A stretch of 64,000 nucleotides of DNA from Escherichia coli O127:H6 str. E2348/69 (GTDB lineage Bacteria > Pseudomonadota > Gammaproteobacteria > Enterobacterales > Enterobacteriaceae): assembly GCF_000026545.1 (NCBI RefSeq), contig NC_011601.1; one strand, 5' to 3'. Positions within the stretch are counted from its first letter, which is position 1, and each line of letters starts with the position of its first letter. The notes beneath the pieces were generated by a model. That model was not told where the DNA came from, searched no databases, and saw only the letters and a list, made by a program, of their open reading frames with translations. The position numbers and the translations under genes were made by a program. Below, one piece after another: positions 1 to 64,000 of this stretch.

Positions 1-12398: not shown

Positions 12399-13913
12399 TC
12401 ACGTCTGACTTACCTTTTTCTCCCCCCCCAGCAAACTCCCCAACATCCCACGCACAATCTGATTCGTCACCTGGCGGGCGGCGCTTTTCGCCATTGTTTG
12501 CACCACACCATCTTTCTTCCCGCCGCGTGGTCCGGTAGTGCCAAACAAAATATCCTTCAATCCACCAAGAATACCGTCATCCACCGCCACCTCTTTCCCT
12601 TTCGCGGGAGGATTATTTTGCTGCTCGGTACTGGCCTGAAAGCCTTTTTGCAACATCTCATAGGCGGATTCCCGGTCCACGTCATCCTCGTACTTGCCAT
12701 ACACCGGAGAGTGATTAATCAAGCCATTACGCTCATCTTCCGTCACCGGCCCCATTCGTGAACAGGGGGCAATCACCATCGCCCGTTCCACCACTGAAGG
12801 GCTTCCTTTCGCATCGAGAAACGAGATTAACGCCTCGCCGGTCCCCAGTTCCTGGATTGCCTTTTCGGTATCAAACGCCGGATTGGCCCGCATGGTTTGC
12901 GCCGCAGCTTTTACTGCTTTCTGATCTTTGGGCGTAAAAGCCCGCAAAGCGTGTTGAACGCGATTACCGAGCTGGCCGAGCACATTATCCGGAATATCAG
13001 ACGGGTTTTGCGAAACGAACCAGACGCCCACGCCTTTTGAGCGAATAAGCCTTATCACCTGCTCAATCTTATCCAGCAGTACCTGCGGTGCGTCATTAAA
13101 CAGCAGATGCGCCTCGTCGAAGAAAAACACAAGTTTTGGTTTCTCCAGATCGCCCGCTTCTGGCAATTGTTCATACAACTCTGAAAGCATCCACAGCAGG
13201 CTGGCGGCGTACAGTTTAGGCATCTGATAAAGCTTTTCGGCGCTGAGGATATTGATAACGCCTTTACCGTTAGCATCGTTGCGCATCCAGTCTTTGATAT
13301 CCAGCATCGGCTCGCCAAAGAAATGCGCCGCACCTTGTTGCTCCAGCGACAGTAATCCGCGCTGGATGGCACCAACCGATGCGCTACTGATATTTCCGTA
13401 CTGATTCTGGAAGGATTTGGCGTTATCGCCGATGTACTGGGTAATCGCCCGCAGATCTTTAAAGTCGAGCAGTAACAGCCCCTGATCGTCAGCAATACGG
13501 AAGATGATATCCAGCACGCCAGATTGCACATCGTTGAGATTCAGCAGTCGCGCCAGCAACAGCGGGCCCAGATCCGAAACCGTCGCCCGCACCGGATGGC
13601 CTTTCTCGCCAAAGATATCCCACACCACCACCGGATTGGCATGCGGTTGCCAGTCGTTGACGCCGATATTTTTCAGTCTTGCGAGCAGTTTTTCCGACGC
13701 CTTTCCTGACTGCGCGATGCCGGTCAGATCGCCTTTCACATCGGCCATAAACACCGGAACACCGATTTCCGACAATGACTCTGCCAGTTTTTGCAGCGTG
13801 ACAGTTTTACCCGTCCCCGTTGCGCCAGTAATCAGCCCGTGACGGTTAGCCATTCCCGGCAGTAAAAACAGTTCTGTGTCCGGCGTGCGGGCAATTAACA
13901 GGGGTTCGCTCAT
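12399..13913 (-). CDS. yjgR: Putative ATPase of the HerA/FtsK-like DUF853 family
   Basis: Walker A GATGTGKT and Walker B-like [10 protein letters not shown] motifs; start chosen at the ATG at 13911-13913 preceded by GGAGG; about 504 aa. Confidence 0.8.
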
Positions 13914-14042
13914 GAGATTTCCTCCAGTTTCCTGCCTGGAGTATAGGCAACGGCTGCGCACTCTTCACCGCTAAATTCAGCAGATTGCGAGATGCCTTCC
14001 AAAGAGATTTAAGTGCCGGGCGACAGGCACCCGGCAAAGGGA

Positions 14043-15062
14043 TCAGAAATCGGCTTTCAGAACCACGCGATAACGCGCCTTACCGTCGCGCACATGCTGG
14101 ATGGCGTCGTTAATTTTCGACATCGGGAACAGTTCGGTAGTCGGCGCAACCTTGCTGCGGGCGGCAAAGCGCATCAGCTTACGCAACTCATAAGGTGTAC
14201 CGGTAGCAGAGCCAGAGACACTGCGATCGCCCGCAATCAGCGTAAAGGCCGGAACCGGCAACGGCGTGAGAACCGCACCGACGGTGTGGAAATTACCGCC
14301 ATACGTCAGCGCCTCAAAATAAGGCTGCCAGTCGAGGCTGACGTTGACGGTGTTGATAATGAGATCAAACTGCCCCGCCAGTGCTTTCAGTGCCTGTGGA
14401 TCGCGGCTATTCACCACTTTATCGGCACCCATCACCAGCACTTCCTGCTCTTTCGCCGGATTAGAACTAAAGGCTGTCACCTCGCATCCCATTGCGTGCA
14501 GAAGTTTTATAGCTATATGCCCCAGCCCGCCAATACCAATTACCCCAACGCGGCTGGTGGCAGTGATATGGTGCATCAACAGCGGTTTAAAGACCGTGAT
14601 ACCGCCGCACAACAGCGGTCCGGCAGATTCAATGTCGATATTTTCTGGCAGTGGAATCACCCATTGCCAGTCCGCACGCAACTTCTCGGCAAAGCCACCG
14701 CGATTCATAATCGTCGGCACCGCACCTTGCTCGCAGTTGATCTGATTACCGCTAATACAGGCATCGCAATGCCCGCAGCTGCGTGCCGTCCAGCCAATCC
14801 CGACACGCTGACCGACCTGCAAACCTTTATCCTGCGCGGCACTCCCGAGCGCCACTACGCGACCAATCACCTCATGCCCGGCAACCAGTGGATATTGTGA
14901 AAATCCCCATTCGTTATCGATCATTGACAGATCGGAATGACAGATCCCGCAGTAATCCACCTGCACTTCAACATCTTGTGGCTTCAGTTCACCGGGATCG
15001 TACTCATAAACTTCCAGTTCGCCGCCCGCTTCTTTTGCGGCATAGCTTTTTATCATCGACAT
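14043..15062 (-). CDS. ahr: NADPH-dependent aldehyde reductase, Zn-dependent alcohol dehydrogenase family
   Basis: 339-aa product beginning [26 protein letters not shown] with GHEVIG zinc-ADH motif and GIGGLGH NAD(P) motif; matches Ahr/YjgB. Confidence 0.85.
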
Positions 15063-15200
15063 TTTTTGGTCCTTCTCTGGTGTGGTCTGGGAAGTGTAGA
15101 GCATGGCAGGGCGGGGTGCCTGGAGTGTGACAAAGGTTACACATCGCGGTATGCAATGCTGAAAATTTCAGCACTTAGCGAGGTGCGAGCAAGCTGGCGC

Positions 15201-15228
15201 TTGCATGGTGGCGTGCGACAGGTATAAT
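15201..15228 (+). promoter_or_regulatory. Putative sigma-70 promoter of leuX (TTGCAT-16 bp-TATAAT)
   Basis: Near-consensus -35/-10 hexamers about 30 bp upstream of the mature tRNA 5' end. Confidence 0.6.
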
Positions 15229-15257
15229 CCACAACGTTTTCCGCATACCTCTTCAGT

Positions 15258-15342
15258 GCCGAAGTGGCGAAATCGGTAGACGCAGTTGATTCAAAATCAA
15301 CCGTAGAAATACGTGCCGGTTCGAGTCCGGCCTTCGGCACCA
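15258..15342 (+). tRNA. leuX: tRNA-Leu (anticodon CAA)
   Basis: 85-nt sequence gccgaagtggcgaaatcggtagacgcagttgattCAAaatcaaccgtagaaatacgtgccggttcgagtccggccttcggcacca; long variable arm, CCA end encoded. Confidence 0.92.
15312..15342 (+). repeat. attL core: 31-bp 3' end of leuX, repeated exactly at 30373-30403
   Basis: cgtgccggttcgagtccggccttcggcacca occurs at both positions in direct orientation. Confidence 0.85.
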
Positions 15343-15859
15343 AGTCACTAAATTTCTTACAATACAATAAGTTAGGAAATAAAATCTATCTCTTTTGCCT
15401 GTAAGAAATGCTCTGTTATGTCCCTTGAAAAAGCCGCTGTGGTTGATAGTGGTAATTGGGATGTTAACTCATAGCGGCGTGTAGTTCCAAGCGTCAAACA
15501 CGTACTGACTCAACTTGAAAGCTATGACGTAGCCACCGTCTCTAAACAATCCCAAAAACTTTTAGTGAAGCGCATTTTAGCCCGATGCCCCCGTTCTGTC
15601 GCCGTCGCGAGACGCCGCAGGGGATAAACAGGTTTATGGTGGTCACGGTACTTGCAGACCATATGCAAGCTCTGCCAGCGGTTCGGCCTCGCTCCCCTTG
15701 GGTACATGGTCATCCTGATAAGCCTCACTAACTGACATAACTGTGATGTAGTCGCCAGAGGCTCCGCTTGTTGTCTTACCACCAACGGGGCTTATGACTT
15801 TTATTGTGTCAGTAAACGGCATATTATCAGTGATAGTTCAAACAGTTAGTAGGTAGAAA

Positions 15860-16408
15860 ATGAAGACCAAAAGAAAGAGCTTTGATCAATTCTTATGGCA
15901 TGATATTGATTTTGAAGATGATGCTGCAAAACAGGAAGAATACCTTGAATCTGCATTGCCACTTATTGGCCAGATTGTTATGTATTTCAATGCGCTAGAG
16001 AAAGAATTAGATAAAGTCATTTATGAAGGATTCAGCGATCGGTCAGATCAGTTAGGAATAATAATTGTGCATAACATGAATTATGCAGCAAAAGTCGAGT
16101 TATTTAGACGTCACTCCGAATTATTCCATTTGGGTGTTGGGCAGCATGTTGATATGTTTGAAGGTCTTATAAAGGATCTCAAGGAATGTGGACGGTTACG
16201 AAACATTACTGTACATGCTGACTGGGATAGCACTGATGTCGAAGGATATACATATTTAGGCATCAAAATAACTAACAATGGAATATCTCAGGAATATATC
16301 CAGTTTGACCTGGGGTCGTTGGAAAGTATCCTTCAATTGATTTTCAGTACGAGATATAAGTTGAGTGATTATTCAGACTTAAGGGGAGATATACTGGCTT
16401 CACATTAG
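15860..16408 (+). CDS. Hypothetical protein with HEPN-like R-N-x3-H motif (possible RNase/abortive-infection-type toxin)
   Basis: 182-aa ORF in AT-rich DNA; RLRNITVH motif at about residues 112-119 fits the HEPN Rx4-6H signature. Motif-level evidence only. Confidence 0.4.
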   Translation: MKTKRKSFDQFLWHDIDFEDDAAKQEEYLESALPLIGQIVMYFNALEKELDKVIYEGFSDRSDQLGIIIVHNMNYAAKVELFRRHSELFHLGVGQHVDMFEGLIKDLKECGRLRNITVHADWDSTDVEGYTYLGIKITNNGISQEYIQFDLGSLESILQLIFSTRYKLSDYSDLRGDILASH

Positions 16409-16477
16409 TGCCATTTTTTTACTAAATAGCTAACAAATACTATCGGTAAAAGACAACATCGCAATGGTAAAGCTGCC

Positions 16478-16948
16478 GTGAAGAAGACATTGATTGATTG
16501 GATCATAGAGACTGATAACTGGACAGGAATCGCAGCGTGGGCGGGTTTCGGTTTGTCAGTATTTCAGTTAGTAAAATCAAGAACATCGCTAAGACTTTAC
16601 CTCGGGTGTGATCAGCACGAGGACAGAATATACGTTTCGAACATAAGCGCACATGATGTAACGTTGAGTGTAGCCGGTGTCGTAACAGCCAGTGGACGCC
16701 TTAGAATGCTTTCCGACGAGTATTCGGATGAGAACATGATCACACCGATGTTACCAAGAAGGTTGAAAGCACGAGACGAAATGGTCTTGAACGTGCCCTT
16801 CATAAATAAGGCTCATCACAACAAAGTGCATCATCGTGGCGGGGTGTATATCAAAACATCTGACGGCAAGATGTTCAGTGATGTTTGTTGGATTAGACGC
16901 CAATGGTGGTGGTTACTGTCTGTAATACTGCGAGACACAAAGCGATAG
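16478..16948 (+). CDS. Hypothetical small membrane protein
   Basis: 156-aa ORF with an N-terminal hydrophobic helix (GIAAWAGFGLSVFQLV) and a Trp-rich hydrophobic C-terminus; AT-rich. Confidence 0.4.
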   Translation: MKKTLIDWIIETDNWTGIAAWAGFGLSVFQLVKSRTSLRLYLGCDQHEDRIYVSNISAHDVTLSVAGVVTASGRLRMLSDEYSDENMITPMLPRRLKARDEMVLNVPFINKAHHNKVHHRGGVYIKTSDGKMFSDVCWIRRQWWWLLSVILRDTKR

Positions 16949-17159
16949 GACAAGCGAGTCGCAGCTCATATGAGTGCCAACTGACATACGGCTCAGTTGG
17001 AATACTAGGATCGCGACTACGTGTTGTCTGCGAAAAACTGGGACTCAATAGATGGGTGTAGATTTAATTGATACGATCCTGTACGCGAATATTTCTCAGC
17101 ATAAATATCATCCCAGCGTCGGATTATGGTATTCAGAATGTGTGTGATGGTCTCTATCT

Positions 17160-17921
17160 TTATTCAGACCTTTTCTTCTTATCTTCCCATTCTTTTAAAG
17201 TGCTCTGATATCTTTCTTCATTTATTCTTTTTTCCTCGGTTCTGTCGCTTGAGTTGTAATTATCTGTTTTAATTTTCTTGGCTCCTTGGGATATCGGCCT
17301 CCAGTCCTCTCTAATTTTTTTCACTTGCTCGGCTATTTGTGTCATTGGACTCCTTGCTCCTAAATAGCTAACCCCCTCGAAAGAAGCCATATCATAAGAA
17401 TATTCATTGAGTTCTCTTTCTGTAGATCCGGGCTGTTTTGACCAACTGACACTAATAGAATAAATTTGATCCTTAATTTGCTCATACTTGCAGAGATTGC
17501 TGTTGAGAGAGTGTCCGTTTTTTAATACGCTGACCTTGCTAAATGGTACGCCTCTATTTTTTCTATGTTCTGCATTAACGAGAGGGGGATCAAATTCGAC
17601 CGCTATATCATAGGCTGGTGCATTTCCAGTATTAGCGATATTAATGTCAAAATAAAAAGCAGCCCAAGAGTTTGGTTCAAGAGTCACAACAACATGTGGT
17701 TGAACTGATGCGTCAACCATCCTTTTCGTTTCGTTTGCTAATAGCCTTGTTACTCTCCACAAGAAAAACGTAGCAACTGCTGTTAGCAGTGCTGCAAAAG
17801 CAGAGATCATTGTGCTTATAGTATCTATATGCTGTGTGATGAATTCGATCATTCTTCTCCCTCGAAATATAGTGCTTATTGTTATCAAAGGTAAGATAGC
17901 TCCCGGCTTGAAAAATTGCAC
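17160..17921 (-). CDS. Hypothetical membrane-anchored protein (probable true start at internal Met near 17852)
   Basis: 253-aa ORF; N-terminal TM helix (ISAFAALLTAVATFFLW) then a soluble domain and a charged K/E-rich C-terminus. Confidence 0.4.
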   Translation of the reverse strand: MQFFKPGAILPLITISTIFRGRRMIEFITQHIDTISTMISAFAALLTAVATFFLWRVTRLLANETKRMVDASVQPHVVVTLEPNSWAAFYFDINIANTGNAPAYDIAVEFDPPLVNAEHRKNRGVPFSKVSVLKNGHSLNSNLCKYEQIKDQIYSISVSWSKQPGSTERELNEYSYDMASFEGVSYLGARSPMTQIAEQVKKIREDWRPISQGAKKIKTDNYNSSDRTEEKRINEERYQSTLKEWEDKKKRSE

Positions 17922-18314
17922 GCTTATGGTTGCCCCTCCCTCGACGGTTAAGGCTTCAACTTCCCCCGTGCGCCTCTCCCAGCCGAAGGCTGGGCGGGCT
18001 GTATATCGATTTGCCTTCCTCTGTGGCGTTTATGACCCTGTTTCGCGTTCTTACCGTGAGGCTGTGGGTTAGGGTTACTCTTCTCTTTAAACGCTAAATC
18101 ACTCCTGAATCTCCACTGTTAAAGCACTTTGCGTTGATGCTTGGCGCTTCTCTTGGCTGTCGTTATTGTTTTGGCTTTGGTGTCATCAATCGTTCGATTC
18201 TTGCTACCTGTCTGAGTGATTACTATCTGGTATCATCAATTTAGGGTTTGACTAAATGCCACCACCAATGCAATGATGCTACCGTTTTGTGATACCAGAC
18301 GGGTGAGGTGAACC

Positions 18315-18884
18315 ATGAGGACTTTTATCTACTGCCGCGTTTCAACACGCGAGCAGGATACGCAGAATCAGGTGCTGGCTATTGAGCGTGCCGGGTATAA
18401 GGTGCCGGAGAGCAGGGTAATCAGCGAGGACATTTCCGGCAGCGTTCAGGCTATGCAGCGCCCTAAGTTCCGGGCGATGGTTGAGCACAAGCTGGAAGCG
18501 GGAGATCAGCTTGTCGTGCTGAAACTGGACAGGCTGGGGCGTGACAACATCGATGTGCAGCAGACCATCGACATGCTGTTAGAACGCGGCGTGAAGGTGG
18601 TGTCTCTTGACCTGCCAGCGCGTGATCTGACTTCATCTGAGGGCAAGCTAATCCGCCAGATGTTTGGAGCCTTTGCTGAGTTCGAGCGAAACCGTATCCG
18701 TGAGAGGACGCTGGACGGGCTGGAGAAGGCGAAAGCCAATGGCGTTAAGCTGGGACGCAAGGAAGCCACCGACACCACTCAAAAGGTGCAGGAGCTGCGG
18801 AGTGAGGGGCTGTCTCAATCGAAGGTAGCGAAGCATCTCGGCGTTAGCGTGAGCACCGTTAAACGTCACTGGAACAAGGGTTAG
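18315..18884 (+). CDS. Serine recombinase (resolvase/invertase family)
   Basis: 189 aa; catalytic-serine motif YCRVSTREQ at the N-terminus, LDRLGR motif, C-terminal HTH (SQSKVAKHLGVSVSTVKR). Confidence 0.85.
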   Translation: MRTFIYCRVSTREQDTQNQVLAIERAGYKVPESRVISEDISGSVQAMQRPKFRAMVEHKLEAGDQLVVLKLDRLGRDNIDVQQTIDMLLERGVKVVSLDLPARDLTSSEGKLIRQMFGAFAEFERNRIRERTLDGLEKAKANGVKLGRKEATDTTQKVQELRSEGLSQSKVAKHLGVSVSTVKRHWNKG

Positions 18885-19559
18885 GGGTGATGACCTACAA
18901 CCAAATGAGGTGCCAGCACTGGCCGTTACTGGGCTGTGGGAGATGGATGACCTACAGCTTTTGTATTTATTTCAGAGTGTTATGTTATGCGAAATCTCGT
19001 AATGCTATGATTTATAGTGTATTTTCGTATTACTTGCGGCTCTTGATGCGAAGAGATGGCGGGGCTTTAGCCGTGCCAGACGATGAGCATCAAGATCAGA
19101 TTGTGAATGTGATTCATCACTGAACAATTCGAGGGATGGGGCAGGGGAAGGGATCAAAGGCTGCGTTGTCCAATCACTAAGCTAGATTTGAAGCTGGTCA
19201 ACACGTTAGTAGTATCTTTAAAGTCGCATTTTAAATACATGTACAAAAAAGGGTTCTTCCCCTACATCCCCTTCTCCTAATCAGTGTTATCGCTTCACGC
19301 TCACCACTGGCTGCGCTTCTCGCTGTGCTCCAGCCCACTCGATCGCCTTTGGCTCATTCCCGGTCTTCGCCTGCTGTGATGCTCGGCCACTCTACGCAAC
19401 CGTGCTTGCCGTGGCATGCAACGCGGCGGGGATGTGTAGTGGAACGGTACTTTTTATCTATATTATTAATTTAATCAATCACATACTGTTATCGGTAGGT
19501 ATTCTTCAAAACATCTTCATTCATTTCTGTATCGTTCAATCATCTTTCTTGTTCGTTTC

Positions 19560-19700
19560 CTTTCAGGTCTTAGCCGTTGGTCATTGGTCTTACTGCCCGC
19601 TGTGCTACTGCCAGCTATGGCACGCCGTCACGGTCTACTGTCTGTCACCTGTCCTACTGCGTTCACTGTCTGCCGTCTGTCATCCTGTCGGATTCCATCC
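19560..19700. repeat. Pyrimidine-rich cluster of short iteron-like repeats (YTACTGYC / CTGTC) next to an AT-rich tract; candidate replication origin
   Basis: tcttactgcc, gctactgcc, tctactgtc, cctactgcg and cactgtctgcc within about 100 bp; AT-rich stretch at 19440-19560 immediately upstream. Confidence 0.3.
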
Positions 19701-20149
19701 GTTGACGTTCCGCGCTCGCTTGTTTCGGCTGCGCCGCGCTCGCTCTGCGTATCTAGCGATACTATATCACTATAGACACTTTCATAATTATATAATGATT
19801 ACAGTAACTTATGTTTTCTGTTTTAAAAGCTACTAATAAGGAGATATAGAGCATTACTTACCCGCTTTTGACCGACAAAAATCGCGTTGTTAAGTATTGC
19901 CAGCCCAGGCTCAATAAGGCTTAGCGAGGTGGTGGCTAAAAAATGAGCTAATGAAGGTATCTACTAAGGAGAAAGAATAACTCCCGAAGCGCGACAAACT
20001 CTCCGATTTTGAAAGTGACTATTAAGGCAGATAAAGACACTGACACTGTTGCTGACATGAAAACTTCTAAAAGGGCAGAGAGTCTGCCGAACCCGTACCG
20101 CTGACCCAACCTGAGCTAATACCTACCCCTATTTTCTGGAGATTTCACC

Positions 20150-21994
20150 ATGCCAACAAACCTACGCCGCCTGCTTGCGCAGGCTGCCGACGCTGACCCG
20201 CTCAATACTGCGGACGCAGATGTACAGCAAATGATCGCTGACGGGATTGTTATTCGACGTTCCAAGATATGCCCTGTAAAGCGTAAACCCGTTAAGGCGG
20301 CATACAACACAAAGACCGAAGAGTTTTATTACAATGCAGATGGCTCCGCGATGACCTTGCGGGAGTGGCGAACGCTGCACGGTGTTCAACCGAAGAAACA
20401 AAAACAGCGCTCTGACACTGGGTTGCGGCAAGTCATCCAGCCCGGCGACGCGATTCACTGCCGACGCGCTGAGATTGAGCAATGGCTTAATAAGAAGCCC
20501 GCTCGTTATGTTGACCCGCTGCCGCCAGATTTTCCCGGTGTTCGCGTAGACGATGCCGCATTGAAACCGCGCGAGCACGCCGTGCCGGAAGCGACAACCG
20601 GACAGAATGCTTTTCTCAAAGCCTGCCGCGAGTTCCTGATTTGCGATGAGAAGACCATGCGCCGTATCAGTCGGGGCATGAACCAAATGGAAGCTATGCG
20701 CAACGCAGATTTCAAACGCTACGGAGACTCAGGGGAGTTTCGTCAATTGTGGTGTGGAGAGTCGAAGCCTACCGAAGATAGATTTAATAGTTCTAATCAT
20801 CATTGTGACCCGAACGGCTTGGCTGCTTCGCCGTCTGTGCCGCCACTGAATACTGCACCGTATGAGTTCCGCCCGCTGGCTCGCTGTGACCGAAACGCAC
20901 GCGTTAGCCTGCTGCCACCTGATGGGCTGGAGTGGAGGCCGGGGCAGTTGTCTGTTGCTGATGCGATCTTTTCCCGTGGCAGTGATGTGCTTGCCGTACT
21001 GCCGACCGGGTATGGCAAAAGCGCCGCCTTCACTTATCCATTGATTTATGAGTCCCGCGCTGGCATTGGCCTGTCTGTAATCGTGGTTCCTACTAATACC
21101 CTTAAGCGTCAGATTCTCCGCCAGTTGCGGGAGGCTGGCATTCACGCTGTGGCCTTTGGCGATAAGCTACCGAGGCACCGCAACGCACAACAACTGGCGG
21201 GACTAGCAGCCGGGGCGTTCCGGGTTGCTGTTGTTTCGCCTGAACATCTGGTTCCGTCGAGTCAGGTTCTCGCGGCGCTGATGGCTTATGGCGTTGATCG
21301 TTTTATTATCGATGAGGCACACACGGTCAAAGACTGGGATTTCCGCCCAGCTTACGACGCAATGCAGCACACACTACAGAATGCTTTTCCCTCGGCTCAG
21401 CGCTGCGTGTTTACGGCTACTCTACTACGAGAAAATGAGCGCGGTTTAATGGAGGCGCTGGGATGCCGTGGCGATTACGTTACATTCCGTGCTGATGTTG
21501 CTCGCGAGAATATCCAGTTGATTCCGGTCAGGCAGTGCCGCCAGCGATACCGCGCGGCTGTTGGTCTGGTCGAGGCTCTGCCAGAGGAAGAGAAGACGCT
21601 CATTCTAGTCAATGACCTTAAGACGTTGCGGGCGTACCTGAAACTCTTCGGCGACCGGGCGCGCCCATATCACTCGAAGACGATGCACCTGAGCAACGAG
21701 GAACGCCACGCAAACGCTGAGTGGTTTGCCTCTGCGCCGGGCGCGATTCTGATTGCTACTAAAGCCTTCGGGCTGGGTGCTGATGTTCCTGATATCCGTA
21801 ACGTTGTCGTGACATACGTTCCCGATGACTTGCCTGATCTCGTTCAGATGATTGGACGAGCCGGGCGCGATGGGGAACCTGCCCGCGCTTTTCTGCTGTG
21901 GTCATCGCTGGCGCTGGATGTTGCTCCTGATGAGCTTGCTTACTTCTACCGCCCTGAAAACTGTAACTGGCAGTACATCGCTAAATACCTCTGA
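20150..21994 (+). CDS. RecQ-family superfamily-2 DNA helicase with a ~270-aa N-terminal domain of unknown function
   Basis: Helicase motifs LPTGYGKS (Walker A), IIDEAHTV (DEAH box) and GRAGRDG (RecQ-type motif VI). Confidence 0.7.
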   Translation: MPTNLRRLLAQAADADPLNTADADVQQMIADGIVIRRSKICPVKRKPVKAAYNTKTEEFYYNADGSAMTLREWRTLHGVQPKKQKQRSDTGLRQVIQPGDAIHCRRAEIEQWLNKKPARYVDPLPPDFPGVRVDDAALKPREHAVPEATTGQNAFLKACREFLICDEKTMRRISRGMNQMEAMRNADFKRYGDSGEFRQLWCGESKPTEDRFNSSNHHCDPNGLAASPSVPPLNTAPYEFRPLARCDRNARVSLLPPDGLEWRPGQLSVADAIFSRGSDVLAVLPTGYGKSAAFTYPLIYESRAGIGLSVIVVPTNTLKRQILRQLREAGIHAVAFGDKLPRHRNAQQLAGLAAGAFRVAVVSPEHLVPSSQVLAALMAYGVDRFIIDEAHTVKDWDFRPAYDAMQHTLQNAFPSAQRCVFTATLLRENERGLMEALGCRGDYVTFRADVARENIQLIPVRQCRQRYRAAVGLVEALPEEEKTLILVNDLKTLRAYLKLFGDRARPYHSKTMHLSNEERHANAEWFASAPGAILIATKAFGLGADVPDIRNVVVTYVPDDLPDLVQMIGRAGRDGEPARAFLLWSSLALDVAPDELAYFYRPENCNWQYIAKYL

Positions 21995-22031
21995 GTCGAA
22001 AGGCTCTCCCTGATTCTCTGGAGTTAATCAT

Positions 22032-22469
22032 ATGCCTGTTACCGAACATGCGCAGCGTCGTGCTGCGCGTGCGGATGCGCTCATCACCGCACAACTAGCC
22101 TTTGCCCTGAATGGGTACAACTGGGATGAACTGGCCGAACCTCATCGCAAGACCCTTAATCGTGAGGCCATCATTCGCGAGGTATCTACACCGCTGGAGC
22201 GATATTGCCTGCTGAATGATTGCGAGCCGTGGGAGTGTCTGGCCGCTGTACTGAACCGCATGAAAAGGCCGGATGGCTCGCGTCGCTGGAAAGCCGTCCG
22301 GTTGTCCGACCGGGTTTTCAATGGCCGGGTGCATCCAGTGCGCAAGACTCCTGATGAAGTTTACGCCGCCATTGCCCGCCGCTTGTTCCTGCCGAAGCCT
22401 GTGCATCAAGAAGTGATACAGCACATCCGTGCGCTTGGCTTGTTACCAGTTGGAGATAACCACCAATGA
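22032..22469 (+). CDS. Hypothetical protein
   Basis: 145-aa ORF, co-directional in a tightly packed operon. Confidence 0.4.
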   Translation: MPVTEHAQRRAARADALITAQLAFALNGYNWDELAEPHRKTLNREAIIREVSTPLERYCLLNDCEPWECLAAVLNRMKRPDGSRRWKAVRLSDRVFNGRVHPVRKTPDEVYAAIARRLFLPKPVHQEVIQHIRALGLLPVGDNHQ

Positions 22470-22675
22470 CGAAATCTGAATTTGAAAATGAAACATGGCG
22501 AATGAAGGGCTTGCTTCTTGGGGCGCTGATTCGCCGCCTTGAGGAAGATAAGGCTGGCGAGTCGCGCATGGTCGCAGCGGAGTTATCCAGTGCGGTCAAC
22601 TTCCTTAAGGCCAACGCCGTAGAAGCGCCGGACACATCATTCAACAACGTGTTCCCGGAGGATGACGAACAATGA
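22466..22675 (+). CDS. Hypothetical small protein
   Basis: 69-aa ORF with ATGA overlap with the upstream gene. Confidence 0.3.
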   Translation: MTKSEFENETWRMKGLLLGALIRRLEEDKAGESRMVAAELSSAVNFLKANAVEAPDTSFNNVFPEDDEQ

Positions 22676-22848
22676 CCCCTGAACAATTCAGACAATGGTT
22701 CGCCACGCTGCCACCGAACTATCAGAGCGCCGCACGCACCATGTACGACAACGCCCGCAAGTCGGGCATACATACCGCGTCAAGCCTTGCGCTGATTCAC
22801 ACGTTGGTTACTGACCAGATCAAATTTGATTCGGAGTTTAATTTATGA
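22672..22848 (+). CDS. Hypothetical small protein (58 aa)
   Basis: Not in the ORF track (below 60 aa); start and stop both overlap neighbours in ATGA fashion, suggesting translational coupling. Confidence 0.3.
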   Translation: MTPEQFRQWFATLPPNYQSAARTMYDNARKSGIHTASSLALIHTLVTDQIKFDSEFNL

Positions 22849-23408
22849 CTTTGAGTATTACCGATATCCAGCGCATTAACGCGCTGGCTCATAAGCACCT
22901 AAAGAACAATGAAGAGATTGCAGCGGAGACAGGTCATACCCTGACCGATATTGACGCTGTAATCCGTGGCGTCTATGTCGATGACTTGGCCGAACATTGG
23001 AAAGACGATGCTGATATTACTCTGGCGGAGTACAACGCCATCCGCAGCCGCTATAAGCCCGGCAAGTTGCACCGCGATACAGAGTTTATGATTGCCCGCG
23101 ATATGCTGATTCGCCCTGAGACTGTGCTGGCTATCGCCCATTCCCGCTTTAGCAACGTCCACACGCACCCAGTGCCGAAAGCCGTCAAAGCAAAGCCGGA
23201 GAAAGCGAAAGTAGTGCGCAAGTTAGTGCTTACTGATTTAGATGAAATCCACAAGTTAGAGCGCTTCGGTTGGCCTGCTGCGGAGATCGCCGGGAAGCTG
23301 GGCGTCCCTGTTGAGGTCGTCGCGCATGTGCAACGCTGCCTGAGAAATCGTTGGTCGTACCCGGATACTCTGGAGTCTGTTAACTCCAAATTCAGCGAGG
23401 CTGAATGA
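22845..23408 (+). CDS. Hypothetical protein with a possible C-terminal HTH
   Basis: 187-aa ORF; HTH-like segment GWPAAEIAGKLGVPVEVVAHVQRC. Confidence 0.4.
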   Translation: MTLSITDIQRINALAHKHLKNNEEIAAETGHTLTDIDAVIRGVYVDDLAEHWKDDADITLAEYNAIRSRYKPGKLHRDTEFMIARDMLIRPETVLAIAHSRFSNVHTHPVPKAVKAKPEKAKVVRKLVLTDLDEIHKLERFGWPAAEIAGKLGVPVEVVAHVQRCLRNRWSYPDTLESVNSKFSEAE

Positions 23409-23641
23409 TGGCAGAGAACGAACCGCTGCACCCCGCCGTTAACCCTGATCTCTACGTGAACCTTGACGAACAACGCGAAGGATACGCTCCGATTGAATCA
23501 CAGGGTTGGGATGTGCTGACGCAGAACCTGACCGGGAAAGGTCGAACTGACCCCAGCCAAACACTTAACCAGAATCCGAAACAACGCCCGCACGGCTCCG
23601 TTGGTGAGCGTCGTTGGCTTCGTAAACGTGGATTACTTTAA
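23405..23641 (+). CDS. Hypothetical small protein
   Basis: 78-aa ORF, overlapping start with the upstream gene. Confidence 0.3.
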   Translation: MMAENEPLHPAVNPDLYVNLDEQREGYAPIESQGWDVLTQNLTGKGRTDPSQTLNQNPKQRPHGSVGERRWLRKRGLL

Positions 23642-23653
23642 CGAGGAATTACC

Positions 23654-23893
23654 ATGAGCAAAACTATCGTATTGCTGCCGCCCCGCAAGAATACAGACTG
23701 GGCTGCACAATTAAAGCTGATTTCTGAATCGCTTGAGGTGAGTCAGGCAGACCTCGCCCACGCCTATCAGGTTGATCGTCGGGATATGGGTAAAGCGTAT
23801 CACGGTGTGCGCAAACTGCCGGAGCGTTGTGTGCCTGTTCATATGCTGTTGTTAGCGCAGGTACACGACTTTAGAGCATTATCAGGAGAATAA
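23654..23893 (+). CDS. Hypothetical small protein (possible HTH regulator)
   Basis: 79-aa ORF with an RBS-like aggaa upstream. Confidence 0.35.
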   Translation: MSKTIVLLPPRKNTDWAAQLKLISESLEVSQADLAHAYQVDRRDMGKAYHGVRKLPERCVPVHMLLLAQVHDFRALSGE

Positions 23894-23896
23894 TTT

Positions 23897-24577
23897 ATGT
23901 CTGACCAGAATGTTAATCCGTACCTTTCCGGTGCTGATGCTGCATCGCAGCAATCGCCATACATGGCTGCACCTGTTGGCGCTGACAATGGCGCATCCCG
24001 CTTTAGCTCTGTGCCTGCTGATGCTGATTTCCTCCGTACCCAGCCCGTTAACGGTAATGATGGCGGCCAATGGAATAATGGCAGTATCGCGAATCAGCAG
24101 GATCAGAACGCTGACAGCGCCGGGGCGCAGGTGGGCGATACTATCTCCCTGATGGATGGAACAGCTATTGAGTACACCGCCGAGCTGCAAGGATTGATGG
24201 GGCAGTTTCACCAGTCTGTCGAAAGCCAGCTAGGGCAGGGGACAGTTGACGCTATGTTGCAGTACGCTGGCACGCTCGACGCCGGGACGCAATCGACCCT
24301 TGAACGGATGGTTATGTCTGGCGACCCTGCGCAGATGCAGCGGGCGGTTCAGTATCTGCAAGAGCGTATGGCTGGCGGTTCCATTACCGGTTACGTCCCG
24401 AACGGCCAGACTGCCGCGCAACCTGTCGGAATGTCACATGCTGAGTTTATAGCAGCGTATGACCAGCTTTCGCAGTGGGCGCAGCAATCAGGGTATGGCC
24501 CCGGCCATCGCCAGTACGACGAACAATACCGTGCTCTGGTTGCGCAGCGCTCCGCTGGCAAACGTGCTGGTCGCTAA
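23897..24577 (+). CDS. Hypothetical acidic Q/A/G-rich protein (scaffolding-protein-like composition)
   Basis: 226-aa low-complexity protein immediately upstream of the capsid-like gene; compositional resemblance only. Confidence 0.35.
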   Translation: MSDQNVNPYLSGADAASQQSPYMAAPVGADNGASRFSSVPADADFLRTQPVNGNDGGQWNNGSIANQQDQNADSAGAQVGDTISLMDGTAIEYTAELQGLMGQFHQSVESQLGQGTVDAMLQYAGTLDAGTQSTLERMVMSGDPAQMQRAVQYLQERMAGGSITGYVPNGQTAAQPVGMSHAEFIAAYDQLSQWAQQSGYGPGHRQYDEQYRALVAQRSAGKRAGR

Positions 24578-24716
24578 CGCCCAACGGTGGAATGCGCCCT
24601 GCAAGACTGAGTGCGCACCAACCCGGTACTACCACACCAATCTAAGCGCATGAGTCCCCGCAAGCCGCATTCTGCGCGGCATCTGAAAGCCTGTTTTTAA
24701 TTAACCGAGGTTCGTA

Positions 24717-25130
24717 ATGAGTACCTGTAATTTCCATGCCGTGGTGCGTGTCGCTGACGTGCGCCCGGATTTCGCCTTGCCGCTGGGTAGATGCGACCAC
24801 ATTTACCCTGAGCGTGTGCAGCACGTTTTCAATCCAGACGAAGCGGTTTATATCGTTGCCCGGTCTGCCACATCCGGCACCCGCACATCTGGCGTTAGCC
24901 GTGGGCTTTCCCCTGTGCTGCCGCCGAAGATGGCCGAGCGGATGCGCGAACGTGAACGGCACGAGAAAAACCGAGTCAGACCCCGCAAGGTGATCACTGA
25001 GGCGATACGCGCTGACATTATCGATCGCTCTGCAAAAGGTCAGAAGAATCGTTACATTGCAAGCAAGGTTGGTGTGTCTGAAACCTCTGTGCGGAAGGTG
25101 TTGAACATGGCGCGTATGAGTGCGCACTAG
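24717..25130 (+). CDS. Hypothetical DNA-binding protein (C-terminal HTH)
   Basis: 137-aa ORF; HTH-like NRYIASKVGVSETSVRKVLN. Confidence 0.4.
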   Translation: MSTCNFHAVVRVADVRPDFALPLGRCDHIYPERVQHVFNPDEAVYIVARSATSGTRTSGVSRGLSPVLPPKMAERMRERERHEKNRVRPRKVITEAIRADIIDRSAKGQKNRYIASKVGVSETSVRKVLNMARMSAH

Positions 25131-25349
25131 TGCAAGGTAATACGTTCACCTTACTTCACGCGCACTAACCCCTGAGAACCGTGCCAGCTCTGGCCTCAAA
25201 ACGCCCATTTCGGGGCACCTCATTCCTCTTAATCGATACCGTTCTGAATCCTGCCTCGGCGGGAGGATTACGCACGCCCGCGCCATGACGATGGCCGGGC
25301 CTATCTCGTCAGTGAATCCGCTGGCACAACCTACGTAGGAGTTTTACAT

Positions 25350-26345
25350 ATGGCCGATAACATTTACTCGCCTGACCAGTTCCGCCCACATTATGGCGGG
25401 GTGGAATCTGACAATGATATTCACATCGAGGCTTATGACCGGGATGTCCAGACCCGTTTAGAGTCCAAATCCGTATTTCTGGCCGAGGGGCTGTCTACAT
25501 ACAGGCCGCTGAAAGCCAGCAACCAATATCGTGTTGATCGCCTGAGTGGTGATCTGGAGGTGAAGGGCAGAACCGCAGGGCAATCGCTGGAGCCTACCGC
25601 TGTTAAGTCGGATAAGCTGATTATCTCTGTGGATACGCTGAGTTATATCCGCATCCCGATTGACTATCAGGATGACTGGACAGCACCCACCTTTCGCTCA
25701 GAGCTGAGCCGCAATATCGGTACTGCTCACGCTAAATTCTACGACGAAGCGCACACCATCCAGCTAATCAAAGCGACTGACTTTGTACCGCCGCCGACGT
25801 TGCAACCAACGTTTAACCCGCTGACGGATAATGTTGTCTCGCTCGACCTGACAGCGGGGAGCGAAGAGGACGCCGCAAACGAATTGTCTCACGCCGTAAA
25901 AGCGGCTGCTAATCGCTTTCTCACTGAGAAAGATATTCCGGTGGCCGAGCTGGTACTGCTTATCGACCCGGCTTGGTTCAGCATCCTGATGGAACATAAG
26001 AAGCTGATGAACATCCGTTACAGCCGGGATAGTGGCAACGATTACGCATGGCGTCGAGTTGGCTATGTCGCTTGGGTACGAGTCATTGAGCTGAACAGTT
26101 ACCCGCAGGGAGCCATTACCGCGCATGAACTGGGCGCTGATTATAATGTGACCGCAGGGGAAGCGCTGACACGGGCGACGCTGTTCCGGCCTGCGTCTGT
26201 ACTTGTGACAGTCGAAGCGCAGAGCGTCATCAATCGCCAGTGGGATGAGGAACGCGAAATGACAATGGTGATGGACTCATATCGCCTGTTCAATGTTGGG
26301 CTGCGCCGCCCGGACTGCGTTATCAATTTCCGACAAGCTGCATAA
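25350..26345 (+). CDS. Hypothetical protein, possibly a phage-type structural (capsid-like) protein
   Basis: 331-aa ORF with strong RBS (aggag); size and position after a scaffold-like gene suggest a structural role; no motif-level proof. Confidence 0.35.
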   Translation: MADNIYSPDQFRPHYGGVESDNDIHIEAYDRDVQTRLESKSVFLAEGLSTYRPLKASNQYRVDRLSGDLEVKGRTAGQSLEPTAVKSDKLIISVDTLSYIRIPIDYQDDWTAPTFRSELSRNIGTAHAKFYDEAHTIQLIKATDFVPPPTLQPTFNPLTDNVVSLDLTAGSEEDAANELSHAVKAAANRFLTEKDIPVAELVLLIDPAWFSILMEHKKLMNIRYSRDSGNDYAWRRVGYVAWVRVIELNSYPQGAITAHELGADYNVTAGEALTRATLFRPASVLVTVEAQSVINRQWDEEREMTMVMDSYRLFNVGLRRPDCVINFRQAA

Positions 26346-26361
26346 CTGGAGGGGCTGAGTC

Positions 26362-26871
26362 ATGGTTAATGATGCTTACGCCCCTGAGCTGTTGCGATCC
26401 CTTTTCCTGTATGACCCGGTGACAGGTCGCCTGCACCATAAAGCTAGCCGATGCCGGGTTACGGCTGGCTCCTATGCTGACTCCACCCGGCGAGCTGATG
26501 GCTATCGTCAAGTTGCCCTGCGACTGGATGGCAAGCAGTACCAGCTAAAAGCCCATCGCGTAGCGTGGATTCTTGCGCATGGTGCTATTCCCCACGGTAT
26601 GCAGATCGATCACATCAACGGTACCCGTGACGATAACCGCTTATGCAATCTGCGATTGGTTACGCAGCGGGAAAACGACCAGAACCGACGCAAGGCAAGG
26701 GGGTATAGCTGGAATAAGGGCTGTAGCAAATGGGAGGCTTACATACGCGTTGGTGGTGTACTCCGTCACCTTGGCTTATTCACATCCGAAGCGGCAGCTC
26801 GTGCTGTGTACCTGAAAGCTAAAGCCAGATACCACCCCTCAACGCCTGACGATTTATTGCAGGCTGCCTAA
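26362..26871 (+). CDS. HNH endonuclease (phage-type, with AP2-like region)
   Basis: 169-aa ORF; HNH core IDHINGTRDDNRLCNLRLVTQRENDQN. Confidence 0.7.
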   Translation: MVNDAYAPELLRSLFLYDPVTGRLHHKASRCRVTAGSYADSTRRADGYRQVALRLDGKQYQLKAHRVAWILAHGAIPHGMQIDHINGTRDDNRLCNLRLVTQRENDQNRRKARGYSWNKGCSKWEAYIRVGGVLRHLGLFTSEAAARAVYLKAKARYHPSTPDDLLQAA

Positions 26872-26889
26872 CCCTCGGAGGTTCCATTA

Positions 26890-27315
26890 ATGGCTGATGA
26901 AAAGCCGATTAGGTCGCTGGCAGGTGATGACCCACGCCGCCAGCAGTACGCCGAACTGTTGGCGCAGGCTAGCCGCATGACTATTCCCCGGCTGCATCCG
27001 GGCGATGCTAACAGTGTGATGAGTCAGCTTGCAACGATGCTTGGCGCACCTGTCCCGATAGTCGGTGCTATGACTGAGCACGCCGCTGCATGGCGTGCCT
27101 GTCTGCTTGAGCAAGGACTTGGCGAGCTTCTGGATGGCTTGAGTAAACAGGTGCTGACCATCTTCTTTCTGCTCTGCTGGAGAGACAGCGCCTTGCGATT
27201 GGCTGGTAAGCAAAAGAAACGGCTTACAGCCGCCAGCGAGGGTTTGACCATTGAGCAATACCGGGCAATGCACCCGGCTTACAGAGAGGATAAAGAACAT
27301 GATAACCACGATTAA
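26890..27315 (+). CDS. Hypothetical protein
   Basis: 141-aa ORF in the operon. Confidence 0.35.
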   Translation: MADEKPIRSLAGDDPRRQQYAELLAQASRMTIPRLHPGDANSVMSQLATMLGAPVPIVGAMTEHAAAWRACLLEQGLGELLDGLSKQVLTIFFLLCWRDSALRLAGKQKKRLTAASEGLTIEQYRAMHPAYREDKEHDNHD

Positions 27316-27598
27316 ATTAAGGTGGCGGTACATCGAGACGCCGCCAATGACTGGCGCACTCGCTGACCTGAAACAGTGGGTAATGAATGCCGTAGAGCCT
27401 GAGCTTGAGGCTGAATTTCGTAAGCTGCTGGGGCAGATGCGTCGCAATGGTATCAGTGATGGGCGCGTAAATGCGGTGGCTGATGAGCTTTATGCTCTGG
27501 TATGCCAACGCCAGCGCGAAGAATACGAAGCCTGCAAGCGGGCTGCCTCTGACAATGGAGACTTTGAATCATGGTTACACGGACAGACCAGCTACTAA
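27299..27598 (+). CDS. Hypothetical small protein (start chosen at the ATG with GAGAGGA RBS)
   Basis: Track ORF 27251..27598; internal ATG at 27299 has a good Shine-Dalgarno sequence. Confidence 0.35.
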   Translation: MITTIKLRWRYIETPPMTGALADLKQWVMNAVEPELEAEFRKLLGQMRRNGISDGRVNAVADELYALVCQRQREEYEACKRAASDNGDFESWLHGQTSY

Positions 27599-27996
27599 GA
27601 AAAGCTATGAGGGGCTATCTGGAACACCTTGGCAACATGCCGCTGGCGGAACGGATTACAAATGCTGCTGTATTCGAAGATGTGTATCGCTTTTTGTTGA
27701 ATGGTTCCGGGCGGCTGGAGCTGCGCCGCGCTGACGTGGCTGCCGTCCGTGTCTTCCTTTGGAACTATCAATACCGCCGCTGTGCTGTGACAGGTAAGCC
27801 GCTGCGCCTTGCGTCTGCCGTTCTGGATCACTGCCACCGAACCGGGCGCGTGCGTGCTGTGGTGCATCGTTCTGCTAACGCTGCTGAGGGAGGCCGCTAC
27901 GTTGGGCGGACGTGTGGTGTTAGCGTTACGAATCTAAGGGCTATGATTGGCAGCTATCGCAAGCAATACACTGGTATTGGCATGTTATATCCATAA
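27571..27996 (+). CDS. Endonuclease VII-like (DHCH-type) nuclease
   Basis: 141-aa ORF with CAVTGKPL...LDHCHRTGRVR motif resembling the recombination endonuclease VII family signature. Confidence 0.5.
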   Translation: MVTRTDQLLRKAMRGYLEHLGNMPLAERITNAAVFEDVYRFLLNGSGRLELRRADVAAVRVFLWNYQYRRCAVTGKPLRLASAVLDHCHRTGRVRAVVHRSANAAEGGRYVGRTCGVSVTNLRAMIGSYRKQYTGIGMLYP

Positions 27997-28037
27997 CTGC
28001 GGGGTAATAAACCCCGCCGAAATAGTAGCGTAGCCAC

Positions 28038-28940
28038 TCAAACAGGAATGTTGTAGTAATGACAAATTGCATTAGTTAGTAGAGCTGGTGCAGCAGACGC
28101 TGCAATATTTAGCGTCCCCGCATATGCTTTACCAATCATATTTACAACCCACTTCCCAAGGCTATCACTGAAATTGTCCGGGGTAGTTGGGGCGGGTGAT
28201 TCTTGTATAGCTTGATGAAGGCTCTTAATATCTTCATCATTAGCGCCCCAATCCTTGAGCTGCTTTTCAAGCGAGTTGAAGTCTCCAGCGTTGACAGTAT
28301 TATTTTGTGAAATGTCCCCGTTACCAGAGCCAATAACGCCAGCATTGTTTACGTTGCCATGAATGTTGGTCACGTTATGGACAGTCATTGGCGCTACCTC
28401 TTTTTCTCTTAATGAAAACTGTAACCCTTCGCCTAAAATACCCTTTGACTCTAAGTCTAAAGACCAGTCGAGGATCTTATTCCTAACGGTAGTAATTACA
28501 TGTTCTAGTACACCAGCGCTTATAACCCATACCATCTCAGTCTTTTGTCCGATACTTTGAGCTAATGTATCAGCCATCCAATCCGGGAGAGGTAAAAAAG
28601 GGTTTTCTCCTTTATTGCTCATCTTTTTTATAGATGATATTGATTCTGTAATGTGAAACGTTGATACCATTGCATTTAATTCCGCGTCGTTGAAGTTGAC
28701 CACAAGCGGAACCCAGCTCTGATGTTGGGGACTATATGCTTTTAACTGCGATTGACCTTTCCTGTATTCAGGAACCGTATCAAAGCTGGGATAGCCATTT
28801 AATTCGAGCTGTATCCACTCGGTCAAATCGCTGAGGCCGAGCTTCACTGCAATCATTTTGGCCTTCATGAGTACAGATAAAATGTCGGAGTCGGGATCGC
28901 ACGCTAGTGCTTGAAGTTCAAGAACTGGTGAGTTAGCCAT
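28038..28940 (-). CDS. Hypothetical protein adjacent to the integrase (candidate abortive-infection/defense cargo)
   Basis: 300-aa ORF on the integrase strand, convergent with the main operon; N-terminal region loosely resembles Abi-type proteins, from memory only. Confidence 0.4.
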   Translation of the reverse strand: MANSPVLELQALACDPDSDILSVLMKAKMIAVKLGLSDLTEWIQLELNGYPSFDTVPEYRKGQSQLKAYSPQHQSWVPLVVNFNDAELNAMVSTFHITESISSIKKMSNKGENPFLPLPDWMADTLAQSIGQKTEMVWVISAGVLEHVITTVRNKILDWSLDLESKGILGEGLQFSLREKEVAPMTVHNVTNIHGNVNNAGVIGSGNGDISQNNTVNAGDFNSLEKQLKDWGANDEDIKSLHQAIQESPAPTTPDNFSDSLGKWVVNMIGKAYAGTLNIAASAAPALLTNAICHYYNIPV

Positions 28941-29027
28941 ATCAAGACCTTAGTATTGTTTTGATAAGGTATCTTACCCGCATCGAACCATGCAGTCTAA
29001 GGTTCGCAGGCCAAACTCACCCATGAG

Positions 29028-30239
29028 TTAGATGTTTATTCCTTCATGCTGGATGAGTTCGACATACTTACCGATCTCTATAGGGGAAGCTGCATTTTTC
29101 GAGTAAGTTTTGAAGCTCTCTGTACTCCCGCGCTCATGACCGACGAGCAGGGCAATACGATCTTCTGGCACTTGAGCACGGTCGAGCTGTTGCACAAAAG
29201 CATGGCGGAGTGAGTGAAACACTTTTCTCTCTGCGGCAGGCTCGCCAAGAGCTTTACGCTTTGCTCGCGTGAATTGCTGCGTATGCCACGTTGAGCGCTT
29301 CCCATCGGCCCGGTCTGTTATTGATGCGTGATAGAACAGAAAACCGCTATGTGTGGTCTTGAGCAATGACTTCACGAGAGGGATTATCTTGCTGTGTACA
29401 GGGACGATTCGCGCCGCGCTCTTAGTCTTCCCCTCGGTGATCTCAAAGCACAATATACCCTCGATAGTTTTAATACTGCTTTCACGTAGCGTACATATCT
29501 CATTGATCCGCATACCGCTGTATGCACCAATAGCCGTTACCGCCTTCATCTCGTCATCAAGCAAGGCATAGACCTTTGCCAGCTCTCCCGGTGCGAAGAC
29601 TTCATAGCTGACCTTGCTGCTTTTTGCTTCGAGCGCATGACCGCGCCAAGGATTGTCCTGTGGTGCATCGTGATAGCGATTGCGTGCCAGATCCCATATC
29701 TGCGCCAGTGCGCTTATATAGTTTTGGATAGTTTGGGGCGCTCGCTCAGTTTTGAGCTTATCTAACCAGCCTGTAACTATGGTTCGGTTAATATCCCGCA
29801 ACTGAACATCTTTCTTTTTCAAGTGGGTTAACAGCACCTCTACGGCTTTGTTGGTCTTGGATAACGTGGTTAGCTTTCGCTTCTCGCTGTATTGAAGCAG
29901 GTACAAATCACGCATTTTTAGCAAGGAAGGGCAAGCCTGAATCGATGCACCAAACGATGCGGGGGCTTCCTTGGCGTACACACTGACACGGCGTAGCTCA
30001 TCAATGATTTGGTCTACAGATGAGCCGCCTTGTGGCTTTAGCAGATTCCGTAAGCGAGTCCATTCCAGAGCAATAGCATCTCGAAACAATCGCGCTTGGC
30101 GTATGTCTCGTGTTCCTGTGCTTTTCATAAAGTAGCGCTTCCCTTGGAACAGGTGGCGCATATAGCTGGGAATAGCTATCCGCACGAGGTAATTCCCGCA
30201 GGGATCTAAAACTAGATAACGATCTCTCTTGAAACTCAT
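29028..30239 (-). CDS. Tyrosine-type site-specific integrase
   Basis: 403-aa ORF with C-terminal catalytic motifs (HSLRHAF, LLVGHERG, downstream Tyr); adjacent to the attR repeat. Confidence 0.9.
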   Translation of the reverse strand: MSFKRDRYLVLDPCGNYLVRIAIPSYMRHLFQGKRYFMKSTGTRDIRQARLFRDAIALEWTRLRNLLKPQGGSSVDQIIDELRRVSVYAKEAPASFGASIQACPSLLKMRDLYLLQYSEKRKLTTLSKTNKAVEVLLTHLKKKDVQLRDINRTIVTGWLDKLKTERAPQTIQNYISALAQIWDLARNRYHDAPQDNPWRGHALEAKSSKVSYEVFAPGELAKVYALLDDEMKAVTAIGAYSGMRINEICTLRESSIKTIEGILCFEITEGKTKSAARIVPVHSKIIPLVKSLLKTTHSGFLFYHASITDRADGKRSTWHTQQFTRAKRKALGEPAAERKVFHSLRHAFVQQLDRAQVPEDRIALLVGHERGSTESFKTYSKNAASPIEIGKYVELIQHEGINI

Positions 30240-30372
30240 ACAAACCCCGGTTATGTTGTCGGGGCTTTTTCATGGCTAAACAGTCTGTGAAATGTGCCGG
30301 GGTCATGAGCTTTAGTCTAGCTAGTTCAACAAGTTAACGATGATTGTTGAAGCAAGCTAAGTCGCTATAACC

Positions 30373-30403
30373 CGTGCCGGTTCGAGTCCGGCCTTCGGCA
30401 CCA
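30373..30403 (+). repeat. attR core: 31-bp direct repeat of the leuX 3' end
   Basis: Exact copy of 15312-15342. Confidence 0.85.
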
Positions 30404-30583
30404 CATCGTATGCAAATCGAGTCGCTCAAGGGCGGCTTTTTTTGTGTCTGGGATCCATTAGTTACCTATCTTTCTCGCTATTTTAACTCTCTCAGAGCCA
30501 ACCAATTTCAACCCATCGCAAACGAAAAATGTTGGTACAGGCGTTGGTATTTTCGGTTCGATATTAATTTGTATTAGCTCAGT

Positions 30584-30613
30584 CCTGATCTGACAGCTAT
30601 CTGCCAGATCAGG
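30584..30613 (-). terminator. Hairpin terminator downstream of hsdR
   Basis: Perfect 9-bp stem cctgatctg...cagatcagg with a 12-nt loop, about 15 bp past the hsdR stop. Confidence 0.55.
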
Positions 30614-30627
30614 TTCGGATTAATACA

Positions 30628-43237: not shown

Positions 43238-44218
43238 TCACCTTTCGCGCCAAAACTGCAAAATTGCTTCTACAAACCTGTCAGAAATAATCCCCCGACG
43301 GGCTGCCGCGCTGAAATGACTGCTTCGCAGTGCCGTCGTCCAGTTCTCCGGTGACCGGTACGCTGAACCGTAATATCCCGTGCTTAAATCGTCCGGGTCT
43401 TCATCAGGCGCGTTCGTCAGTCCTCTTTCACCTTGTTGCTGGAAGTCGACGAAAATAATATTGGCTAAAACATTATTTTGATAATTGCCATAAATAGCTT
43501 CATACGCATGAGGGAAATTTTCTTTCCAGTACCAGGTGGTATCGCCGCAAAACCACGGTGCGTCAGTAATATTATTAAGCTGAGAATGGTATTGTTTTAG
43601 ATCCCTACGAAAGGCTTCAACCATATGATTAAAGTGTTGAGGATGTGACGCGTAGTCACTGGTCATTAAGTCAAATTCGCCTTGCATCCAGCATACGCCG
43701 AGGAATTTGTTCTGCGGATTTTTTGCCAGTGCGGCTCGCGTTCTGCTCACTAAATCCTGGTATAGCGGAGTATCCGTTCCCCAACGACAAGCATCATGGC
43801 TGGCTCCGTGCCGTTCTGAATATGTCCCTTCGCTGCCCGCGGTAAAAGCCGATCCGCCACGGCAACACGGAACGATGAGAACCCCTGCATTATCAGGAAT
43901 AAAGGGCAGTAATTTCCGTGCTATATGCAGTGCCTGGCCAACGGTGCCGTACTGTGTTTGATGATTCGTTGCCAGAGGATGGTGATAACCCTGCATATCC
44001 TGAACATCGTGTGGGCAGTGAGTCAGTGGAATAATGTCGTTAAAGTGACATGACGGGCCTCCGGGATGCGTATGCGCAAATCTCGCTAATTGTTTAATTC
44101 TGGGATGAGGCGCATCTTCCTTGTCCGGTAATGGTAGTCCTTCGCCATACGCCATGGCATTAGATTGACCAGCAACGGTAAGAACATAGTAATAATCGGG
44201 CGATATTATCGCGTTCAT
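43238..44218 (-). CDS. nanS: N-acetyl-9-O-acetylneuraminate esterase
   Basis: 326-aa ORF; SGNH-hydrolase-like N-terminus (VLTVAGQSNAMAYG); position downstream of nanM and nanC matches the E. coli nanCMS operon. Confidence 0.8.
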   Translation of the reverse strand: MNAIISPDYYYVLTVAGQSNAMAYGEGLPLPDKEDAPHPRIKQLARFAHTHPGGPSCHFNDIIPLTHCPHDVQDMQGYHHPLATNHQTQYGTVGQALHIARKLLPFIPDNAGVLIVPCCRGGSAFTAGSEGTYSERHGASHDACRWGTDTPLYQDLVSRTRAALAKNPQNKFLGVCWMQGEFDLMTSDYASHPQHFNHMVEAFRRDLKQYHSQLNNITDAPWFCGDTTWYWKENFPHAYEAIYGNYQNNVLANIIFVDFQQQGERGLTNAPDEDPDDLSTGYYGSAYRSPENWTTALRSSHFSAAARRGIISDRFVEAILQFWRER

Positions 44219-44282
44219 ATAATTTTCGCGTAATTGAAATGATAAATTGATAGCAGGGCCCCTTTACCGGGGCCCTGAAGCG

Positions 44283-45389
44283 TTAGTTTTGTACTGTGAC
44301 TTTATTATCCTTCACAGAAATCAAAACTGAATCCGTCACCGCTTTGCCGCCTGCAGTTTCACCGCCAATAATTAATAAACTATTATTCCAGGGCAATGAT
44401 ACTCCGTAGGCCCGACCTTGCGATAATTCACCCGATTTATCCCATTTCCCGTTATGCCAAAGATGAATATCAGCGCTATATGATTTTTTCAGGCCTTCAT
44501 GCGCATAGTTCTTACCGTTCTGGTAATTTTCTCGTGAACCTTTGAATCCGGCCCCTCCGGCAAATATAAGTGAGTCATTGCTCATGCCTGCAAAACCGCC
44601 AGCGACGCCATCTGGTGATGTGACGGGAGCAAGCTTATTCCATTTTAAATTATTACCGGTGAAATCAAGTTCAAATACGGCATCCGTTCGCAATCCTGGT
44701 TTGGCTTCGCCATTAATAAGCCAGGTTTTATCACCTTTATTCACAACCGCCGCACCAGCCGTTCCGTACCAGGGAGATTCGCCAGCGTAACTCCATTGCT
44801 GTGTAGAGGGATCAAAAGACAACAGAAACTTATTGAAGAAATAATCTTCTGCTTTTTTGTCAAAATAGTGGGCGTTGATTTTATCTATAGTGGTTGAATC
44901 TTTTCCAGCTTCGTTGAGATCTTCAAAATAGCCATTGAAGATATTCTGGTTAACACCGCCAGTAACATAAGCCTTGCCGTTGTGTACAAAAGTCACATGG
45001 CCCGCCATGCCCATCGGCGCGTGCGACATCAATTTAACCCAGCTATTGGTTTTGGGGTTGTATTTGTGTACGTCATTAAATACCTGAGTCAAGCCCTCGC
45101 TGTTTTTGCCAATGCCGCCAAACACATACAGATTGCCATCAATAAATGCAGAGGTTGCTTGATCTCTCGGTCCGCCAGGGAATGCAGCTAACGCTGTCCA
45201 TTTTTTATCTTTGGCCTGTGTATCCAGCTTGTACCATGCTGTACCTGCGCTACCTAAACCAATGTAGACAGTGCCGTTATCAATTGCTCCGGTACCACTT
45301 TTAAATGGCACAGGAGTTTCCGGTAATACAGACGCGTTTGCGGCAAATGAAGCCATTATGATAGTAAGCGCCGTTATTGTTTTATTCAT
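44283..45389 (-). CDS. nanM: N-acetylneuraminate mutarotase (Kelch-repeat protein)
   Basis: 368-aa product from the Met at 45389 (MNKTITALTIIMASFAANA signal peptide); Kelch-type repeats; operon context. Confidence 0.8.
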   Translation of the reverse strand: MNKTITALTIIMASFAANASVLPETPVPFKSGTGAIDNGTVYIGLGSAGTAWYKLDTQAKDKKWTALAAFPGGPRDQATSAFIDGNLYVFGGIGKNSEGLTQVFNDVHKYNPKTNSWVKLMSHAPMGMAGHVTFVHNGKAYVTGGVNQNIFNGYFEDLNEAGKDSTTIDKINAHYFDKKAEDYFFNKFLLSFDPSTQQWSYAGESPWYGTAGAAVVNKGDKTWLINGEAKPGLRTDAVFELDFTGNNLKWNKLAPVTSPDGVAGGFAGMSNDSLIFAGGAGFKGSRENYQNGKNYAHEGLKKSYSADIHLWHNGKWDKSGELSQGRAYGVSLPWNNSLLIIGGETAGGKAVTDSVLISVKDNKVTVQN

Positions 45390-45408
45390 TGTGACTGTCT
45401 CCTGTCTA

Positions 45409-46125
45409 CTACAGTTTAAATGACACACCAATGCGATAACTGTTTTCCGATAAATTATCTCTGCCGTTGTAAACACCCTGACGGTCAAGGTAGTCATATT
45501 CTATGTATGGCGTAATATCGGGCGTCATATGGTATTGTAGAACAAATGCATTTTCCGTCGCCCATTTCTTATGGTTTGCATAGCGATAATCGTTCTGTTT
45601 GCTGTATAGCGTCGTTTGCCATGCGAAGGTGAAATCACTATTAATATGGTAAGTGACATATCCATCCCAACGATGAACGTTATCACGAGACATATCACCG
45701 GATAAGTCTTGTTGTCGGTAAGCTTTCCAGTCGTAACGATAGCGAATGCCAAAATTAAGATCTTTTGTCGCGTCCCAGGACAGTTTTACGTAGGGTCCGT
45801 AGCGTGTGCCGTTGCTGCTAAAATGCGTTAACATTCCCGGGCGCACCGTCCATTGATCATCAAGTTTAATCGCGTAATTAACTTCAACCTGAACATCATT
45901 GAGTGCGGCATTTTCCTTTTTATTATCATGAATGGTATTCCAGGTATTACTTTCCATACTTGCCCACCATCCATTTTGCCATCCCTCACTGACTTTGAGT
46001 CGAGTCTCATAGGCGTGGCTTCCACTACGATATCCACCACGTACGTCCAGTGTCGCAGCCTGAGAAATTAGTGGTGACGAAAAGCACAGTAATAATACGC
46101 CAGAAAGTATTTTAGCCTTTTTCAT
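45409..46125 (-). CDS. nanC: N-acetylneuraminic acid outer-membrane channel (KdgM family)
   Basis: 238-aa product beginning MKKAKILSGVLLLCFSSPLISQA; beta-barrel porin-like, ends in aromatic residue context; upstream of the long fimB regulatory region. Confidence 0.85.
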   Translation of the reverse strand: MKKAKILSGVLLLCFSSPLISQAATLDVRGGYRSGSHAYETRLKVSEGWQNGWWASMESNTWNTIHDNKKENAALNDVQVEVNYAIKLDDQWTVRPGMLTHFSSNGTRYGPYVKLSWDATKDLNFGIRYRYDWKAYRQQDLSGDMSRDNVHRWDGYVTYHINSDFTFAWQTTLYSKQNDYRYANHKKWATENAFVLQYHMTPDITPYIEYDYLDRQGVYNGRDNLSENSYRIGVSFKL

Positions 46126-47588
46126 ATATTTCACTCATTTATAGGATACAGAAAGCAATACAAAGCCCGCATAAACAATTAGCATTTATGTTGTGTAATA
46201 TTTTTTGCCAGGCTTATAGTGTCTTTGGCAACGAGTAGCTGTATTTTATATTTTTTGTATAAGGTCTCCTGTGAAAATTCTCTTTCCACATTATTTAAAT
46301 AAACAGAGAACCAGATTAAATACCTGAGTATAAAATCTCTTCTGATGTTTAATTGATTTGAATGTTCGTAAGCTATATCACTTACTCAATCCATTTTACC
46401 CAGAGTCATAAAATAGAGTGTCTGTTAATCTCATTTTCATATTCCTTTCAGACTGAAGTGCGTTTTCATCACCCGATGAGAAAGAACTGAAGTGATGTTT
46501 GCCATAGATTGCGAGATGCCCTGTCTCATTGACTATCGCGGTGCACCTTTATACCTGTTATACCAGATCAAAAATCACGCAATCCATACAACAAAACGAG
46601 ATTTGCAATTCGTGTCACAAAATATGTCGATCTTTTTCTAAGAGGAAGATGGCATGTGAAGCCAGACGAACACTTGAGGTGGTCTTCAAAAACTAAATGA
46701 TTTCTTTTAACTGTTTGTTTTATAAAAAATTTATTTAGGGTCTAAACAAGGGAAGCTTTGCAAGCTAACTCAGTGAGCGTGGTGAAAACAAGTGTTTACC
46801 CGCCATCAGGATGATCATAATTCTCATCATGAAATATGTTTCCTGGTTTTGGCTTGTAAGTGGTCACCCCTGAAGTCGATCTGGAAAGGCTTGTAGATGT
46901 TGGTGTTTTCAGGATGATGTTTCAGATAGTTTGTTTGCCGTATCGCCCGGCGAATAGCTGTGATTGAGGAAGGTTTAAGTCGCAGTGACCAATGCCATAT
47001 TTACCAACGAATGTAGATGAAAAAGCGTCTCCTGCGTTCCCCCATATCTCCAGGAAATACACAGTCTGAAAAAGGAATGTAACAATCTCATGGCGTAAGC
47101 TGACGAACCAGGCAGGAATAATCGCTAGGGACCTAAGCATTAGCATGATAATAGCCATTAAGAAATTACTGTGTTCCATGAAATAGCCATTTTGTGGCAA
47201 ATGCAGTTGACTAATAATGTCATATGTGAGACGGCTAGTTGAACAAATATTAAATTTTGCTGAATTTTTTATGTTGATTTTACTTGTTACAGAACATATC
47301 ACATGATATATAGATAAGATTAGTTGCATTAATGATGAGGGTTATTATTCGATTCGTATCAGATTTATAAATATATAAAGGTACATAGCATGCAAGAGCA
47401 TGGCGTTTGTATGGCAAAGTTATTATAAGTAACTATCGCTACTCCATTTAAGTTCACTCAGAAGAACTGGTCCACTTACGTTAGTTATTAAGCAAACGTT
47501 CGCTTTTATAAACATAATCAGGATTAAAATGTTGGATTATTGCTAACCCAGCACAGCTAGTGCGCGTCTGTAATTATAAGGGAAAACG
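46126..47588. promoter_or_regulatory. Long nanC-fimB divergent intergenic regulatory region
   Basis: About 1.46 kb AT-rich noncoding DNA between divergent nanC and fimB; in E. coli this region carries the NanR/NagC/IHF sites controlling fimB, but individual sites were not mapped here. Confidence 0.6.
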
Positions 47589-48191
47589 ATGAAGAATAAG
47601 GCTGATAACAAAAAAAGGAACTTCCTGACCCATAGTGAAATCGAATCACTCCTTAAAGCAGCAAATACCGGGCCTCATGCTGCACGTAATTATTGTCTGA
47701 CATTACTTTGTTTTATTCATGGTTTCCGGGCGAGTGAAATTTGCCGATTGAGGATTTCGGATATTGATCTTAAGGCAAAGTGTATATATATCCATCGATT
47801 AAAAAAAGGCTTTTCAACAACGCACCCGCTATTGAACAAAGAAATTCAGGCTTTAAAAAACTGGTTGAGTATCCGTACTTCTTATCCGCATGCTGAGAGC
47901 GAGTGGGTATTCTTATCACGTAAGGGGAATCCACTTTCTCGGCAACAGTTTTACCATATTATCTCGACTTCCGGTGGTAATGCCGGGTTGTCACTGGAGA
48001 TTCATCCGCACATGTTACGCCATTCGTGTGGTTTTGCTTTGGCGAATATGGGAATAGATACGCGACTTATCCAGGATTATCTTGGACATCGCAATATTCG
48101 TCATACTGTCTGGTATACCGCCAGCAATGCAGGGCGTTTTTACGGCATCTGGGATAGAGCCAGAGGACGACAGCGTCACGCTGTTTTATAG
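47589..48191 (+). CDS. fimB: Type 1 fimbriae recombinase FimB (tyrosine recombinase)
   Basis: 200-aa ORF beginning MKNKADNKKRNFLTHSEIESLL; RHS...HxxR...Y recombinase motifs. Confidence 0.95.
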   Translation: MKNKADNKKRNFLTHSEIESLLKAANTGPHAARNYCLTLLCFIHGFRASEICRLRISDIDLKAKCIYIHRLKKGFSTTHPLLNKEIQALKNWLSIRTSYPHAESEWVFLSRKGNPLSRQQFYHIISTSGGNAGLSLEIHPHMLRHSCGFALANMGIDTRLIQDYLGHRNIRHTVWYTASNAGRFYGIWDRARGRQRHAVL

Positions 48192-48668
48192 AGATAGTTG
48201 AGATACCAGGGATGGTGTTAAAAACTACATTATTCTTACGATATATCAAAAATGATTAACCATTTATTAATTGATGTTATTGTAAGTATGATTCTTAATT
48301 ATCATAATAAACATTAAGTTAACCATATCCATACAAAATACAATGGTTTATGTTCTTCAAAATAAATAAACAAAATCATTCATAAATTTACACATCACTT
48401 AAATTCGCCTGTTTTCATACTTTTTTCTTTATTTTTTAAGCAACTGGAAGTTAATCCACTGCAATCTATTGTTATATTGAATCAAATCAATGAAAATAGA
48501 TGTTGTCACATCAGTGATATTTTATTTTTGTATGATATTTAATGTAATTGACTGATAGCCACATCACTTCGTGTGTGGTTATCTTTTTATCTATTGGGCT
48601 AATTTTGACCGATTGAGGTTTCCTATAGGTATTCATTCAAATATATCTCAGTCAGGAGTACTACTATT

Positions 48669-49265
48669 GTGAGTAAACGTCGTTATCTTACCGGTAAAGA
48701 AGTTCAGGCCATGATGCAGGCGGTGTGTTACGGGGCAACGGGAGCCAGAGATTATTGTCTTATTCTGTTGGCATATCGGCATGGGATGCGTATTAGTGAA
48801 CTGCTTGATCTGCATTATCAGGATCTTGACCTTAATGAAGGTCGAATAAATATTCGCCGACTGAAGAACGGATTTTCTACCGTTCACCCGTTACGTTTTG
48901 ATGAGCGTGAAGCTGTGGAACGCTGGACCCAGGAACGTGCTAACTGGAAAGGTGCTGACCGGACCGACGCTATATTTATTTCTCGCCGCGGGAGTCGGCT
49001 TTCTCGCCAGCAGGCCTATCGCATTATTCGCGATGCCGGTATTGAAGCTGGAACCGTAACGCAGACTCATCCTCATATGTTAAGGCATGCTTGTGGTTAT
49101 GAACTGGCGGAACGTGGTGCAGATACCCGTTTAATTCAGGATTATCTCGGGCATCGAAATATTCGCCATACTGTGCGTTATACCGCCAGTAATGCTGCTC
49201 GTTTTGCCGGATTATGGGAAAGAAATAATCTCATAAACGAAAAATTAAAAAGAGAAGAAGCTTGA
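48669..49265 (+). CDS. fimE: Type 1 fimbriae recombinase FimE (tyrosine recombinase)
   Basis: 198-aa ORF beginning VSKRRYLTGKEVQAMMQAV; paralog of FimB directly upstream of the fim switch. Confidence 0.95.
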   Translation: MSKRRYLTGKEVQAMMQAVCYGATGARDYCLILLAYRHGMRISELLDLHYQDLDLNEGRINIRRLKNGFSTVHPLRFDEREAVERWTQERANWKGADRTDAIFISRRGSRLSRQQAYRIIRDAGIEAGTVTQTHPHMLRHACGYELAERGADTRLIQDYLGHRNIRHTVRYTASNAARFAGLWERNNLINEKLKREEA

Positions 49266-49312
49266 TTTAACTTATTGATAATAAAGTTAAAAAACAAATA
49301 AATACAAGACAA

Positions 49313-49626
49313 TTGGGGCCAAACTGTCTATATCATAAATAAGTTACGTATTTTTTCTCAAGCATAAAAATATTAAAAAACGACAAAAAGCATCTAACTG
49401 TTTTATATGTAAATTATTTCTCTTGTAAATTAATTTCACATCACCTCCGCTATATGTAAAGCTAACGTTTCTGTAGCTCGACGCAACTTCCTCATTCTTC
49501 TCTCCAAAAACCACCTCATGCAATATAAAAAACTGCAAATAAAGATAACTATAGAACATTAAGCCAACAAATAAACTGAAAAAGTTTGTGCGCGATGCTT
49601 TCCTCTATGAGTCAAAATGGCCCCAA
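49313..49626. promoter_or_regulatory. fimS invertible element (314 bp) flanked by 9-bp inverted repeats TTGGGGCCA (49313-49321) and TGGCCCCAA (49618-49626)
   Basis: Exact 9-bp inverted repeats 314 bp apart, between fimE and fimA. Confidence 0.9.
49332..49361 (-). promoter_or_regulatory. Sigma-70-like promoter inside fimS (TTGAGA-17/18 bp-TATGAT) reading toward fimE, which would make the switch phase-OFF as sequenced
   Basis: Best -35/-10 match inside the switch lies on the minus strand at the fimE-proximal end; only a weak match is found reading toward fimA. Confidence 0.5.
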
Positions 49627-49745
49627 ATGTTTCATCTTTTGGGGGAAAACTGTGCAGTGTTGGCAGTCAAACTCGTTGACAAAACAAAGTGTACAGAACG
49701 ACTGCCCATGTCGATTTAGAAATAGTTTTTTTAAAGGAAAGCAGC

Positions 49746-50294
49746 ATGAAAATTAAAACTCTGGCAATCGTTGTTCTGTCGGCTCTGTCCCTCAGTTCCA
49801 CAGCGGCTCTGGCCGCTGCCACGACGGTTAATGGTGGGACCGTTCACTTTAAAGGGGAAGTTGTTAACGCCGCTTGCGCAGTTGATGCAGGCTCTGTTGA
49901 TCAAACCGTTCAGTTAGGACAGGTTCGTACCGCATCGCTGGCGCAGGAAGGAGCAACCAGTTCTGCTGTCGGTTTTAACATTCAGCTGAATGATTGCGAT
50001 ACCAATGTTGCATCTAAAGCAGCTGTTGCCTTTTTAGGTACGGCGATTGATGCGGCTCATACCAACGTTCTGGCTCTGCAGAGTTCGGCTGCGGGTAGCG
50101 CAACAAATGTTGGTGTGCAGATTCTGGACAGAACAGGTGTTGCGCTGACGCTGGACGGTGCGACATTTAGTTCAGAAACAACCCTGAATAACGGTACTAA
50201 CACCATTCCGTTCCAGGCGCGTTATTTTGCAACCGGTGCTGCAACCCCGGGTGCTGCTAATGCGGATGCGACCTTCAAGGTTCAGTATCAATAA
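49746..50294 (+). CDS. fimA: Type 1 fimbrial major subunit
   Basis: 182-aa product from the ATG at 49746 ([23 protein letters not shown] signal peptide); C-terminal ...FKVQYQ. Confidence 0.95.
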
Positions 50295-50358
50295 CCTACC
50301 CAGGTTCAGGGACGTCATTACGGGCAGGGATGCCCACCCTTGTGCGATAAAAATAACG

Positions 50359-50898
50359 ATGAAAAGGAAGAGATTATTTCTGTTAGCGTCGTTGCTGCCA
50401 ATGTTTGCTCTGGCCGGAAATAAATGGAATACCACGCTGCCCGGCGGAAATATGCAATTTCAGGGCGTCATTATTGCGGAAGCTTGCCGGATTGAAGCCG
50501 GTGACAAACAAATGACGGTCAATATGGGGCAAATCAGCAGTAACCGGTTTCATGCGGTAGGGGAAGATAGCGCACCGGTGCCTTTTGTTATTCATTTACG
50601 GGAATGTAGCACGGTGGTGAGTGAACGTGTGGGGGTGGCGTTTCACGGTGTCGCGGATGGTAAAAATCCGGATGTGCTTTCCGTGGGAGAGGGGCCAGGG
50701 ATAGCCACCAATATTGGCGTAGCGTTGTTTGATGAAGAAGGAAACCTCGTACCGATTAACCGTCCTCCAGTAAACTGGAAACGGCTTTATTCAGGCTCTA
50801 CTTCGCTACATTTCATCGCCAAATATCGTGCTACCGGGCGTCGGGTTACTGGCGGCATCGCCAATGCCCAGGCCTGGTTCTCTTTAACCTATCAGTAA
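50359..50898 (+). CDS. fimI: Type 1 fimbrial protein FimI
   Basis: 179-aa product from the ATG at 50359 ([19 protein letters not shown]); fimbrial subunit fold; the track ORF extends further upstream. Confidence 0.85.
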
Positions 50899-50934
50899 TT
50901 GTTCAGCAGATAATGTGATAACAGGAACAGGACA

Positions 50935-51660
50935 GTGAGTAATAAAAACGTCAATGTAAGGAAATCGCAGGAAATAACATTCTGCTTGCTGGCAGGTATC
51001 CTGATGTTCATGGCAATGGTGGTTGCCGGACGCGCTGAAGCGGGAGTGGCCTTAGGTGCGACTCGCGTAATTTATCCGGCAGGGCAAAAACAAGTGCAAC
51101 TTGCCGTGACAAATAATGATGAAAATAGCACCTATTTGATTCAATCATGGGTAGAAAATGCCGATGGTGTAAAGGATGGCCGTTTTATCGTGACGCCACC
51201 TCTGTTTGCGATGAAGGGAAAAAAAGAGAATACCTTGCGTATTCTTGATGCAACAAATAACCAATTGCCACAGGATCGGGAAAGTTTATTCTGGATGAAT
51301 GTTAAAGCGATTCCGTCAATGGATAAATCAAAATTGACTGAGAATACGCTACAGCTCGCAATTATCAGCCGCATTAAACTGTACTATCGTCCGGCTAAAT
51401 TAGCGTTGCCACCCGATCAGGCCGCAGAAAAATTAAGATTTCGTCGTAGCGCGAATTCTCTGACTCTGATTAACCCGACACCCTATTACCTGACGGTAAC
51501 AGAGTTGAATGCCGGAACCCAGGTTCTTGAAAATGCATTGGTGCCTCCAATGGGCGAAAGCACGGTTAAATTGCCTTCTGATGCAGGAAGCAATATTACT
51601 TACCGAACAATAAATGATTATGGCGCACTTACCCCCAAAATGACGGGCGTAATGGAATAA
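50935..51660 (+). CDS. fimC: Periplasmic fimbrial chaperone FimC
   Basis: 241-aa ORF with GTG start; PapD-like chaperone. Confidence 0.95.
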   Translation: MSNKNVNVRKSQEITFCLLAGILMFMAMVVAGRAEAGVALGATRVIYPAGQKQVQLAVTNNDENSTYLIQSWVENADGVKDGRFIVTPPLFAMKGKKENTLRILDATNNQLPQDRESLFWMNVKAIPSMDKSKLTENTLQLAIISRIKLYYRPAKLALPPDQAAEKLRFRRSANSLTLINPTPYYLTVTELNAGTQVLENALVPPMGESTVKLPSDAGSNITYRTINDYGALTPKMTGVME

Positions 51661-51725
51661 CACAGGGGGAATTTTTCGCCTGAATAAAAAGAATTAACTG
51701 CCGGGTGATTTAAACCGGAGGAATA

Positions 51726-54362
51726 ATGTCATATCTGAATTTAAGAATTTACCAGCGAAACACACAATGCTTGCATATTCGTAAGCATCGTTTGGCTGTT
51801 TTTTTTGTCCGGCTCTTTGTCGCCTGTGCTTTTGCCGCACAGGCACCTTTGTCATCTGCCGAACTCTATTTTAATCCGCGCTTTTTAGCGGATGATCCCC
51901 AGGCTGTGGCCGATTTATCGCGTTTTGAAAATGGGCAAGAATTGCCGCCAGGGACGTATCGTGTCGATATCTATTTGAATAATGGTTATATGGCAACGCG
52001 TGATGTCACATTTAATACGGGCGACAGTGAACAAGGGATTGTTCCCTGCCTGACACGCGCGCAACTCGCCAGTATGGGGCTGAATACAGCTTCTGTCTCC
52101 GGTATGAATCTGCTGGCGGATGATGCCTGCGTGCCATTAACCTCAATGATCCATGACGCTACTGCGCATTTAGATGTTGGTCAGCAGCGACTCAACCTGA
52201 CGATCCCTCAGGCATTTATGAGTAATCGCGCGCGTGGATATATTCCTCCTGAGTTGTGGGATCCCGGTATTAATGCCGGCTTGCTCAATTATAATTTCAG
52301 CGGAAATAGTGTACAGAATCGGATTGGTAGTAACAGCCATTATGCATATTTAAACCTACAGAGTGGGCTAAATATTGGTGCGTGGCGTTTACGCGACAAT
52401 ACCACCTGGAGTTATAACAGTAGCGACAGTTCATCAGGTAGCAAAAATAAATGGCAGCATATCAATACCTGGCTTGAGCGAGACATAATTCCGTTACGTT
52501 CCCGGCTGACGCTGGGTGATGGTTATACCCAGGGCGATATTTTCGATGGTATTAACTTTCGCGGCGCACAATTGGCCTCAGATGACAATATGTTACCCGA
52601 TAGCCAAAGAGGATTTGCCCCGGTGATCCACGGTATTGCTCGTGGTACTGCACAGGTCACTATTAAACAAAATGGGTATGACATTTATAATAGTACGGTG
52701 CCACCGGGGCCTTTTACCATCAACGATATCTATGCCGCAGGTAATAGTGGTGACTTGCAGGTAACGATTAAAGAGGCTGACGGCAGTACGCAGATTTTTA
52801 CCGTACCCTATTCGTCAGTCCCGCTCTTGCAACGTGAAGGGCATACACGTTATTCCATTACGGCAGGAGAATACCGTAGTGGAAATGCGCAACAGGAAAA
52901 ACCCCGCTTTTTCCAGAGTACATTACTCCACGGCCTTCCGGCTGGCTGGACAATATATGGTGGAGCGCAACTGGCGGATCGTTATCGTGCTTTTAATTTC
53001 GGTATCGGGAAAAACATGGGGGCACTGGGCGCTCTGTCTGTGGATATGACGCAGGCTAATTCCACACTTCCCGATGACAGTCAGCATGACGGACAATCGG
53101 TGCGTTTTCTTTATAACAAATCGCTCAATGAGTCAGGCACGAATATTCAGTTAGTGGGTTACCGTTATTCGACCAGTGGGTATTTTAATTTCGCTGATAC
53201 AACATACAGTCGAATGAATGGCTACAACATCGAAACACAGGATGGTGTTATTCAGGTTAAGCCGAAATTCACCGACTATTACAATCTCGCTTATAACAAA
53301 CGCGGGAAATTACAACTCACCGTTACTCAGCAACTCGGGCGCACATCAACACTGTATTTGAGTGGTAGCCATCAAACTTATTGGGGAACGAGTAATGTCG
53401 ATGAGCAATTCCAGGCAGGATTAAATACTGCGTTCGAAGATATTAACTGGACGCTCAGCTATAGCCTGACGAAAAACGCCTGGCAAAAAGGACGGGATCA
53501 GATGTTAGCTCTTAACGTCAATATTCCTTTCAGCCACTGGCTGCGTTCTGACAGTAAATCTCAGTGGCGACATGCCAGTGCCAGCTACAGCATGTCACAC
53601 GATCTCAACGGTCGGATGACCAATCTGGCCGGTGTATACGGTACGTTGCTGGAAGACAACAACCTCAGCTATAGCGTGCAAACCGGTTATGCCGGGGGAG
53701 GCGATGGAAATAGCGGAAGTACAGGCTACGCCACGCTGAATTATCGCGGTGGTTACGGCAATGCCAATATCGGTTACAGCCATAGCGATGATATTAAGCA
53801 GCTCTATTACGGAGTCAGCGGTGGGGTACTGGCTCATGCCAATGGCGTAACGCTGGGGCAGCCGTTAAACGATACGGTGGTGCTTGTTAAAGCGCCTGGC
53901 GCAAAAGATGCAAAAGTCGAAAACCAGACAGGAGTGCGTACCGACTGGCGGGGTTATGCCGTGCTGCCATATGCCACTGAATATCGGGAAAACAGAGTGG
54001 CGCTGGATACCAATACCCTGGCTGATAACGTCGATTTAGATAATGCGGTCGCTAACGTTGTTCCCACCCGTGGAGCGATCGTGCGAGCAGAGTTTAAAGC
54101 GCGCGTTGGGATAAAACTGCTCATGACGCTAACCCACAATAATAAGCCGCTGCCGTTTGGGGCGATGGTGACATCAGAGAGTAGCCAGAGTAGCGGCATT
54201 GTTGCGGATAATGGTCAGGTTTACCTCAGCGGAATGCCTTTAGCGGGAAAAGTTCAGGTGAAATGGGGAGAAGAGGAAAATGCTCACTGTGTCGCCAATT
54301 ATCAACTGCCACCAGAGAGTCAGCAGCAGTTATTAACCCAGCTATCAGCTGAATGTCGTTAA
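51726..54362 (+). CDS. fimD: Outer-membrane fimbrial usher FimD
   Basis: 878-aa ORF; usher-family length and composition. Confidence 0.95.
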   Translation: MSYLNLRIYQRNTQCLHIRKHRLAVFFVRLFVACAFAAQAPLSSAELYFNPRFLADDPQAVADLSRFENGQELPPGTYRVDIYLNNGYMATRDVTFNTGDSEQGIVPCLTRAQLASMGLNTASVSGMNLLADDACVPLTSMIHDATAHLDVGQQRLNLTIPQAFMSNRARGYIPPELWDPGINAGLLNYNFSGNSVQNRIGSNSHYAYLNLQSGLNIGAWRLRDNTTWSYNSSDSSSGSKNKWQHINTWLERDIIPLRSRLTLGDGYTQGDIFDGINFRGAQLASDDNMLPDSQRGFAPVIHGIARGTAQVTIKQNGYDIYNSTVPPGPFTINDIYAAGNSGDLQVTIKEADGSTQIFTVPYSSVPLLQREGHTRYSITAGEYRSGNAQQEKPRFFQSTLLHGLPAGWTIYGGAQLADRYRAFNFGIGKNMGALGALSVDMTQANSTLPDDSQHDGQSVRFLYNKSLNESGTNIQLVGYRYSTSGYFNFADTTYSRMNGYNIETQDGVIQVKPKFTDYYNLAYNKRGKLQLTVTQQLGRTSTLYLSGSHQTYWGTSNVDEQFQAGLNTAFEDINWTLSYSLTKNAWQKGRDQMLALNVNIPFSHWLRSDSKSQWRHASASYSMSHDLNGRMTNLAGVYGTLLEDNNLSYSVQTGYAGGGDGNSGSTGYATLNYRGGYGNANIGYSHSDDIKQLYYGVSGGVLAHANGVTLGQPLNDTVVLVKAPGAKDAKVENQTGVRTDWRGYAVLPYATEYRENRVALDTNTLADNVDLDNAVANVVPTRGAIVRAEFKARVGIKLLMTLTHNNKPLPFGAMVTSESSQSSGIVADNGQVYLSGMPLAGKVQVKWGEEENAHCVANYQLPPESQQQLLTQLSAECR

Positions 54363-54371
54363 GGGGGCGTG

Positions 54372-54902
54372 ATGAGAAACAAACCTTTTTATCTTCTTTG
54401 CGCTTTTTTGTGGCTGGCGGTAAGTCACGCTTTGGCTGCGGATAGCACGATTACTATCCGCGGCTATGTCAGAGATAATGGCTGTAGTGTGGCCGCTGAA
54501 TCAACCAATTTTACTGTTGATCTGATGGAAAACGCGGCGAAGCAATTTAACAACATTGGCGCGACGACTCCTGTCGTTCCATTTCGTATTTTGCTGTCAC
54601 CCTGTGGTAACGCTGTTTCTGCCGTAAAGGTTGGGTTTACTGGCGTTGCAGATAGCCACAATGCCAACCTGCTTGCACTTGAAAATACGGTGTCAGCGGC
54701 TGCGGGACTGGGAATACAGCTTCTGAATGAGCAGCAAAATGAGATACCCCTTAATGCCCCATCGTCCGCGATTTCGTGGACGACCCTGACGCCGGGTAAA
54801 CCAAATACGTTGAATTTTTACGCCCGGCTAATGGCGACACAGGTGCCTGTCACTGCGGGGCATATCAATGCCACGGCTACCTTCACTCTTGAATATCAGT
54901 AA
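54372..54902 (+). CDS. fimF: Type 1 fimbrial minor subunit FimF
   Basis: 176-aa product beginning [22 protein letters not shown]. Confidence 0.9.
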
Positions 54903-54914
54903 CTGGAGATGCTC

Positions 54915-55418
54915 ATGAAATGGCGCAAACGTGGGTATTTATTGGCGGCAATGTTGGCGTTCGCAAGTGCGACGATACAGGCAGCCGATGTCACCATCAC
55001 GGTTAACGGTAAGGTCGTCGCCAAACCGTGTACGGTTTCCACCACCAATGCCACGGTAGATCTCGGCGATCTTTATTCTTTCAGTCTGATGTCTGCCGGG
55101 GCGGCATCGGCCTGGCATGATGTTGCGCTTGAGTTGACTAATTGTCCGGTGGGAACGTCGAGGGTCACTGCCAGCTTCAGCGGGGCAGCCGACAGTACCG
55201 GATATTATAAAAACCAGGGGACCGCGCAAAACATCCAGTTAGAGCTACAGGATGACAGTGGCAACACATTGAATACTGGCGCAACCAAAACAGTTCAGGT
55301 GGATGATTCCTCACAATCAGCGCACTTCCCGTTACAGGTCAGAGCATTGACGGTAAATGGCGGAGCCACTCAGGGAACCATTCAGGCAGTGATTAGCATC
55401 ACCTATACCTACAGCTGA
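54915..55418 (+). CDS. fimG: Type 1 fimbrial minor subunit FimG
   Basis: 167-aa product beginning MKWRKRGYLLAAMLAFASATIQA. Confidence 0.9.
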   Translation: MKWRKRGYLLAAMLAFASATIQAADVTITVNGKVVAKPCTVSTTNATVDLGDLYSFSLMSAGAASAWHDVALELTNCPVGTSRVTASFSGAADSTGYYKNQGTAQNIQLELQDDSGNTLNTGATKTVQVDDSSQSAHFPLQVRALTVNGGATQGTIQAVISITYTYS

Positions 55419-55437
55419 ACCCAAAGAGATGATTGTA

Positions 55438-56340
55438 ATGAAACGAGTTATTACCCTGTTTGCTGTACTGCTGATGGGCTGGTCGGTAAATGCCTGGTCA
55501 TTCGCCTGTAAAACCGCCAATGGTACCGCAATCCCTATTGGCGGTGGCAGCGCCAATGTTTATGTAAACCTTGCGCCTGCCGTGAATGTGGGGCAAAACC
55601 TGGTCGTGGATCTTTCGACGCAAATCTTTTGCCATAACGATTACCCGGAAACCATTACAGATTATGTCACACTGCAACGAGGCTCGGCTTATGGCGGCGT
55701 GTTATCTAATTTTTCCGGGACCGTAAAATATAGTGGCAGTAGCTATCCATTTCCTACCACCAGTGAAACGCCGCGGGTTGTTTATAATTCGAGAACGGAT
55801 AAGCCGTGGCCGGTGGCGCTTTATTTGACGCCTGTGAGCAGTGCGGGCGGGGTGGCGATTAAAGCTGGCTCATTAATTGCCATGCTTATTTTGCGACAGA
55901 CCAACAACTATAACAGCGATGATTTCCAGTTTGTGTGGAATATTTACGCCAATAATGATGTGGTGGTGCCTACTGGCGGCTGCGATGTTTCTGCTCGTGA
56001 TGTCACCGTTACTCTGCCGGACTACCCTGGTTCAGTGCCGATTCCTCTTACCGTTTATTGTGCGAAAAGCCAAAACCTGGGGTATTACCTCTCCGGCACA
56101 ACCGCAGATGCGGGCAACTCGATTTTCACCAATACCGCGTCGTTTTCACCCGCGCAGGGCGTCGGCGTACAGTTGACGCGCAACGGTACGATTATTCCAG
56201 CGAATAACACGGTATCGTTAGGAGCAGTAGAGACTTCGGCGGTAAGTCTGGGATTAACGGCAAATTACGCACGTACCGGAGGGCAGGTGACTGCAGGGAA
56301 TGTGCAATCGATTATTGGCGTGACATTTGTTTATCAATAA
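55438..56340 (+). CDS. fimH: Type 1 fimbrial mannose-binding adhesin FimH
   Basis: 300-aa product beginning MKRVITLFAVLLMGWSVNAWS FACKTANGTAIPIGGGSANVYVNLAP. Confidence 0.95.
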   Translation: MKRVITLFAVLLMGWSVNAWSFACKTANGTAIPIGGGSANVYVNLAPAVNVGQNLVVDLSTQIFCHNDYPETITDYVTLQRGSAYGGVLSNFSGTVKYSGSSYPFPTTSETPRVVYNSRTDKPWPVALYLTPVSSAGGVAIKAGSLIAMLILRQTNNYNSDDFQFVWNIYANNDVVVPTGGCDVSARDVTVTLPDYPGSVPIPLTVYCAKSQNLGYYLSGTTADAGNSIFTNTASFSPAQGVGVQLTRNGTIIPANNTVSLGAVETSAVSLGLTANYARTGGQVTAGNVQSIIGVTFVYQ

Positions 56341-56373
56341 AGAAATCACAGGACATTGCTAATGCTGGTACCT

Positions 56374-56456
56374 GAGGCGCTACGCTATCAGACCTACAAA
56401 ACCTGCACGTTAGCCCTTTGTAGGCCAGATGCGCCAGCGTCGCATCTGGCATAAAC
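56374..56456. repeat. REP-like palindromic units downstream of fimH
   Basis: ttgtaggccagatgcgccagcgtcgcatctggcataaac and an adjacent partial unit. Confidence 0.55.
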
Positions 56457-56515
56457 AAAGCGCACTTTGCCGACAATCCGAACAGAGCCTGCCATTGGCA
56501 GGCTCCGGTGTTCTT

Positions 56516-56732
56516 TTACGCTACCATGCTAATAATCAACACCATAATCAGCCCAACCACGGAGTTGACCAGCTCCAGCAGACCCCAGGTTTTCAACGTG
56601 TCTTTTACTGACAGGTCAAAGTAATCTAAGAGGCATTGCTAATGTAGGGAATGTGTCTGAACCTGCGGTCATTGTCAGTACCAGCATCAGACCAATGCCG
56701 AATACCACTCAGAGAATGTTAAGCACATGCAT
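56516..56732 (-). pseudogene. gntP: Remnant of a gluconate:H+ symporter (GntP-family) gene: N-terminal about 20 codons fused out of frame to the C-terminal about 35 codons
   Basis: Minus-strand translation gives MHVLNIL*VVFGIGLMLVLTMTAGSD... then, in another frame, ...[33 protein letters not shown]; a hairpin terminator follows the stop. Only about 217 bp where an intact gene would be about 1.3 kb. Confidence 0.6.
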
Positions 56733-56883
56733 AGCGTTTTACCTTACCTGGTTGAACCGTTGTTATTTTGGGCGACATGTTATGTAAATTGGTCAACCAT
56801 TGTTGCGATGAATGTCACATCCTCTGATCAATAACCATCGATTACCCTTTGCTGCAATTTGCAGCAACAACCAGGAGAGTGAA

Positions 56884-56902
56884 ATTCTTGTGATGTGGTT
56901 AA
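56884..56902. promoter_or_regulatory. Putative UxuR/ExuR operator (palindrome tggttaacca) upstream of uxuA
   Basis: atgtggttaaccaatttt contains a perfect 10-bp palindrome resembling the ExuR/UxuR box, followed by a TTGACA -35-like hexamer. Confidence 0.5.
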
Positions 56903-57071
56903 CCAATTTTAGAATTCGGGTTGACATGTCTTACCAAAAGGTAGAACTTATACGCCATCTCATCCGATGCGACGCTACGGCTGTGGCCGGGTTGTTCATC
57001 CGGATACCTAAACAACTCCGGGGTTCCGCGTCTCTTCGCTGTTGAACCCACTATGTGAAAGAGGAAAAATC

Positions 57072-58256
57072 ATGGAACAGACCTGGCGCTGGTACGGCCC
57101 AAACGATCCGGTTTCTTTAGCTGATGTCCGTCAGGCGGGCGCAACTGGCGTGGTTACCGCGCTGCACCATATCCCGAATGGCGAAGTATGGTCCGTTGAA
57201 GAGATCCTCAAACGCAAGGCGATCGTTGAAGACGCAGGCCTGGTATGGTCTGTCGTAGAAAGCGTGCCAATTCACGAAGATATCAAAACCCACACCGGCA
57301 ACTATGAGCAGTGGATCGCTAACTATCAGCAGACTCTGCGCAACCTGGCGCAGTGCGGCATTCGCACCGTGTGCTACAACTTCATGCCGGTGCTCGACTG
57401 GACCCGTACTGACCTCGAATACGTGCTGCCAGACGGCTCCAAAGCTCTGCGCTTCGACCAGATCGAATTCGCTGCATTCGAAATGCATATCCTGAAGCGT
57501 CCAGGCGCGGAAGCGGATTACACCGAAGAAGAAATTGCTCAGGCCGCAGTTCGCTTCGCTACCATGAGCGACGAAGACAAAGCGCGTCTGACCCGTAACA
57601 TCATTGCCGGTCTGCCAGGTGCGGAAGAAGGGTATACCCTCGACCAGTTCCGTAAGCACCTGGAGCTATACAAAGATATCGACAAAGCCAAACTGCGCGA
57701 AAACTTTGCCGTCTTCCTGAAAGCGATTATTCCGGTTGCCGAAGAAGTTGGCGTGCGTATGGCGGTTCACCCGGACGATCCGCCGCGCCCGATCCTCGGC
57801 CTGCCGCGCATTGTTTCCACCATTGAAGATATGCAGTGGATGGTTGATACCGTAAACAGCATGGCGAACGGTTTCACCATGTGCACCGGTTCCTACGGCG
57901 TGCGTGCTGACAACGATCTGGTTGATATGATCAAGCAGTTCGGTCCGCGTATTTACTTCACCCATCTGCGCTCCACCATGCGTGAAGATAACCCGAAAAC
58001 CTTCCACGAAGCGGCGCACCTGAACGGTGACGTTGATATGTACGAAGTGGTGAAAGCGATTGTTGAAGAAGAACACCGTCGTAAAGCGGAAGGCAAAGAA
58101 GACCTGATCCCGATGCGTCCGGACCACGGTCATCAGATGCTGGACGACCTGAAGAAGAAAACCAATCCTGGTTACTCCGCAATTGGTCGTCTGAAAGGCC
58201 TGGCCGAAGTTCGCGGTGTCGAACTGGCGATCCAGCGCGCTTTCTTTAGCCGTTAA
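57072..58256 (+). CDS. uxuA: Mannonate dehydratase
   Basis: 394-aa product beginning [28 protein letters not shown]. Confidence 0.95.
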
Positions 58257-58336
58257 TACCCACCGGCATGGCTGCGCGCCGTGCCGGTTCCTTCTTCCTT
58301 GCCGTCACTCTCTGAAGACGGATTCTGGAGTTTACG

Positions 58337-59797
58337 ATGACTACTATTGTTGACAGCAATCTGCCGGTTGCCCGCCCGTCATGGGATCATTCTCGTCTGG
58401 AATCACGCATTGTGCATCTCGGTTGCGGGGCGTTTCACCGCGCGCACCAGGCGCTGTATACCCATCATCTGCTGGAAAGTACCGACAGCGACTGGGGTAT
58501 CTGCGAAGTTAACCTGATGCCAGGCAACGACCGCGTGCTGATCGAAAACCTGAAAAAACAGCAACTGCTGTACACCGTGGCGGAAAAAGGCGCGGAAAGC
58601 ACCGAGCTGAAAATTATCGGTTCGATGAAAGAAGCGCTGCATCCGGAAATCGACGGCTGCGAAGGTATTCTCAACGCGATGGCGCGTCCGCAGACGGCGA
58701 TTGTCTCCCTGACGGTCACGGAAAAAGGCTACTGTGCCGATGCGGCAAGCGGTCAGTTGGATCTCAATAACCCGCTGATCAAGCACGATCTCGAAAACCC
58801 GACTGCGCCGAAGTCTGCGATTGGTTACATCGTAGAAGCCCTGCGGCTGCGTCGTGAAAAAGGGCTGAAAGCGTTTACGGTGATGTCCTGCGATAACGTG
58901 CGTGAAAACGGTCATGTGGCGAAGGTCGCCGTTCTTGGGCTGGCTCAGGCGCGTGACCCGCAACTGGCGGCATGGATTGAAGAAAACGTCACCTTCCCGT
59001 GCACCATGGTTGACCGCATCGTTCCGGCGGCGACGCCAGAAACCTTACAGGAAATTGCTGACCAGCTGGGTGTTTACGACCCGTGCGCCATTGCCTGCGA
59101 ACCGTTCCGTCAGTGGGTGATTGAAGATAACTTCGTTAATGGTCGCCCGGACTGGGATAAAGTCGGCGCGCAGTTTGTTGCGGATGTTGTACCGTTCGAA
59201 ATGATGAAGCTGCGTATGCTGAACGGTAGCCACTCTTTCCTGGCGTACCTCGGTTACCTCGGCGGCTATGAAACTATTGCCGACACCATGACTAACCCGG
59301 CTTATCGCAAAGCGGCCTTTGCCCTGATGATGCAGGAACAAGCGCCAACGCTGTCGATGCCGGAAGGTACAGACCTGAACGCTTATGCGACGCTGCTGAT
59401 CGAGCGTTTCAGCAACCCGTCTCTGCGTCACCGTACCTGGCAGATTGCAATGGACGGCAGCCAGAAGTTACCACAGCGTCTGCTGGATCCGGTGCGTTTG
59501 CACCTGCAAAACGGCGGTAGCTGGCGTCACCTGGCGCTGGGCGTGGCGGGCTGGATGCGTTACACCCAGGGCGTGGATGAGCAGGGTAATGCCATTGACG
59601 TGGTTGACCCGATGCTGGCGGAGTTCCAGAAGATCAACGCGCAGTATCAGGGTGCAGACCGCGTGAAAGCACTGCTGGGCCTGAGCGGTATCTTTGCCGA
59701 TGATCTGCCGCAGAACGCCGACTTTGTTGGCGCGGTGACGGCGGCATATCAGCAGCTGTGTGAGCGCGGTGCGCGCGAGTGTGTGGCTGCGCTGTAA
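58337..59797 (+). CDS. uxuB: D-mannonate oxidoreductase
   Basis: 486-aa ORF; mannitol dehydrogenase family; follows uxuA. Confidence 0.95.
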   Translation: MTTIVDSNLPVARPSWDHSRLESRIVHLGCGAFHRAHQALYTHHLLESTDSDWGICEVNLMPGNDRVLIENLKKQQLLYTVAEKGAESTELKIIGSMKEALHPEIDGCEGILNAMARPQTAIVSLTVTEKGYCADAASGQLDLNNPLIKHDLENPTAPKSAIGYIVEALRLRREKGLKAFTVMSCDNVRENGHVAKVAVLGLAQARDPQLAAWIEENVTFPCTMVDRIVPAATPETLQEIADQLGVYDPCAIACEPFRQWVIEDNFVNGRPDWDKVGAQFVADVVPFEMMKLRMLNGSHSFLAYLGYLGGYETIADTMTNPAYRKAAFALMMQEQAPTLSMPEGTDLNAYATLLIERFSNPSLRHRTWQIAMDGSQKLPQRLLDPVRLHLQNGGSWRHLALGVAGWMRYTQGVDEQGNAIDVVDPMLAEFQKINAQYQGADRVKALLGLSGIFADDLPQNADFVGAVTAAYQQLCERGARECVAAL

Positions 59798-59821
59798 CTA
59801 ACTGATTACCCTACAGACTTA

Positions 59822-59866
59822 CTGGTCAATCAAACTAATATTTGGTTGACCAGTTTTCGTTTTTTT
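59822..59866 (+). terminator. Rho-independent terminator after uxuB
   Basis: Hairpin ctggtcaa...ttgaccag followed by ttttcgttttttt. Confidence 0.75.
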
Positions 59867-59935
59867 GCCCACCTGTACGTGCCAACATCCAGTGCTAATG
59901 GTATAGTTTGAGCTTAACGGGTGCCGTAAAATTGC

Positions 59936-59973
<38 letters not shown>

Positions 59974-60011
59974 AAAAAATTTGATTAACCGCACCTAACG
60001 GACACAACACC

Positions 60012-60785
60012 ATGAAATCTGCCACCTCTGCGCAAAGACCTTACCAGGAAGTCGGGGCGATGATCCGCGATCTGATCATAAAGACGCCGTACAATCCTGG
60101 CGAACGGCTGCCACCGGAGCGTGAAATTGCAGAAATGCTTGATGTCACGCGGACGGTGGTACGTGAAGCGCTGATCATGCTGGAGATCAAAGGGCTGGTG
60201 GAAGTGCGTCGGGGTGCAGGTATCTATGTTCTTGATAGCTCAGGCAGCCACAACGCAGACAGTCCGGATGCCAACGTCTGCAACGATGCCGGTCCTTTTG
60301 AGCTGTTACAGGCGCGGCAGTTACTGGAAAGTAACATCGCCGAGTTTGCCGCCCTGCAGGCTACCCGCGAAGATATCGTCAAAATGCGCCAGGCATTGCA
60401 ACTGGAAGAGCGTGAACTGGCTTCCAGCGCGCCGGGCAGCAGCGAAAGCGGTGACATGCAGTTCCATCTCGCTATTGCCGAAGCAACGCATAACAGCATG
60501 CTGGTGGAGTTATTCCGTCAGTCCTGGCAGTGGCGGGAAAACAATCCAATGTGGATCCAGTTGCACAGCCACCTGGATGACAGCCTGTATCGCAAAGAGT
60601 GGTTGGGCGATCACAAACAGATCCTCGCCGCGTTAATCAAAAAAGATGCCCGAGCGGCGAAGCTGGCAATGTGGCAGCATCTGGAGAATGTGAAGCAGCG
60701 CTTGCTGGAGTTCTCTAATGTTGATGACATCTATTTCGATGGCTATCTGTTTGATTCATGGCCGCTGGATAAAGTCGACGCCTGA
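60012..60785 (+). CDS. uxuR: GntR-family transcriptional repressor of the uxu regulon
   Basis: 257-aa ORF with N-terminal GntR HTH and FadR-type C-terminal domain; position after uxuAB. Confidence 0.92.
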   Translation: MKSATSAQRPYQEVGAMIRDLIIKTPYNPGERLPPEREIAEMLDVTRTVVREALIMLEIKGLVEVRRGAGIYVLDSSGSHNADSPDANVCNDAGPFELLQARQLLESNIAEFAALQATREDIVKMRQALQLEERELASSAPGSSESGDMQFHLAIAEATHNSMLVELFRQSWQWRENNPMWIQLHSHLDDSLYRKEWLGDHKQILAALIKKDARAAKLAMWQHLENVKQRLLEFSNVDDIYFDGYLFDSWPLDKVDA

Positions 60786-61189
60786 TCCCTCATTTCTGGT
60801 GCAAAGTTGAACCGCTTTGCACTATGTATGTTCCCTGAATAGTTAATTATGTTCTGCAGAATATATTATGCGTAAATTAATCATTACGTACGATATATTG
60901 TTTTGGAATAATTATATATCAGTTTAACGCTGAGAAATTATTCGGAATAATCAGAATATGTTAACGTATTTCCGTTATGTTTAATGACTTTTGTCAAATG
61001 ATACCTTTTTAAATAAAAAGTCAGTGGATATTCTTTTCTGTACAGTGTTTTATCTTTGGCGGATCTTATAAATCCCTTATGAAAGTGCCAGGGACGCAAT
61101 GAGCATAAAGGAATGATTATGGAATATGAGCATCAACCCAGTGGTGTCCGGCAGCCAGGGCAGGATACAGATGCCACTAAACGTCAGGA

Positions 61190-61582
61190 GTGCGCAAAAT
61201 GATGCGCCAATCAGTTCAGACGGTATTACCTGAAAGTACAGGAAACAATACGTTATCGCTGCGTGATTCCGTATGCCGGGATCTCTTTCAACTTTTTAGT
61301 TCTCCCCATTCACCGCTACCAATATTACTTGTTTCAGGCATGCCTGAGTGGCAAGGGCATAATCAGAGCGACAAGCTTCTCCAGAGTTGGTATTGCCGCC
61401 AGTTACGTTCCGCGCTTTTATTTCATGAGCCACGTATTGCGGCATTGCAGGTCAATCTGAAAGCAGTCTATTGCCACGAGTTGGTCATTAGTCTGGATAT
61501 GATGCTGTACCACGATGATGAGCCGCTAACGTTTGACCTGGTCTGGCAGAAGGGGAGCTGGCATCGCACGATGCCGCAGTAA
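61190..61582 (+). CDS. iraD: Anti-adapter protein IraD-like
   Basis: 130-aa ORF; position between uxuR and hypT and size match IraD (YjiD); sequence only partly recognised. Confidence 0.6.
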
Positions 61583-61629
61583 ATGACGGGAAACGCGATA
61601 CGCGCAAGACGTATCGCGTTAGGTCACAA

Positions 61630-61971
61630 TTAGTGGGAGGTTCTGATTGCTGCTTTCAAGGCCGGAAGCCGGGACGGACTGGCACTGAGCTTATCAATCC
61701 CCATGGTGAGCAGTCGTGCTGTTTGCTGGGTATCTCCAGCCATTTCGCCGCACATACTGACCGGAATTTCATTATTACGTCCGGCCTGACACACCATAGC
61801 AATAGCGTTAATCACCGCGTCATTACGATAATCGACCAGTTCCGCGACGGTGCTATTTCCTCTGTCTGCCGCCATAATATATTGCGTCAGATCGTTGGTG
61901 CCGATGGAAAAGAAATCGACTTCACTGGCTAATTTTTCTGCAATCATGACTGCAGCAGGAACCTCAATCAT
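61630..61971 (-). pseudogene. C-terminal fragment of a PEP-utilizing enzyme (enzyme I / PEP synthase-like) gene
   Basis: 113-aa ORF containing the PEP-utilizing enzyme signature DFFSIGTNDLTQYIMAADR but lacking the rest of a protein that is normally over 500 aa. Confidence 0.5.
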
Positions 61972-62007
61972 AATTCCCAGCGCCGGAAGATTTTCTGCAG
62001 AAAACTT

Positions 62008-62919
62008 TCAGCCAGGTTCAATCTCCAGCTCGCGCAGTTCACGCCAGAAGCGTTCGGCAACTGGATTCATGCGGGTATTCATCCGGTATGCATAGGCCTG
62101 AATCGGGATTACCAGTTCGTCCCGATTCAGTACAACGAGCTGCCCGCTGCGAATTTCTTGTTGTATGGCGTACTCCGGTAGCCAGGCAATCCCACAGCCG
62201 TCGAGGGCAACCTGCTTTAAAAGCTCGCTCATCGAAGAGACAAAAAAGGTGCTGAAACTCAACTCACTGTGGCGCGTCAGAGTGCGATTAATCAATCGTC
62301 CCATGTAGGAGTTGCGGCTGTAATTCAGTAACGGAAAGTGTGGCTGAGCGAGGTTAAAAAGTGCTTCTCCGTATTCGTCACTGGCGCAGACGGGGAACAA
62401 TTGAGATTCAAATAAGCGGATGTGGTCAAACGGCGCTTCCAGCAAATCTTCGTCGTGAAAGGAAAAAATACAGTCACTTTGCCCTTCGCGCAGTTTATCG
62501 ACCGCTTCATCGACATCAATGGCTTCAATTGCCCAGGTAAAGATCGGCGGCATCTGGCTGATAATGGACGGTAACAGACCGAGGGAAAGAGAGTGTGCAG
62601 CGGCTATCTTGATTTTACGTTGCGCGTAATCGCTGCCGCCACGCAGCTCTGCCAGATTGCTCTCTAACTGTTGCAACAGATGGCGGATCTGCGAATGGAA
62701 GATTTTCCCTTGTTCTGAGAGTTGCAGCGGCGTTACCTGGCGGTTAAATAATTCAACACCAATCGCCTGTTCCAGTGCACGGATGCGGCGGCTGAATGCT
62801 GGTTGCGAGACGTTGCGACTGACTGCCGCCTGGGAAAAATTGCGACATTTTTCCAGGGTCAGAAAATCATAAAGCCATTTGGTTTCAATGTTATGCAAAA
62901 CCGCACCACAGTCATCCAT
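62008..62919 (-). CDS. hypT: LysR-family transcriptional regulator (hypochlorite-responsive HypT)
   Basis: 303-aa product from the Met at 62919 (MDDCGAVLHNIETKWLYDFLTLEK...); LysR HTH; context next to iadA. Confidence 0.8.
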   Translation of the reverse strand: MDDCGAVLHNIETKWLYDFLTLEKCRNFSQAAVSRNVSQPAFSRRIRALEQAIGVELFNRQVTPLQLSEQGKIFHSQIRHLLQQLESNLAELRGGSDYAQRKIKIAAAHSLSLGLLPSIISQMPPIFTWAIEAIDVDEAVDKLREGQSDCIFSFHDEDLLEAPFDHIRLFESQLFPVCASDEYGEALFNLAQPHFPLLNYSRNSYMGRLINRTLTRHSELSFSTFFVSSMSELLKQVALDGCGIAWLPEYAIQQEIRSGQLVVLNRDELVIPIQAYAYRMNTRMNPVAERFWRELRELEIEPG

Positions 62920-62983
62920 TACGTTATACTCTGCCAGCCGCCCTTGCGGGCATTCTACGTCCATTCGGGCGGCTGACAACCGT

Positions 62984-64000
62984 TTATGCCGTTTCAAACG
63001 TTCCTTTCACGCAGGCTTTGCCGTCTTTGACCATCAGTTTGCCGCGAGCGTATACCTGCTCAATGCGCAATTCAGGCGTCATGACCAGTAAGTCTGCGTC
63101 ATTGCCTGGCAGAATTTCGCCTTTCCCGGTCAGGTTAAGGAAACCGGCTACGCTACTGGTGAGCGGGCGCAGGGCATCGCTGATACTGAAATCATAGTCT
63201 TTGACCAGCACCTGCACGGTTTCCAGCAATGTTTCAAAACCTGCAACACCGATATGGGTTAAATTTCCTTCGTCATCAAAGAACGGCTGGCTACCGTTGC
63301 CGTCGGAACTGAGGGTGACGCGTGCCAGCGGAATACCCGCCTGAACGGCGCGGGCAATACCTTCGGCAGGGGCGACCGGTTCGTCAATGCTGCTGGTGAT
63401 GTCGATGGTGCCGCCTTTGCGCGCGAACTCCAGCGCCTGCTCAAACAACGGAACGTTGCGGTTAACGTGGGTCGGCAGCAGCTTGCTGATCGGCACATCG
63501 CAGTTTTCCAGCAGGTCATAGACTGGCTGTAACGCCTTTTTGCTGTCACCCATGTGGAACACGGTGACGCCAGGTTTACCGCCGAGCAAACCGCCAACGC
63601 GGGATTCCGCCGCCATATTAGCCAGGTGATAAACGTCCGGTGCGGCAGAACGGTGATCAGAGATGGCGCATTTCACACCAATCACGCGATCGATAATCGC
63701 CACGTCTTTTTCCACGGAACCCGTAATAGTGCGGGAAGGGACATGATAAGCGCCGGTCAGCATCCAGGCGCTGATGCCTTCTTCATTGAGCGCACGGGTC
63801 TTGGCGAGCAGGGATTCCGGGTGGCGAGAGATAGAGTCGGTGCCCAGCAGGCCAACCACTGACGTGATGCCCGCTTCCGTCAGACGACTTAACGCCACTT
63901 CCGGCGTGCGTGTCGTGGGACCTGCTTCGCCGCCACCACCAATCAAATGGACGTGTTGATCAATAAAACCTGGGCAGAGGATCTGCCCGCTGAGATCGAC
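62984..64000 (-). CDS. iadA: Isoaspartyl dipeptidase (3' part; the 5' end lies beyond the window)
   Basis: Amidohydrolase-family ORF, open to the window edge; matches IadA C-terminal region and position. Confidence 0.85.
   Translation of the reverse strand, partial: VDLSGQILCPGFIDQHVHLIGGGGEAGPTTRTPEVALSRLTEAGITSVVGLLGTDSISRHPESLLAKTRALNEEGISAWMLTGAYHVPSRTITGSVEKDVAIIDRVIGVKCAISDHRSAAPDVYHLANMAAESRVGGLLGGKPGVTVFHMGDSKKALQPVYDLLENCDVPISKLLPTHVNRNVPLFEQALEFARKGGTIDITSSIDEPVAPAEGIARAVQAGIPLARVTLSSDGNGSQPFFDDEGNLTHIGVAGFETLLETVQVLVKDYDFSISDALRPLTSSVAGFLNLTGKGEILPGNDADLLVMTPELRIEQVYARGKLMVKDGKACVKGTFETA

Follow-up and report, generated by a model that had tools for sequence, protein, structure and literature searches.

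In which orientation is the fim switch recorded in this part of the Escherichia coli O127:H6 str. E2348/69 genome, and does that orientation say anything about the strain that carries it? The window (the whole 64,000-nucleotide stretch analysed, from contig NC_011601.1) holds fimS, the invertible element of the type 1 fimbrial operon, and the explanation that best accounts for all of the evidence is that fimS is recorded here in phase-OFF orientation, with a probability of roughly 0.96. The state itself is already known: promoter inversion at fimS is textbook material, and OFF has been published for E2348/69. It is also an ordinary one: OFF is recorded in roughly 95% of the finished genomes of E. 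coli, and is the published state of this strain.

The features on which the argument depends, together with neighboring genes, are collected in Table 1. Neither a 9-nt repeat nor a single pair of promoter hexamers beats chance in an AT-rich stretch (other 9-nt inverted repeats are also present within the same 551 bp as the left and right repeats, IRL and IRR), so that homology is needed to accept fimS as real; it is provided by 302/314 identical positions in K-12 MG1655 in the same orientation (174/338 as the reverse complement) and 314/314 in E2348/69. The remaining marks of fimS are present as well: a length of 314 bp with perfect repeats, a location between fimE and fimA upstream of fimAICDFGH, adjacent tyrosine recombinases with the R-H-R-Y tetrad, an internal sigma-70-like site, and the occurrence of both orientations among genomes. 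The initial reading of the bare sequence had proposed an intact 314-bp element with both 9-bp inverted repeats, and its coordinates proved exact.

Table 1. Coordinates (in the window) of the switch, its predicted regulatory sites, neighboring fim genes and the nearby defence genes.
Feature	Position	Strand	Remarks
fimS invertible element	49313..49626	.	314 bp, phase-OFF orientation; between intact fimE and fimA
IRL, fimE-proximal 9-bp inverted repeat TTGGGGCCA, crossover site	49313..49321	.	canonical sequence in PMC9820224
IRR, fimA-proximal 9-bp inverted repeat TGGCCCCAA	49618..49626	.	exact reverse complement of IRL
BstUI site (CGCG), standard orientation assay	49591..49594	.	single in fimS; 27 bp from IRR
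IHF consensus match TATCAATAAGTTA, putative site	49268..49280	-	pattern match, just outside IRL
Predicted PfimA: -35 TTGAGA 49361-49356, 18-nt spacer, -10 TATGAT 49337-49332	49332..49361	-	consensus scan
fimB, tyrosine recombinase, inverts fimS both ways	47589..48191	+	200-aa ORF; annotated FimB in E2348/69
fimE, tyrosine recombinase, ON-to-OFF inversion	48669..49265	+	198-aa ORF; annotated FimE
fimA, major fimbrial subunit, first of fimAICDFGH	49746..50294	+	182-aa ORF; annotated FimA
fimI	50359-50898	+	ORF and E2348/69 annotation
fimC	50935-51660	+	ORF and E2348/69 annotation
fimD	51726-54362	+	ORF and E2348/69 annotation
Type I restriction-modification hsdR, hsdS, hsdM	30628-36645	-	defence cluster
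McrB and McrC family genes	38147-41508		defence cluster
Phosphorothioated-DNA-binding restriction endonuclease	41571-42443	-	defence cluster
HNH endonuclease	42685-43230		defence cluster

Beyond the 9-bp repeats, the inverted symmetry continues imperfectly to 22 nt with 77% complementarity (49300-49321 and 49618-49639); recombinase half-sites have been placed in the flanks of the repeats (PMC9096935). The element begins 47 bp after the fimE stop codon, and 119 bp separate IRR from the fimA ATG. As recorded, the junction sequence is CAATTGGGGCCAAACTGTCTAT, the OFF form; the ON junction sequence is CAATTGGGGCCATTTTGACTCA. A search of 49200-49760 with the IHF pattern WATCAANNNNTTR gave one match only, at 49268-49280, and the IHF-1 site has been described as adjoining IRL (Dorman-lab paper). 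Published accounts of the element also include Lrp sites and an internal IHF-2 site (Dorman-lab paper, PMC2647292). No Rfam family covers fimS. A 71-aa minus-strand ORF within the element (49344-49559) was set aside as mechanical, the regulatory DNA here being AT-rich.

Gene names were transferred from E2348/69 annotation by adding 46099 to the locus coordinate, one E2348/69 record coinciding base for base with the window. Compared with K-12, FimB carries a single substitution (I86V), FimE another (A198V), and FimA two; the catalytic tetrads, with residue numbers as given in PMC9820224, are present in both recombinases (R47/H141/R144/Y176 in FimB and R41/H136/R139/Y171 in FimE). In the K-12 RefSeq record a small RNA, FimR2, is annotated between fimA and fimI (K-12 locus 3175-3209, corresponding by position to about 50305-50340 in the window); it is absent from the annotation of the E2348/69 record.

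Where, then, does the fimA promoter point? A consensus scan of 49200-49800 found a single sigma-70-like site, on the minus strand, with 10 of 12 consensus matches, bearing out the sequence-only reading, which had described one such promoter beside the fimE-proximal repeat and reading away from fimA; of the two spacer lengths it had allowed (17 or 18 bp), 18 nt is the one that holds. A distance of 10 nt separates the end of the -10 hexamer from IRL, and the predicted promoter points towards fimE. One site is not above expectation (shuffled sequences contain 2.0 +/- 1.4), and we take TTGAGA-18-TATGAT to be PfimA from its position within fimS and from the description of that promoter in the literature (PMC2647292). 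Within the scanned interval there is no other sigma-70-like site, and none between IRR and fimA, so that in this orientation no predicted promoter faces fimA. Nor did the same scan of 49200-49800 turn up an intrinsic terminator, a result consistent with, but no proof of, a Rho-dependent terminator.

By definition, the switch is ON when PfimA is directed towards fimA and OFF when it is disconnected from it (PMC2647292; Dorman-lab paper). The predicted PfimA in the window points away from fimA, which lies on the plus strand, and the standard orientation assay leads to the same assignment when carried out in silico. The OL4 and OL20 primers (sequences from PMC5293775) have perfect matches in the window, the one at 49054 and the other at 49736-49761, and their 708-bp amplicon is cut by BstUI at 49591 into fragments of 539 and 169 bp; with fimS inverted in silico, the fragments are 293 and 415 bp. 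In the published assay a 726-bp product is cut into 539 and 187 bp when the switch is OFF, and into 433 and 293 bp when it is ON. The OL4-side fragments (539 and 293 bp) are thus reproduced exactly, and their partners fall 18 bp below the published sizes (169 rather than 187 bp for the second OFF fragment). This shortfall comes from the amplicon, 708 bp here against 726 bp in the published assay; it lies wholly on the fimA-primer side and leaves the diagnostic 539- and 293-bp fragments unaffected.

Published work on the strain points the same way. In wild-type E2348/69 the switch was OFF by orientation-specific PCR, with no detectable type 1 pili, and the genomic sequence upstream of fimA was described as the OFF form (PMC9096935); in the BstUI assay the wild type came out mainly OFF, and the ON form fell below detection (PMC5293775). 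The primers of a further study (PMC5979011), whose test maps to 48770-49486 in the window, give in silico products of 717 bp here, 718 bp in K-12 and 709 bp in the inverted strain MP1, sizes that fit OFF. That study is internally inconsistent: its stated sizes (710 bp for ON, 718 bp for OFF) fit the sequences, but its ON primer string primes the reference (OFF) orientation. This test is not counted as evidence here, because the wrong primer string is attached to ON.

Comparison with other genomes places this orientation in context. The 25 kb from 39001 to 64000 align in one piece, at 100.0% identity, with three independent assemblies of E2348/69 and with no others (the next best genome reaches 98.9%), and all three record fimS as OFF. 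The fimS described for this strain in the literature (PMC9096935, PMC5293775) is accordingly the same in every respect, with 314/314 positions identical in the element, 25,000/25,000 around it, the same OFF state and no differences. The K-12 element shares with it the length of 314 bp, the inverted repeats, the position between fimE and fimA, both promoter hexamers and the orientation recorded in MG1655, but differs by 12 substitutions, none of which falls in the inverted repeats or the hexamers. In strain MP1, the flanks align directly and fimS matches only as its reverse complement (313/314). The alignment suggested by the sequence-only reading thus finds the window collinear with an OFF reference, K-12 MG1655, and opposite in orientation to MP1.

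How common is each state among finished genomes? The 801 bp around the switch, which are 100% identical to E2348/69, have matches in 4,723 of 5,426 complete E. coli genomes. This region was compared with those genomes both as sequenced and in a synthetic ON version, built by reverse-complementing 49313-49626 within it, and a genome was scored when at least 80% of the query was covered collinearly, a threshold that separates the two states because the opposite orientation covers only both flanks, or 61% of the query, on one strand. Collinear with the window as sequenced (OFF) were 4,459 genomes, 94.7% of the 4,710 that could be scored; the inverted version was collinear, flanks included, with the other 251 (5.3%). 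An ON reference matching the recorded orientation base for base, which would have contradicted the initial reading, did not emerge from this comparison of 4,459 with 251 genomes. fimS naturally occurs in both orientations, then, and OFF is what genome records show by default; the UTI89 reference genome, too, is stated to be OFF (PMC6458436). The phase-OFF assignment is therefore supported by the direction of the predicted promoter, by the in silico BstUI digest, by PCR data from the strain itself and by comparison with reference genomes.

One reservation concerns what a recorded orientation can mean. Since fimS inverts at measurable frequency (PMC6458436, PMC2647292), cultures are mixtures, and it could be argued that the assembler simply picked one of two orientations, leaving the recorded one with little biological meaning; the 5.3% of scorable complete genomes that record the opposite orientation could be read in this way. 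We regard this as unlikely for the present strain, in which three independent assemblies agree on OFF and ON was below detection in the wild type (PMC5293775). Because assemblers follow the majority of reads, the recorded orientation reflects the dominant state. It reflects only that: the assembly shows the majority orientation, and a minority ON subpopulation is not visible in the consensus. The sequence-only reading had spoken of the “sequenced molecule” as representing OFF, provided that the promoter is that of fimA; its assignment of the phase stands, with the one qualification that the assembly gives the majority orientation of a population rather than the state of a single molecule.

If phase OFF is the dominant state, is the extreme bias of E2348/69 towards it partly encoded in cis? 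Candidates would be the 12 substitutions relative to K-12, such as T49329, which sits between the -10 hexamer and IRL in the inner recombinase half-site region, or an antisense transcript, which PfimA in the OFF orientation might send over the 47-bp spacer and into fimE at its 3' end. In the literature searched, nothing relevant to such antisense action of PfimA on fimE came up. A contribution in cis seems very improbable, as an essentially identical fimS stands in the ON orientation in MP1, and the OFF bias of E2348/69 has been attributed to Fis and PerC acting in trans (PMC9096935, PMC5293775).

A different explanation would have the switch genetically locked OFF by a defect in cis or in a recombinase, as in EHEC O157:H7 or in fimB-disrupted lineages. 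In EHEC O157:H7, the fimS lock is a 16-bp deletion. EHEC resembles the present case in its OFF orientation and non-fimbriate phenotype, but its switch is locked OFF by regulatory mutations (PMC6458436), whereas the element here has its full 314 bp with nothing deleted. A lock might be suggested by the repeated description of the E2348/69 switch as “locked in the OFF orientation” (PMC9096935), and by the 12 substitutions, one of which, at 49329, lies close to both the -10 hexamer (3 nt) and IRL (8 nt). To judge from its parts, however, the switch is not broken: fimS is full length, both repeats are perfect, and FimB and FimE are full length with intact catalytic residues. MP1, with a 313/314 match to this fimS and an identical FimE (WP_000044708.1), records the opposite orientation, and both orientations have been seen in E2348/69 itself, the fis mutant being a mixture of ON and OFF (PMC9096935) and the perC mutant showing ON bands (PMC5293775). 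A genetic lock is hard to credit in the face of these observations. The near-identical element inverted in MP1 and the mixed states of the fis and perC mutants indicate instead that the OFF bias is imposed in trans and is reversible; “locked” in PMC9096935 therefore denotes a strong trans-imposed bias rather than a cis defect of the EHEC type.

It is barely conceivable that the window in fact records phase ON, with the true fimA promoter outside fimS or at its other end and TTGAGA-18-TATGAT a chance occurrence: the promoter scan alone is not significant and the primer string named ON in PMC5979011 would prime in the orientation of the window, but the digest, the experimental state and described sequence of the strain (OFF and non-fimbriate; PMC9096935, PMC5293775), the lack of any other promoter-like site between IRR and fimA, and the product sizes of PMC5979011 all contradict it.

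The phase-OFF reading allows a mechanism to be outlined. Our own observations supply its anatomy and orientation, the intactness of its parts and the natural occurrence of the element both ways round; for the chemistry of recombination, the promoter's identity, the terminator and the phenotype it draws on the literature. FimB and FimE would cut and rejoin the DNA within the two 9-bp inverted repeats, flipping the 314-bp segment; cleavage and religation within these repeats have been described (PMC2647292; Dorman-lab paper), in a synapse shaped by IHF and Lrp (Dorman-lab paper). FimB inverts the element in both directions, and FimE strongly prefers ON-to-OFF and dominates FimB (PMC9096935, PMC2647292), for which reason most wild-type cells are OFF. 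FimE would thus make OFF the majority state in culture, and this would be why the assembly shows it, with the bias in E2348/69 strengthened further by Fis and PerC.

In the OFF orientation, the predicted PfimA beside IRL would fire towards fimE, and fimAICDFGH would be left promoterless and the cell non-fimbriate as a result. If PfimA is active, its transcripts would run over IRL in the direction of the 3' end of fimE. A Rho-dependent terminator in fimS acts on fimE mRNA only in the OFF state (PMC2647292, PMC12360218; reviews): this orientation would place it downstream of fimE, giving a shorter, destabilized transcript. The state recorded in the window would then be one in which fimAICDFGH is silent and fimE transcripts end inside fimS.

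Other switches of this design, in which a site-specific recombinase flips a short promoter-bearing segment between inverted repeats, are hyxS/FimX and ipuS/IpuA-IpuB of UPEC and hin of Salmonella (PMC6458436). These differ in their loci, repeats and target genes, and the element here is fimS itself rather than a paralogous switch.

What does it matter that the switch is recorded as OFF? fimS and its inverted repeats are unannotated in three RefSeq records (MG1655, E2348/69 and MP1), and the promoterless state of fimA is therefore not visible from the record. The practical use is in annotation and transcriptome work, in which read mappers will flag ON cells as carrying an inversion. The proportions of OFF and ON among the 4,710 scorable complete genomes provide a modest but useful baseline. 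Beyond correct annotation, the recorded orientation matters little.

Other parts of the window have features of their own. A tRNA-Leu(CAA) gene, presumably leuX, lies at 15258-15342. A direct repeat of the 31 nt at its 3' end (15312-15342) is found at 30373-30403, immediately past the gene for a site-specific integrase (29028-30239, minus strand). The repeats outline an integrative element of about 15 kb at the tRNA-Leu gene (15258-30403), whose cargo includes a serine recombinase (18315-18884), a DEAD/DEAH helicase, HNH and endonuclease genes and many hypotheticals. Between this element and nanM/nanC is a cluster of defence genes (30628-43319; GC content 0.43-0.45), which, besides those listed in Table 1, includes a DUF4942 gene. 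At the junction of the cluster with nanM, a sialate O-acetylesterase gene (43652-44218, minus strand) is annotated as an incomplete pseudogene without its C-terminus. In the earlier part of the window, positions 9090-9284 (plus strand) give a full-length match to the Rfam family RF02850 (Yersinia sRNA 276, antisense), with 172.6 bits where the gathering score is 100; the match is antisense within pepA (8331-9842, minus strand).

Follow-up and report, generated by a model that had tools for sequence, protein, structure and literature searches.

The short uxuR-iraD interval of Escherichia coli E2348/69 as the probable iraD control region of an alternative uxuR-hypT haplotype

Following DNA damage, and when cells enter stationary phase, RpoS levels are set by anti-adaptors that include IraD, and to our knowledge all mechanistic work on IraD, covering the P1 and P2 promoters, ppGpp, DnaA, SspA and CsrA/idlP control, has been carried out on the K-12 allele. 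In a 64,000-nucleotide stretch of the E. coli O127:H6 str. E2348/69 genome (contig NC_011601.1; hereafter, the window), iraD follows uxuR after only some four hundred base pairs, and the K-12 gene yjiC is missing from between them. The locus thus raises the question of whether the difference from K-12 is specific to this strain, as an earlier note on the sequence had proposed, or marks a different iraD control region altogether. We consider it highly probable that the interval comprises all of the iraD control region belonging to one of two discrete and long-standing uxuR-hypT haplotypes in Escherichia. The genes that frame the variable segment are the following:

60012-60785, plus strand: uxuR coding sequence (RefSeq)
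61199-61582, plus strand: iraD, encoding a 127-aa variant, with its Shine-Dalgarno AGGAG at 61186-61190 (RefSeq and K-12 alignment)
61630-62004, minus strand: GimA remnant, a 3' fragment of the PEP-protein phosphotransferase gene pptE/ptnI ('ptsP') corresponding to aa 670-793 of 793
62008-62919, minus strand: hypT (yjiE), the right boundary of the variable segment

From the uxuR stop codon to the iraD ATG, the gap covers 60786-61198, or 413 bp, and lacks yjiC, as determined from RefSeq and alignment to K-12. The earlier description of a gap of about 400 bp rich in A and T holds, except that its end had been set at 61189 by taking an in-frame GTG at 61190 as the start codon, in place of the true ATG at 61199 given by RefSeq and the K-12 alignment. 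The GC content is 35.8% over the full gap, 31.5% upstream of idlP and 27.8% at 60826-61062, as compared with 48.1% for the 64-kb window, where only 4.4% of 413-bp windows are comparably AT-rich. The corresponding distance in K-12 MG1655 is 1,643 bp and accommodates yjiC, a gene of the DUF2686 (YjfZ/YjiC) family (831 bp, minus strand), ytiC, ytiD and idlP. An equally short interval in K-12, which the earlier note had named as the observation that would count against it, is thus not found, and its statement that K-12 carries yjiC between uxuR and iraD proves correct; in tblastn searches of the 64-kb window neither YjiC (no match below E=2) nor YtiC has a homologue. The view that the interval controls iraD is likewise upheld; the label "noncoding" fails for 61119-61198, part of the idlP leader open reading frame, which is conserved, so that the gap is not wholly noncoding even though RefSeq annotates no feature between uxuR and iraD in the short haplotype. 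We regard a further, minus-strand open reading frame at 60938-61099 (53 aa) as spurious. As for an assembly artefact, the 801 bp at 60600-61400 are 100% identical in the E2348/69 assembly NZ_CP059840.2, and the short gap is shared by five independent E2348/69 or O127:H6 assemblies and by hundreds of other genomes, which rules out such an origin.

Segment-wise pairwise alignments of the window with K-12 reveal that the difference is not confined to the missing gene. uxuR is identical to its K-12 counterpart until 60685, accumulates 13 substitutions within the 55 bp at 60686-60740 and returns to identity through the stop codon; this patch probably marks the haplotype's left recombination boundary, or else mosaicism. 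The alternative haplotype accordingly spans from about 60686, within the 3' end of uxuR, to 62007, at the 3' end of hypT, and the homologous parts of this segment share 65-80% identity with K-12, as against 96-97% for the flanking uxuB, uxuR and hypT. Further upstream, the uxuB-uxuR spacer harbors a REP-like palindromic element (…GTAGGTCGGATAAGGCGTTCACGCCGCATCCGG…) at 59925-59975. Within the gap and upstream of the predicted promoter, the alignments delineate the following elements, all on the plus strand:

60786-60864, plus strand: haplotype-specific segment with no K-12 counterpart, kept in Escherichia sp. E1V33, E. whittamii and 'E. coli' SCPM-O-B-8794 (alignment)
60797-60824, plus strand: terminator-like hairpin 3' of uxuR, GGTGCAAAG...CTTTGCAC
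60865-61050, plus strand: AT-rich region homologous to K-12 -333 to -150, which lies upstream of P2 and encodes ytiD in K-12 (alignment)
60939-60959, plus strand: conserved block TATTCGGAATAATCAGAATAT, identical to K-12 at 20 of 21 positions
61016-61033, plus strand: conserved block AAAAGTCAGTGGATATTC, identical to K-12 at 17 of 18 positions and located at the -35/upstream position of P2

The hairpin at 60797-60824 is unlike the K-12 uxuR/yjiC hairpin in sequence and is present in all short-type Escherichia loci. Downstream of it, similarity to K-12 is patchy at 60865-60936 (from -333) and becomes BLAST-detectable and robust from 60936 (-264), with 65-73% identity; in the alignment of 60865-61050 to K-12, no start codon opens the ytiD frame, which is also interrupted by an in-frame TAA and thus not intact. 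The two conserved blocks are 95% identical between haplotypes that are elsewhere about 65% identical, and as such represent candidate regulator sites for P2. The block TATTCGGAATAATCAGAATAT, which has a 9-bp deletion in E. albertii, includes the palindrome TATTC-G-GAATA and overlaps the 5' half of a HusR (YnfL) site predicted in K-12. An Rfam search of 60600-61700 at E<=1 returned no matches, and a repeat scan of the interval recovered only short AT-rich pairs of no evident meaning.

In K-12, iraD is transcribed from P1, with a start site at -417, and from P2, with a start site at -137, the two lying 280 nt apart with ORF23 and ORF47 in between (PMC5574718; bioRxiv 10.1101/2021.05.20.444958). 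P1 is the main K-12 promoter in late log and stationary phase (bioRxiv 10.1101/2021.05.20.444958), and the ytiC transcript is the one most strongly induced by AZT, 260-fold (PMC11228462). The DNA that would hold P1 and ORF23/ytiC is absent from the window, where K-12 homology stops at about -333, and the promoter element for which an equivalent can be assigned is that of P2:

61051-61056, plus strand: P2-like -10 hexamer TATCTT (TATACT in K-12), assigned by register with K-12 P2

By the same register with K-12 -137, the start site is predicted at A61063. Both alleles have a poor -35 region, and a scan for the sigma-70 consensus yields two matches against 2.4 expected by chance, neither of them at P2. 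With P1 and ytiC missing and ytiD disrupted, P1 input to iraD is expected to be absent from this haplotype, where the gene probably depends on P2 alone. It is also possible that transcription reaches iraD from another source, be it a haplotype-specific promoter in the AT-rich 60826-61050 or read-through from uxuR.

Downstream of the predicted start site, the leader retains sequence equivalents of K-12 control elements. In K-12, CsrA binds at BS2 (-112 to -103), BS3 (-90 to -84) and BS4 (-78/-77), and the stop codon of ORF27 (idlP) overlaps the iraD start (PMC5574718), while a DnaA box is found at -81 (bioRxiv 10.1101/2021.05.20.444958). The equivalents in the window are as follows:

61063-61198, plus strand: predicted iraD leader, 136 nt (137 nt in K-12; alignment)
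61087-61096, plus strand: equivalent of CsrA site BS2, GCCAGGGACG, with its GGA at 61092-61094 (sequence)
61109-61115, plus strand: equivalent of CsrA site BS3, which is the idlP Shine-Dalgarno AGGAATG, with its GGA at 61110-61112 (sequence)
61118-61126, minus strand: equivalent of the K-12 DnaA box at -81 (alignment)
61119-61202, plus strand: idlP (ORF27) leader peptide open reading frame, 27 codons, unannotated by RefSeq
61121-61123, plus strand: equivalent of CsrA site BS4, a GGA within ATGGAA (sequence)

The GGA motifs of the putative BS2, BS3 and BS4 are, as sequence matches, in register with K-12 -107, -89 and -78. The idlP stop codon, TGA at 61200-61202, overlaps the iraD ATG at 61199-61201 as ATGA, and both the length of idlP and this stop/start overlap are kept in all eight Escherichia loci examined at a dN/dS of about 1, a pattern that fits an upstream reading frame whose translation outweighs its peptide in importance. 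RefSeq/PGAP leaves the intact idlP unannotated in E2348/69 and other short-haplotype genomes and annotates it in K-12-type genomes. Set beside the K-12 region (Park et al. 2017, PMC5574718; Sass et al. 2021/2022), the window has in common a candidate P2-equivalent -10 element, a leader of nearly the same length, the GGA motifs of BS2, BS3 and BS4, a 27-codon upstream frame with its ATGA overlap, a DnaA-box-like element at -81 and an identical Shine-Dalgarno/start region (-25 to +11). Unlike K-12, it lacks P1, ORF23/ytiC, an intact ORF47/ytiD and the divergent yjiC; its leader is only 73% and its IdlP only 63% identical; and the BS1 GGA lies at the predicted 5' end of the transcript. The DnaA box is one mismatch weaker, TATTCCATA in the window matching the consensus at 7 of 9 positions and departing from the relaxed consensus at position 2, as compared with 8 of 9 for TTTTCCATA in K-12. 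A C-to-G change in iraD codon 6 falls in the segment predicted to pair with the Shine-Dalgarno and would weaken the pairing that ViennaRNA predicts in K-12. Minimum free energy z-scores of the leader are not significant in either allele (+1.2 in the window, -0.65 in K-12), and the consensus fold has 31 pairs with a single compensatory change and includes a small invariant hairpin across the start codon; folding and covariation thus speak neither for nor against the published hairpin that would sequester the iraD Shine-Dalgarno.

Put together, the K-12-type locus runs in the order uxuR, yjiC, P1, ytiC, ytiD, P2, idlP, iraD (130 aa) and hypT. In the window-type locus, uxuR is followed by a terminator-like hairpin of its own, some 80 bp of unique DNA, the P2-upstream region, the P2-like promoter, the 136-nt leader with idlP, iraD (127 aa), GimA or its remnant, and hypT. 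By homology with K-12, the P2-like promoter would start transcription near 61063, CsrA bound at the conserved GGA sites surrounding the ribosome-binding site of idlP would repress idlP translation, and iraD would be translated only by coupling to idlP via the ATGA overlap.

The divergence of the control region extends into the gene that it serves. Window iraD shares 76% amino acid and about 80% nucleotide identity with K-12, and the pair shows a dS of 0.84, as against 0.18 for uxuR of the same two genomes, with a dN/dS of 0.14 that indicates purifying selection on both alleles. The product is a bona fide family member: it matches the NCBIfam model NF010728 with 293.1 bits (cutoff 196) over residues 1-127 of 127, also passes NF010726 and is homologous to the crystallised IraD (PDB 6OD1_B, E=2.7e-55). 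Among the NCBIfam IraD subtypes, which comprise NF010726 (130 aa), NF010727 (126 aa) and NF010728 (127 aa), it is thus the last that is matched end to end. As compared with K-12 IraD, the C-terminus is three residues shorter and the last ten or so residues are unrelated, because K-12 iraD overlaps hypT and window iraD does not.

On its other side, iraD borders a locus whose polymorphism is already established. Homeier et al. (2010, PMC2878320) described a 'GimA remnant', a 342-bp open reading frame equal to the 3' end of pptE, between yjiD (iraD) and yjiE (hypT) with the rest of GimA absent. The window conforms to this pattern, as its open reading frame at 61630-61971 is 342 bp long and 99% identical to the 3' end of UTI89 ptsP, DhaL and DhaK are absent from the 64-kb window, and the primers of PMC2878320 map as expected, with 0 and 1 mismatch for pptE and a 746-bp yjiD-yjiE amplicon. 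UTI89 has the same iraD allele and short interval, followed by a full island before hypT in the order ptsP, dhaL, dhaK, glycerol dehydrogenase, transporters, glycerate kinase, gcl, dhaR, ibeA and nhaC; this island is the published GimA locus. We examined a simple microhomology deletion from a UTI89-like island as the origin of the remnant, as the 8-bp TTCTGCAG occurs at both UTI89 borders, yet rejected it. The 18 bp past the remnant junction carry seven differences from UTI89 (right border) and K-12 and are identical to E1V33, which argues that the remnant is old and not a recent deletion from a UTI89-like island. The C-terminus of HypT reads ELEIEPG in the window and ELEIVLS in K-12 (hypT 3' end, 62008-62025), and the UTI89 annotation of hypT is 57 bp shorter, which places the last hypT codons within the variable segment. 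The GimA papers (PMC2878320, and PMC7545054, where the locus is termed 'PAI-iraD (GimA)') deal with the iraD-hypT side only, mention neither yjiC nor uxuR and do not report the distinct iraD allele and upstream region of GimA-positive and remnant strains. Elsewhere in the neighborhood, RefSeq annotates a 108-bp GntT/GntP-family permease fragment upstream of uxuA (about 56516-56623, minus strand), where UTI89 has a pseudogene of the same size; it may represent another reduction.

Across 5,426 complete E. coli genomes, the two arrangements are sharply separated. The full interval is found in 491, at 99% identity or more in 483 of them; another 4,903 align over no more than its 3' 263 bp, with about 72% identity, and are thus K-12-type, in keeping with the presence of the K-12 yjiC-P1 segment in 4,900, and no interval of intermediate form was found. 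About 9% of E. coli thus carry the short form, among them UTI89, F11 and a record named ST38, and presumably also CFT073, given its GimA-remnant pattern in PMC2878320. We found the 3' end of ptsP in 511 genomes, the junction between remnant and hypT in 265, and the former without a full-length window-type interval in 20.

To place both forms within the genus, we scanned one genome per species, which returned six loci, one of them on a contaminant contig. That sixth locus, NZ_ABFU01000118.1 (605 bp), from a Bacillus coahuilensis m4-4 draft, encodes an IraD 100% identical to K-12 together with the hypT 3' end and is almost certainly E. coli contamination. The remaining five are arranged as follows:

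Escherichia sp. E1V33: short interval, with the same GimA remnant junction as the window
E. whittamii: short interval, no GimA remnant
'E. coli' SCPM-O-B-8794: short interval, hypT degraded to fragments (positions 7391-7722 of locus L007)
'E. coli' E69: short interval, hypT absent and iadA directly after iraD
E. albertii NBRC 107761: long interval with yjiC (62% amino acid identity to K-12), full ptsP-dhaL

The degradation or loss of hypT in SCPM-O-B-8794 and E69 indicates that the iraD-hypT junction is unstable across the genus. The interval and iraD of the window are 94-99% identical to E1V33, E. whittamii and SCPM-O-B-8794, while the uxuR and hypT flanks are 89-91% identical; toward K-12 the relation is reversed, with 96-97% for the flanks and 65-80% for the interval and iraD. 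K-12-type iraD is the outlier of the genus, at a dS of 0.69-1.18 to all other alleles, as against 0.05-0.58 for the window type. In E. albertii, the leader and idlP are K-12-like (84% and 78% identical to K-12 versus 70% and 52% to the window) and the iraD coding sequence is closer to the window type, which makes its locus a mosaic; its yjiC-iraD spacer aligns only weakly with that of K-12, and its combination of yjiC and full-length GimA ptsP-dhaL beside iraD is found in none of the E. coli genomes examined. With K-12-type iraD as the outlier, yjiC in E. albertii and the short form in the others, both arrangements are old.

These data bear directly on how the short interval arose. Recent loss of yjiC and upstream DNA by a deletion specific to E2348/69, along the lines of the earlier note, would fit the roughly 1.3 kb of additional DNA in K-12 and the reductions nearby in E2348/69, namely the GimA and gntP remnants, but we judge it extremely improbable: 483 genomes from many sources carry the interval at 99% identity or more, three other Escherichia lineages carry it at 94-99%, the shared DNA is only 65-80% identical to K-12 and so is not K-12 minus a piece, and the left 80 bp have no K-12 counterpart at all. 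The term "strain-specific" is accordingly abandoned. An insertion in the opposite direction, with yjiC, P1 and ytiC entering an ancestral short interval to yield a derived K-12 form, is suggested by the presence of the short form in E. whittamii, E1V33, SCPM-O-B-8794 and E69 and by the outlying dS values of K-12-type iraD; however, of the species sampled, E. albertii diverges most, and it has yjiC in the same place along with full ptsP-dhaL, while its leader and idlP lie nearer to K-12 than to the window. The scan yielded no outgroup locus outside Escherichia. We hold this polarity to be conceivable and on balance doubtful.

The near-identity to the cryptic clades, on the other hand, suggests exchange between species. 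The short haplotype could have entered or left B2-type E. coli lineages by recent homologous recombination with cryptic clades and would then not be an ancestral polymorphism, a history that we consider a real contender even as we lean somewhat against it. In its favor, the leader and iraD are 99.3% and 96.2% identical to E. whittamii, with the flanking uxuR and hypT at 90.1% and 88.9%, iraD shows a dS of only 0.05-0.11 to E1V33 and E. whittamii, and the substitution patch at the uxuR 3' end resembles a recombination boundary. Strong constraint on the regulatory region could nevertheless explain part of the high identity, the ibeA phylogeny is consistent with MLST and GimA has been proposed to be ancestral to B2 (Homeier et al., PMC2878320), and six outgroup loci are too few to give direction or timing. 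Recombination would in any case concern only the history of the locus and leave unchanged the identity of the interval, in which we continue to see, in all probability, the whole iraD control region that goes with one of the two old haplotypes.

Taken by itself, the short interval amounts to an ordinary difference between haplotypes, at a locus whose polymorphism was known, and is a minor comparative observation. We found no description of natural variation in the uxuR-iraD interval in the literature searched, and the regulatory consequence, a diverged IraD probably dependent on P2 alone, is plausible from the sequence comparisons and apparently new. About 9% of complete E. coli genomes, including those of the model pathogens E2348/69 and UTI89, lack P1, ytiC and yjiC and encode an IraD 76% identical to that of K-12, so that K-12 results should be checked before they are transferred to these strains. 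The pair of haplotypes also provides a natural test of which leader elements are essential, as the idlP frame and its overlap, the CsrA GGA motifs and the two upstream blocks survive some 30% divergence and ytiD does not. More speculatively, and as an extension that we regard as rather unlikely, the two haplotypes might constitute a long-lived trans-species polymorphism that rewires RpoS control, with short-haplotype lineages running a diverged IraD from P2 alone, devoid of both the P1-driven late-log and stationary-phase burst of IraD and the ytiC transcript that DNA damage strongly induces. If so, E. coli lineages would show systematic differences in RpoS stabilisation following replication stress, linked to the GimA virulence locus, and the short-haplotype lineages concerned would be a subset of B2 ExPEC, EPEC E2348/69, ST117/ST38-type strains and the cryptic clades.

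Follow-up and report, generated by a model that had tools for sequence, protein, structure and literature searches.

The 113-aa ORF that separates iraD from hypT in E. coli E2348/69 raises a simple question: is it a small gene in its own right or what is left of a large one? A first-pass annotation of the 64,000-nucleotide stretch of DNA analysed here (the window, 100% identical to E. coli E2348/69) had noticed that this ORF carries the signature of PEP-utilizing enzymes and nothing else of such an enzyme, and had taken it for the scar of a deleted PtsI/PpsA-like gene or PTS operon at a convergent junction. The ORF is the already published remnant of the GimA island and, in our reading, very probably a non-functional pseudogene fragment that arose by a single GimA deletion, spread by descent and is now decaying. 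The features on which this reading relies are collected in Table 1.

Table 1. Features of the iraD–hypT interval and its flanks in the window
Feature	Position	Strand	Basis
iraD, flank	61199..61582	+	RefSeq annotation, alignment of five alleles
Left end of island-type DNA: iraD stop (61580-61582) and 47-bp spacer	61580..61629		Absent from K-12-type locus
113-aa ORF, the 342-bp 'GimA remnant' of pptE/ptnI	61630..61971	-	ORF list, PF02896, probe primers
ptnI-derived coding sequence, last 123 codons and stop	61630..62000	-	UTI89 match, in-frame translation KFSAENLPALGIMIEVP..., RefSeq pseudogene 61630-62001
Deletion junction, single copy of the 8-bp microhomology TTCTGCAG	61993..62000		UTI89 comparison
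hypT-tail patch, 7 substitutions in 18 bp adjoining the junction	62001..62020		Comparison of the window, UTI89 and a K-12-type strain
hypT, flank, convergent with iraD	62008..62919	-	RefSeq annotation

The domain content of the ORF agrees with the first part of the earlier description. The only Pfam domain found in it is PF02896 (PEP-utilizers_C), of which it matches profile positions 180–290 of 293 (E = 1.6e-40, well outside what chance would give). It thus retains roughly the final third of the PEP-binding barrel rather than the complete TIM barrel (about 293 positions), and it is devoid of the phospho-histidine swivel domain (PF00391) and of the N-terminal HPr-binding domain (PF05524), both of which are present in the full-length UTI89 protein. 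Compared to the NCBIfam model of PTS enzyme I (TIGR01417), the ORF covers positions 428–537 of 565 only and scores 133.3 bits, below the curated family cut-off of 341.7 bits, and is therefore a fragment. Similarly, it aligns with residues 425–540 of the 575-aa E. coli enzyme I structure (2HWG), and the alignment still begins at residue 425 when the 10 upstream codons are added. Within the retained segment, PEP-utilizing enzyme signature 2 (DFFSIGTNDLTQYIMAADR) is present, as is the CGE–AGD catalytic Cys motif, in the form SMCGEMAGD. The RefSeq record of E2348/69 bears out the location at the convergent iraD/hypT junction and describes the fragment as a pseudogene, 'putative PEP-binding protein, missing N-terminus'.

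The complete gene is found at the same place in other strains, which supports the interpretation of the ORF as the scar of a deleted PtsI-like gene: UTI89, KFu014 and A3 all carry a full-length 793-aa gene there. In UTI89, the iraD–hypT gap is 20,309 bp long and corresponds to the 20.3-kb GimA island, a metabolism and virulence island; it contains genes for PtsP (793 aa), DhaL, DhaK, a glycerol dehydrogenase (gldA), an MFS transporter, an FAD oxidoreductase, a BCCT transporter, a glycerate kinase and a 2-hydroxy-3-oxopropionate reductase, together with hyi, gcl, dhaR, ibeA and nhaC. The first GimA gene, ptnI/pptE (793 aa), ends exactly at the end of the ORF. Comparison with the strains bearing the full-length gene, which the first-pass annotation had proposed as a check, reveals the same stop codon and 98–100% DNA identity over the retained part, with 0–8 differences in 418 bp relative to six full-length alleles. 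The ATG of the ORF is an internal Met codon of ptnI. Aligned base by base with UTI89, the ptnI homology reaches 62000, 10 codons upstream of this ATG, and the ptnI-derived coding sequence, 123 codons plus the stop, is thus longer than the 113-codon ORF. The parent of the remnant is a fusion protein of EIIA(Man), HPr and enzyme I; the full-length UTI89 protein displays EIIA-man, HPr, PEP-utilisers_N and mobile phospho-His domains and a complete PF02896 domain. The remnant has lost the EIIA, HPr, N-terminal and phospho-histidine domains as well as the initial two-thirds of the barrel and therefore cannot act as a phosphotransferase. In E2348/69, the fragment runs straight into hypT, with no dhaKL, gcl cluster or ibeRAT in between. 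The proposed deletion of PTS genes hence stands, but its extent has to be revised: the DNA lost relative to UTI89, 19,884 bp, is larger than a PTS operon and comprises, besides most of ptnI, the dhaL, dhaK and gldA genes, the transporters, gcl–hyi–glxR–glxK, dhaR, ibeA and nhaC. A K-12-type strain has no insert at all, its iraD and hypT genes overlapping by 8 bp.

This allele belongs to a three-state polymorphism that has been known since 2010. Homeier et al. (2010, PLoS One 5:e10877, PMC2878320), who give the composition of the GimA locus as ptnIPKC, cglDTEC, gcxKRCI and ibeRAT, distinguished three patterns between yjiD (iraD) and yjiE (hypT), namely complete GimA, no GimA and a '342 bp remnant of pptE' (pptE being ptnI), and noted that the remnant ORF has an internal ATG and the normal stop. 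They reported the remnant in CFT073, 536 and F11 and found it nearly confined to phylogroup B2 and ST117; E2348/69, an EPEC strain, does not appear in their study. They also associated the remnant with UPEC, speculated on a 'change of function', mentioned a predicted regulatory site upstream of it (data not shown) and proposed that the loci with neither GimA nor the remnant arose from the remnant allele by a second deletion step. Mediati et al. (2018, PMC6206680) mentioned the 0.34-kb remnant and observed filamentation upon over-expression of full-length pptE. The ORF of E2348/69 has all the attributes of this remnant: it lies between iraD and hypT, it consists of the 342-bp 3' end of pptE, and the remaining part of GimA is absent. 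Moreover, the pptE probe primers of Homeier et al. match positions 61630–61650 (0 mismatches) and 61952–61971 (1 mismatch), bracketing the ORF exactly. Neither PMC2878320 nor PMC6206680 describes the ptnI homology up to 62000, the 19,884-bp deletion between the only two copies of TTCTGCAG, the seven-substitution patch in the hypT tail that is exclusive to remnants, or the broken copies in other lineages, to which we now turn.

The window tracks the ptnI side of UTI89 up to position 62000 and its hypT side from position 61993, the overlap being the octamer TTCTGCAG. The UTI89 island interval has exactly two copies of this octamer, one at each deletion endpoint, and the distance between them equals the difference in gap length between UTI89 and the window (20,309 − 425 = 19,884 bp). 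The junction is contained in a perfect 14-bp palindrome, TTTTCTGCAGAAAA, detected as a reverse-strand self-match at 61991–62004. Note that, with the unmodified right side of UTI89, this palindrome would be matched at 12 of 14 positions and that the first substitution of the hypT-tail patch completes it. At the other end of the fragment, the spacer between the convergent iraD and ptnI stops can form a hairpin with an 11-bp stem (61592–61602 pairing with 61610–61620), folding at −25.4 kcal/mol on one strand (z = −5.6) and at −22.4 kcal/mol on the other (z = −5.7). The hairpin is probably a bidirectional transcription terminator shared by iraD and ptnI; a simple terminator scan did not call it. 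It is missing from K-12-type strains.

The history that we favor would be as follows. An ancestor carrying the 20.3-kb GimA locus between iraD and hypT would have undergone a single RecA-independent deletion between the two 8-bp direct repeats, the first of which lies within ptnI/pptE and the second on the island's right edge, 15 bp away from the hypT stop, with the removal of 19,884 bp; the shortness of the direct repeats points to illegitimate recombination, either by slippage or by microhomology end joining. The residue would consist of the iraD stop together with the hairpin of the spacer, the 123 codons at the end of ptnI and a hypT tail that is rewritten locally, and the 113-aa ORF would exist solely because an internal Met codon follows the hypT stop codon. 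The remnant allele would then have spread by descent, probably also by homologous recombination, and would now be decaying slowly.

We surveyed the distribution of the three states in 5,426 complete E. coli genomes. The 3' end of ptnI is present in 511 of them: 246 contain at least 80% of GimA in one piece and 265 display the contiguous iraD–remnant–hypT arrangement, the remaining genomes having neither. A query with the whole island hit at most one place per genome, with 2% of the island covered in remnant genomes, including CFT073. It disclosed no intermediate deletion form, coverage being either 100% or 2% among the matches listed and 2% in all 21 non-GimA+ genomes sampled. In a separate observation, protein P0023 (181 aa, on a 5.1-Mb E. 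coli contig) turned out to be a truncated, frameshifted PptE call reaching well upstream of the remnant boundary, suggesting that at least one GimA+ strain has a broken pptE.

The iraD–hypT locus is a mosaic of haplotypes. The remnant of E2348/69 is identical to the full-length allele of KFu014 and GN03551 at 418 of 418 bases, and the other remnants differ at 5–8 of these sites, the variants being also found in full-length copies. The iraD gene exists as two deeply diverged alleles, K-12-type and island-type, with about 79% DNA identity (compared over 61199–61582 of the window, 2117–2500 of locus L010 and 2100–2492 of locus L003); the last 11 codons of the island-type allele differ from the K-12 type, and KFu014 harbors a hybrid made of a K-12-type body and the island-type last 11 codons. 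Given this divergence and the KFu014 hybrid, the loci of most E. coli, with neither GimA nor the remnant, are not simple second-step deletions of the remnant allele, contrary to the proposal in PMC2878320. Two further observations concern the upstream side of iraD. The uxuR–iraD spacer (60786–60935) lacks about 1.4 kb found in K-12-type strains (yjiC, ytiD and a small ORF); the same 1.4 kb is missing in UTI89, A3, EC12 and Z1323HEC0355 and present in the GimA+ strains KFu014 and GN03551. In addition, the K-12 iraD leader peptide IdlP (MENEHQYSGARCSGQAAYVAKRQECAK) has its diverged counterpart in a 27-codon ORF at 61119–61202 (+), which shares an ATGA overlap with the start of iraD and is unannotated in the RefSeq record of E2348/69.

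The remnant is not limited to the E. coli genomes of our survey. In Escherichia sp. E1V33 (NZ_RHJI01000003.1; positions 5255–5680 of locus L015), a 6.6-kb region collinear with the window at 93.6% identity displays the same remnant, the same junction and the same hypT-tail patch, which means that the remnant allele is either old or has moved across lineage boundaries.

The hypT-tail patch is the feature that bears most directly on the number of deletion events. Its sequence, ACTTTCAGCCAGGTTCAATCTCC, spans the hypT stop (TGA, 62008–62010) and the last three hypT codons, HypT ending in ...EIEPG with the patch versus ...EIVLS. The patch departs from UTI89 and K-12 alike, and the 60 bp beyond it are nearly identical to both. 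A 53-bp query over the junction and the patch retrieved exactly 265 of the 5,426 genomes, all of them in the remnant state; the 246 GimA+ genomes and the roughly 4,900 genomes lacking both GimA and the remnant were all free of the patch. With up to 3 mismatches allowed, neither the UTI89 island nor the rest of the window contained a template for it, and a search for a donor with a 23-mer of the patch in one genome per species gave a single match, Escherichia sp. E1V33, itself a remnant carrier. The exclusive presence of the patch in all 265 remnants argues for one origin. The patch is also a difficulty for our own reading, as a simple microhomology deletion leaves these seven substitutions unexplained.

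The alternative that survives best is that the deletion recurred independently, at the TTCTGCAG microhomology, in different GimA+ lineages. Such events would yield the same junction each time, since the octamer is found at these two places of the island only, and they would agree with the presence in remnant alleles of polymorphisms belonging to different full-length alleles and with the occurrence of the remnant in E1V33, a lineage 6% diverged. However, independent events would not recreate the patch, which is the same in all 265 remnants and in E1V33 and is found nowhere else, and we consider recurrence improbable. A single origin is thus preferred, but because the remnant alleles match different full-length alleles, it calls for later recombination near the junction.

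The hypT stop lies in frame with the ptnI fragment. Furthermore, the exact 113-aa protein falls into a 90%-identity cluster of 3,559 members, the other listed members of which are the 303-aa HypT; this clustering suggests that a fused HypT–fragment gene has been called somewhere, as the result of either a mutation of the stop codon or the reading of TGA as a sense codon by a gene caller. One could imagine that the deletion, the rewriting of the HypT tail (IVLS to IEPG) and the in-frame hypT stop constitute one selected event, which would alter the C-terminus of HypT, a hypochlorite-stress regulator, or give rise to a low-level HypT–PtnI' read-through product. If true, this would explain why the remnant allele is found in half of the island-type loci and in a separate Escherichia lineage, but we regard it as very unlikely.

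Coming back to a single deletion followed by decay, we examined seven E. coli remnants (E2348/69, clone D i2, N1420, 20Ec-P-124, 536, STE15 and 2012C-4502). They share a single junction, are free of indels and keep the ORF intact, and 449 contigs encode the exact 113-aa protein; such a degree of intactness is expected without selection for a 342-bp target of modest age. The variants private to remnants comprise three nonsynonymous changes (V18I, S32A and L38M, the last two falling inside the signature motif) and no synonymous one, whereas those private to the six full-length copies comprise no nonsynonymous and five synonymous changes (Fisher p = 0.018, calculated on only eight private variants). 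Other lineages carry disrupted copies: (i) the E1V33 fragment has a TAT>TAG nonsense mutation and a 1-bp insertion; (ii) a 104-aa form (P0019), present on many contigs of an E. coli lineage 99.2% identical to the window, results from a 1-bp deletion at 61725; (iii) a 106-aa form (P0018) lacks SEVDFFS, owing to an in-frame deletion of seven codons. The first-pass annotation had pointed out that a short ORF conserved and expressed as a stand-alone protein in many strains would speak against a scar. Half of this picture is observed, since the ORF is present in 265 of the 5,426 genomes and intact in all the E. coli remnants inspected. The other half is not: with disruptions in at least three other lineages and private changes that all alter the amino acid sequence, the ORF is not conserved as a protein, and the remnant does not show the intact ORF across diverged lineages with mainly synonymous change that maintenance would leave. 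This behavior fits that of a decaying pseudogene under relaxed constraint.

Signals for the expression of the ORF were equally unremarkable. No promoter-like site was found upstream of the ATG at 61971, the counts being no higher than in shuffled sequences, no canonical terminator was called for the ORF, and no Rfam match was obtained in 61000–62200 at E values up to 1. The Shine–Dalgarno pairing energy at the ORF, −4.2 kcal/mol, is equalled or bettered by 20% of the ATGs in the window. A protein-level search for a conserved stand-alone family yielded for the most part pieces of normal enzyme I genes cut off at contig ends. A single short match was distant and had the same MIEVP start (P0020, 126 aa, 70% identity); it was discarded as a gene-call artefact following an N gap in a full dhaK–dhaL–ptnI–dhaR operon.

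These data also weigh on the idea of a co-option, according to which the fragment would be expressed from a hypT read-through transcript, by initiation at the internal ATG or by read-through of the in-frame TGA, and would have acquired a new role, for instance in uropathogens. The possession of a start and a stop by an ORF that is intact in the seven sampled E. coli remnants, the frame of the hypT stop, the hint of a fused gene call given by the HypT cluster, and the published UPEC association and promoter-prediction remark (PMC2878320) are all compatible with it. Against it stand at least three independent disruptions, private changes that are all nonsynonymous and affect the most conserved motif, the lack of a promoter-like site upstream and a merely average Shine–Dalgarno match, and the fact that no conserved stand-alone family was found, P0020 being an artefact; in addition, independent folding of one third of a TIM barrel is improbable. 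Altogether, co-option appears very unlikely. Finally, a gain, that is, the insertion of a piece of a foreign enzyme I gene between iraD and hypT, could be suggested by the lack of any iraD–hypT spacer in K-12-type strains but is effectively refuted by the collinearity with GimA+ strains, as the fragment and the 47 bp on its left match the end of full-length ptnI with 98–100% identity, at the same position and next to the same iraD tail, its right end joins at a repeat present at the right edge of the intact island, and a truncated gene cannot be the ancestor of a complete one.

The weight of the ORF as a discovery is small, since the three-state polymorphism was published in 2010 and RefSeq already marks the ORF as a truncated pseudogene; the new details are minor and consist of the exact junction, the hypT-tail patch linked to it, the copy in E1V33 and the decayed variants. 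Nevertheless, taken together, the junction, the patch, the E1V33 allele and the decayed copies provide a testable account of island loss. They also have practical consequences: the 113-aa ORF should not be named PEP-protein phosphotransferase, as is the case in some records, and the 53-bp stretch at 61993–62045 provides a simple marker for the remnant allele.

Compared to known systems, the E2348/69 locus most closely resembles the GimA remnant of CFT073, 536 and F11, with which it shares the yjiD/iraD–yjiE/hypT location, the 342-bp ORF, the pptE stop and the internal ATG; the sequences of strain 536 and of the CFT073-like clone D i2 further display the same junction and hypT-tail patch. It differs from the CFT073/536-type remnant in that its allele, which is that of full-length KFu014, departs from it at 5–6 of 418 bases. 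With respect to full-length PptE/PtnI (UTI89, RS218 and APEC O1), the remnant corresponds to residues 671–793, with 98–100% DNA identity and a common stop codon and downstream hairpin, whereas the full-length protein has 793 residues with EIIA(Man), HPr, EI N-terminal, phospho-His and complete PEP-binding domains and is encoded in an operon with dhaL and dhaK, which the remnant lacks. Like E. coli enzyme I (PtsI, PDB code: 2HWG), the remnant retains the IGTNDLTQY signature and the CGE(M/L)AGD motif, which holds the catalytic Cys of enzyme I; unlike it, the remnant is devoid of the counterpart of residues 1–424, i.e. the HPr-binding and phospho-histidine domains and the first part of the barrel, and its score is far under the family cut-off (133 versus 341.7 bits). 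Lastly, DhaM of E. coli K-12, the phosphotransfer subunit of the PEP-dependent dihydroxyacetone kinase, has the same EIIA(Man)–HPr N-terminal architecture and dhaK–dhaL–dhaR neighborhood as the parent protein PtnI. PtnI, however, possesses a complete enzyme I C-terminal half that DhaM lacks, and it is from that half only that the remnant derives.
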